A stretch of DNA of 64,000 nt from Leptogorgia sarmentosa (Eukaryota). Shown here one piece after another: positions 1 to 64,000 of the stretch. Within the stretch, counting starts at the first letter, position 1. Each line of letters begins with the position of its first letter. The notes under the pieces were generated by a model. That model was not told where the DNA came from. It saw only the letters and a list, made by a program, of their open reading frames with translations, and searched no databases. The translations under genes were made by a program, and so were the position numbers. Location of the stretch: the NCBI GenBank assembly GCA_964658305.1, contig OZ210884.1, positions 4,464,001-4,528,000 on the forward strand, in the 5' to 3' direction.

Positions 1-2
1 AT

Positions 3-176
3 TATGCATTGATGAACCACTATCGAACTTTTCGTAATGGGGAATTGCCAGATGAGGAAAACATAGAAGGCCGCCAACGTATTCTGGATTGGGTAACGGT
101 TGTCTATGTAGAAAAGATTGTTGCAGGATTGAGCGGACGTTTGTGTCGTCCACGGAAAGGAAATCCTAACAAATAA
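3..176 (+). CDS. Probable 3' end of an upstream gene, product unknown
   Basis: Open frame from the window edge, YALMNHYRTFRNGELPDEENIEGRQRILDWVTVVYVEKIVAGLSGRLCRPRKGNPNK*, in GC-richer sequence ending at TAA 174-176; no family recognised. Confidence 0.45.
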   Translation, partial: YALMNHYRTFRNGELPDEENIEGRQRILDWVTVVYVEKIVAGLSGRLCRPRKGNPNK

Positions 177-376
177 AAACTTCAGAGAATTTAGACATTA
201 ATTTCAGATTGTGAAATATAATATAGAGTTGGAACATTTTTATCATATAGTGGCGGTGAGCAGGGACGTAACTAGAACGTAAATTTCGGGGCTGAGGGGA
301 GGAGAGGGAGTGGGGGTATATTCACAGATTCATGTTCTGTCCAACGGATTGCTTTTCAAAACAATTCTAAAACAAC

Positions 377-547
377 CAGTGGCGTAGCCAGAACGATAAT
401 TGGGGGGGGGGGGGCACGTATTAATATATTCATGTTCTGCGTTATTTATTTCTTTTCAAATTAATTGTTTTTATGGTATGCATGTGAACACGAATGTATG
501 AATATGCCCTCCCCCCCCCCCCAATTATCGTTCTGGCTGCGCCACTG
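377..547. mobile_element. hAT-like MITE
   Basis: TIRs CAGTGGCGTAGCCAGAACGATAATTGGGG / CCCCAATTATCGTTCTGGCTGCGCCACTG; 8-bp flanks AAAACAAC / AACACAAC (7/8). Appears nested in an older related element starting CAGGGACGTA at ~261. Confidence 0.85.
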
Positions 548-2074
548 AACACAACAGATTTCAGATTTGATATATACAGTATGGTGGTCGAAATGCAGCC
601 CAAAAAGCATTACGAATAAGTATTTCAGACTTTAATCTTAGTGAAAATCATTTACGTGATGTTCGTATACTATAAGGTGAGCTAGCTCATTTAACTTGGC
701 TGTTTCTTTTGTATATTTCTACCTTTGTGGTCACATGGAGACCAGACTCACCCAAGGCGAGATCTGAACTTCATTATTTATAAGCATAACCTCGCTCTAG
801 CTGGGATCTCAGTAAAGTTGGATGGACACTTCATCTCACCTGTACTGTCATGATTTGAATTATTTAAAAAATCAGAAAATTTTATCCTGGAATACCATAT
901 TGTGGAACGGCAAAATTTAGAAAACATTAAAATAAACATTAAAATTATGAAAATGAAGCAGTTGTGCATAGAAGTTGCATGAAATGCAGAGTTTTAAAAG
1001 CTTATCGTGTCTGATCTTATGAAAATGTAGCTAATGCTTCGGGTAAATGCCTGAAATGAAAATGACACCGTGATTCAAAGATAAAATTCCTGCTGCGGTC
1101 AAAGATCAAATTTAATTCAGAGTTTGATGCATATATAGCTAGCTCTTAAATTATCCAGGATCCAACCACAGAGAAAAAGTGTAACTAATAAATATTCAAT
1201 CTAATTTTCCTCGTTAAACTTCTAACATTACACATTATAAACAGCATAATGAGCAGATGGTAGTGTCTGAACATTTTTATTATATATCGGGATATAAATT
1301 CCCTGTGCATGGAAAGACCGTAGCTACCGAAGCTAACAGACTATTGTTGGGCACTATACATAACGCCCACTCCCAAGTCCATACATGTGATCCATTATGG
1401 TTAATTTTAAAAACCGAGATGTCTCGATTCTAATGATTTTTTCGATCACAGTACAGAGCTTTTCTGTAAATTTCGATGTGTCAATAAACGACGTTGTAAT
1501 ACATACTAATTTTTGGGATGCATACATCACTGACAAAATGGTTAGTTCAATGGTTCAAACTAACAAACGTAGGTATGAGCTGCGGCCCTAGTGTGGCCAG
1601 TCTATAGCTGCATAGTGACAATCCAAACCAAATGTATACATGAGTGCACTTCTGTCTGCAGGGAAAAATATGCCAATTGAAAGACATAATTTTGAAATAG
1701 ACGCGCCCTTGAAAAATGTTAATTATATAACCCTGAAAGAAGTCTTTTAGTCTTTGTGTGATAGTTGCACGTCTTTCTGTATATACCGGCCGACACCTCT
1801 CGAGTTCCTTTCAAATCGATCTTGCACGCCAAAGTTGTTGTTTCATTATTGCGAGATTTGGACATGGACGGTAAAATTGACATCGCAAAAGAACAACAGA
1901 TTTAGCCTGTGAATGGTATTATTTTGTATATTTAGCAATTTCTCATTAGTACTAATTGCATTACTTGGAAGAATTCACCTGCGTCTACAAAGAATACCAA
2001 AGAATCTTGTTCGTAATAATTATAACACTCACATACAAGTGTACAGATCACTGTTTCATATAATATAGCAAGAG

Positions 2075-5000
2075 ATGTCGACGATATTTCAGCACCAACA
2101 AAATGCCAGCAATCATCGTGACTTACTGGGCCCTGCAAATGTAAGTATATTGATGTCACGTATAGTGTTATAAACCAGACATGCCTGATCGATAACGACT
2201 GAAGTAGAGTTGTTTATCCTGATGACTGTAGACAACTATAAATCAGTTCACCACGTTAATTAAATGAGTAGCTACATATATACAGTACTGTGCAAAAATT
2301 ATAGGCACCTCGTGAATAAGCATTTGACGCCATCTTATTGTAAACTTATACGATGCAAAAGTTATAGGCACCTCGTGAAAACGCATTTGACGCCATCTTA
2401 TTGTAAACTTATTTTAAACTTATACGATAAGTTTACAATAAGATGGCGTCAAATGCTTTTTCACGAGGTGCCTACAACTTTTGCACAGTACTGTACTTTA
2501 TCAGGAATTCTTGTTTGAGAAAATATTATGCGACTTCTACGGTCACGATATTTGATTTGATAAGGTTATTTTCCGACTTTTTCCGAATTAATTTGCTTGT
2601 TGAGCTTATACTAACTTTTAACCCATATTATGCACAAAATACCAGTAGCTAAATATCCAGCTTCAAAACGAGGCCAATGGCTTAAATGTGAATAATTTGT
2701 AAGGTCTATTATACTGCATATAGCTACATTCGTGTTTTTGCATTATGATCGTATCGATAATATCATAATTATCTAATTGGAATGAATATTTTGGGTTTAC
2801 AAAAGAAGAAAACATTCCAACTATTATCTTGATCGATATGTTTATCAGTTCGAGTAGAGTCAATTTTGGCTATAGCTGCATAGCATTATCAAATTTCAGT
2901 AGTCACTATTGAATCATGCATATTATAGGTCAATACTTTATAGCATTAGCATAACTTGTTCGAGTAAATAAACCAAATTTTTAGAGTACAAAAACTATGA
3001 TTTTTTCTAATGTAGTTTGTTGAAGCAACAGTCTCGATAACAATCGAAAACCGATAACAATTAATTCTGAAAGATTCCTTGAAAGATGGAAGTAGCTGTA
3101 GAACGTTCTTCATATTATTGAATGTGTTCGTTTTGAATACCGCGGCAGCTTCAAATTAGATAATTAGATCATTATATTTAGCCAACAAACAATTCATGAA
3201 AGACGTGTTTGCTTAACTTTTTGTATAGCTACTTATAACAAAGTGGTCATGAACAATAGAAAAAGAAAAGCTTTGCTAGCGGCGGTTTGAGTCAATGCTC
3301 AGTTTGTATTAAATTAGTTTAAAGTCAAATTGAAATAAATTTCTACATACCAAATACAAACATACCAAATACACAATGGCCTGGTCCAGGAATATACACT
3401 AGAAAATCAACAACTGATAAAATATATGACTCAGACATGACAAAATCTTTTGAGAATATTTCTTATCAAGAATATCTCACAATCCTCTTCTTGTAGTCGT
3501 ATAAGCTAAAGCTTTACAGAATTTTCAAAATCGCACTTCGCAATCATGGCATAATATGGAATCGAAAAATAAAACTATTACTTTTGTATAGAAACGTAGT
3601 TAAAGTTAAGTTGACCAATCAGAAACGCGTATTTAAAAGTTAACTACCATTTAACTACAAAATGGATAGTTAAGAGTTTTATACAACCGATCCCTGTTGT
3701 ACAAACCCGTATATATTCTCGCGCGTATATATATTAAAAGGTGGTGCGATGATATGAATTTTATCTTCCAGTGGGGAAAGCAATATTTTACGACCCAGCG
3801 AATGAATAAAATATCATTTTCACGAGTTAGTTTTCATAGCTTTTTCGTTTCCATTTTGTATTGACATTTGAAACTATCATTTTTTTCTACAGGTAATCTT
3901 ATACCTTTTTGGTGTTCCATTCCTAAGTGTGGAACAGGGAACAACGTTTGGCTTGGCAAAAATGTTGTATGAATCGATGGGAGGAAACGGTCAGATTATT
4001 GGTTTGAGGAATCGTGACCTTTCTTCATCCTTGGCCTGTATTGTAACGCAGGATCAAACTATTTTGGACGAAGGAGAATATGATATTATTCTTACTGGTA
4101 AGTTGATGGTTCAATACCGCTTTTTTATTCTATAGCAAGCAATTGTTTTCGCGAATGGAGCGATCTGATTGGCTGCTGACAGGGCAGCATTTTTCCGTCA
4201 TTTCCCACGGGCATGCAATACGCAATTTTTATAGCTCTATGAGGAAAATAATTACACAAAACTTTAATATTGAATGAAATTTTAGTTGAGGGACGAGCAG
4301 CATTCTGAGAGCGAGTTTTCTTACTCGCGCAGCTTGGTAATGAAGGATACAAAACTGTTTTTCGTCAGTTTAACGACGTACAGTTGCTATATTAATTTGG
4401 TTTAGTCGAGTATGTCATTTGAGCTCATTTCGAAACGCGCGTGTGCCATATAATAAAACTAGCAAGACCTCAGTTTGCTATTTTCCCGTACAGCCCGAAA
4501 GAAGTCAGTAAGTTATTAGTATTTCGTCTCTGTAGCTAAGTTAACAAAGTCCCACAATAACAGCAAAGATGTAATTTTATGCAGTAAAAAATTCAATACT
4601 GAATTTGTCTGCTGTTTTTTTAGCAAGAAGTGGAGCCTTTTCAGACAAAACGTCAACCACTCACCGTAACAAAAATATTACTACAAGAATTTCTTCACAA
4701 AACGAATCTCAAGTACTGCGACGAGACGATTCGTTTCCAAATTCGAAACAAATAACGTGGAGGAACGATATGCGCGATATTGATATTCCCGTAGAAAGCA
4801 GTGCAAACGATATTCCTACGTTTGGCAAAGATACTCACGATGGTAGTATCTCTGCTAATGATAAGAATTACACAGAAAAACAACAGCCAAGAGATTCCGT
4901 CATTAACAGTTTCCAATATACAAAGGCCAGAGAAGAAGTTATGCCTCAATATAGAAAGGAACACATTGATCAAACTACAGCCATTGCATCTCCTACAAAT

Positions 5001-5861
5001 AGCTGTATTTCACTAAGCAGTGATAGTACCGATGGATTATGCCAAATATCCCCAAGAGAGGTAAATATTTATTTATTAAACAACAGCGCACGTGGCCAGA
5101 GGTATAGCACTTCACGATAACGAACCCTAAACGATAAAACAGATTCGACGTTTCGACCGAAGGGCCGGGCTGTTTTATCGTTTAGGTAGTGAAATTATCC
5201 TTCCTGCTCTTGTTCGTTAAATAGTTATTTATGCATCTCTTTATGCCTGTATTAATTATTTATGTTTGTGCAATGAATAGTACTTAGTCCCCAGCTGTAT
5301 TGATTACGCGCGGTTAGCCTTGTGCCAATTAGTCATCTATAATCTTATACTCTCATAATTTTTATAAGACAATAAGAATGCTGTCAATATACGCTTCAAG
5401 GAATAACGGAAAAACATTGCAATGCCCACGTAGCCTAATGCTGTTTTCTTTTTGCATTGTAGTTTGAGCAATCTCTTACTCGTAAACGAAAGTGGCAGTG
5501 TTGTCATTGTAAGAAGTTTTTCCGCTGTCGCAGTGCTCACGACAGTCACCAGAGAACACATACGGGCGAAAAGCCGTTCCAATGTGACGTCTGTAGTCGA
5601 CGCTTTAGTCACAATGGAAACCTGAAGCAACACATGTACATCCACTGCGACATCAAACCATATGTTTGTGACGTCTGCGGAAGCGGTTTCATTCGTCCAA
5701 ACAGATTACGAGATCACAAACTGTCACACGAATACAAACTTTATATGCTCACGAAAGTGAAATTAACAAACACATCAAACGTTCCGGCAGCGAGTCGTGT
5801 TAAGGTTATTTCGCCCCCACCTAGTGCAGACAAGGAAGCTGTAAAAAAGGCTGACCATTAG
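2075..5861 (+). CDS. C2H2 zinc-finger protein with 3 C-terminal fingers, ~368 aa
   Basis: join(2075..2140,3893..4097,4624..5060,5463..5861), all GT-AG and phase-consistent. Last exon: WQCCHCKKFFRCRSAHDSHQRTH-TGEKP-FQCDVCSRRFSHNGNLKQHMYIH-CDIKP-YVCDVCGSGFIRPNRLRDHKLSH. First coding exon is the least certain. Confidence 0.85.
2283..2493. mobile_element. Tc1/mariner-like MITE in zinc-finger gene intron
   Basis: TA|CAGTACTGTGCAAAA ... TTTTGCACAGTACTG|TA; long inverted arms, with a ~60-bp tandem duplication in the left arm. Confidence 0.85.
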
Positions 5862-6505
5862 GATAAGTCGTAAACCCATATCTTTATTATTACTAGTATT
5901 AAAATACTGCAAAATCCAACACATTAACGAACTAAATTCAGGTATAGCCTACAGATCGACCAAGGAGCGAATAGAAAAAAGAGATAGCAAAATTATTACT
6001 CACAAACTGAAACTGCTATTGTGAATTTTAATTAATCAAGACTGTAATTTATTGTTATTTGAAATTTATATGCAATAATACTTTTGAAGCAGAGCTTCTT
6101 CTTTTTCCAATGACTAAACAAAAGTGAAGTTGACCATCCATTCGGTTTATACTGAAGATTTGGATTAAAACATTTGCCTAGATTTGGCAAAATAATTTCA
6201 CCAGACACGCTTGCCTACAGATAATTAGGTCTCGGCAAATATTGCTTTGTGAAGGCACTACAATTTTGCAGTAAATTTGCAAGACTTTGCAGACAACGCG
6301 GAGCGGGGGATTGGGGCGGCTTTAAGTTTTATTAACGCTATTTGCAGGTTTGGAAGAGCAAAAAATTTTTTTGTTATGGCAAAATGATTTTGTAATAACA
6401 TCGCCAAAACACGCGTGTAAACGCCGACACGCGTGTAATTTTTCATTAATACTTCTCGAACCGTGTTATTTCCTATACAAATATATAAAATCACTAACAT
6501 TCAAC

Positions 6506-9500
6506 ATGTTCGGCCTTTTCCACAAATATGTAAATCCTATTCTGCTCAGAAAGGGAAGAACTGCGACTAAACCTTTCAGTTGTGCGAAGGCTTCGAGACA
6601 TTCGGCGAATTATCCTCCAAACAAAGGTAGAGTGAAGTATCATAGCATGGTCAATTATATGATAATTATGTTTGTTATGTCGACAGTTGTATAGTTACGA
6701 TTTCATTTTAACAACAATTTTATACAGTTCCCCAAACTCGTTGCTTGCATGACAATCATAAATTTCAATCTGTAATCCACTGCAACAACGTATGGAACTA
6801 TAATTGGGTCTAAGAATATTTATTTACTACATAAAGAGGCTGATGTCTGTGTCAGATTTACATGCAGTCAGAAACTAAAATTATGAGAGGATTGAAGAAG
6901 CAATACGCATAGTACTAGTGTCTTTCGATGCTTATTCGCGTATACCGAGCTAAAGTAGCATTACAGCTATATAGCGTTTAATATAGGAATTATTGGCATT
7001 CCTCCCCTCAAGGCATATAAATTTGTATAGATAGTTGTATAGTGGCATTTCCTATACTTCCTGTAATTGTGTGTTTTGACTACTTGTATCAAAGACAACT
7101 GAAAGTGAAAAACATTTTTAGCACCGCACAATGATTCGTCCAAAGCAATCATACAGAACGTGTACAGTGACACTGGAAATAGATTTTTGAAGATCTTGTG
7201 GAGCGATGGAACCACCTCACGAATTCCATACATTCTTCTTCGTGACAGCTGTCAGTGCCCGCAATGTTTAGTGCATCAGACCACAGTTAACACGACAGTT
7301 GATTTTGGACTGGACTTTAAAGTAAAAAGAGCAAATGTGTGTGAAAGTGGGAAAATGCTTAGATGTTCTTGGCCCGATGGCCACCAGAGTGAGTATCCTT
7401 CTGAATTTCTTTACGACGCAAGGATGCCTGAAAAAAGAAACGAATGGAAAAATAACGTAGATGATCTCGTAAAAGACGAACTCGTGTTATGGAACAGAGA
7501 AATGATGCAGGATATTATATTTTCATGCAGATATTTCGTATGTCAGAGATCCACCTATGGTAAGTTTATAGACACAGACTGAAATTGGAACGGTGGCACC
7601 TACAACGAGGACATGAAATAACAGGGTTTTTAAATTTAATTTGTCGTTCCATCAAATATCTTTATATTTTCATACATGTGCACATGGGAAGGATTGGCAT
7701 ATATCTAATCCATAATCTCAGGTTACAAATTAGATTGTTACACAGCTATTACATAATGACAGGCATGCAAGATTTTAAATTTAAAACGAAATAAATTTAA
7801 TCATTACTTACCATTGTACATGAAGTATTATAAATTAGAATTATCTATAATGCCTCGACAAACTTGTTACGACATACCATTCCGCAAGTACAGGGGCCGC
7901 GGAAGCGCCTCAAAAGTGTGTGTGGGGGGGGGGGGGGGCACAATCCAAAAATGGCATAGATGGAAAAGTGCACTTTCCTTTCAAAAAAGGGGACATTTAC
8001 CCTTTGTACAAAAAGTGGGGGGGGGGGACACTTGCCCCCAATTCCACCCCGGTTCCGCGGCCCCAGCGCAACTGCGCAAGTATAATGTAAACCGCCCCTC
8101 ATGGAGGTATATTGTTATACTTAAGGTCGCCGTGATTCACTGTGTTGAACAAGCAATGAAAGGCGGCAAAAGTATTTATGTCGACGCGTTTAATGGCGTT
8201 AAAGAACTAAAACGAACCTGTCCTGAAGCTTTTGATGTTTTGAAAACGTTCCACGTGAGATATTTCGACGTTGGACCTGATGTTCGTGAGGAATACCTTG
8301 CTGGTTATTCCCATCCAGTTATCAAGTACGTTGAACATTTTTCATTCTGTGCTCAGGGCGTTTGTTCGGAGACTGTTAAATTTAGCTGGAAACCGTGACC
8401 AATGTGGTAGGGTATACACACACGGTTCTACAGTGCATAAGTATTTTGATGACTGCTTTGAATAAAGATCACAATGATAATACCGATCCAGACAATTTTG
8501 CATCGCTGAAGATCACGTTGCAACGACGGTTAAGCCCGTCATCCAATCAATAATTCGAAAAAATCATGTTTCTTTATTCAAATGAAGAAATTTGTTGCAC
8601 TTCCGAGGTTGTTCAAAATTTTCAGCTTCTGTCTAATTTTTAACTGATGGTTTAAGAGCAAATGGAAATTAAGTTTAAATGATGAATACCGGTTATTTCC
8701 TTACTTAGGCCACCTCCACTTTGTCCCTCACCCTCCATTTAGCCCCCGCCTCTCCATTGAGCCCTCCACCTCCTCCCTGTGAGGGTCTTATCAGCCAATA
8801 GAAATGTGCAGCGCATGATGTGGAGGTTAATATTATATGATCCTGTTAATATCAGACATTCTAGAATGTATTTGGACATTCAGAAACTTGGCGATAGATA
8901 AGCTACTTTAATTGATTGCACTTACTGAATGTAGTATGGTGAAGAATCTAAAACGCTCTCTGACCAAATATTAAATTCATTAATGAGAGAGATTAATCCT
9001 GGCCGTGGGCGCGCATCTTCTATCTTTTGTTGAATGTAGTATGATACAAAACCGATTGATGTTGTTTCTATAATATATATTATGTACTCAATTTGGTGTT
9101 ATAATTAATTAATACAAATTGATAGAGATGCATGTGTTGTGTGAATTGGTATATTTATGGTACCGATTTGGGGTCAAAATTTGTATACCCCACCACCAGA
9201 TGAAAGCTAGCAAACCGAAGCCTCAGGCCGGGTAAATAGAGGAAGTAAGGTAATTCGGTTTCAAATTATTCCCCATTAATATTTTAATGACTGATATATT
9301 TAAAGAATGGATTCATGTCTCTGAGAATGGTTCTCAAATAGAAATATATTTGTATTCATAAATATTCTTTTCAAATTGAAAAATTTTATTTCAATTCTTC
9401 AATGATATACTTGTTTGAGATTGTCTTTGTTACTACATCCAGTAAATTATTTATTCATTTAAAAATTGAAAGCAAGAACATTGTGCATAAACTGGTTAGT

Positions 9501-9919
9501 CATTCTTCACTCATTGGTTTGCGTTTAATCACATATTTTAATATGTTTTTAGTGTAAATAAACATGGCCGTTTAACCGACATTTTGGTGGGCAACATGGT
9601 GATGTCTAAACATTACAGAGATAAAACACCTGATGAAGTTTTGCAGTTCTACGAGTCCTACCATGAACTCCTGAAAATACTCTACACATCAGAAAATATC
9701 ATCGATATTCATTTACGGCCTGGCCAAATGGCTTTGTATCAAAATACCAGGGTTCTGCATGGGAGAACAGCTATCGAATCAACAGGGTTTCCTATCAAGC
9801 GATGGCTTCAAATCGCCTACATGGACTGGGATGCGATTTTTTTAAGACTTCGTCTGCTTCAAAAGAAACACGGTCTGAAAGCACCATATCTACACGAGCA
9901 GTCTGACGAGTTCTTCTGA
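6506..9919 (+). pseudogene. BBOX1-like: Gamma-butyrobetaine dioxygenase-like copy 1, disrupted by internal deletion and frameshift
   Basis: Exons 6506..6626, 7122..7559 (fused exon 2/3), 8126..8325, 9553..9919. Retains LRDSCQCPQC/WPDGH and NTRVLHGR, but at 7514/7515 exon 2 joins the exon-3 tail (LYFHADISYVRDPPM) out of frame; ~470 nt present in copy 2 are missing. Confidence 0.8.
7891..8074. mobile_element. hAT-like MITE in BBOX copy 1 intron
   Basis: TIRs CAGGGGCCGCGGAA / TTCCGCGGCCCCAG, poly-G tracts, exact 8-bp TSD CGCAAGTA at 7883-7890 and 8075-8082. Confidence 0.85.
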
Positions 9920-10830
9920 CTTCATCAACTTCACCTACCTCATGTAATTATGATAGAAATTATGAGTCTGAAAAAGGAACATTTATTCTGTACAACATTT
10001 AGGAAGGAATGGTTTGAATAACTTGCATTTGATTTTACTTATATAGAGTAAAAACAATCAAAGTAATCACCCTAAAATATAAAGCATTGTATTTAGGAAG
10101 TATTGATTTAGATTCTGATATATAGCTAACATTTGATTTTCCAGGCAAAATTGGCTGAGTTATTTTAATAAAACGTTTTAACAAGCTACCACTTCTGCAA
10201 AGCTGAAAAATTAGCCTATAAAACAGCATAGCTATAAAAAATCAACTGAACTTTCGTTCAATGTGAATTCATTTACTTCGTTTCATTTTTTAGGTTTTAA
10301 ATTAATTCATTTTCAGTAAAAATGACCAGGTATAAGTTGAAATATTATAAATCTCAACTCAAGTAACAATGGCTGGTCTTTTCTGTCCAAAAAAATTATA
10401 TGGATAGACATGAATAAATTGATGTAATTTCGCCCCGTGACCCCCTCCTATTTCTGCGCCCCCCCCCCCCCACCCACCCAGCTTACACGCAAACTTATGT
10501 CTACGTTTGTAAACTTCGTTCGGGCGCCTGCCATCTATATAGTAGCTACGGCTCGAAATTTGAAAATTTTTTGTTCTCATGTATAGAATTGGTACTAATT
10601 ACCCTTGCTTGATTTTAACTATACATATACATATCGCGTGCACAGGTATTCAGTTCATTCACATTCACTGATAAGCCCCATTGGTTTTATTGTTTCAAAT
10701 TTGTCATGATCATGCGCATGCAATTTAGTCGTTTGATTTGCATATCAAGAAGTATAATTGTCCGTGCTTGACAATTACCTTATTAAGCATCACACTCACA
10801 TCATAATGATATAAATCGAGAACATTCAGC

Positions 10831-13800
10831 ATGTCTGGTCTTGTCCACAAATATCTATGTCCTATTCTCCTCAGAAAAGGAAGAACTGCAACTAAACCTT
10901 TCAGTTGTGCGAAGGCTTCAAACCATTCGGCGAATTGCCCTCCAAACGTTAACAAAGGTAGAGTGAATTATCATAGCATGTGCAAATATGTGATAACTAT
11001 TTTTGTTATGCCGACAATTGTCCATAACCACAATATTATTTCAACCACAATTTTAGCTATATTATTCACCAAACTCGTCGCTTGAAGATCATAAATTTTA
11101 ATCTGAAATCCACTGCAACAACGTACGGAACTATAATAATGGTCTCAGAATATTACTATATAAAATCAGAGGGCCACTCGCTGTCAGATACACATGCAGT
11201 TAGATTCGAAATTATGACCGGATTGGGAAAGCAAGATGCATAGTATATTCATGCAGGAATTCCAATGCCAAATTTAGAGCTAAATTAATCCACTGACTTT
11301 CGATGCTTAAATGTATAGCTAGCTACCAAGCGTATGCAGCATTACAGCTATGGAAGGGAATAATATTAAGTTCCATGCAGAGTCCGATATTAATAGCATA
11401 TCTCTAGTGATATCATCCGCGGTCATAGACAATCAAATGAGTGGACTGGTAACGCAGGTTAAAACTGCACATGCAACCCCCGTGTACGCCATAATTATAA
11501 TTATCTTGAACTCTGTGACGTTTCATTAAATATTCATTTCAGTACTTCGAATTGACATACTTTTAACCAGACCAGAAATGAGTGTGTAACTACCGACTTT
11601 CCAAGCTTTTCGGGGAGTGAACAAGGCAAAAAATGATCGTTGAATGTTTTAGAAAAACCTTTTTAATAACACTAATATGGCTAGGCCGGAGCGTCAGAGC
11701 AAAAACCCTGGGAACGAGATTGTAATATGGAGGCTTTTCTGTAGTCAAAGAACGTAATTATATAACAATTGAGCGTAAGTTTTTACAACGTATGTGACAA
11801 ATCGAGATGAAATTTCAAAAATTAATGGTTGCCGTGACATTGCAATTGCCTTTCTTTTTGAAAATAAAGGGCTCCAAAGTTCGCACCTTTTCTTGCGTTT
11901 CCAGTCCATTCCTTCGATTTTCTGTATTATGTCAAATACAGTAAAACATTCCCTTTCAATTGATGAATACCCAACAGAACAGAACAGCGCAGAATAGAAA
12001 ACAAAACATTCTACTAGCTGTCCAGCCGAAGAAAAATTTCAGTTAATGGCGCATAAATTTCAAGTAGTTTCGTTTTTCAGAAGTTACAGAAAGAAGGATT
12101 TCATGCTAAGTAAACTAAATTAGGGGAACGGAAACGTGAATACTCTTCTTTTGAACAATGTTTTTATGACTTGTTTTGATTGAGATTAAACATGTGGTGA
12201 AATTTATGTTCGAAAAAATTTACTTATCGTTTAAAAGAGGTTAAAATTAATAAAGAAACATTGTTTGGGACAGCTCGACGGTGGCCGTGGCCGCTTAATA
12301 GAGGTGGCCGTTTAATTAATAGAGGTCTTATCTTTAATAATTAATCACAAATATTTTTGGGACTTAGACATGTGGCCGTTTAATAGAGTGTGGCCGCTTA
12401 ATGGAGGGCCGCTTAATAAAGGTTCGACTGTACCTAATTTCCTGGCAAACCCAATGTACTGCTTACGCACCAGGTCCTAGTGCCATTTCCTTTTTTTTGT
12501 AATTGTGTGTTTTGAGCTACTTGTATGAAAGACAATTGAAAAACATTTTTAGCACCTCACAATGATTCGTCCAAAGCAATCATACAGAATGTGTACAGTG
12601 ACACTAAAGAGAAAATTATGAATATCATATGGAGAGATGGAACTGTCTCAGGTATTCCATACATTCTTCTTCGTGACAGCTGTCAGTGCCCGCAATGTAC
12701 GGGGCACCAGACCATAGTTAACACTTCAGTTGAATTCGGACTCGATATTAAAGTAGAGGAAGCAACTGTGTGTGAAAATGGGAGAATGCTTAGATGTTCT
12801 TGGCCAGATGGTCACCGAAGTGACTATCCATCAAATTTTCTTTTCAACACAACAATGTCTGAAAAAAGAAAAGGACGGAAAAATAACGTAGATGATCTCA
12901 TAAAAGATGAACTCGTGTTATGGAACAGAAAAATTATGCAGGATAAGATACCAGCTTATGAATACGACGCCGTGATGAATGATGACACGCCTCTCTTCAA
13001 CTCACTTTATGAACTGTATCGGCGAGGAATTATTCTGGTCAACAACGCACCTAAACGGGCTGGTGTGCCTCTGGAAATTATTTCTAGGGTTGGTTGGGTT
13101 AAGACCACTAATTTCGGGTAATGAGCTGTTTTGCCATTTACGATTAACATTCAGACATACACATTGCCAACGATGGGTGGGAAATGATATCACAAGGTGG
13201 TCCAATAGGAAATCTTGAGTTTTATTCAACAGTTATTTATACACCCCTGTAGTGGACATTTATTTTATTCAATGAAGTACACCTCATACGAAATCTAGAT
13301 CTATCCAAATGCATAGCTTTATATATTCATTCGTTGAGTTCTCTTGTTTAGGGATTGTTGGAGTGCAAAGGTGGACAACGAGGATCCTTCCAACATTGCA
13401 TTCACACAGAATGCTCTCTATTTTCATACTGATATGCCGTATTTTAAAGATCCACCCTTTGTGAGTCTCTGCATGGATACCGACTAGTATTTAAGATAAA
13501 AGCACATGATATAGTATAAGTATTATGGTGTACTGATATAGTGGAGATAAATGACGCAAACGTCCTTCGTTGGAAATTAAAATTTCCGCAAGTATAAACA
13601 GGCTTGAAATTAATTATGAACATCACTATGCTTCCACATTCCATAGCATAGAACGCTGACCAACAGCAGGAAACTGAAAAATTCGGCAAGGTCGTCGGAA
13701 AATATGAAATTGACTATCATATTGCTTGCAATTATAAAACATTATGAACAACGACAATAATCAAAACATTGACAATAATAAAAGAGGGGAGCGGTCAGAG

Positions 13801-15198
13801 TAATTAGGCTTAATTAAGGGACGTTTGTTAAAAGAGGGAAGCGGTCAGAAACAAGATATTGTTTTGCGCACGCATCTCCATGTGCTTCAAGAATCTCGAT
13901 CGGAATATTTTTACAAAAGCGTTTCATACGGATGCAAGATTGTGCTAATGTTTTATGCGTTGTGGTTGGGTAATTTGGTATTTATGGCGATCCCACATAA
14001 TTTATGATGCAAGCAATGTTCAGAATGCTAGCCCTAATAGTATAGTAAACACTAACCCTAACAGTAAACCTTCACCCTAACTATACCGTGCATGCTGTTG
14101 CTTTTTAAAGAACGGGACATAAACACAATATGCGCACTGAATCGCATTTTAATTATTATGTTGAGCTTGCGAATAAAAAAACGCGATATAAACGTGGTAA
14201 ACTTAATCGGTAATAATTTTCACTTCGTATGATCGTATCACGAAGGCTGTCACACGCGTGCTTTCTGATAGCAAAATACCGTAATTCTATGTACGATCTC
14301 ACGAGAACGGCGTTACTATACGTGTGTAAGCAAAGCCAGCCTTGAAAACAAGTAGATTATTACTGCATGCATGTTAATAAAATCGACATAATGTATTTTA
14401 ATTTTTTTCTTTTTTTATATTTCGAGGTTGCCGTATTTCACTGTGTCGATCAAGCTATGAAAGGCGGCAAAAGTATTTATGTTGACGCTTTCAAAGTCGC
14501 AAAGGAACTAAAACAAACTTTTCCTGAAGCTTTTGATGTTTTACAAACGTTCCGCGTAACATTTTCAGATGAAGGAACCGATCCTGAATATAGTGTTGGT
14601 TACTCCCATCCGATAATCAGGTATGATTAATAACATTTGTTTTGCAATATACGTGTAGCGCCAAATGAATCTACAATTAAAATTAAAACTAATATTAAAA
14701 CACTTTGAATTGAGCAGACAGCCTGATGTACCTTGTTTTCAGTAAATAACTCTTGCAATATGTTGTGACCAATCATATTTGAACCACTTTGTGATTAGTG
14801 AGCGTCAAATCAAGGGCATTTTGTTTTTCAGCACAAATGAACATGGTCGTTTAACTGATGTTCTGATCAGCAACATGGTGATGTCCAAACACTACAAAGA
14901 CAAAACTCCAGATGAAGTTTTAGAGTTCTACGAAGCCTTCCATCGACTCATGAAATTACTTTACGCTGCAGAGAACATCATCGACATTCACATGCAACCT
15001 GGTCAGATGGCTTTATATCAAAATACCAGGGTTTTGCACGGTAGAACAGCCATTGAATCTACGGGAATCGCTGCGAAGCGATGGCTTCAAATCTCCTATA
15101 TGGACAGAGATACGATTTTTTCAAGACTTCGCTTCCTTCATAAGAAACTCGGTCTTAAAACACCGTATCTGCATGAGCAATCCAATAATTTCTTTTGA
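10831..15198 (+). CDS. BBOX1-like: Gamma-butyrobetaine dioxygenase-like Fe(II)/2-oxoglutarate dioxygenase (BBOX1/TMLHE family), ~453 aa, intact
   Basis: join(10831..10957,12553..13117,13352..13460,14427..14620,14832..15198) = 1362 nt. Basic N-terminus resembling a mitochondrial presequence; N-terminal Zn site LRDSCQCPQC...WPDGH; HxD in ALYFHTDMPY; GGKSIYVDAF; NTRVLHGR and downstream Arg in KRWLQ. Orthology within the family not established. Confidence 0.9.
12270..12430. mobile_element. One end of a pogo/Tc1-like MITE
   Basis: Ends AGGTTCGACTG|TA, with repeated GGCCG(C/T)TTAATAGAG subterminal motifs; no mate found. Confidence 0.55.
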
Positions 15199-15830
15199 GT
15201 TAAGCCCTCCGTCCACTTCTGTTGGCAACGGTTTCTATCTTAGCATAAGTCTCCTTTCCCAGAAATTATTAAGGGGATATTGCGAGATACACATTTGAAT
15301 TATTTTATTTCTATGGATGAAGTCCGGCAGTTCATGGGAACACATGGTCTGGTTTTGCATAAACGGGGAAGGTACTAACGTCATTAACTGAAAATAGTAC
15401 TAGCGTGCAATTTGAAAATCTTACGGTCTCCAGATCTTCCGGAATTTTGGTATCATTTTTTGTTAGGTATATTTTGACCACATTATTTGCTGCTCGGGAG
15501 AACTGTGTTGGATGTTTTTCAATAAAAATACGCACACAATTTAAAATTGTCCGGACACATTTTCGTGCAGAAATTCACCTGAAATGTAAATTTCATCTAA
15601 AATTCATCTTGAATTTACTTGAATTGTAATATGGTTTCAGTTGGGGAGTGCTGACCTCCCCACTGGTCGCAAAAGATGATCCTCTAACTTTAACGCAAAC
15701 TTTTGAATTAGGAAAACTTGTTACTACAGCGGGAAAGAGCATCATAAATTTAGCACATTTGCGAAGTTTTACAAAAAATTGTAAGTGAAATTTGCGAACT
15801 TGTATGGTTTTCAATCAGGCGAGGAAAGGC

Positions 15831-16050
15831 TTAAATTATGAGCTCGAAATTTCTATGAAGTGATAGAGGACGGGCCCGAATCAACTATCATCTCGTAGAA
15901 ATCGAGAGCGAGTAATCTAATAATTTTAGTAGAATCAGACATCAATCATATATCACTTATATAGCGAGAAATAATAGATAGCGAGTAGAGTATAATATAA
16001 TCAAATTGCATCATTTGCAATAGTATACAAAATATATGATTCTACTAAAA
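15831..16050 (-). mobile_element. Hairpin-ended Crypton-like element, degraded copy of the 51875-52177 family
   Basis: Reverse complement matches the 51875-52177 element (GAATCAACTATCATCTCGTAGAAATCGAGAGCGAGTAATCTAAT); same IR pair TTAGTAGAATCA / TGATTCTACTAA. Confidence 0.7.
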
Positions 16051-16334
16051 TGGAATATTATATTACACTATAGCTATATGGGAAATGGAAGTTTTTGTTT
16101 CATATCATGTTACCATAATCATCGATCCAATAAACGATCGAAGTTTAACGACGCATTAATATAAATAGCAACAAATGCAGAATTGACTAGTTTGAATTTA
16201 TTCTATTATCATCGTCACATTAATGTATTCATCTTCGTAATTCACTGGTCCTGCATTAATTCATTGTTCAGTATATACGTGCAATGTGTGAAGGAATTAA
16301 ATTCATTTTGGTAAAAGTTCCAAGATTATAAATC

Positions 16335-19300
16335 TCAAGCAACAATGGCTGGTCTTTTCTGTCCAATAAATTGATATTCTGTTTCGTACATGTTGGGAAC
16401 GGAAAATATTTCTTCACCTCCAGCTTCTGAAACATAACGGGAAAAGAGATGAATACCAATTATACCATTATAATTTATGATTTTATTATTATTATTGTAA
16501 CGTATTTTAGTATTATTTCATTGGTTGACAATGGTTTTCAAGAATTTTGATTGGTTGCCTGACTAGTTGATTTTGGGCATTATTTACTATACGATCTTTC
16601 ATGATGCTTTCCAAATGTGAAATATATTCATATGCAATGTTCTTCGTACGTATTCACCGATATCCATATCGGCTTTGATAAAATAATTGTTATGTGGAAA
16701 CCGCGACCTCCAATTAATTAGTGTTATACAATTAATTAGTAGGCCTAGTTTCCCTGGTTTTGTATGGTTGCGGGTTGTGGGCTGATATTTGTTACTGTTT
16801 GTAAAAACTAGGTATAAATGTGAAATGTCACCAATCATTCACTTTCATTCATTCTATACGGATAATAAAAAGCTTTCCTCAAGTAATATTTTAAAAGTTA
16901 TGGTCACTGACCTCGTCTGTGTAACGGTCTGGCCACTGGACATTCAAACATTTGCGCTTTCTTGTATTCTGGTGGATCAGTGAAGTTGGAACGAACCTCG
17001 GTTGTAAGACCACTAGGAGAAAAATATTGCATTGTAAGGAATAATTATCCCAATAATTATATAGGTGGATTTCACTTATCAATAATTTTATACATGATGG
17101 GAACGCTTGGTGGTCAACATTATGCGCATAAATTATGTAGGTATAAATATATGCATAATTGACATAATTCTGCTCTCGGCAAAAAAAAATCTTAGCTTAC
17201 CTGTGTGGAACAGGTTTCAATGGTTTCGGTAAACGAGGGATAGTTGTTGCGGTAGGGAATACAGTCTCGTCCCTCATTGGTCGATCTGATCTGGGAAAAG
17301 AATGTGGAGGTAGCGGATTTTCCTTCGAACCATGACCCCAAGCCTTCGGATAATCGTCGCATTCCCAGAATGTGGAGCTGTCCTTTTTTGCATATTCGCC
17401 TAGCTCCTGACTGAAGAGGAGAGAGAGGACTATTTAGACAACAGCAAAAATTTGACATACTGACAGAAGCGAAAAAAGCTCAGTAAAACATATCTAATAT
17501 TAATAATGGTTGGTAGAACTCATTATGTTCAACAAAGACACTGTACATTTGTAAACAAACAGTTTAAATAATTCACATCAGTAAACAAACAGTTGAAATA
17601 TGATCATCATGGGATATAAAGATCGGTCAAACTTGAATGAATAATTTGAACATATAGTTACACATTCATAACAATCTATAGCCATTCGGAATTCAAGCAC
17701 TACTCTACGGTTACCAGACTTCGTATTGCTGCTTGGAATTAATTACACTTGAATAACATATTCTTCTATGCGCATAGCTAATACTAAAGGTTTTCAAAGT
17801 CAAAAACTCTAGGTGCCCAAAACGATCACGAATTTCTTGCTTCGTAGTTGAATATTGCAGTGTTACTTTCGAATGAATTATGCTCATAGGCAAATTGTAT
17901 TTAAAACGTTAGAAAACAGGACCCATATGTATCAATTCGAAGGGATTCAATGTCGCTTTCATTATGCCTTGCACGCTTAAAGTTGAAGGTTTAAAGTGTA
18001 AACTTCATGCTTTGCATATTAAAAGCAAAAAAAACGAATGTGACATCTTACTTGTTAAAACGTCTATGATCACGTTGTGTGGTTGTCAAGTACATGTCTC
18101 CATGATATGATAAGACACCACGATCTTTTGGGTAATATATCCGACCAGAAGCTTCTACATTTTGCGTTGATCGCACAAGATCCTGGAAGAGGGATATTAA
18201 TATAGATTGTCCACGATGAGGCAATGTGGATGATTTATGCATGAGATTGCGTTCATGCACTCTTAGTTGCGCTAGAATAAGACCGTTAAAATCATGTATT
18301 GGGGTTTTGGAATTGGCCGCCATCTTGGTTGACAATTCAAAACACGTGCACAACAGAACAAGCATTAAACACGAACACTTTTTCAAAATGTCAATAATGC
18401 GTTGGGCATGGTTGTCAGTTTCAAAATACACCAATTCAAAAATGGTGAAATAGCTGAGTTTATCCAGTGTATAATAGCTGAAATTATAAACTTCGTAGTG
18501 TCAACCAAGATGACGCCCATTGGCTGTTGATTAAGTCATGCAAAACAAAGCATAATCGTAACATATACTAATTCGACCCGTCTAAAATCATGCACATGGA
18601 AGGCTGAAAGCAAACAAGCACGAGTTGTCTGCCTGTCCCAAGAAACCTCAAAAACATTGTTTGAATTAGAACGATCCTAGCACTACCTGAACGCTCAGAC
18701 AGGTAAAATTTTAAAAATATTTCTTTTTCATAAAGTTAAAATACAGCTTTAGGAAGTGCATGCTTTTGGCTTACGAGTGGAGTTTTTTAACACAATTTCG
18801 AGTCTTCCCAATTGCAACTAGTATTGATACAACATTGCATCAAAAGGGGGGAAAATTTCATGGGTTTTTTTATATATAGTAGCACAAAAAAACCCCTATA
18901 AGATTGGCGGGAAAATTTTCCGCACCGACATTGAGTTATAGTTATGTCAACAGGATACTGTACGTAGCCAACAACAAGAGTTAAAAAATTTCATGAAACT
19001 TCATCAAGTTTAGCCTGCATGAGTAGACAATATGACGTACTTTACTTGGGCCGTTATCATGATGATCATGTAATTTTGGAGGTTGAAATCTTTCGTTAAA
19101 ACGTGTCTCTAAAGTGACTTCGGGCTCCCCTCGGTACTTGTCTTTCATTTCGCTGCTTTGATTTCCCATGGTCAGCGGCCTTCTCCATGGCTTAACCTTC
19201 AACTGTACAATGAGAAAAGTTAAATTCAAAAGGTGGTAATGCAGTAGCTTCTTAAGAAGTGATAAATTCTTGGTAAAAGTGTAGGGATCAATCAAGAGAT

Positions 19301-20895
19301 GCGAATGCGATAAAAGTCAGGAATTTTTATGACCCGCTTAATAATCCCATTCACGTTCGTACTGCAGTGCACAAATCGATCAGAATCAAAATAAATTATT
19401 TGACAAATAATCCTGACGGCCATGTGTGCTTGTATAACCGACAGTTTGTTAACCATTCGGAAAGTTTAAAAGCGTGTAGAACCAGTGATATATAAAAATG
19501 AAGTAATTATAAATATTCAAGAAGCGGGAAAGAGGTACCAGGCTATTTGGCGTGTTTTTAAATATAAGCCTCTGTTTTAGTTACCTTGTTTGAATTGACA
19601 ACAGTCATGCAAGTCACTTTTTTCAGAATTACTTGATTGAAGGAATTTGCTTTGTCGCGCTGCCTTCGTACAATGCTTATTATTAAGGTCGTCCTCTCCA
19701 AGAGGACTACGCTGCTAACCTGGACAATATCTGCGACAAACCAACCAACTTACCGTTGAAATGGCATCTTCAACATACTGCACTTTCGCGGAACTTGGAG
19801 CTTTCTTATACACTGGTTGAGTCAACGGAGTCTCGTGAAACTTGCGGTCATGCGTCGATCCAGTCGTTGTCACATATGGCGAAGGTTGATATAATCCTTT
19901 CGAAACAGAGGGTGGTAATGGCGCTAATGTTGATCGCTGAAAAAGAGAAGGTTTTTATTATGGTGATCTGAGCGAACCGATCGCGTTTTGAGAAATTGTG
20001 AATTCAACTTGAATGAATGTGTGACAGCAATTGTGTGATTAAAAAATTCCGGACGAAAGGTCTTAGCTACATTACATAGGAATAGGGAACTTCCTTATAA
20101 GGGAACGTAGTGAGCGAACTGTCTAATGCAGTAATGCTGTGATTTTATGCACCAAATGGAGCTAGCTTGTAGCCACTCATGTAATAAATTCAGATAGGCC
20201 TGGGCTAGAATGTAGGTGCTTGCCTGAAATTCTATATGGGAGCGCTATTAACCGTCGCATAATGAATAAATTCTTGCTAGTGAATAAACTGATTTAGGAC
20301 TATGTACTTAAGGCAGTTATTATTTCATTCTTCATAGTATATGTTATATGTTCAGGAGCAGCGGGCAAGAACAGGATAAAGAAATGTAGGCAGCATTGGA
20401 TATTCAGTTGTGATTTCTAACACAGCGGGGAAACACAATATTATTTTACATTGGTTCAATATGCAACCATTAGCTAGTGCTGATAAAGGATAAATACACG
20501 TGTTTTTCCCTGGTCCCCACACGAATTCCCGACGAAGAGACGTCGAATCGGTTTGTATATGTTGGTGATAACCTTATACAAGGACCTGATTTATCAGCAT
20601 CAATATACTATATATAGAATACTGTCACGATTGAACTTCATATTCAAGGCTACATGAACTATAGCCCCTTGAACATCGATAACTTAGCTTGATTTCATAT
20701 TTTGACCAAATGTACAGGAACCGTAAACAGCACAGAAATTCAACGTAGAATCGATGGCGTTTATAGATTGTGTACATGAAGCGAAGACACGATTATATAC
20801 TGTACCTTGAAATTGCTAGCAGGAAATTCGAATGGTTCTTGGTAGAAATGTGCCTTTGCTGTGGATGTCTCATCGTTTCGCTGGACAGATCTCAT
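16335..20895 (-). CDS. SAXO3: SAXO3-like ciliary microtubule-stabilising protein, ~322 aa
   Basis: complement(join(16335..16426,16912..17012,17201..17410,18052..18182,19041..19202,19754..19936,20806..20895)) = 969 nt, all GT-AG and in phase. Mn-like motifs (YVTTTGSTH, MYLTTTQRDH, TTEVRSNF, YETEY); C-terminus IPRLPKPLKPVPHSG...FECPV...IFSVPNMYETEYQFIGQKRPAIVA* resembles vertebrate SAXO3 as I recall it. Gene model more certain than the name. Confidence 0.75.
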
Positions 20896-21011
20896 ATTGA
20901 ATACAAAAATGTAGTTAAACCGTTGACGGTTTTATCCTAATCAATGCAGTACGTCTTCTCTGTAAGCTTTTAATGTGCGTATAATGTTGTGGTTTCGAAG
21001 GCTGCGTGTTT

Positions 21012-21049
21012 TGTTTACATGAATGTAATTAAAACGTTGTCATGGAAAC
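21012..21049. promoter_or_regulatory. RFX X-box plus forkhead (FOXJ1-type) site upstream of the SAXO3-like gene
   Basis: GTTGTCATGGAAAC at 21036-21049 fits the X-box consensus; TGTTTAC at 21012-21018; 117-154 nt upstream of the predicted ATG. Confidence 0.7.
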
Positions 21050-24031
21050 GTCGATTTGAATTCCTTCCACTGAGCTATAATAATTGCGCATGGCCTGAAA
21101 GCCTGGGGACGAAAGTGGGAATTTTGGTATTCTTTAGGAAATCTCGGGATATATAGGGAGTTTAATTGGGATTTTTACCAAGTGAAATAAGCATCGCGTA
21201 AGTGTTAAATTAAGGAGTTGCGTACAAACATATTATACAAGGTGAATATGTACGATGCTCTAGCAATCATGTACATGAAAATCAAACGAATCATCGATCA
21301 TTTTCCAATCCTTTCCTTCTATCAAAATCCTTTAATACACTTGCAATGGCCGAAATTAGGGTTATATTTTCATGTTACACACACTAATTCATTTCTATCA
21401 CATCCTAACCATAACATTTATTTCAAATTTTCAACGCTAATGCCTAACCCTTCCCTGTCTCTCTATTAGCATTAAAAAGGGGGTAATTGGAGTAGCCAAT
21501 GGAAGTGAGATTATGTAGGTGAACAATTTAATTCAATATTGCTAGAAATGGCTATATTGCTCATCAGTCTTGATATGGTGACATATGCCCTTGATATGGT
21601 GAGTCGACTTGTACATTACAATATAATTGCATTGCCTCATGGTTTGGAAGAAAAATTGCGCATTGTGACATTAAGAGCTTATATCAGACAACTATTCAAA
21701 CCAAATGGATAATAAAGTGACTCTTAATAAAATAGCCTCTCAAGAGGCTTGTCTCTCGCTGGTCTTTGAGTCTCGGATAGTCTTTGAGGTTTACAAAGAA
21801 CTCTTTGTTATAATATGTTTATACATACTTGTATTTGAATGTATTATCTGACACACGTGCAGTATTGAACGATCGCAAGCCATTCGCCGAGTATTAATAA
21901 TTTGAAAACAATTCTCGGCAGAAACTAAAAACCCGTTCCTCAAAACGTTGAAGTTTATCGTACTCTCTGCAGAGCGGATCGAATTTTTGCTGCTTCTTAT
22001 GTTGTTATCGTATATCCGCTACCATGTCAGGCAACACCAAGGACTATTGAACTAAACTTGTTTGCCTTAGTTTGTATTTGTCAAATATCAAGTTGACGGA
22101 AATATATAGATATTGTATCGTCGTTCAGTTTCTGCGACGAGATACAGTATTCAAGGATACATTCAAAATGAATAGAATACATAAATTATACATTCATATT
22201 TGAATAAGACAAACGCATGCAACTTGGCACAAATAAATATGTTGTGTTAATTTTTCAAAAGAAACAGGCACGCATGACTGAATATCTTTGAGCCTTTTCC
22301 TTTTTTTATTTTAATAAATTCCAAGCAACAAATGAAATGTTAAAGGCTAACAAATTCGCCTTTGAACACATGAATTTGTCAAAATATAAATTTGAAGAAA
22401 GTTCCGATAATAAACCAAGTATATTATTGAAAAAATTAAATTTGTCAAAAATTTGTCAAAAAAATTTGGCTCCTATCAAAGGACCTTTCAGTGATATAAT
22501 GATGATAACAATCTCATTAACACATTGTTTAAATTTTCCGTATAAGACATATTCACGTCATAATCGTTAAAATCACGAATCGCCTAGATCATCGAATTTA
22601 AAAGCATATAACTTGGTTGGAAGAGTGTTCAAACGTGAAAATACATAGAGTAAATTTGCATTGACTTGTATAGCTAATATTCAGCCGCCACCAACAGAAA
22701 TTTTGACGCTTCTGTATAGCTATATAGCTAATTTCCGCATCGTGTGTCCATTGGATTCAACTTAGATTCACACAAAGAAAGGTTCGTGGCATAGGTTTGT
22801 ATAAATTATATTTAGTTAGAATCTTCAAAGTGGTTAAATAGCTTCTTTATACCAAATTTCAACAACGGTATAGTCTCGCGAACTTCATCCCAAGAAAATA
22901 TCTCTCGTAATTGCTTTTGCCTTGGCAAAAGTGACATTTTTAGAGTTATATTATTATCATACATTTCATAGGCTACAGTAGTTTTGTAAATATCAAATAT
23001 GAATACACTCCAGTTCCGGCAGTTCGGCTAACAATTCAGTATATCATTAAAATTAAAGGATTAATTTGAACAGTTTTCTTGTTTAAAATATTAAATTCAA
23101 AAAAAAATTGTGTGCAAAATTATAGTAGCTATGATTTTATATAATTGCTTTTTGAATTTTTGAAGTGCTGACAATAAAAATATTTATGATACGTATATAG
23201 AGAACGCTCATGATCAATGGATATATTGCATTTGTTGGCCTTGGAGGTGCATAAGATTAACCAAGCTATATAGATCACAAGATTTTTAAAGAGAATTCTT
23301 AATTACAATATAGGATACTGAAGACATACGAAGAGAGTATAGCTAGCTAAATTATTATTATTATACTAAAATGACCAGCTACTTTCAACATCGCTCATAC
23401 TCAGTTTATTAGTATTAATAATAATGCTCGATGTAGGCGTTCCTCTTCTCGTTACCTATATTATAATATATATAACGGGTCTTGGGGATATTTTCTCCCA
23501 TGTTTCATTTTCCACTCAAACCCTATATAAAATCACGAGAATGCAGCATGCAAGATAGCAGGTCAGCTTCATTTTCGGAAAACATCCATAGTCTCGGAAG
23601 GCAGAGAATTGAAATTGAAAAAATACTAAAGCGATTTTATTTTAGTTTATGAAAGAACAATAGCGCCTGCATAAAATATACAGCCCACTATCATGGGACT
23701 ATTTCCAAACTTTTTTTACTAGCTCATGATCATTGCTTTCCACTCATACATTGCGTTACTATAGTTTTGTTCCCTCTGAAGCCTTTTTGAGAACGACTTA
23801 AGTTAGTTTGCAACTAGCTATATGAACTGAACGCGAAAGAGATATTTTTACTCGCATATTGGTTTCATTGATTCAGCCATACCTCTTCTCAAAGCCGATT
23901 TTTAAATGTCGACACAAGGCCGAAAAATTATATTATCCACAATAGCGTGGCTTTGTGAGTTTGAGGATGCCGTCTGAAGTAAGGGATACGTTAAGCTGAT
24001 GTTATACGGAATGATCACTGAGCTAAAGAAA

Positions 24032-24689
24032 TACTGGAGAGAGTGCACGGCATCAAAAAGTGAAGCCAAAATTATGGCGTGGATTCATGCTTGCCACGCC
24101 AGATCCACGCCACTGGTTCCTAATTTTCATTGGAGCACCACTGACCACAACTAACTTTGAGCCCACTAAAGACTTGTTTTGGCCAAAATATTTTGGTTTT
24201 TGCAAAGGATTTTTCGGTTTTTCGTTCTTTTTTGACATTCTGATATCATTTGCTGCCTTCAAGACGACTGAAGAAGTGGCGACATCCATTCTAGCTAGTT
24301 AAAAATTAAGCGACACAGATATTCAGAGCTCGAAAATCTCATTTGAAACTTGAAAGGTAGTCTTTTTAGAAAATATTTTATTCAATTTTTTGCATAAAAA
24401 AGGGATTACATTTACCTTTTTGGTTGAAAAAACTCTGCTTTTTTATAAGGATTGTGAAACCGTTTCAGCCGTGCAAAAATTCGGCCTTTTCGTCTTGATT
24501 TTTTCAATATAAAAACAAAATTTCGGCTTCTTTTTACAAAAACATCGTCGGTCGGAAACATGAGACCGCTGTTGGTCAGTGGAAATTATGTGAGAAATAG
24601 GAACCAGTGGCGTCAGCAAACGGTAAAATCCGCCATGTTTTTGGCTTCACTCCTTTGTATGAAAAAAGTCGAGTGCACTCTCTCCAGTA
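24032..24689. mobile_element. Non-autonomous TIR DNA element, superfamily unassigned
   Basis: Perfect 17-bp TIR TACTGGAGAGAGTGCAC / GTGCACTCTCTCCAGTA plus subterminal inverted blocks (GTGAAGCCAAAA, ACGCCACTGGTTCCTA); related end fragment at ~57470-57561. Confidence 0.8.
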
Positions 24690-25543
24690 ATATTATATCT
24701 CAGTGGGAATGATTTTTAACGATAATTCGCACCGCAACCGGACTGCCAAGCCAATCGTCTTTTCCATCTGATTTGAGGACACCGTGTTCTTTCCATATCC
24801 ACCTAATATATTTTGATTGAAGAGTAACTTCTTTTAGATTGATCTCTCTAAAGTTCAATCACACGTAGGGTTGATTTTCAATAGAAAACGTTGGTCTGTT
24901 TAAGCAATCCCGAAGAGACTGTTCTTACGGAGAAATAGGTTGTTTGAATTAAGAGTGGTCAACAATTCGAACAAAATGGTTAGGAAACTCGCGATGGGCA
25001 GACAGTATTGCATACCTTGAAGCAGTTCTGATGAACGGCTATGAGCATGTAGAAGTTCAAATAATTGTTTCATGCTTTACATTATGGATGGAACAGATTG
25101 TATGTTTGTTTAGATTTGACTTGAATTAACCACAACTCTAAATATGTTTTAGTTCTTAAAACTAGCTGGAACATGTACAAACGAATCAGATAAAATAATT
25201 TTTGTGAAAGTCACCGCATATATAAACAATCATATTACCTAATTTTAGAGCAAATATCATCATTGTTTAAAATCATCCAGTGTAACAACAGCTTTAGGCC
25301 ATTAGTGCTGGAATTTCTCAATTAAAAACGCACATATGCATGTTTTAGCGCATTTTCATCGATAATCGTTTTAACAACGTAGCGACACACTGAATATTTT
25401 GATGGAAGATAACGTTGCTACGTAGGGGTGTCAGAACAGATTGCGAGTCACACGGACACAACTTAAACTTGCCAAATGCAAATACAACTGCAAGTATTGA
25501 CAAAATGTATAAACTTAAAATTTAAAAATGTTTTACACGGTAA

Positions 25544-26148
25544 AGGTTTCAAAACGCTCAGGTTTCAAATCGCTCAGGTTTCAAAACGCTCAGGTTTCAA
25601 ATCGCTCAGGTTTCAAAACGCTCAGGTTTCAAATCGCTCAGGTTTCAAAACGCTCAGGTTTCAAAACGCTCAGGTTTCAAATCGCTCAGGTTTCAAAACG
25701 CTCAGGTTTCAAATCGCTCAGGCTTCAAAACGCTCAGGTTTCAAATCGCTCAAGTTTCAAAACGCTCAGGTTTCAAATCGCTCAGGTTTCAAAACGCTCA
25801 GGTTTCAAATCGCTCAGGTTTCAAATCGCTCAGGTTTCAAAACGCTCAGGTTTCAAAACGCTCAGGTTTCAAATCGCTCAGGTTTCAAAACGCTCAGGTT
25901 TCAAATCGCTCAGCTTTCAAACCGCTCAGGTTTCCAAACGCTTAGGTTTCAAATCGCTCAAGTTTCAAATCGCTCAGGTTTCAAAACGCTCAGGTTTCAA
26001 AACGCTCAGGTTTCAAATCGCTCAGGTTTCAAAACGCTCAGGTTTCAAAACGCTCAGGTTTCAAAACGCTCAGGTTTCAAATCGCTTAGGTTTCCAAACG
26101 CTCAGGTTTCGAAACACTTAGGTTTCAAATGGCTCAAGTTTCAAAACG
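25544..26148. repeat. 16-bp minisatellite, ~38 copies
   Basis: Unit AGGTTTCAAA(A/T)CGCTC; two variants alternate irregularly; degenerate at the 3' end. Confidence 0.95.
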
Positions 26149-26480
26149 GGGCGGGGGGCTGGGGGGGGGGAGGGCTGCTGCCCCCCCAATTTTTTAAGAA
26201 TCGATCTATTCGGGCAAAAATTGTCTTGTCATTCGGGCAGCGACGGTCTGGTGATTAGATGTATTGATACATAAAGTGGAACAGAAATATATTAATCCAA
26301 CAAGTCCAACTTATAGACGACATATTTCTTTTTATATCAATCTTCAAAAGAAACAATTTCATTTATAGTATTCTCAGGTTGCATAGTATCATGATGACGT
26401 CACGAAATCTAAGACGTCACTTAATTCGTGCAAAAAAAAGCCTAGCCCCCCCCCCCAAAAAAAATGCCCGTACGCCTATG
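26148..26480. mobile_element. hAT-like MITE with truncated left end, abutting the minisatellite
   Basis: Right end GCCCGTACGCCTATG preceded by a C-run; G-run at left, but the expected CATAGGCGT terminus is missing. Confidence 0.55.
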
Positions 26481-26673
26481 AAGCCGTTAATTTGGTAACG
26501 CCTTTCCTGGCGTAAGTGGAATTAGTATATAACCAGGTTATAGAGGTCGAATCTAGGATATTTATAAGAGTGGTGGCTAGTAGTGACAAATCTTGGGTTT
26601 CTTTACTGCAATCTGTAGCAGCTTTACAGCGGTTTTTGAGAAACGTTTCAGTTTAATTATAGTGTATGTGTTA

Positions 26674-27006
26674 TAACTATCTTTATTATATAGACAAGCA
26701 CTATAATTATATGAGATATTCTGTAATCTGATTGGCTGAGCTACTCACTAGCTATTACTTCATATATAGTGAGTAGGACGAATTAATTATCTCACTCAAG
26801 TGAGCTTAAAACGAAATGGCTGAAAATGGCTGAGCGTTTCCCTCAAATGAATGATTTTAATAAATTTTATAATGTTCGCCTTTTGTCTATATAATAAAAC
26901 AATTATACCATTCGCTCTCGTCGTATATGGCTGATAGCCAACTCGGCTGCGCCTCGTCGGCTATCAGCTCATATACGACTCGAGCTCATGGTATAATTGT
27001 TAAATA
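26674..27006 (+). mobile_element. Hairpin-ended Crypton-like non-autonomous element
   Basis: TAACTA/TAAATA ends; IR TTATTATATAGACAA / TTGTCTATATAATAA; CTGATTGGCT; relic MAERFPQMND at 26826; hairpin 26898-27001 with TC/TC mismatches and GCTGCGC tip. Confidence 0.75.
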
Positions 27007-27232
27007 GCTACTTTGCGCACTCAATAAGCCGATGTACCTTTTTAGGAAAACAAAACCTTTAATTTTAGTCAATTATAGAAATGTTGTAAACAAACTCAAC
27101 AGTCACTAAAAAATTAAATCGAGTCAAATGGGGGGTGGCTACCCACCCAATCCACCCCCGCTAGACTCACCCCAGAACAGTTACGGCAAACAGTTTAAAG
27201 ACTGAAATAACCAGGAGCTAGATTTCTCCAAT

Positions 27233-28256
27233 TTGTTTAAAACTTTTCTTGCCATCATTGTAAAGAAATGAAATTGATACAATAAAATTATTTTTATGAA
27301 ATGAAATCGAAGAAAAAAACAGTTCGCATTATTTGACAGTTGCTAAATAGTTTGCGCTATTTATAGTCCAAATTGTTTTGACATCATTATGAAGGTTGAA
27401 TGATCTTTATGGCTCTATGTGAAGTTAATATTTATCTGTCGTAATTTAGTGAGGAATGAATCATCCATGACAATAATTGACCCTGCTCTCTACTTAATAT
27501 GTTTTTTAACCAAATATAAATTTTTGACATTCATATCAGTCAAATGATGTCAAAGAGTGAACACGTGCAAAAAAGGATTGACAGTGCCAGCGCCATATTG
27601 CTATGACGTTGAGAATCATTTTGACTGACATCAGAATGACGAACGAACCAAAGGACTTTTTTACTAGCTACAAATGGATTCTTCCACCGAAAGACTCGCG
27701 TAAATTAAAAAATCACTGGAAAAAATATTCGTTGAATTGCTGATTGTTAAATATCATCGTGGTACATACGAATGACTACGCTAATATAACAATTTTAGTG
27801 TTGATTTATTTTTTTTTAATTTTATGACTTTTCACTCCCCTGTCGTAGGATAGGAGATACACGATAAGACTAAATTATTATACCAAGTTGTTTAAAACTT
27901 TTTGGAAATCATCGTAAACAAATGAAAATTGCATGATACAATAAAATTATTTTTATGAAATGAGATTGAAAAAAAAAAACGTTTGTAACAGTTGTTAAAC
28001 AGTTTGCGCTATTTATACTCCAAATTGTTTTGACATCATTATGAAGGTTGAATGTTCTTTATGGCTCTATGTGATGTTAATATTTATTTGTCGTAATTTA
28101 GTGAGGAATGAATCATCCATGACAATAATTATTGACCCTGCTCTCTATACTTATGTTTTTTAGCCAAATATAAATTTTTGACATTGATATCAGCCAAATA
28201 TGGCAAAGAGTGAACACGTGCAAAAAAGGATTGACGTGCCATGCCAGCGCCATATT
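27233..28256. repeat. Two ~370-bp diverged direct repeats upstream of the EGF/SEA gene
   Basis: 27233-27599 and 27888-28256 both run from TTGTTTAAAACTTTT to GCCAGCGCCATATT with long identical blocks. Confidence 0.85.
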
Positions 28257-28572
28257 TCCGTCCCGCTCATTTTATGAGCAACAAAACGTTTGCATTCATA
28301 CCATGTCTAACATCCTTAAACCAAAATTATAAAGAAATAGCTTTTTCATTTGATATAGGTGATTAAATCAAATTGTGGTGGAATGTTGCATATAATTATT
28401 TAATTTTATCACGTATACAATGGCAGTAACTGTAGCCATTTTCACTCATGAAGCAACTAAGCCCATTTCGTATGTTGAATTATCATACGTCGAATCTTGC
28501 ATGGTCGCGTTGATTGCAATTCACTAAACCTACATTTTTCTTTCTTATTTTCATAGATATCCTGTCGTGAAA

Positions 28573-31500
28573 ATGATTCGCTGTCATCTTTATATCTTCG
28601 CTTTGTTGTTAGGAGCTGTGAATATTCACGGTATGGCCGGTAACAGTAACTACAGTTACCATTTGTTGAATTTATATGCGATGCTGAAAATGCTCAAAAA
28701 ACCGAGCGCTGTATCAATACGTTGTAAGCAAATGATTTTTTTGTATGTAAAAACGCGGTAACACTAAGAAGAATTCAAAATAACAAAGATGCATGCCTGG
28801 TAAAAAATTCAACAACTTCGGGGCGGGGGATTGCGCATCTAGAATAGATCAGGGGTAGCGTTAACGTTGTCGTTTCGATGCAGGTATTTCATGTTTTGTG
28901 TGGACGTTTTTTTAGGTGAAAAAATAAAAATAAAGAAAGTACTTCGAAGACTTTATATAACATAGTAACGACGTTAACTTTGCATAAACTAATGAAATTT
29001 CTAAGCACAATCGTACTTGTAGGAACTTGCAATGAAAATGCTGAAGAACATGTGATTAACGGCGTAATTGAATGTTTCTGCAAATTTGGCTATTATGGAA
29101 ATGGAAAAAATTGTACAGGTATGTCTTGTATTTAAATCTGACACTTTTTTGCACCTTAATCTCTAAATGTTCATATTTAAAATTACAAGGAGTGCGTCCA
29201 AAAATCGTCGATATGCATGCATGTGCTACTGTAAGAAAAGAAATTTGACGCGAAAATGTGGAACCTCGCGCGCATTCGATTGTGTTCACCCAGGCGGAGA
29301 TTACAAATTGCAATGCCAAAAATACCAGATTTATATTAACCTCCGTACCTTCCGCAATTTTCTTATTTCTTTCCAGATATCAATGAATGTTTCAATCCCT
29401 GTGCTTGTCCTACTGATCAACAATGTCTCAATACGGAAGGCTCCTATGAGTGTAGAGGTACAATTTGACACATTTCCTGAAGAATTTCTAAACTGAAAAT
29501 GGTAACGGCGATAACCTCATCGTGAAGATGATAGGCAATGTTAAAAAGTTGAAATCATCTTGCCTTCTACAGAGAGTCCTTGCGACGAAAATGCCGAGTG
29601 GTATTTGATTAACGGCAGAAGTGAATGTTTTTGCAAACTTGGTTATTATGGGAACGGAACAAGATGCACAGGTACCTTTGAATTTGATAAAATAATGTTT
29701 TGAAAATGATCTTAATTCTTTTATATTTGCACGATATTCACGCGTTTCTTCCGTCATTTAGGCCTGACTTTTATACCTGTCACGTTTTATTGGTTGTTTC
29801 AATTTTTAGACTTTTTGTATTTTAATATTAACCAAAATTTTAGCTCTAAACCTAACCCCAACCCTATCCCTAATCCTAACCTTAAACCAAGTAATGACAC
29901 TAATCCTTTCCTAATGCTAACCCTAATCCTATTTCAAATCAACTATAGAAATAGTAACAGCCCCTAAATCATGACTCATATTGGCTGACTTTAATTATTC
30001 GTCCTTCTAAACACGTTTAAAGCGTGAAATCGTCTCTTCAAAATTGGAATATTTCAGTTACGTATCGTCTTATCAATGTTCAGACTTCAGCGTTCTGAAT
30101 TATTTTGTTACAGATATTAACGAATGTTTGAATCCTTGTGCATGTCCTACAGATCAGCATTGTGTTAACACGGAAGGTTCATATGAGTGCAGAGGTACTG
30201 TACATAGATATTGGAAAATTTACTGAAACATTTTAGAAATGAAACTCGTAGCGACTTTACTGCTATGTCGGGGGAATAGAGGTATCTTAGAGTTGAATTA
30301 TGCATGCTGAATACTCTGAATTTTATAGATATCCCGTGCGACGAAAATGCTGAGTGGCATGTGATTGATGGTATGATTGAATGTTTCTGCAACGATGGTT
30401 ACTATGGAAATGGAACAGATTGTACAGGTACGTTTGATTTTGATAAGACCAGATGTTCTTAAAATTTCATATTTTTTAACTTCAATTTGTAAATCCTGAA
30501 CAGATGTCCAATTCTATGTTGAAAAATCATTTAAAAGGGGCAACCTTCTTTTCTTTAGGAACAAAGCGACTGTATTAATTTCAACGTAGTTATTATCTAT
30601 CATCTTACCATAATAAAAATTAAAAATGAATACCATGCATGATTGAGTAATAAAACCTATGTTATTACTCTCTTACAGATATTAACGAATGTTTGAATTC
30701 CTGCGCTTGTCCTACAAATCAGCATTGTTTTAATACGGAAGGTTCATATGAATGCAGAGGTATATAGATATTCAATATTTATTATATGGACAGCGGTATT
30801 TTATTGGGAACTAAAACACTCGTAGAACTCATACGCCACTACATCCGGGATACGGTGCGCGTATTTTCCGTATGTCACGCTTAGGGGTGACATAACCTTC
30901 CCGCCTTTTTCGCTGTTTACAAATGGCTTCTACTTCAAGGTTTGTGAATTTAAGCCAAGACGATATTAGTACGTTTTGCGAAGAACAATAAAGCTACAAT
31001 ACTACAATAAACTACAATAAAGCGGTATTTTATAATCTATATTTAGTAAAGGCTAATTTTAAAGCCATTAATTGTCGTGTTTTAGACTGCATGTTTTCAT
31101 TAAAAGAGTAGTTGTTGTGTATTTGTGTCACTCTGAATAAGTCCATTAATAAACAGAACATTACACGGCTCGCTCGAAGATATGGATTTTATGTTCTCGT
31201 GGCAAGAACAATATCTCACTCGTTCGCTGCGCTCACTCGTGAGATATTGTTCTTGCCACTCGAACATAAAATCCATATCTTCTCGCAACCGTGTAATATC
31301 CTATATTTATGAAACATCATCCAGTTGAAACTGGTAACGACATTACTGCTATGTTGGGAATCTTTAAAGAGTTGAATTATTCATGGTGAATTTTATAGAG
31401 ATTCCGTGCGACGAAAATGCTGAGTGGCACGTGATTGATGGTATGATTGAATGTTTCTGCAACTATGGTTACTATGGAAATGGAACGGATTGTACAGGTA

Positions 31501-34500
31501 CGTTTGATTTTGATAAGAGCAGATGTTCTTAAAATTTCATATTTTTTAACTTCAATTTGTAAATTCTGAACAGATGTCCAATTCTATGTTGAAAAATCAT
31601 TTAAAAGGGGCAACTCTCTTTTTTAGGAACAAAGCGACTGTATTAATTTCAACGTAGTTATTATCTATCATCTTACCATAATAAAAATTAAAAATGAATA
31701 CCATGCATGATTGAGTAATAAAACCTATGTTATTACTCTCTTACAGATATTAACGAATGTTTGAATTCCTGCGCTTGTCCTACAAATCAGCATTGTTTTA
31801 ATACGGAAGGTTCATATGAATGCAGAGGTAAATAGATATTCAATATATATGAAACATCTTCCAGTTGAAACTGGTAACGACATTACTGTTATGTTGGGAA
31901 TCTTTAAAGAGTTGAATTATTCATGCTGAATTTTATAGAGATTCCGTGCGATGAAAATGCTGAGTGGCACGTGATTGATGGTATGATTGAATGTTTCTGC
32001 AAAACTGGTTACTATGGAAACGGAACAAATTGTACAGGTACGCTTGATTATAAGACCAGATGTGTTAAAAATTTCCTATTAACTTCATTATCAATTTGTA
32101 AATTCCTAACAGTTGTCCGATTATGTGTTGAAAAATGATTTAAAAGGGCAAACCTTCTTCTCTTTAGGAAGAATTAACTGTATTTTTAAATACTTAGTTA
32201 GCTAGTATCATCTTACCAGAATAAAAATGAATACCATGCATGATTGAGTAATACAAACTATATTCTTACGCTCTTACAGATATTAACGAATGCTTACATT
32301 CCTGTGCATATCCTACATTTCCATAGGCCTGTTTTAAGCTTTTGGACAAGATTAATGAAAAAATTAAAATAAATTAAAACAAAAGCACATGAAGTTCTCC
32401 ATGGCGTTTGTCTCAATCCAACAACTTTTAATGATATTGCAGACATTGATGAATGCAAGAACCCTTGCGCATGTCCAGAGGGATATGAATGCATCAACTC
32501 CGTAGGATCATATGGATGTAGAGGTAAGCTATAAAACGTGGAACTAACGAAATGAAATATTGCTTGTTTACGATCACATGAATTTTTGCTCAATTGACGG
32601 GCAATTGAACAACTTGTACACGATTTTTCCCAGTATGCAAGTGATGGTAGCAAGGTTGAAATGACGGTGACACAACTATCTAAGACCTAAAATGTCTGTA
32701 ACTCTTAAAACATCTCTAATGGATCGATTTTTGTCATGATACTTACCCGTCAACTTGAATTCAAACCGATAGGTTGATACAACCAATAGGTTGCTCGTAC
32801 CGTTGGCCTTTGCCAAGACCACTTTGACTCCTGGGAAAAAAGTGCGTAATATGATTCTAATAAGAGGAATTTTTTTTAGAAATTAACGAATGTGAGGGCG
32901 GTCACAATTGCCACGCGAATGCCACGTGTGAAAATACTGATGGTTCATTCAATTGCACTTGCATTACTGGATACTCCGGTAATGGAACTGACTGTGAAGG
33001 TAAGCCATTTTTTAAATGAAAATTAAAACAGGGGAATGGCAATGTGTTTGTTTGTTTTTCGTACGCTTTGTATTTATATTTTACTAAAGGGCTAATTTAC
33101 TGAAATTTTTTTCTGAAAACCACTATACTTTCTCAACGTCTTGAATCCTGAAATTTATAAACAAGCAAACACCTGACTCAATTAAATCAATACATTTTAA
33201 TCTATACATTCTCTCATACTCGTATGTATACACGTATGTATACACATCAACCTAGAAAACAATCGATACGAAAATATGCTTTTTTCGATGAATATTAAAC
33301 AATTATTGGATGAGGCTGAGCATTATATCAAGAATTATTCAGACCGAGGTCAATGTTATCTGCCGAAGCGAAGCTGAGGCGGATAACATTTGCCGAGGTC
33401 TGAATAATTCTTGATATCATGCGAAAGCCGAATCCAATAATTGTTTTATTATACATTTAAAAGAGAGTTAACTTTCATTCAGCGAAGCAAATCTGGTGCA
33501 GGCCATTGTTTGTTTGTTTGTTTTTTCGCGCGCTTTTAGCTTCAAGCTTTTGACAGCGCTAGGGTTTGGACACGAGAGAGTCCAATAATTTTTTTTTTGG
33601 ATGCAAGTTCGATCCAAAAAAATAATTATCGGACGCTGATGACGTCATCGGCGGAAAATACGTAATAAATACCGAATACTGAGAATTATCCGGTGCTTTC
33701 TGACCAATCAGGAACGAGAATAAATTTTAAATGTATAATAAATTCTATTAGTATACACCCACCATCGTCTATTACAAATGCTACATTCTGATTGGCTACT
33801 CAGTCGTAATCCATTCCGTGATAGTCGACGGTCGCCAAAAAGCAAAGGAAAACAATATGGCTACTGTAGAAAACTCGCGTTTTGCTGAGGTTTCTGACGA
33901 ATTTTCTTGATATAAATCATTCTAGATCTGGGCATAATGTGTATACTAAAACCATTAGTGAACTCGGCCTCTTTGTCTAATTGTTAAATATCAAATATTT
34001 TTGGGATATCAATATTTATTTCATGATATTTTTATACATCAGTATTTATGAGCTTGATTCGCTTGTAGGAAGTCTAATGATATATTGTTCCAACAATTTT
34101 TCTCAGATATCATTGAGTGCGATGAGAGCATTCATAATTGTCATGACAATGCGACGTGCAGCAACACTGAAGGTTCATTCTACTGCACTTGTAAATCTGG
34201 ATTTACAGGAAATGGAACTCATTGTGAAGGTTAGCACGTTTTAGCGTGGCCTGCATGTGATCCCAAAGAATGTTGACTTGAGAAAATGGAGAGAAATTAA
34301 TAATAAATAAAAATTCACGCACTGTATTCCTAATGAAAGGCAATGCTTACTCATACATATCTCTTTTTCATTCAATGGAACAATTTAGATATTCATGAAT
34401 GTAATGGCACCAGTCATAATTGCCACACCAATGCAACGTGTCACAATATTGATGGTTCGTACTACTGCAGTTGTAAATCTGGCTTTACAGGAAATGGAAC

Positions 34501-37500
34501 TCATTGCGAAGGTTAGCACGTTTTAGTGTAGCCTGCATGTGATCCCAAAGAATGTTGACTTGAGAAAATTGAGAGAAATTAATAATAAATAAAAATTCAC
34601 GCACTGTATTCCTAATGAAAGGCAATGCTTACTCATACATATCTCTTTTTCATTCAATGGAACAATTTAGATATTCATGAATGTAATGGCACCAGTCACA
34701 ATTGCCACAGCAATGCATCGTGTCACAATATTGATGGTTCGTTCTACTGCACTTGTAAATCTGGCTACACAGGAAATGGAACTCATTGCGAAGGTTAGCA
34801 CGTTTTAGCGTGGCCTGCATGTGATCCCAAAGAATGTTGACTTGAGAAAATTGAGAGAAATTAATAATAAATAAAAATTCACGCACTGTATTCCTAATGA
34901 AAGGCAATGCTTACTCATACATATCTCTTTTTCATTCAATGGAACAATTTAGATATTCATGAATGTAATGGCACCAGTCACAATTGCCACAGCAATGCAT
35001 CGTGTCACAATATTGATGGTTCGTTCTACTGCACTTGTAAATCTGGCTACACAGGAAATGGAACTCATTGCGAAGGTTAGCACGTTTTAGCGTGGCCTGC
35101 ATGTGATCCCAAAGAATGTTGACTTGAGAAAATTGAGAGAAATTAATAATAAATAAAAATTCACGCACTGTATTCCTAATGAAAGGCAATGCTTACTCAT
35201 ACATATCTCTTTTTCATTCAATGGAACAATTTAGATATTCATGAATGTAATGGCACCAGTCATAATTGTCATCACAATGCATCGTGTCACAATATTGATG
35301 GTTCGTTCTACTGCACTTGTAAATCTGGCTACACAGGAAATGGAACTCATTGCGAAGGTTAGCACGTTTTAGTGTAGCCTGCATGTGATCCCAAAGAATG
35401 TTGACTTGAGAAAATGGAGAGAAATTAATAATAAATAAAAATTCACGCACTGTATTCCTAATGAAAGGCAATGCTTACTCATACATATCTCTTTTTCATT
35501 CAATGGAACAATTTAGATATTCATGAATGTAATGGCACCAGTCATAATTGCCACACCAATGCATCGTGTCACAATATTGATGGTTCGTTCTACTGCACTT
35601 GTAAATCTGGCTACACAGGAAATGGAACTCATTGCGAAGGTTAGCACGTTTTAGTGTAGCCTGCATGTGATCCCAAAGAATGTTGACTTGAGAAAATGGA
35701 GAGAAATTAATAATAAATAAAATTTCACGCACTGTATTCCTAATGAAAGGCAATGCTTACTCATACATATCTCTTTTTCATTCAATGGAACAATTTAGAT
35801 ATTCATGAATGTAATGGCACCAGTCATAATTGCCACACCAATGCAAGGTGTCACAATATTGATGGTTCGTTCTACTGCACTTGTAAATCTGGCTACACAG
35901 GAAATGGAACTCATTGCGAAGGTTAGCACGTTTTAGTGTAGCCTGCATGTGATCCCAAAGAATGTTGACTTGAGAAAATTGATAGAAATTAATAATAAAT
36001 AAAAATTCACGCACTGTATTCCTAATGAAAGGCAATGCTTACTCATACATATTTCTTTTTCATTCAATGGAACAATTTAGATATTCATGAATGTAATGGT
36101 ACCAGTCACAATTGCCACAGCAATGCATCGTGTCACAATATTGATGGTTCGTTCTACTGCACTTGTAAATCTGGCTACACAGGAAATGGAACTCATTGCG
36201 AAGGTTAGCACGTTTTAGCGTGGCCTGAATGTGATCCCAAAGATTGTTGACTTGAGAAATTTGAGAGAATTCAAGGAATGGCAATAAATATAAATTGACG
36301 TAAATGTATTCCTAATGAAAGGCAATGCTTACTCATACATATCTCTTTTTCATTCAATGGAACAATTTAGATATTCATGAATGTAATGGCACCAGTCATA
36401 ATTGTCATCACAATGCAACGTGCAGCAACATTGATGGCTCATTCTACTGCACTTGTAAATCTGGTTACACAGGAAATGGAACTCATTGCGAAGGTTAGCA
36501 CGTTTTAGTGTAGCCTGCATGTGATCCCAAAGAATGTTGACTTGAGAAAATTGAGAGAATTCAAGGAATGGCAATAAATATAAATTGACGTAAATGTATT
36601 CCTAATGAAAGGCAATGCTTACTCATACATATCTCTTTTTCATTTAATGGAACAATTTAGATATTCATGAATGTAATGGCACCAGTCATAATTGCCACAG
36701 CAATGCAACGTGTCACAATATTGATGGTTCGTACTACTGCAGTTGTAAATCTGGCTTTACAGGAAATGGAACTCATTGCGAAGGTTAGCACGTTTTAGTG
36801 TAGCCTGCATGTGATCCCAAAGAATGTTGACCTGAGAAAATTGAGAGAAATTAATAATAAATAAAAATTCACGCAATGTATTCCTAATGAAAGGAAATGC
36901 TTACTCATACATATCTCTTTTTCATTCAATGGAACAATTTAGATATTCATGAATGTAATGGCACCAGTCATAATTGCCACACCAATGCATCGTGTCACAA
37001 TATTGATGGTTCGTTCTACTGCACTTGTAAATCTGGCTACACAGGAAATGGAACTCATTGCGAAGGTTAGCACGTTTTAGTGTAGCCTGCATGTGATCCC
37101 AAAGAATGTTGACTTGAGAAAATTGAGAGAATTCAAGGAATGGCAATAAATATAAATTGACGTAAATGTATTTCGAATGAAAGGCAATGCTTACTCATAC
37201 ATATCTCTCCTTCATTCAATGGAACAATTTAGATATTCATGAATGTAATGGCACCAGTCATAATTGCCACAGCAATGCAAGGTGTCACAATATTGATGGT
37301 TCGTTCTACTGCACGTGTATCTCTGGCTTTTCTGGAAATGGAACTGATTGTCAAGGTTAGTATATTTTATAAGAAAAATAAGGGGTTTGAAAGAAAATTA
37401 AGCGGCTTGTCCAAGCATATTATTCGTTTACATACTCCATGACCTGCCAATAGGCATAATCTTGTTTGAAACTTCGAAGATTATTTCAGCTATTACAACC

Positions 37501-40500
37501 AATTGTGAAGGTATTACTGAGACGAAATTTATATAACTTTGAAACTTTGGAACCGTCTGTTGCGTCATTTTATATACAAAGTGTTCTTGCAGATATATAA
37601 GCGCATAGCTTCACATTTAAATTTAGATTTAGCATTTATATGATAATAGCTAATTATATAATTATTATCCTAACGCACTTATAGCTGCCTTGTTATCTTA
37701 TATTTTATGATGTTTTTTATAGATGTCAACGAATGCATAAATGATGCTGCTAATAATTGCTCAGATAACGCTATCTGTAATAATCTTATTGGAACATACG
37801 AGTGCATTTGTAACGATGGATATACAGGAGACGGGTTTGTGTGTGGTGAGTAATAAGTGTTCATTCTATGAAATTTTAGGCCCGTTTCATACGTCGAATT
37901 TTGGTCGCATCGAATCGAATGCAATTCAAACAATGGACAATCAGATGGCTAACTTAATTATCTATTGTTTGAAATGCATTCAATGCGACCAAAGTTCGAC
38001 ATATGAAACAGGCCTTAGTGTTCTAGAGATACCGAAAACATTATTAAAGCTATTTTTCTTTAAAATGCGCATAGTCTATTTTAGGTAACTTTACAAAATT
38101 AACGCGATATTCAAGTTTGTTTCGCGATTGCTTCCAGCTATTCATTACCTATGCATGTACTTCAAACACAAACATCTTGCAAAGTTTAATTATACAACGT
38201 CTTTATTTGCTGTTATATTACAAAATTGTTGTTTGAAAACTAACTTAACTACCGACAAACTAAATTAGCTATATACCTCGACTTTAAAATTGTCCAGTGA
38301 GATATACACAGAAGTTAGTTTGCACCACACGTGAACATAAAACCCTCTGTTACAGCGAGGTTTTCTTATCGCTCAGATTCACTAAAAGTTTTATTTTTCT
38401 TCTTGCCAGACGATATAGATGAATGCACCGACGCCACGCCACCGACTCGATGTAGAGGTCCAGGCCAACGATGCACAAATTATCCTGGGACTTATCGTTG
38501 TAACTGCATCAGCCCCAGAAAACAACTTAATGAAGACGAGTCGGCATGTATTAGTAAGTAGAACATCATGATTTCGTTACATAATATACTTATAGTGGCG
38601 TATATTTCTTTCCGTCCAGTTGAGTTGTCAATCCATTGCAAATTCAGCACACCAGTTTTGGGTCAAACCTCATTTTCGTCCATTGGGAAAAGAATAGCAT
38701 TTCCAATGGGTCGTCTCATCCTCAAGAGCAGTTTTGAGTTTAGTAGAATTCGAAGTCACGTATAGGAGTTGCTTTACTTTTGGAAACTAAGGTCCATTTA
38801 ATTTTATCTAAGTAAATCTACTAATTAATTACAAGTAAATCTAAATAATTCGGCTTGCTCAATTTAAAGCATCATATTAATTTATCTTATTTTACTTTCT
38901 CACTCTTAGATATTATGGCTTCAGTCCAAGGCCGAATTCGAATCATCAATCGTGTATTTCTCAGTGATTACAACGATACGAAAAGCTTAGCATTCTTTCA
39001 ATTCAGTCAAACGATAATTATTCAGGTATCGCCATTTCACTTTATGTAAAATTTCAAAGTTCAGTTTGAAGAAAAAAAGAAGAAAGTTTTAATTAGCAAT
39101 TAAGCGCCAAACGGATATTAAGATTCGAATATAGATTGCCTTTGTTTGGTGCGCCAGTTCTTTTTCTCGAAGTAAATTAAAGTGTCTGAAAAAATCCGAA
39201 CAAGTTTAACTTAAGGTGTTATCAACTTTGTGAGCGGCTCGGGTTTTTCCTTTTCCTTTATCCATAATGTCAATTGCTTGAGTATATAAAATACAATTAC
39301 AACGTAGAATAAAAATTAATATGAAAAAAGCCATAAACTTTAAACATTCAAAACGCGGCAGTTTGTGTGTTGTACACAAAGCTGGTCGTTTCAGAAAAGT
39401 TCCTGCAGTGTTTTGATATTCAACACCAACAAATTTTCCGTCCATCCATCCAGCCAATTTTTCCTGTTTCAAAAGACACACCCATCCGTGTTTTGAAGAA
39501 TCGAATTTCGATCTTTTTTCGTTAATTTATCATTGTGAATATGAAGGCAATGAGTTCAAATACCGACTTAAGTTTTGAAGTACTTAGCTAATGTAAACTC
39601 AAGTACATACCAATTCATGACATGTGAGCCACTCGACGCCTAACTCGGGTATAATTTTATGTTTTCCAGCTTACAAATCTTTTCAGGAAAACTCGAACAC
39701 TACATGTTACGTTTTACAATATCGTGATAATAGGACTGTAGTAAGTAATTATATACATATATTCCTTTGAACTAACTGGATGATAAATAATTATATAGAT
39801 TTATATTGTAAGAAAATTAGGACAATTATTATAAAATAATAATCACTTTCTGTTTTTATTTTGAAACAAGAGTTTAAAATGTTAAAAGCCAAATTGGTAC
39901 AACAAAACAATAGTAATCCTGCACGGCATTGTGTCAGATGTTTAATACATACAGTTTGCAATTATGTCAATTTTGACTGATGCGAGCAACGGTCTTAATT
40001 AAATCAAATTGCTGCCGATAAAGTGAGGAAAAAAAGAAATTAACAAAAATATTTTCATGTGTTAATTTATGCTCATGCTGCATATAGTACGTAATTAAAA
40101 TTCCCCAAGAAATCATGCATTAGCAAAGTTGAAATGTTAGAGTCTTGGAAAAGCAATCGGTAATGATAGAGCTTATTTTAAATATGAATGTTATGAACTT
40201 ATTGGTCATAATTTCAGTCCAGGTTCTGTGAATGTGCAATATGTGGCGACTTTCAACGATGTACCTGAAATGAGTAGTCAAATGATACAAACTGAACTGG
40301 CAGAAGCGATGAACTTGACCAGTAATGGTACATTTCTCGGTAATAGCGACCTGCAAATTAGTGACAACACCAATCTAACACAAGTGGCAAATGAACTTAC
40401 TGTCCAAGGTAGTAATTTTGGAATTTTTCTCCCATAAAAAATATATGAACATTTATAAAACTTAATAAAAACAAAATGCAGAAAGCTGTTTTGTGAAGCA

Positions 40501-43500
40501 ATAATATTAATGATTTTGGATTCTGAATTTATAGAGAAAATTAAATAGTTTCTTTTCACGTAGGTACGAAGGGAATTTATTTGTTATCATATTCGTCGCG
40601 AGATTTAGACATTTTATTTCTACATTAGATTACAACGAGTGTAACCCAGCTGAGATTGTTCACACGCCCGACTGCGGTAACAATACAATATGTGTCAACA
40701 CAAATACGAGTTACGAGTGTGTTTGCAATGAAGGATTTTTCAGAAATAGCCCTGATGATATAGGATGCATTGGTATGTTAATCAATTTATAATTATTTAA
40801 TATTTGACCAATTTTGCTAGTTGTGCCAAAAATATTTGAAACGGAAATCGGTTAGCCCAATTTCAGAATGTACTTTTAAAATCCTGGAAAATCGCCCAAT
40901 GTGATTTTTTTTTACTTTGGAATCCGAAATGCCGAGAGGGAAATCCGCGTAGTCCAAATTCGGGAGCCGGAATCCAGATTCTTGATAATGACAGAAAGAA
41001 TTCTGTTTTTATCTGTTATCCCAAACCGAAACAAATCCTATAATATACGTGCCTTTAAAAATACGATATTTTTTTACGCATACAAAAGCTATATATTAAG
41101 GTGTTCTATATGTACTTCTTTATTATTTAAACTGTATACATTTCTCTTCAGATATTAATGAATGTCGTGAAGGAGGTGAACACGAATGCCATGAACATGG
41201 TTCATGCAATAATATTGATGGTTCATACACGTGTACATGCACTACTGGATATACAGGGGATGGTAAAAATTGTACAGGTATTACTGATTAGTTACCGTTT
41301 TATAAATATTGTTACTTGTGCTTCACTATGTATATAATAAACTATATTGAATATGTTGCAAAAATTTGCTTTTGTGATTATAATTTTTTTCCTGCGGATA
41401 AACAATTATCGCCCTTGTCTAGTTTATGAGCTTCTGTTTTCAACGAGAATTATGAGAGTTTTCACCTATTTCGACACTTAAAAATGATGATTTTGAAATA
41501 ACTCAAAGCCTATTGTATCTTAACATAAGCTAAAGGCAATCGAAATTGGCATGAAACATTTCGAAAAATGCATCTAATTATACCTGCGTGGAGGAAAATT
41601 GTATTTTTTGTTTATTATTTGCGCGCTTCGCACCAACGAGAATTTTTAATAGCAGGGAATACATACTTCGCGTGTATCATGCAGTGTGTCCAGGGCGCAA
41701 TAGTTTACTGCGCCCTGGTGTATCGTATGACGAAACGTGGAAAGTGTGATTATACCGATGAAGTGTAATCATATCAGCGAAACATTAGCTAGTCCAGCAG
41801 TTGTGGATTATTTAAATTTTTACGACAGTAATACTGTAGCTATATAATACTAATTATGATTTCAATTCTGACCAGATATCAATGAATGTGCTGAAGGGGG
41901 TGGACATAATTGCAATGTGCATGCTTCCTGCAATAATACGGATGGTTCATATAGTTGTGCTTGTAATTCCGGCTACTCAGGAGATGGAAAGAGTTGTGAA
42001 GGTATTAAGAAATTTATATAATTCTAAAAATTTCGTACGATTTACGAGATGTACAAAGCACAAACATGATTACATTGAAATATAAATTTTCCACCGTTTT
42101 AAAAAATTAAAGCTTTTGGGAAATATCATGTGGGATTTTCATTTAATCAACGTGACAGTATTCTGTAGTTCGATTAACTGAATTTCGAAACAAAGAAAGA
42201 AGAAATATGTCCAACGAATACAGTGTCCAACTGTATTCGTTGTATATAAACACTGACATAGCTACATTCGGTACTCTTATGAATCACATTTGTTCAAAAA
42301 TGGTTCATTCGTCTCAACATGGTATTTAGGTAATAAAATTATGAAAAAAGCATGGTATAAAACAATAACTTTTGCACCTATAGCTATACTGATCACAACA
42401 CGCTGATTGAAACGACCATCATTTATAGTTTTGTTAGTCCAGAGCAACTACAAGATTAAATCGAGAATATACGGATGTTTGAAAATATTAAATGCATTTC
42501 GAGTGTTGTCCATGATATAGACAGACCATAATTTTATTCCAAAATATAACGCTTAAATGGCATCAAAAACCATGCTGTCGTGACAGAAGGATTTATGACA
42601 CACCGTTTATACATGGGAAGATTTTCATGCTAACGGGTTATTGTTATCCTCAATTTTATGATGGTTTTTCTAGATATCAATGAATGCATGAATGGAGCAG
42701 ATAAGTGCGCAGATAACGCTATCTGTACCAATTTTATGGGAGGATACGAGTGCGTTTGTAAGGATGGCTATACAGGAAACGGGATTGTGTGTGGTGAGTA
42801 AATGAGAAATATTAAATAGCTACCTATGTTGTTTATTGATGATTATACTAGTACTTCTATATCGAAAATATTAAAGCGATTTTCTCTCATTAGCTTTGTT
42901 TACCGTCAGTTTCGTAATATAACTTTGAAAATAGTGTTTTTGAACTGGGTTTTTTTCCGATTGTACACTTACGAATTCAAGTTTGATACTTATGAAAGAT
43001 AGCTACTTATGGTAAGATTTTGAAAAAGCGCAACTTTTATAGTAGCTATTGGTAAAAAAAAAACATGAGAAATTAATGCCGCTATGACCAATTATAGATA
43101 ATTAAATTTTAGCTTCTCCCTTGTAGCTGAACTAATTAAACAAAAACACGAAAAATCGCTCATTCAGAGAATATTTAATAATTAGACAACGAGGCGCGTG
43201 CATTGTATATATGAGCAGACAGACTGATTGGGGCGAAGCCTGAGTCTTATTCGCGCATCGCAAAACTCTACCAAAACACTTCCAAAATTTCCATCTAAAT
43301 TGTTGGTTTGCTTTTGCTACCAGTAGGCTATCACAAGTAAACAACAAGTAGGTCAGCCGGTCAAAATGCATATAATTATATCATTATATTTCATTATGAT
43401 TATCAAAAATACCATACCTTAATTTATTTATTATTAATTCATTCAATGAGACGTTATTATAATTGCCATTTATAGAGCACCTCAAATAATTTATATTTCT

Positions 43501-46500
43501 ACCTTCAGTTGTCTCTTCATTTACGTTTTTGTTTATTGTAGGCGATATAAATGAATGCACAGGTCCTACACCACCATGTACGGCCCCGGGTCAGCGATGT
43601 AATAACTATCCTGGAACATATCGCTGCAGTTGTATCAGTCCAAGGAAGCAACTAACTGACGACAGTTCAGCATGTATTAGTAAGTATAGAAATTACAATC
43701 AATTTTCCACAGAATTCTCTTTTTTACGAGTTAATATGGGGCAATATATTTGTCTTATAATCATGGCATATCTTGCAAATAACTAAACTTAATTTCAATT
43801 AATCAAGGTAAACGTGCATGCATGCAGTTACATGAATAGTTTCTACTAATAAATGTATTGTAACTTCCTAATAGTGTATAATATAAGAATTTTCTTGATA
43901 TTTCTTACTTAATTTCGCCAAAGGCTTTCGAATAGATAAGAACTGTTCACTTTACTGGAAGGAGGCCGAATGCGCTTCACTACCACTTTACTACTAACCT
44001 TGGCATAGGATTGCTCTGGATTCAATTGCAATTATATAATCAAGATTCCTCATCCAACAAATCGTTGTTGTTGTAAAATCGCATATTTTTTTCCAGCTTT
44101 TTAATCAATATTTAGCATTTTGATTTAATTAATTATTGTTATAATCTGCATAATTGGTTGATACTCACTTGATATTATATTTTTGTAGATATCATTGCAA
44201 CTTTGCGTGGTCAGATTCGAATTCTTAATCTTCCATTTTTGCAAGACTACTCTGATTCAAGTAGCTTGGAATACTTGGAGATTACCGACAGGATAATCCT
44301 CCAGGTACGTACACCTGTTGATTTTCAGAGTTAAATTTGAATTTCAAAAATATAAAGACCAGTGATAACAGTTAACCTAATGCATAGAGTATAAGGAATA
44401 AAATTAAACTTTTTCTAATAATATAAATATAGTAGCTAAAATTATTCACTATTTTCTATTAGGAGATTTTAAGATTTTGCTAATTTCTTAAAAACCTTGA
44501 TTATTTATGAATAAACAATAGGTGACAGTAGGCAGCTATTAAAAATTGAAAATTTACATCAAATTCCAACGAAAAGGAATAAATATTGTGAACATGTCAA
44601 ATCAAAGAATTATGAATAGCATAGGCTAAATTAAAAATAAATATTAACCCGTGATTAGATTGCATGGCTATTGCGAAATATTGATCTATTATTTGATTGA
44701 TAAAAAATGACTAAAATACAGCACGTACACTTAAAATCTGTTAATTCATGCATGTACCTCAGCGTGCAGTGATAAGGTTTATTTCTTTGTTGGGATTTAT
44801 TCAAACGCATTATAATTATATTGCTATTTTACATTCAGCTAACCGAACTCTACAAAAGGACTGCGACGTTGAAACGCGCATTCTACAAAATCAACATCAT
44901 AGAGTTGTTGTAAGTTTTTGGAATTCTAAATTTGAATTTATATTATAGCAAGGCTACAGGATGTGTCGAAAAAGGGCAAATGATTGAAAAAAAATTATTG
45001 TACGAATTTGAATGCCTTAGCACTAAGTCGAACGCAAAGCCGAAGGATCTTCATGCTCTTGGGAATTTAAAGCGGTTTGTTCAGTTATTGCATAAATGAC
45101 AACATCGCCACAGATTAAGCGTCCAAATTCGAACAATGCCTATGCGATCGTTCCCCTATTTTTGAGACAACCTAGACACTTCACCTAAAGATGAACACAA
45201 CCATCTGGTAGAAATCTAGAGCCACTCTAGATTGTGATAAAAAGGCCGTTTTCAACTTGCATGGCGATATTTTTCACCCGAACAAGCAAAAAGTGGATGT
45301 GATTGAGTGGTGGCGTCGTTAGTGTCATTCGCCAGCCTATCACGATCAAGTTGTTTTTCACTCTGTTCACGTGGGAAAATTCGCCCAATGGAACGCAGGC
45401 TTAATTGTTTTAGGGGAATCAGAGATCAAACATGAAATATAACACCAAATGTATAATCAAAACTGAAAGTATCGTAATAGTATTATATGTATGATAAACC
45501 ATCATAACATGATCATTCTACTTAATATACATGTATCGTCATTAAGATTAACATGCATAAATAATTTGAATTCCAGCAACGGATCTGTTGGAGTCAACTA
45601 CCTTTCATCCTTCTCAATGGATATTAATGCAACAAATGTAATTCAAGAATTAACAAATGCGCTCAATATGAGTGGCGGTAACGCCTTTCTTGGCAACAGC
45701 GGTCTTATGGTCGACGATCAGTTGGAAATTGAAGGTAATGCTGACAAGCCCTGGTCAAACGGACACAACATTTTGTAGCAACATAGTTCAGCACGGTTGG
45801 ATTATCTGAGACATGTTGCGTTGTTTTCCAATGAGAATGGCCAAACGGACGCGATAATTTTCCACTCAGCATTTGATATCTCCATGGTGAAAGTCTGACA
45901 TGCGCATGCTCAACAGCAGCAATTCTGATCGCAACATCGGAAAATGTAACTACCAAATGTTGACGTGCGTGTCAAAGTTTGACTGAAGTAAAATTTTACG
46001 CAAGATTGTCCAGGATCATCCAACATTATTCAATATGAAATTCGAGATCTCAACATAGACTCCCACAATGTTGGAGTATGTTGCGGCAAATTTTTGCGTC
46101 CGTTTCACGAGATTTTTACAATGAAACGGCGGCAAACAAATGGTAAGAGAGGCCAATTGACTATCTGTTATTCTCTGCAATTTCAGATTACAACGAATGT
46201 AATCCAGCTTCGATTCATGTTCCTGATTGTGGTGGGAATGCAACGTGTGTCAACAGAAACATGACTTACGATTGTGTTTGTAAATCGGGATTTACCAGCA
46301 GTAGCTCTGGTTGTATTATTTGTAAGTATAATTCTAGCTACTTACAAATATAAGTATAATTCTAAACCTTTGTTTGCCAGGCCTTCTCATAATCTACTTG
46401 GTTTCTATATGCTCATGCACATTATTAAGAATTGCCGCATTTTTTATATTTTGCACAAGAAAGTACGAGAATAATTTGAGTATTTTACATAGAACATAGA

Positions 46501-47775
46501 TAGAGTAACGGCTTTATTACGAGCACATTAATGAAAACCTTCGCCATAATAAAAAAATACCATGTTGCTTCTTTCCTATACCTACACTTGATTACACCTT
46601 TGAATTATCCTCAATTTTATGATGGTTTTTGTAGATATCAATGAATGCATGAATGGAGCAGATAAGTGCGCAGATAACGCTATCTGTACCAATTTTATGG
46701 GAGGATACGAGTGCGTTTGTAAGGATGGCTATACAGGAAACGGGATTGTGTGCGGTGAGTAAATGAGTAATATTAAATAGCTACCTATGTTGTTTATTGA
46801 TGATTATATACTAGTACTTCTATATCGAAAATATCTCTCATTAGCTATGTTTACCGTCAGTTTCGTAATATAACTTAATACCATGTTGCTTCTTTCCTAT
46901 ACCTACACTTGATTACACCTTTGAATGTAACGTTGCGAACCTCATGCACTACCGTCTATCGTGTATACAACATTTGCTTCTTACATTATACGTATAACCA
47001 TTATTTTAACCGTTATTTACGATTGTATAATATTTTTTTTAGCTCCCGCTGGAAAATATGGTATGTACCACTTTCTAAAAATATTAGTATTTTAGTATAG
47101 CTATAATAGTACAATAGTGTACAAGTGTAATATGGTATATATTGTATATTTGTTTTATGAACCTAATTACTATCTTTGCATGATTGGATGCATGTTATAC
47201 ATGTATTTTGAACCATTTTGAATGCTCTTATTTCACACCCCCCCCTCCATCCATCACTTCCCAGCATGTCCAATTGCGTGATGGCTAAGATCTATTTATT
47301 GTTGTTTTATTTCTTCCATTGATAACGATTTTCTTGTTATAATTATATAGTGGACAAAGATGAGCTTGATAAGATTCGCAGTTTAATTATAGCAGTTATT
47401 GCTTTTCTCGGATTTTGCATTCTCGTTGCATTCATTTTGGTTGTGATCGCAGGGATCAGGTAAGCAAATTTGCGTGGACAGGTTTACCGCCCTCAGATCT
47501 ATTGCGATTCAAACCCTCGACTAATCAAAGAAAATTATCGCACAGATTCACAATTACGATTTGTTTTCCTAAATTTTCGAGCTTTTTCGATAGTCTTATT
47601 TCAGTAACTTTAATATTGTTTTTATTTCAGGCTCGGAATGGCAGCAGATGGGAATTATCCTAGCCAGACCTGGAGCGACATAAACAGTATTCCTGATTCC
47701 ATAACCACCCCTCGATTCTCACCCAATCCAGTGATGGAATATCATTACAGGGATGATATCGATGTGATCTACTAA
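28573..47775 (+). CDS. EGF-repeat / double SEA-domain type I membrane glycoprotein, ~1573 aa, 42 predicted coding exons
   Basis: Signal exon 28573..28630 ([20 protein letters not shown]). Partial-EGF exons A 29023..29118, 29573..29671, 30329..30427, 31399..31497, 31939..32037 alternate with B 29377..29457, 30114..30194, 30679..30759, 31747..31827, 32443..32523. EGF 32880..32999, 34107..34229, eleven 123-nt exons from 34389 to 37355, 37723..37845, 38410..38553. SEA1 38910..39025, 39670..39740, 40218..40408 (PGSVNV). EGF 40629..40772, 41152..41277, 41876..42001, 42674..42793, 43542..43679. SEA2 44189..44304, 44839..44909, 45577..45734 (NGSVGV). EGF 46187..46321, 46635..46754; microexon 47043..47060; TM exon 47351..47459; tail 47631..47775. 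Sum 4722 nt, in frame. Confidence 0.88.
30776..31309 (+). mobile_element. Hairpin-ended Crypton-like element in an EGF gene intron, with a paralogous empty site
   Basis: TATTTA at 30776-30781 and 31304-31309; the paralogous intron near 31845 has a single TATATA. IR TTATTATATGGAC / GTCCATTAATAA; relic [22 protein letters not shown] at 30923; hairpin 31160-31297 with GCTGCGC tip. Confidence 0.85.
32280..32326 (+). other. Truncated B-type EGF pseudo-exon with in-frame stop
   Basis: Acceptor CTCTTACAG as in B3/B4, then [15 protein letters not shown]; homology breaks off and there is no donor. Confidence 0.75.
33293..33745 (-). mobile_element. Hairpin-ended Crypton-like element, reverse orientation
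   Basis: 150-nt hairpin 33297-33446 with GA/GA mismatches and GCGAAGC tip (33368-33374) on the + strand; IR TTATTATACATTT / AAATGTATAATAA; ACCAATCAG; relic [12 protein letters not shown] from 33506 on -. Confidence 0.8.
33739..33990 (+). mobile_element. Crypton-like element with collapsed hairpin, head-to-head with the previous one
   Basis: IR TTAGTATACAC / GTGTATACTAA; CTGATTGGCTA; relic [17 protein letters not shown] at 33857; ends TAATTGTTAAATA. Confidence 0.7.
34107..37355 (+). repeat. Tandem exon+intron array (282/290-bp units) encoding His-rich EGF modules
   Basis: Exon starts 34107, 34389, 34671, 34953, 35235, 35517, 35799, 36081, 36371, 36661, 36943, 37233; introns 159 or 167 nt and nearly identical. 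Confidence 0.95.
37879..38014. mobile_element. PIF/Harbinger-like MITE
   Basis: TIRs GGCCCGTTTCATACGTCGAA / TTCGACATATGAAACAGGCC, TTA on both sides. Confidence 0.85.
45748..46112. mobile_element. Degenerate Harbinger-like MITE
   Basis: Imperfect inverted ends GCCCTGGTCAAACGGACACAACATTTT / AAATTTTTGCGTCCGTTTCACGAG. Confidence 0.5.
46556..46926 (+). repeat. Templated insertion of an EGF exon flanked by a 50-bp direct duplication
   Basis: Identical 50-mers at 46556-46605 and 46877-46926 flank 46606-46876, a near-copy of 42645-42925. Confidence 0.9.
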
Positions 47776-48780
47776 CTTGGATTCACTTGCGCTACCACTA
47801 TATAAATTCATTTAAACCTCTCAAACTTAAATAGTAGATAATTTAGTGTTTTTCTCTCTAAACATAGCAACTGTGCACGGAACCTAAGAACTACACATTC
47901 AGTTGATAAAATTTAAGTTCAATTATTTGCAAAATGAATAGGAATGTTTTAATTCAAATTTTTGCTTTTAAGTTAAACGCTTTTGAGTCCTGATCGATAA
48001 TAGATTTTTCTCTTAAAATAGTTTCTTAGGGAGCAATTTGCGGTTTAGAAAGGTCTCTTTGTTTTAATTGCTTCTTTATCATACCGGTTGTAGTTTGTTC
48101 AAAACATCTGATCGCATTGTAGCTATCCTTTAGTTAATATTTAATACAATTAATAAGCACTCTATATATAATCATAGCTAAGTTTACAATTGTAATGCAT
48201 GCTTGCGCGCTTATTCTAAATAATAACTATTTCAGTTCACTATTACTGCTAGAACGCTATTTTGACTTGACAGTCTAAACCAAAAGAACAGCCAATGAAA
48301 ACATAATTGCATGGAATATATGGTGAAATGGATTTTTAATCCACCATATTATATAGTAGTAATTAAGCGCTTTAAATTTGACATAAATTAACTTCGTATT
48401 GTAATCTAACATGTAATGACTTTCTTAATTAATTAATAAACATTTGTGGTAGCATATAATTCTTGATTGCTTTCTTTTTCTTTGTCAACTGGTATAAGCG
48501 CGAGCGGAGAACGAGACAAACGCTGCAGTTGTTTGATCAACAGGTTTGATAACGCAAGATTCTAACCTGCGACCTGCGACTAAAACGGTTCCATTGATGA
48601 TGTCATTGCATTTCTGTTGTTGTTAGCTTCCCTCCATAAACAATCGTGTATAATAATGTACCGCAGTTGCGCTGAAATTCAAACTTCGAAGCCAGTTGAA
48701 AAGGTGTGGAAAAACGATCCTTCAAGAGTTTGAAGTAGTTTCGGGAAAAAAATTACACAATTTACTTCACGACAGTTCAC

Positions 48781-49650
48781 TTAAAGCCAAGGTCTTGAGC
48801 AAAGGTAGTGTTTTACTGTCTTTCTTCCTTCGCGACGTAGGATTGAATGCCTCCAGAAAAATATCAGACAGTTAAATGTCGAGTTTATGGTGGCAATAGT
48901 GTGTAACCATGAACCAAACAACAGAGCGAATCTTTCGTTTGGTAAGGCATTGGTGGAACGCAAGACAGAGAAGACAATTTCCGGGAAGTAGAAGGTCAAA
49001 AAACAACCAACGGCCAATGAACAAGTGGAAATATGTTTAAGATTTAATTTCCACGCTCTTCTTTCGGGATGACTTGACGCTGATATATTATCATCGACTT
49101 TGCGTTTTGATCTGGCGATGACGAAGATGTTGTAGTTAAGGTAAACAAATAGGAACAGGGAAATTAAAATGGATGGGATTAGGAAATAATTACCAAATTT
49201 CCCCCCGCGTATATACAGCAATGGCGACACACTGACTGTTATGAACATCAAAAATGCCAGAAAAAGCAATAGTCTTCTTTTTGTGACTGCGGTGTGATGA
49301 AAGAATGGATATTTCAAAGCAAGAAATCGCTCGACACTCATTACTAATAGCGCTGACACTGAAAAAGCTATCAAGTTGATGCTTATTACATAAACCCAAT
49401 TGATGAATTTATGATAGGTTCCCGTTGATAACGAAATAGCCAGTAATATACGCATCAAATGAGAAAAGATTGCCGCAGCCAGATCAATACAAGATAAAAG
49501 AAGAATCGTAAAGTAACAAAGCCTCTTTCGCAACTGCCGACATCTTTTGAAAGTGATGATGACAACAGAATTTAGAAATATTCCTGCAATCATAAATAAA
49601 AAATTCACCAGACACAGAAATACCACGTTGACAAGTACGGTGGAATCCAT
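48781..49650 (-). CDS. Intronless rhodopsin-like (class A) orphan GPCR, 289 aa
   Basis: Seven hydrophobic segments; GIFLN (TM1), LSCIDL (TM2), MSVERFLALKYPFFH (DRY-equivalent ERF), FLTFYFP (TM6), NSTFNCLIFFWR (TM7). Confidence 0.92.
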   Translation of the reverse strand: MDSTVLVNVVFLCLVNFLFMIAGIFLNSVVIITFKRCRQLRKRLCYFTILLLSCIDLAAAIFSHLMRILLAISLSTGTYHKFINWVYVISINLIAFSVSALLVMSVERFLALKYPFFHHTAVTKRRLLLFLAFLMFITVSVSPLLYIRGGKFGNYFLIPSILISLFLFVYLNYNIFVIARSKRKVDDNISASSHPERRAWKLNLKHISTCSLAVGCFLTFYFPEIVFSVLRSTNALPNERFALLFGSWLHTIATINSTFNCLIFFWRHSILRREGRKTVKHYLCSRPWL

Positions 49651-50290
49651 TGACTATTTTGAATTCGTTTAAAAGCGAGTTCTGTCACACAGCGAATGCG
49701 AAGATGAACGCTTAAAACATTTCCACACATGCACCTGCGCGTTTATTTATTTAGAAACGCTATGATCTCATTTTGAGGCAGTTTTATTTACCAACTCTTG
49801 AATTTTTAATTAAAAATGTATAACTCGTCTACATCTAAATGCGTTCTTAATGAAAATGAAGCAATGTTCTTTCCGCCATCGTTGACAAGCAAAACACGAA
49901 TGGGTTGTTCCTATCACCTGTATACGTCTATATACATACATGTGAAATTTTTATGCTCGTTTTTAAGTTCAGCAATCATATGCAGCAAAATTCGTTAAGT
50001 TTAAACTTTTGCTTCAACAGGGTTCCTATTTCAGAATACAAATTCTCCTATCAATGAGGACCCTGTAATCCAATACTATTACTAGAAATACATTTATGCA
50101 TGCAGCAACCCCTCGCCTTACTTAGCCAAAAATGCAACTATATTTTTGGAACATGAAATACTCTAAAGCGGTCGGAAGTTATTGTCATGACAACACGATC
50201 GGAAATTCGTATTTCTTTATTTCTGAATGATGGCTTATTTGTGATGAAGTTGCAACCTTAGGGTAATCGTAATATATAGTTACTATGACG

Positions 50291-50341
50291 GCGTGCGAAC
50301 TGCGTGCGAACTGCGTGCGAACTGCGTGCGAACTGCGTGCG
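50291..50341. repeat. 11-bp tandem repeat (GCGTGCGAACT), ~4.5 copies
   Basis: Directly visible. Confidence 0.9.
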
Positions 50342-50519
50342 TGAGAGTCGGTGAGTGCATAGTTGATGACAGGCACAATAAGCAATGCCTGGAATGACAG
50401 ACTACGACATTCAAAGATACATCAAAGCTTATTTCTTCTATTTGTATTTGTGGTCGGGAATTTTCCGAAAAAATTGTCATTAATTTTATATGATGAATAT
50501 CCTTATGAAAAATATCATA

Positions 50520-50709
50520 TCCTTATGAAAAATACACATGTGTTTCACATGTGAATCATATGTGAATCACATGTGAACTGAAACACATGTAGAAACCCAC
50601 ATGTGAAACACATGTGAATCACATGTGAATCATATGTCAATCACATGTGATTGTTCCAATTCCACATGTGAACCACATGTGTTTCACATATGTGTATTTT
50701 TCGTAAGGG
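50520..50709. mobile_element. MITE with CACATGTG-rich interior, possibly CMC/EnSpm-like
   Basis: TIRs (T)CCTTATGAAAAATACACAT / ATGTGTATTTTTCGTAAGGG, AT on both flanks; interior is degenerate CA(C/T)ATGTG repeats. Confidence 0.75.
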
Positions 50710-50912
50710 ATCAGTCACTAGATATTAATTAGTTGTACTAATCTATACAATGCAAATTCTTATAACGACTTTCAAAAATTGGCGAAAAAATAATGAGAGC
50801 GAAAGCTGTATATTTAAGACTATAAAGGGACACATATAGGCAATGCATGAATATAGAAATTAATAACTTTGCTAAATGTCTAACTTCAGGCTTTATTCAC
50901 ATAATTTTGTAG

Positions 50913-53755
50913 CAATCCTGGAAATTTACATAGAAAGTGAAGGCTGTAATGACCCAGGTATTTCAGGATGTGGCCATGCAACCATTCGAGTCAACGGTAA
51001 AGACCACTCCAAGCACTTACGTGGTTACAATGTTGTTGTTGTCAATGGAAGGACAGGTATTCATGTAATGCGGAAATGTAGAAACATTAACGCAAAATGT
51101 AAGAGTAAATACGGGTATTTAAAGAAATTTCGTATTTTAAGAACATTTTTCTTGTTTTCTAAAGAATGTGGCGAACTATGAAAAAAATACCTGCACCCGT
51201 TATAATACGTGTTAGTTATATGAATGGAGATTCATATAGCGCTTCAGCATTTGACTCCGAAGTAAAAATTTCACATTTTTAATTTTCTTATTTTGAGAAA
51301 ATTAAGAAAATAATTCTTACCATGCCGTCATTTCTTATTTTAAGAAACACTTAACTTATTTCAAGAAAATACGTTCTTATTTTAAAGAACGTTTTTCTTA
51401 ACATAGCCAAGAAAATCATATTTCTTTTACTTCTAAAGAAGAAAACCTGAAATGTTGCCCTGTTTCTTCCCTGAACTTGGAACCGTAGGTGCATGCCGTA
51501 TAATTATAGAAACCTGCATGTCATTATGAATTTACAAGCTCTTCATAATTATTAGTTACAGCTAGATTTTGTCGATACTCTGTATTTATAATTATCTTAG
51601 TAAGAAGAGATACAGCTGCGCGCACTGACACATTTTGATATATGTATAATTATAATCTTCTGGTTTAGGATTGGTTGAATCCAGCACGTCATTCGATACT
51701 CATGCACAGTCCCCACAACTCTTGATTAATCATTTGAAGAACATAGCGCCAGGGTAAGACACACTCATGGATGGCATTTTGAGGCATTTTCTCGGCACTG
51801 CCGCTGGAAATTGCACATAAACACCAATATTGTGTACTGTGAAATAATGCGTTTTGCCCTTAGACAGCTATAGCTAATTAGTAGAATCATACTCGTATAC
51901 TATTGCAAATGCTGCAATTTGATTGGCTACTCTACTCGATATCTATTCCTCGATAGATAGCGAGTAGCAAAATATGTGAATTTTCGTTCAAGAAAATGTC
52001 TTCTCAAGACGCGTTTTTAAATTATTTTTTGCAATATTTTCATGTTTGATCTCTGATTCTACTAAAACAATTAGATTACTCGCTCTCGATTTCTACGAGA
52101 TGATAGTTGATTCGGGCTTCGCCCTCATCAACTATCACCTCATAGAAATCTCGAGCTCGTAATCTAATTGTTAATTAAAAATTGTCAAAACTTTACTTTC
52201 TCAAATAATGTATTATTGTAACATAATAATTAGCTATTGAAGTATTATCGCCGATGAATTACGCTACAGCCCGAAATCACATGCAACAAAACACCATTTT
52301 TAATCTCAGTAGAAGATTAGAAGAGTGGGAGCTAGGGTGGCACGAGATTGACGAGGAACAAAAACGAAAACGTGCATTTGATGCGACATAAATATGTGAA
52401 AATATGTTGTAGAAAGCTGGTGTTAGTTGCCATCCAAGATGAAGCGTCCCATAGTATGTCTCCTGCGGGTTACTTCGCTTTGAGAAGATTTGGCGCCCAC
52501 AATCAAATTAAGAAGAATTTTCGGTCATCGTACGCACTCCTTGGTTGGTCAGGACACGGGAAGCTAGATGCGGTCACACAGGTATCGCTAAATATAGAAC
52601 AATGACTTATAACTTAATAATAAATGCATGCAAATTAGGCTCAATTTCTCGACGTTGTTACCCCAAAAGTTATCGTTCCAATTTGCTAGAATGCACAAAC
52701 AAGCACATTCAGCTTTGTCACTATCCGCTGCTTCAGTAACTTGTTAATGTGGCGTAGTCAGATCTACAGGGTGTCCAAAAAAACCGGATCTGTATAAGTT
52801 GATTATAGGCATCCGATGAAATTTAATTCACATTAATGTAATTATTATTCAACTTAGTTTGGCAACCTTGATATCTCTGTGCCTCTGGGCATATTTCTGC
52901 ACATTTTATGTATAGTATAAGTAAAAGCAAAACGGGATAACAGCACTGTAAGACAGAAAGCGATTTCATTTTTAATGACTACATAAATATTTTTGTGGGT
53001 TTCCTTATTTTTGCGACACCCTGCATAATTAAGTGGACATAGTCGTATATTCGCCTTCACGCACGTTAAAAGCAATCGATCATAAAAGAAATTTATATGC
53101 ATATGCTGAGTACAAATGTACGAATACTACGCGCAATATAGTTAATTTCAGGCCTGTTTGATTCTATAGAGCTGTTACATTAATTCTATCAATAGTCCTG
53201 CTTTATTTCTGACAGATATCTGACATTCAAATCAGGCCTTTTTACCTGCAAAAAAAATTCCGTTGTGTTTCAGACAGAAATGATACGGATTTCAATGAGC
53301 ATTACAAAGTTTAGTTTGAAAATTGTTTATAGCGATTTGCTTTAATTGGCTTTGAGTATGATTGATGAGACTGCCCCATGTTAAAGTGTACTTTAAACCC
53401 ACAAATAATAACATAAATGGGCAATATTTACGCCCATTAACGGTGATTAACTTGTTCATATACGTAGCTATACAGATGAGATATTTGTATAGATGATGAT
53501 GGTGCATGTAAGGTATATAAACTAGTAAATAAATTTTCCAACTCAACCTTTTCCTTGTGAAGTCAGGCAATTAAGTATAGATATAGGCTATAGTCATATA
53601 AAAAGTAGGTTCAATTAAGGAGTTAGCTATATCACTTCCTTCTACATGCTTCAATGTGGCTGTTAATTTTATAACTTCTTCAAATATAGGTTCAACGGCC
53701 ACGACATCACGGACCAAGTATTATTTCCAAAGTAATCACCTTGCCTCTATATTAG
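50913..53755 (+). CDS. ILEI/PANDER (FAM3-like, GG-type lectin fold) domain protein; 5' exon not identified
   Basis: join(<50913..51056,51669..51753,52413..52581,53690..53755), in phase. Motifs SEGCNDPG..GCG, RGYNVVVVNGRTG, SFDTH, LVLVAIQDEAS, FRSSYALLG, GPS. Confidence 0.8.
51875..52177 (+). mobile_element. Hairpin-ended Crypton-like element in ILEI gene intron
   Basis: Exact TAATTA at both ends; IR TTAGTAGAATCA / TGATTCTACTAA; TGATTGGCTA; hairpin 52066-52172 with TC/TC mismatches and GCTTCGC tip (52116-52122). Confidence 0.85.
52767..53023. mobile_element. Mariner-like MITE
   Basis: TA|CAGGGTGTCCAAAAA ... TTTTTGCGACACCCTG|CA. Confidence 0.65.
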
Positions 53756-54008
53756 GAGAACGAGGTAAGTTTATTTATATGCAATGCATTTAATTTATAA
53801 CTGCAACATGACGATTCACGATTATACATTGTTTAACATTATAATTATAACCAATGGATTTTGGAGACAAAAACAGGTTTTACACATTCTGTAGCTTCGT
53901 ATATTTTTGTCCATTTTGATACATTTCAAAAAATGAGGAGAGCAAATATTGCATGCCTATACTAATAGCTAAACATTCATCTATATAGCTACTGGCTTCA
54001 AATTTCTC

Positions 54009-54553
54009 GTACTCGTACTTGTACTTGTACTTGTACTTGTACTTGTACTTGTACTTGTACTTGTACTTGTACTTGTACTTGTACTTGTACTTGTACTTGT
54101 ACTTGTACTTGTACTTGTACTTGTACTTGTACTTGTACTTGTACTTGTACTTGTACTTGTACTTGTACTTGTACTTGTACTTGTACTTGTACTTGTACTT
54201 GTACTTGTACTTGTACTTGTACTTGTACTTGTACTTGTACTTGTACTTGTACTTGTACTTGTACTTGTACTTGTACTTGTACTTGTACTTGTACTTGTAC
54301 TTGTACTTGTACTTGTACTTGTACTTGTACTTGTACTTGTACTTGTACTTGTACTTGTACTTTTACTTGTACTTGTACTTGTACTTGTACTTGTACTTGT
54401 ACTTGTACTTGTACTTGTACTTGTACTTGTACTTGTACTTGTACTTGTACTTGTACTTGTACTTGTACTTGTACTTGTACTTGTACTTGCACTTGCACTT
54501 GCACTTGCACTTTCACTTGTATTTGCACTTGTACTTGTACTTGTACTTGTACT
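54009..54553. repeat. (GTACTT)n hexanucleotide microsatellite, ~90 units
   Basis: Directly visible; GCACTT variants near the 3' end. Confidence 0.98.
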
Positions 54554-55275
54554 GACAGAGGACAAGGTTCAGAAATTGATGAACTACAAATGTATTTCTG
54601 TGAGAATTCCCAAGAAAGTTTTGATCTTCATTACAATTCCTAATTATAGCAAGCAAAACACACCCTCGGAGGACTTGATAGCTTTTCGCATCTCATGTTT
54701 ACATCCGATTAGGACAGACTCGAATACTCGGTGCTAATCATAACAGTTAAATTGGATTAAGGTGATTTTAGTCCCTTAAATTCTTCGACGTCTGTTTACG
54801 AAAGGGAAGCATGATGGAGAAAGATACAATTTCACCATGAGAACTACCGGATATGCCATCGTATTCGTAATGCACATGTGAAGTACAATGTTCGTTCAGA
54901 TCAATCTTAAACCGCTAATACTCCAGCTTTAAGCTGAAGTTGATCGAATTTTGAATATCGTCCATACCTCCGCGGCAAGGTTTGTACTATTTTATTTAGG
55001 ATATATTCGCACTACTAATATGAGTTGTTATAGGTGCAGCTGCTTGAATTAGTGTAGCTACAATAAATGGATATTAGCAGAGAGAAATAAAAAAATCTAC
55101 AAATAAAGTATGACGCAATATATATATTTTTAATATACGATAAATCAAGTATATACGGTAAATCAAACGAACGTATAATTCTTCTTTCACTCTTTATATG
55201 TTTTGTTGATTATGCATGAGTCAATTTAAAACCTGTCAATTGGACTGTAAACCTAATCATGTGTTTTAAAAGCTG

Positions 55276-58200
55276 TTAGTCGGCACAAGGGATCACATCA
55301 CAACACCATTCAGCTGTAAATTTGTGGTCTTCAACACATTTAATATTGACATAAACGAACTTTGGTATTTGATCCTTAAATTCGCCACTACGCAGGCCAA
55401 TAGATTCTTTGGATTCAACCCTCTTTCCGTCCTGAAGCAATTCGCAAGTCGTCTGGTACCTATGCAGGATAATGTTTAGGAATTTAATGCTACCATTCAA
55501 TTCATGATCAACATTACTTGCATCATTGCATTCAACAACCATTGTTGGAAAACAATTAGTGTAACACTCAGCCAGACAACAATTAATTGCAAGTTCAATG
55601 ATTTTAGCATTTCCGCAGTCCCCCAATAAATTCCATGCCGGCCATGCGACTAATTCTGGTGTGAATAAAGGACAGGAACAAAATTCGATAAACCGCGAAC
55701 TCGCTTGTGCGAATTTTCTACATGCAGATTGCAGATAATTTATACCTATAACTAGCAAGAGATATCATCCTAGCTGAAAGTGATTAAAACGATAAATTTT
55801 CAAAAACGATAAAACAGCTCGACTCGTCCAAACTATAATAACCTATAGCCATTCCTGATCTGTTGTTATTCAATTATCTACTCAATATCATGTAGATTAA
55901 GTGTACTTCTTTCAAACTTAGTTAGGCCTTTTCTAATCGACTCGAGCAATAAACGGGTATAGTCGCTTGTTAGAAAAGCAGTATGCTGAAAATGGCATCC
56001 ATGCAAGTTTTCCAGGTTCCCAATTTTCTTTGTTCAGTATGAAATGCTACTAGCTAGCAATTGTAATCAAAGCTTCTTTCAACTTATATTTAGCTCGCTC
56101 ACTGTAACTTGGTGTCCCTCCTATAACATCAACTAGACAATTGAGAAATAGCCAACAGCTTATATAGTTGAAATATATAATGCAATTTCTGTTTACAGTT
56201 TTGTGTCTTTTTTAGTCGATGAAAGAGTCGACTTATTGACGGATACGAACCTCGAGTCAGCAATGCATGCATTTATGTTTTTCCAAATCGACAAAATAAA
56301 GAGTACATTAAAAAAACAACTTTATCTGTTACTAAAAGCGATATCAGTGCATGACGAATTCGTTTTCATGCCAACCTGTTACAGCACAAATAAAGATCAA
56401 CGTACTGTGTGTGATAAATACAGTTTCGTCAGGTTAAGAATCGAACGACACAAACCTGCATGTCACTGGATATAGCCCACATCCGACCATTGGAGTTTTT
56501 CCGCGATTAAGACAGCCAAAAAGTGCATCGTGATGTTGATTTCCTTTCTTGCAAGTCAAATACCCATTTGGCAAAATCCGTTTCACATTTCCAGTTGACG
56601 TTGCACTGTTGACGCGGAAACGATACTGCTGTACAGCTCTTTTCATAAGGGATTTACCTAATCGACAGTTCGACAAAATAATTGAACTTGGAATAAAAGT
56701 AATGAAACTTATAAATGGAATGAAACTTAGCCAGAGTCGAGGAAAAAAAACAGTTGTAGATTACAGTGAAAAGATTCATTGCGGCTCATATACGATTGGT
56801 GGCGAAAAAGACGATGAGGGCACAAAAGCTCAGGAAAAAGGAAATTTTCGCCGATCCAAACAGCCAAAAAATATTCAACAGATGTTAGCGAATATACTGT
56901 ACACTTGCATGTTTGTTCAACGACGCAGACTAGCACGATAGCCTATAACATATTTGGAAAATACAGGAGGATCTTGTTCCGTCATAATATAATCTTATGG
57001 CCGGGAGTTAATTTTCCACCATGCATTTATTATATTTAGCTAATCAACATTTACTGGTCAAAGGGAGTTTACCTTTCTTGGCTGGGATAATTTTTTCTTC
57101 AACTAGATACGCGGAAATATTGCCACAGAAATCTAATATTTTTGGACCCATCTCTTCACGAGGAATTTCTCGTATGATGTTCATTACGGAAATCACCGTT
57201 TTGACTGGAACGCTTGCGTTTCTTGATTGTGTTCTGAAGCGCTGTAATAATTATTTCATTTTAGAATTTTTTTTTTAGGATTTGGCGAAATTTGCATTGA
57301 ATACATTTCCTCCTCTATTAATTTAACGCATCCTATTAGAGTGCAATCCATTTCTAATAAGGATGGTCATCACTGATCTCAAAAAATATGGCGGACTGTC
57401 ATGAAGGGCAAACACTAAAAGGTTTAGAAAAGTGGAAAACAAAGACGAGGAAAATTAAGAAAAATATGAAAAATAAGAACCAGTGGCATTAGCAATGGTA
57501 AAATCTGCCATGTATTTGGCTTTAATTCGCTGTATAGAAAAAGTCCAGTGCACTCTCTCCACTCCACTCTGTACTTTCCTTGTAAATGTTCGTGCAAGCT
57601 TAATACCCATGCAAGCCTTGGTTTTTCCATATAAATATTTCCGTTTCTATTTCAGGACCATATTATTGGATATTTAAGAGTCATACCTGTAACAATTTCA
57701 GATTTTTTCTTGTTTCTTCGAATGTCTGTAAGCCAGCCATATTTATTTTGCTCACATAACACACGTCTTTCTCAGTAATCCGGGTAACTAAGAGTTCCTG
57801 CGTAAAGAAATGTAACTATAAGTAGTGAGCATTTTAATTTCCTGTTGCATGATCACCTAACTTTTTAATCAGAAAAACTACCGATGACAAATAATCAGAT
57901 TTCGAATCTAATTTTCACTTTCCTGTGCCTACAATACAAAAATCGCAAGCTTTAGCTATTTCCCCATTTTAATATAGATGGAATTTCACAAATTTACTAA
58001 ATTTATGAAATTTCTATTGCCCCATTACCCCCAAAAGTTGTCCCAAAAAACATTGAAAAACGACGCTGCAAATCAGAGATAATTTTCATAATATGTGAAA
58101 TTACCATGCATTCAAAATGGAAAACCATCATTTTAGGCAAAATGTTCCACAAAACACAATACCTGATCTGTGACCTCATACATAATCACAAATACACAAT

Positions 58201-61157
58201 CATAAATTTTTGCGAAATAAACAACAAAAATTAGAATGCAAACAAATTTCAAACATACATTTTGATAATCAACCAGCACATCAGTCTTCTTGATTTCGTT
58301 ATGTGAGGGCACTTTGTATAGCACTGTATTTTCCACGCCGTCAATTTCAATGTTTTCGGTGAAAGGTGTTCCTCTCTCGTTGATACGTAGTTCATAAAAC
58401 TCCTATAGGCAATGCAAAAAATTATAGTACGTTGAAGGCGAAATTTTAGCTCCTTTGAACTTTTTAGGCGTAATCGATTAAACCTTAACGGTTGTCTGTT
58501 TTCGAGGTGTAGTCGTGGAGCAAGCTTTGTGTCGACGCACATACTCATTCAAAACTGAATGATCATGACTGTACGCATACATTGCGCACAAGAACTAATA
58601 CATTAGGAGCAAAGGAAGATTTCATATTTACATTATGCCAGTGCTTCAATTAATTAATTAATTCCACAAAGTCTAAGATATCGAGTATTGTAGTTACATA
58701 ATCGGTTAGCCACTCTGGATGTTTGGTTGAGATGGGGGTGCATCTTCTCCATATATGAAAATTATTTTTATTTCGGAATAAACGTCCAAAATAAACATTT
58801 CGAATCAGGGACGTCGCCAAGGAGGGGACTGAGGGAGACGAGTCCCACCCTGTTATTATTATAACCAACTTTGAGATTGTTCCAAAGTAAAAAGTGGGGG
58901 GAACGGTTATTCAAAGTGCTGGACCATATTATCAATATAGAAACATTGGAGATAATGTTAAGAACAAAAAGTTACCCTTGTGAAATACAGAAATTTGTGT
59001 CCACATTAAAATATTATTCAACAATGGGTGTTTAGCAGCCTATATGACCATTGTTGTAGGAAGCTTAAGAAATTTCAGTGCAATATGTTGTTTTTAGATT
59101 GTTAAATAAACCTGCTTGAAAATGCTAAAAGTAGCGTTTTGGAGACCCTAGAAATAAAACATTTTCTAGAGGGCTATGCCCCTGAATCATCCTGAAACAT
59201 TGCGTCTTTGATGCTCATGGTGTCCACCCCAATTTCAACAACCTGCCGACGCCCCTGCTCCGAATAACAGGAAGACCATTAATTTGCGAGGCTGAAACCT
59301 GTTCCAATTAGATGGGAACATTTTGAATACAGCTACCAACAGATAGCTCAATTTTCTAATGAATGAATGAATGTAGATAGCATCATAAATTATACCCATC
59401 CTCATTTTATTACTTAAATATTTTAATCAGACATCAGAAATTAATTATTCTTTTTATATATCTATTCACATTTAGTGGAATTATGGTAGTATGCAACTGC
59501 GAATGCTGTCATTTGATTGGTTGCTCTACTCGCTGTCCATTTAACAACTATACACAACAAGGCCAAGTTGTCTAATTCTTTCGGTACAAGCCATTGATTT
59601 AAACAGCCAGATAAACTACAAACTCACATGCTTAAAAAAATTAAAATAAAAATGAAGCAAATTGTGAAAAAAATGGGCAAATATGCCATTGATTGACAGA
59701 ATATCGAACCACAATTTTTAGTCTTTTTAGTCTTATTCTACATCTTGGAATGTCGCACTGTATTCTTTCTATTTAGCCCCAGGGGGCTTATTCATCAATC
59801 ATCGACCTTTATACATGTGAATGGCTTATTTGGGGGATTACGTATAACATGGAGACACTGGAGAGCTAGCCGCTTAAGCTTTGGCTGGGGGTTTCAGAAA
59901 AAATTTCCTAATTCCTAACATATATAGGGACTGGATCAGCTCTTTTTTCCCGTCTTTTTGAAATTTCTGGAAGCGATTGAGAACAGACGAGTTTTTGCCA
60001 TTATCAGTTATTTATATTAGGCCCTTTTGTCGGGCATAATTCACCCTATTTATAAAGGGCTGTGTTATATAATGGGACTTGAAGTCTTTTTTCCTTACAC
60101 TAGAAAAACAGGCGAGAAAATTGCTAGCGCTGTTTTTTAACTTAATAATTCAGGAACGTCTATATAGTTCACTTTAATTAAATAACTAACTGGTAATATG
60201 GTGTTAATTAACTGGTAATATTTTTTTCACGACATACACGCCGCAAATTATTTGAGGCTATCTACTGTAATACTGAAAAAAAAACTTGCAGAACAAGCGC
60301 TTCCCTGTCAGTGTATAGGCCTATATAGGTAGCCAATATTGAATCGGTAAAGTCGAAATATATAGCATGAAATGAAGAGATGCCGCATACCACCTTTGAG
60401 TAAACTCTTGACAAGGCGTTGTTTCACTTCAAGGTTGCTTTATCATAACGTACAGTATGAAACCACAAATATACTTATATCGGGTTCTCTAATGGCCCAA
60501 ATGCTACGTGGAAAAAATTGTATAAATATAATTAATATATATTCAGCAACCCTCAATTACGACCAACTTCCTAAATAAACGTTGTGACCTTTCGCGATGT
60601 TTTTCCTTTATTCTGCAGGCAGGCTCTAATTCATTAAAAACGCCAGCATGCGTATTGCTAAACGAATAACGACAAAAAGTATACATTTTCAGCATGCAAA
60701 TGTCCTTCTCTGTATGTACACTATATCAATATTGTTTTCCTTTCAGCATTTTCTATAATTTCTACCATACCGTATATATATTCGGAAAGTGCGAGTTCAA
60801 GCTTCATGGCAGTGGATATACGCATATAGCTAGTAGCTAGGAATATAAGAAGCTGGGAATATCGCACAAATATTTAATTATCCTTCATCTATTGCAGGCA
60901 AAATCATCGCTTCATTGCAGGTTACTCATGGATATCTGGAGCATATGTTGTTTTCTTCACATGCAACGCGAAATAAAAGTCTGAATTGAATACATTCGAA
61001 ATGTTGTGGTTGCGAAACGTTCTCAAGAGTGAAAAATGAAGTTTGTTTTTAATTTAATGATTTACTGTACCTTGGAAGTTCCTTCTTGTATTTGATGAAA
61101 AACCACCAAAATTCCCACGAAAAAGTACAAAATCTCATTCATCTTCAGTATGCTCAT
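55276..61157 (-). CDS. Secreted BRICHOS-domain precursor with Cys-rich C-terminal peptide, ~298 aa
   Basis: complement(join(55276..55459,56456..56657,57073..57241,57687..57797,58259..58402,61071..61157)) = 897 nt, in phase. Signal-like ILYFFVGILVVFH; BRICHOS hallmarks DVLVDYQNELLVTRITEKDVCYVSK and EMGPKILDFCGNISAY; dibasic MKR and VKR; then nine Cys ending WCCDVIPCAD*. Confidence 0.78.
58806..59257. mobile_element. hAT-like MITE in BRICHOS intron 1
   Basis: TIRs CAGGGACGTCGCCA / TGCCGACGCCCCTG; flanks TTTCGAAT / CTCCGAAT (6/8). Confidence 0.75.
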
Positions 61158-61797
61158 CAGATCAGTTCGTATATTGTTAATCAATATCCTTAGTAGCTAC
61201 AGTTCTAACACTGACTACCACATACAGATAAACCAACCGATGTTGTTCTCGGACTTTATATATCTTTCCTCCGACTCCTTCCAGTGGGATTAACATCCGT
61301 TTCACCCAGGATATTGTCGGTGAGGAGCTGACCTCAACAACAGGGAGCTAATATTACTAAAAATATACAACGAGTTAAAAGTTGATGACAGACGACACTC
61401 TAGATTGCAAACAATAGCATAATTAATAAAGGTTTATTATAATAGCGAATTCAGCAATACTATATCGCACTGCTTCAGGCAGAACGTATTTATTACAAAA
61501 AGTAGGGCATTTAGCTCATTTATACCAATGCTCGGCAAATTAGCTCTTCTAGAGCAATACCTTCTGTAATAACAATCACGTTTTTTGAAACTATGGTAAT
61601 TTGATCAGGATTAATAACAATAGTGACAGAGTGCTTGCAGTGGTCCCCTTTCATCAACTCACAGTTATAATCTCAATAATTGTATTTATTCTTGTTGCTC
61701 AGGAAACGGATGTTTACCATGGCTATTTTCCACCGAAATTGGTGAAGACCGACTTTTTGCAGTTCCTCGAGAAACAACAACAGGTTACAATAGATAT

Positions 61798-62516
61798 CTT
61801 TGTCATCAAGCGCCGCGGGGGGTATTGCGCTATGCTAATTGGAAAAGTAGGACAAACACTAGAATTCTATAGTATATAGTATAGTATGGTTACCACCAAA
61901 AGGTGCGCTTGGGGAACGTGTTTTAACGACTCGATGCTTCCTCATTTGTTCAAGAAAAACGCTAATGGAGATGAAGTGTTTTTTCTTCATTTTCCTGGGG
62001 CTAAATACCATGGCGAGAAACGCAAACGATGGATACAAGCTTGTCACCGAGGCGATGGGTTTCATTGTATGCACTAAATACAGCTACATATGTAGTCTTC
62101 ATTTTGTCGGAGAGAATGGTCCTACATTTGACTATCCAGATCCTATATCGGCGGTAAAAAGTGCGGAACAGGTAAGTTTTCATAGACAGCTGTAGTATGT
62201 AAATATACTGCGAATATTATATAAATATATTCCGTTTACACGGGATATTTCAAAAATGTAACTTGAAACCTTTGTTGTTCGCTTTGACATAGCGTTGTCC
62301 GCTTTGACAAAGGTTTCAAGTTACATTTTTGAAATATCCCGTGTAAACGGAATATATTTATATAATATTCGCAGTATATTTACATACTACAGCTGTCTAT
62401 GAAAACTTATCTGTTCCGCACTTTTTACCGCCGATATAGGATCTGGATAGTCAGATGTAGGACCATTCTCTCCGACAAAATGACAAAATGACCCCCCGCG
62501 GCGCTTGATGACAAAG
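61798..62516. mobile_element. Foldback derivative of a THAP-bearing DNA transposon end
   Basis: 26-bp inverted pair 61798-61823 / 62491-62516 (CTTTGTCATCAAGCGCCGCGGGGGGT) and 177-bp inverted arms 62099-62275 / 62307-62483. Confidence 0.7.
61886..62171 (+). pseudogene. Frameshifted THAP (C2CH zinc finger) exon, probably transposon-derived
   Basis: MVTTKRCAWGTC...FLHFP...KRKRWIQAC..GDGF, frameshift near 62062, then VCTKYSYICSLHFVGENGPT...PDP; donor CAG|GTAAGT at 62171; no downstream exons found. Confidence 0.8.
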
Positions 62517-62684
62517 TGTGATTGAGAGACTGAAGTATTTTAGTATTGTTAGATATGAGTTGTTGTAATTCAATCAATTCTAGCCCAGAAATGTACGTTA
62601 CAAAGGAGTGTGTTGATATTTCGACAATTTTAGAATCATGCATTATTTATGCTCAATTTCCTCTACTCATTCAATGATCCAGTT

Positions 62685-62815
62685 TTTACCCCTATTCCGT
62701 GTTTTATCCCCATTCCGCGTTTTATCCCCATTCCGCGTTTTATCCCCATTCCGCTTTTTATCCCCATTCCGCTTCCGCCATTCCGTTCCGCCATTCCGCT
62801 TCCGCCATTCCCGTT
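62685..62815. repeat. Degenerate minisatellite (TTTTATCCCCATTCCGCG, grading into CCATTCCG motifs)
   Basis: Four to five 18-bp units followed by shorter variants. Confidence 0.85.
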
Positions 62816-63487
62816 CGCCTTTATTCCAAATTCAGATTGTCTGCGTTTCTTTTGGACTCCTGGAAAATTAATTACTATACGTCATTCAAGATATTACTAT
62901 CATGGAAGCTTTAACTTGCGCATAGTGACACAGTAATTGTATCCAAGCTTATGCACACTACGCGGAACGTCAAAATAGAAAAAAAATGGCTGAAATAAGT
63001 GAAATTCATAATATACGGCTAGATTTCAGCAGAGCAAACCTATCGTGCAGGAGAGCTCCTTATTTCTATGCCTTCTACTTGCCAATAATAACCATTGTTC
63101 GGTTACTTTGTTAACATCAAGACAATGTGTCTATAATATATGTTTGTACGCTGTTGGACATCTATTCATTTTCTCTGCAGTGTTAGAATGCTAATTAAAG
63201 TTGAAATTTGAGAATATGCATGTTGCTAAATACTTATTCAGTGTGTAGTGGGTTTTGCACATTGTAGGATTCATTTAGTTATATAACTGTAGATGGTGCT
63301 CGAGAAGATTTGCAAGGATCTGTACGGTGTTTATCGTTCGTTTTGCATTCAATTTTTATTTCGTTTGCTTTCCTGCATGAGCTAGTATACATGTAGCAAT
63401 TCATTACAGACCGGAAAATCGTTATCCATGGAGGAACTTTGAAACGCATTTAATTGATTAGTAGAATGAAACGGCGACTACTAAAAC

Positions 63488-63556
63488 GAGATACAGCGAT
63501 ACAGCGATACAACGGAGCCGGAGCCGGAGCTGGAGCCCGGAGCTGGAGCCGGAGCC
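63488..63556. repeat. Compound short repeats (GATACAGC)x3 and GGAGC(C/T) hexamers
   Basis: Directly visible. Confidence 0.75.
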
Positions 63557-64000
63557 ATTCATAATAATTATTTTAAACATTTAGCCGTTCAGGGGGGGTG
63601 GCGAACCAATATTATTCTCCCTAATATTTTTGAAAACGTTTTAAATGCGTAGGCATATTCAGCAAAGTTAAACAAAACAAAGCCGAACAATGATTCGTGA
63701 ACGTTGCGAACACGGTTCCTCGATACATGTACAGCGCGTCGCGCAAGTTCAGTATTGTTTGTCATTCTATACAGAGGCGCGCAAGGCAATTCATACATAT
63801 TGTATAAATGGTTGCGTATATAGTTACTTATAAGTTCATAACCCACAACCTCTCGCAAAGAAATACAAGTAAATCGTTTATTTATTGAGTGTGTGTGCTT
63901 GAAGGTGATGTGGTCATTCTATGACAATACGAGAACCTTGAGAAAGAGCCCAGAAAACGTATATTTCCGAGTATATTTCCATGTAAATTCTGGGTGTCTG

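Follow-up and report, generated by a model that had tools for sequence, protein, structure and literature searches.

An intron of an EGF-repeat gene in the window, the whole stretch of 64,000 nucleotides analysed, harbours E33, a very abundant mobile element devoid of genes. Judging from the architecture of their ends, their target and their relatives, E33-type elements probably move as one folded DNA strand by means of a CryptonA-type tyrosine recombinase, with a single exchange followed by replication. As the elements are assigned to a known group, CryptonA, the novelty lies in the mechanism and the end design and not in the element class: what is new is the design of the ends and, as we infer from it, the exchange of a folded single strand as at integron attC sites. 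A full-text literature search (titles and starts of abstracts, outside Repbase reports and subscription journals) returned no description of hairpin ends, G·A tandems or a single-strand route for Cryptons.

The features of the window and of related loci are collected in Table 1. On the strand that forms G·A mismatches, hereafter the G·A strand, the left target half MTAW is followed by two family-specific bases, AACAA, the hairpin, TTGTT, the sub-terminal arm, the body and the far arm, which runs to MTAA; N6 and WTAK come next. The span of 33293–33745 previously proposed for E33 is corrected by the junction motifs and the loose contig ends to that given in the table. The summed contig depth of E33, which is not to be equated with copy number, was 3785–6371 in three runs versus less than 10 in most unique bins (contigs from four runs). 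Exactly 6 bases separate E33 from E33b, and ATAT is found on each outer side; we read the pair as two insertions in opposite orientation at both edges of one spacer. An allele devoid of E26 was present in run X4, where 26680 is joined to 27004 with two letters in between, compatible with a 6-bp spacer that carries one substitution. The intron also exists as an E31-free duplicate at about 31830. The ends of the elements are asymmetric and no target duplication is found, which sets them apart from DDE-type MITEs, defined by symmetric terminal inverted repeats and a duplication.

Table 1. Positions of the elements, their parts and their surroundings in the window, and sizes of related recombinase-bearing loci
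Feature	Position or size	Strand	Basis or description
E33, 446-bp non-autonomous element	33296–33741	− (as recombinase-coding relatives, hairpin 3′; G·A-forming strand is +)	Loose ends and contig end at 33741, inverted-repeat pair, junction motifs
E33 terminal hairpin	33298–33445	+	14-bp basal stem, 2×2 G·A loop, short stem, second G·A-rich loop, two further GA/GA loops, C-GAA-G tip
E33 fixed 7-base start TAAACAA	33296–33302	+	Opposite 5-base partner 33441–33445 in folded joined ends; 2-base bulge
E33 sub-terminal arm, inverted copy of far end	33446–33462	+	33445–33462 matches 33725–33742 at 18/18
E33 far-end arm, terminates in ATAA	33725–33741	+	Inverted-repeat pair, contig ends, junction motifs
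Left target half ATAT (fits MTAW)	33292–33295	+	Junction motif, consensus
6-bp target spacer ATTCTA between E33 and E33b	33742–33747		Reading inferred from target consensus
E33b, second element of this design, facing E33 head to head, most of its hairpin deleted	33748–33987	+	Depth 5649–6636 in three runs
Right half of original target ATAT (fits WTAK)	33988–33991	+	Junction motif
E26, 321-bp element, same design	26683–27003	+ (G·A strand is −)	Hairpin fold, inverted-repeat pair, junction motifs
E31, 528-bp element, second subtype	30779–31306	+	End homologous to recombinase-bearing copy L221
E52, 297-bp element, same design	51878–52174	+ (G·A strand is −)	Hairpin fold, inverted-repeat pair, junction motifs
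Decayed E52-family copy	15831–16048	−	BLAST pieces 87% and 83%
Host EGF-domain exon upstream of E33 (context only)	32882–32998	+	Pfam EGF_CA, E 3e-10
Host EGF-domain exon downstream of E33b (context only)	34109–34228	+	Pfam EGF_CA, E 1e-10
L199	About 2.27 kb		Gene carries one insertion; catalytic motifs retained
L208	About 1.9 kb		Flanks match empty repeat from empty-site test
L206	About 1.0 kb		5′ arm and downstream hairpin

The four hairpins from which an earlier note on this DNA had started (33297–33446, 26898–27001, 31160–31297 and 52066–52172) are all present at the positions it gave. The first contains the three GA/GA loops named there and a GCGAAGC tip at 33368–33374, together with a fourth, G·A-rich loop. 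The other three display on the + strand the TC/TC loops and GCTGCGC or GCTTCGC tips that had been described, equivalent to GA/GA and GNA loops on the − strand, and the polarity of the hairpin relative to the element body is identical in all four, as the note had it. Its statement that the stems are unrelated holds for the other pairs (51–60% identity) but not for the 26-kb and 52-kb hairpins, which are 71% identical. The claim that only one strand folds well goes too far: with DNA parameters, the G·A strand is better by 2.4–4.5 kcal/mol out of 34–55 (−53.5, −40.1, −55.0 and −38.8 versus −49.9, −36.6, −52.6 and −34.3 kcal/mol for the complement), but both strands fold and the difference in this model is modest. 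The strand gap is larger, 10–14 kcal/mol, in the RNA model. As both strands fold and the RNA-model gap is the larger one, the energies cannot tell a role as DNA from a role as RNA; in our judgement, sheared tandems are poorly captured by the energy models used. A first motif with fixed GA positions had no match in the window. A pattern generalised from three window hairpins gave 3 matches in the window versus 0 in 100 shuffles.

A scan of one metagenome yielded at least 120 hairpins, which include 7 families of 5–34 copies and 2 single copies kept outside the consensus step. Insertion occurs at one edge of the spacer of the target consensus MTAW-N6-WTAK, without duplication. Among the matches listed, MTA is found in 93 of 116 left flanks of the metagenome copies, versus a background of 4%, and 38 of 43 right flanks have WTA at a distance of exactly 6 bases, versus 0–3 of 43 at offsets 3–5 and 7–9. 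Far ends could be located in 46 of the 120 copies among the matches listed, most others running off contig ends. There are exceptions to the consensus: the target spacer of E31 has 7 bases instead of 6, and MTA is found in only 23 of 38 left flanks in G001, a genome-collection entry rich in animal-type DNA. When the flanks of 45 insertions were joined, gapless uninterrupted homologues were found for 11 (L046, L076, L110, L114, L116, L122, L131, L136, L141, L146 and L151), the rest being without an informative empty copy; L094 is an insertion at the start of another element. From these gapless empty sites and the E26-less allele, it follows that nothing is duplicated or lost upon insertion. Zero duplication and the lack of long terminal inverted repeats are both characteristic of CryptonA. 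Readings of the ends as direct repeats produced by duplication, with TTA or TAATTA cores for example, were ruled out by the empty-site test.

The usual site of a tyrosine recombinase consists of two inverted arms around 6–8 bases (PMC3212892), and a two-strand exchange across unlike spacers would be expected to generate two types of junction. Of 20 E33 relatives selected by BLAST, 16 begin with TAAACAA, TTAACAA or TTAGCAA, 2 are one base off and 2 are irregular. At the opposite end, the far arm has 141 matches that are not sub-terminal sites. N6 and WTA come next in 104 of them (20 of these with a single mismatch), a head-to-tail element in 4 and other sequence in 33, many of the latter probably being chance matches to the arm. 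In none of these 141 non-subterminal arm matches is the far end followed by the element's own spacer and host DNA. This insertion footprint fits the exchange of one strand only. The one-sidedness is drawn from the BLAST relatives and the far-arm matches, because the search pattern itself required the hairpin-side start.

When the ends of the four window elements are joined and folded, one continuous stem is predicted in every case, in which the pairing of the far arm with the sub-terminal arm is followed by a 2-base bulge and the hairpin. This fold is 3.3–4.8 kcal/mol better on the G·A strand. The basal stem of E31 and that of L208 can close only with the help of G·T pairs, on the G·A strand (three such pairs on the − strand for E31), so that the inner copy is an imperfect repeat in duplex form. 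A one-sided footprint is also produced by a one-strand exchange that involves no folded site (PMC9345347). Cryptons might then exchange one strand on duplex DNA, in a copy-out process such as that proposed for the Vibrio SE elements, one strand of which is circularised by tyrosine recombinases (PMC9345347), and the hairpin might serve for second-strand priming, nuclease shielding or the recruitment of a host factor. Mini-hairpins of the GCGNAGC type are indeed nuclease-resistant and are encountered at phage single-strand replication origins and at promoters (PMC13037366). Duplex exchange accounts for the footprint, but we consider it unlikely, as it does not call for three of the features: an inner sequence exactly complementary to the joined ends, maintained in every family but spelt differently in each; the G·T pairs of the E31 and L208 basal stems; and loops fixed 14 and 20 bp from the junction.

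The arm-to-arm mismatches were counted in 13 hairpin types (7 family consensus sequences, the 4 window hairpins and 2 copies from the viral collection), the search pattern having fixed the loop only. There were 72 G·A, 4 C·T, 17 G·T, 3 A·C, 5 A·A, 1 T·T and 1 G·G; because the families share ancestry, the mismatches cannot be taken as independent events. In the 10 AACAATTA-type hairpins, pairs 9–13 are Watson-Crick in 50 of 50 instances, with 2–4 pair types per position, as are pairs 17–20 (40 of 40). Positions 15, 16, 21 and 22 are G·A or A·G in 9, 10, 10 and 6 hairpins, respectively. The earlier note had suggested that structure rather than sequence is conserved, and had proposed to look for GA/GA and GNA-loop enrichment and stem covariation; the fixed G·A positions and the compensatory changes of stem pairs across the 13 types bear this out, and the mismatches are not random (72 G·A versus 4 C·T).

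The tips are three-base GNA loops, where N is A, C, T or G. Among the matches listed, 104 of the 120 copies have the lower folding energy on the G·A strand, and the mean difference is 2.07 kcal/mol; the TC strand folds better or equally well in the other 16. In G001, the G·A strand is the lower one in 36 of 38 copies, and the pattern had 39 matches with the GNA loop and 0 with the complementary loop. When 416 kb were scanned with no loop filter, 35 long hairpins were found besides the 120 pattern matches: 6 combine C-GNA-G with GA/GA, 5 combine C-TNC-G with TC/TC and none is discordant (3 of these 11 are window hairpins). The remaining 24 have other tips, and 20 of them are devoid of a tandem of either kind. 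In some copies (L275, L272, C620 and C719), one arm has been converted to the other. As in attC-type sites, the hairpins are imperfect palindromes with unpaired features and a nucleotide skew that favours one strand. In the viral collection, the long hairpin pattern had no match; the short tip motif was found at 41 loci, with long hairpins at only 6, all from one source prefix. Across 185,579 prokaryote genomes, the pattern matched 37 times: 33 of the matches come from a single genome that abounds in animal-type repeats, and the remaining 4 do not fold.

The G·A bias might be a by-product of fold-back repair, which would homogenise the arms of a palindrome and spare the well-stacked G·A and G·T, the element itself moving as an ordinary double-stranded circle. 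Homogenisation does yield compensatory-looking changes without selection, and arm-converted copies exist. A neutral process, however, should place G·A on either strand and at any position, whereas the polarity is 39 to 0 and the positions are fixed; it also sits poorly with the 20 of 24 long hairpins with other tips in which neither tandem occurs. In addition, double-strand exchange should generate two junction types where one is seen. We regard this explanation as improbable.

The earlier note anticipated a tyrosine recombinase as the partner enzyme and not a DDE transposase or a reverse transcriptase, and CryptonA genes are indeed found beside the same end design. Among 60 long open frames in the vicinity of hairpins, a single one, L093, corresponds to a CryptonA recombinase, in decayed form, and none encodes a Rep/helicase. 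The flanks also contain host genes and four reverse-transcriptase fragments, all of them beyond the elements of roughly 300 bp as far as the ends could be placed. L093 has the TTATTATA end type at its start and a hairpin in the opposite polarity, probably that of a nested copy. Most named relatives of the recombinase come from stony corals. The calcium-binding EGF exons on either side of the element suggest an animal host. G001 contains 26 matches to CryptonA recombinases on 19 contigs. On 9 of these contigs, a hairpin is located 0.2–1.2 kb downstream with TC/TC on the coding strand: the favoured strand, proposed in the note to be antisense to the element, is antisense to the recombinase gene in these coding relatives. 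The other 10 contigs have no downstream hairpin, and several end early. The 5′ arm is also present on L199, L206 and L208.

The Phage_integrase domain scores above cut-off in L199, and the GLRG, HSARKR, SGHK and NNY motifs are found in L199 and in most of 28 aligned homologues. L199 has retained R-K-H-R-H-Y, which we take to be the catalytic set. A search of solved structures with the recombinase returned only the domesticated QRICH1 domain, and recombinase peptide patterns did not bring up any confirmed relative among viral or prokaryote-genome contigs. In L221, the C-terminus of the recombinase is encoded about 400 bases upstream of the hairpin end. That end is 80% identical to the end of E31 over 163 nt (E 8e-36), so that E31 shares an end with a CryptonA element. 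Together with the presence of the same end design around CryptonA genes, this identity makes it most likely that the window elements belong to an established group, as Cryptons of the non-autonomous kind.

The coding copies found are all of the E31 subtype. No recombinase-coding copy with E33-type (AACAATTA) ends was present in the 28 recombinase-related loci or in 18 regions of G001 around E33 relatives. Hairpins of the AACAATTA type, as in E33, E26 and E52, do occur near recombinase genes at L093, L265 and L212; they look like separate nested insertions, as demonstrated for L265 only. In the species of the window, the recombinase gene is matched over 45 bases by a contig of depth 473, and contigs of the species' runs have only short matches to L093. 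The link of E33 to CryptonA resides in the common junction layout and target, in the 5′ end type of L093 and in the recombinase contig of the same species; on these grounds, E33 very probably belongs to CryptonA.

The absence of an autonomous partner of E33 in the loci compared could also be accommodated if these were non-autonomous copies of the Helentron type, which are mobilised by an HUH endonuclease through a single-stranded step, have split inverted repeats and a 3′ hairpin, and do not duplicate their target. Helentrons and HINE/DINE-1 are indeed alike in general layout, having sub-terminal inverted repeats, a 3′ stem-loop and an unchanged, unduplicated target (PMC4067079). They rely on an HUH Rep/helicase, however, and are characterised by a TT target and palindromes of 5–10 bp (PMC4067079), in contrast to the two-arm target with a 6-bp spacer and the stems of about 50–75 bp found here, and the same end design flanks recombinase genes; a Helentron origin is therefore very unlikely. 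Helitron_like_N had no match in G001 in a search where no positive control responded. That the hairpin acts as RNA (an antisense transcript, a terminator or a silencing trigger, the G·A tandems being RNA motifs) is likewise hardly credible, even though the RNA model favours the G·A strand in 4 of 4 window hairpins, since GNA tips, with any base as N, are far more stable in DNA than in RNA (PMC13037366) and the stem is continuous with the recombination junction.

The route by which a folded strand would be moved by a CryptonA-type recombinase can be outlined as follows. A strand exposed during replication would fold into the hairpin, the sheared G·A tandems, the G·T pairs and the C-GNA-G loop favouring this strand over its complement; GCGNAGC forms an unusually stable DNA mini-hairpin with a sheared G·A pair, much weaker as RNA (PMC13037366). 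The recombinase produced by a full-length copy would cut the G·A strand after the MTAW of the target and after the MTAA of the far end, and join both ends into a single-strand circle. In the circle, the far arm would pair with the sub-terminal arm, extending the hairpin to a two-arm site with a spacer of 7 over 5 bases. The enzyme may recognise the G·A loops, which lie 14 and 20 bp away from the base, as marks of the strand, much as unpaired bases serve in attC. One strand would then be exchanged with a genomic MTAW-N6-WTAK duplex site and replication would fix the insertion, leaving N6 whole on the far side. Among the best 15 of 36 joints listed from assembled contigs, none was a circle-type joint of E33.

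Published CryptonA elements resemble those described here in having a single tyrosine-recombinase gene (DUF3504 and Phage_integrase), a size of about 2 kb, a distribution in animals including cnidarians and abundant short derivatives (PMC3212892). Their range of 1.2–2.3 kb (PMC3212892) compares with about 2.27 kb for L199 and about 1.9 kb for L208. They differ from the published description by the split inverted repeat, the long G·A hairpin, the defined target and the one-sided footprint. In the text of Kojima and Jurka 2011, as far as available, animal Cryptons are described as having no terminal repeats, and "hairpin" and "palindrom" do not occur (PMC3212892). A 2026 review presents the Crypton mechanism, in the sections available, as undemonstrated and assumes a double-stranded circle (PMC13565253).

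The bottom strand of attC is favoured by 2.12 kcal/mol and has more G:T pairs, a purine skew and a GAA tip; its recombination is resolved by replication (PMC5027507). A strand gap of about 2 kcal/mol, G:T pairs, a purine skew and a GAA tip are also encountered here, in sequences and fold models, and the head-to-tail stacking of attC sites is paralleled by the 4 head-to-tail element junctions. Each integron cassette carries a ready-made attC site, which recombines at attI or attC, whereas the present site would be complete only once the ends have been joined and would recombine at dispersed genomic targets. The strand marks also differ, being tandem G·A loops here, as does the host, an animal; the activity of attC is proven, that of the present sites is predicted from sequence. 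The elements are not integron attC sites, which go with an integron integrase, attI, a cassette array and a bacterium: they lie in an animal intron and their partner is a DUF3504 recombinase.

The single-stranded circle of the CTX phage folds two inverted arms into attP(+) and integrates at dif by one exchange and replication. The phage borrows the host XerCD and uses one chromosomal site; the elements described here would use their own recombinase and many sites. The vertebrate repeats Eulor5 and Eulor6 may carry a hairpin similar to that of the present elements. They are classified as ancient Crypton derivatives on account of termini similar to those of salmon Cryptons, and the passages available on them make no mention of hairpins (PMC5753468). 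Integration of CTX attP(+) is mentioned in the introduction of the study of the Vibrio SE elements, which are alike in using a tyrosine recombinase to circularise one strand but are bacterial, have four core genes and are set apart by the authors from the folded-site cassette route (PMC9345347). On the whole, we lean slightly towards regarding animal Cryptons as the eukaryotic counterpart of integron cassettes and the CTX phage, with a recombinase that would read the spacing of G·A tandems and the GNA tip on the folded strand.

The exact ends, the target consensus, the predicted folded substrate and the intact recombinase sequences make Crypton movement directly testable. If the proposed route is correct, attC-like recombination would reach into eukaryotes, and animal genomes would contain a single-strand recombination system guided by structure, with a compact enzyme able to insert single-stranded DNA without breaking both strands. 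Non-canonical DNA pairs would be under natural selection across hundreds of repeat copies. The structural signature would allow many unassigned palindromic repeats of animals to be found and classified, and it would hint at the original binding target of the domesticated DUF3504 proteins.

Copies of the target motif (MTAW-N6-WTAK) lie within the elements themselves, both in an internal palindrome and in the hairpin stem, in the window as well as at the outside loci L114, L076 and L122. These element-borne motifs receive insertions of other copies, which amounts to self-targeting and nesting. Head-to-tail stacks of elements are found at L042, L094, L095 and L189.

Among the 37 matches to the search pattern generalised from the window hairpins, 33 fall in a single entry of the prokaryote genome collection (G001, loci L162–L282), which also contains 26 matches to the CryptonA recombinase; a large amount of animal host DNA is therefore probably present in this entry. 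Two of its loci, L202 (contig C255) and L212 (contig C400), combine a more distant recombinase family and a different stem sequence with an identical end design. In the copies at L275 and L272, the complement of one hairpin arm stands in place of the other arm, and at L275 the replacement extends into the flank. The replaced arms reflect either arm conversion or an assembly artefact.

In low-GC viral-collection records (L002, L003, L028, L036, L039 and L040), too, there are long hairpins that combine a GA/GA loop with a GAA tip. The element in L028 has one hairpin at each end, the pair being inverted and about 600 bases apart.

The window contains other repeats, including small elements that probably belong to a different MITE group, as listed below.

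Coordinates of target motifs, copies with a replaced arm and other repeats
Location	Positions	Feature
Window	51932-51967	Target motif within element E52
Window	26741-26776	Target motif within element E26
L275	3515-3673	Copy with a replaced hairpin arm
L272	874-1040	Copy with a replaced hairpin arm
Window	34041-37466	Exon-intron unit of 282/290 bp, about 12 tandem copies, about 94% alike, one EGF exon each
Window	61798-62516	Outer 26-bp perfect inverted repeat enclosing 177-bp arms of 99% complementarity (62099-62483)
Window	377-547	Small element, inverted ends of CAGTGGCGT type
Window	24016-24705	Small element, inverted ends of CAGTGGCGT type
Window	25544-26148, 54009-54553, 29846-29888	Satellites of 16 bp and 6 bp; short telomere-like run of CCCTAA type

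When solved structures were searched with the CryptonA recombinase profile, the only clear match was the domesticated domain of QRICH1 (PDB 9hjt/9hju), which may serve as a template for modelling.
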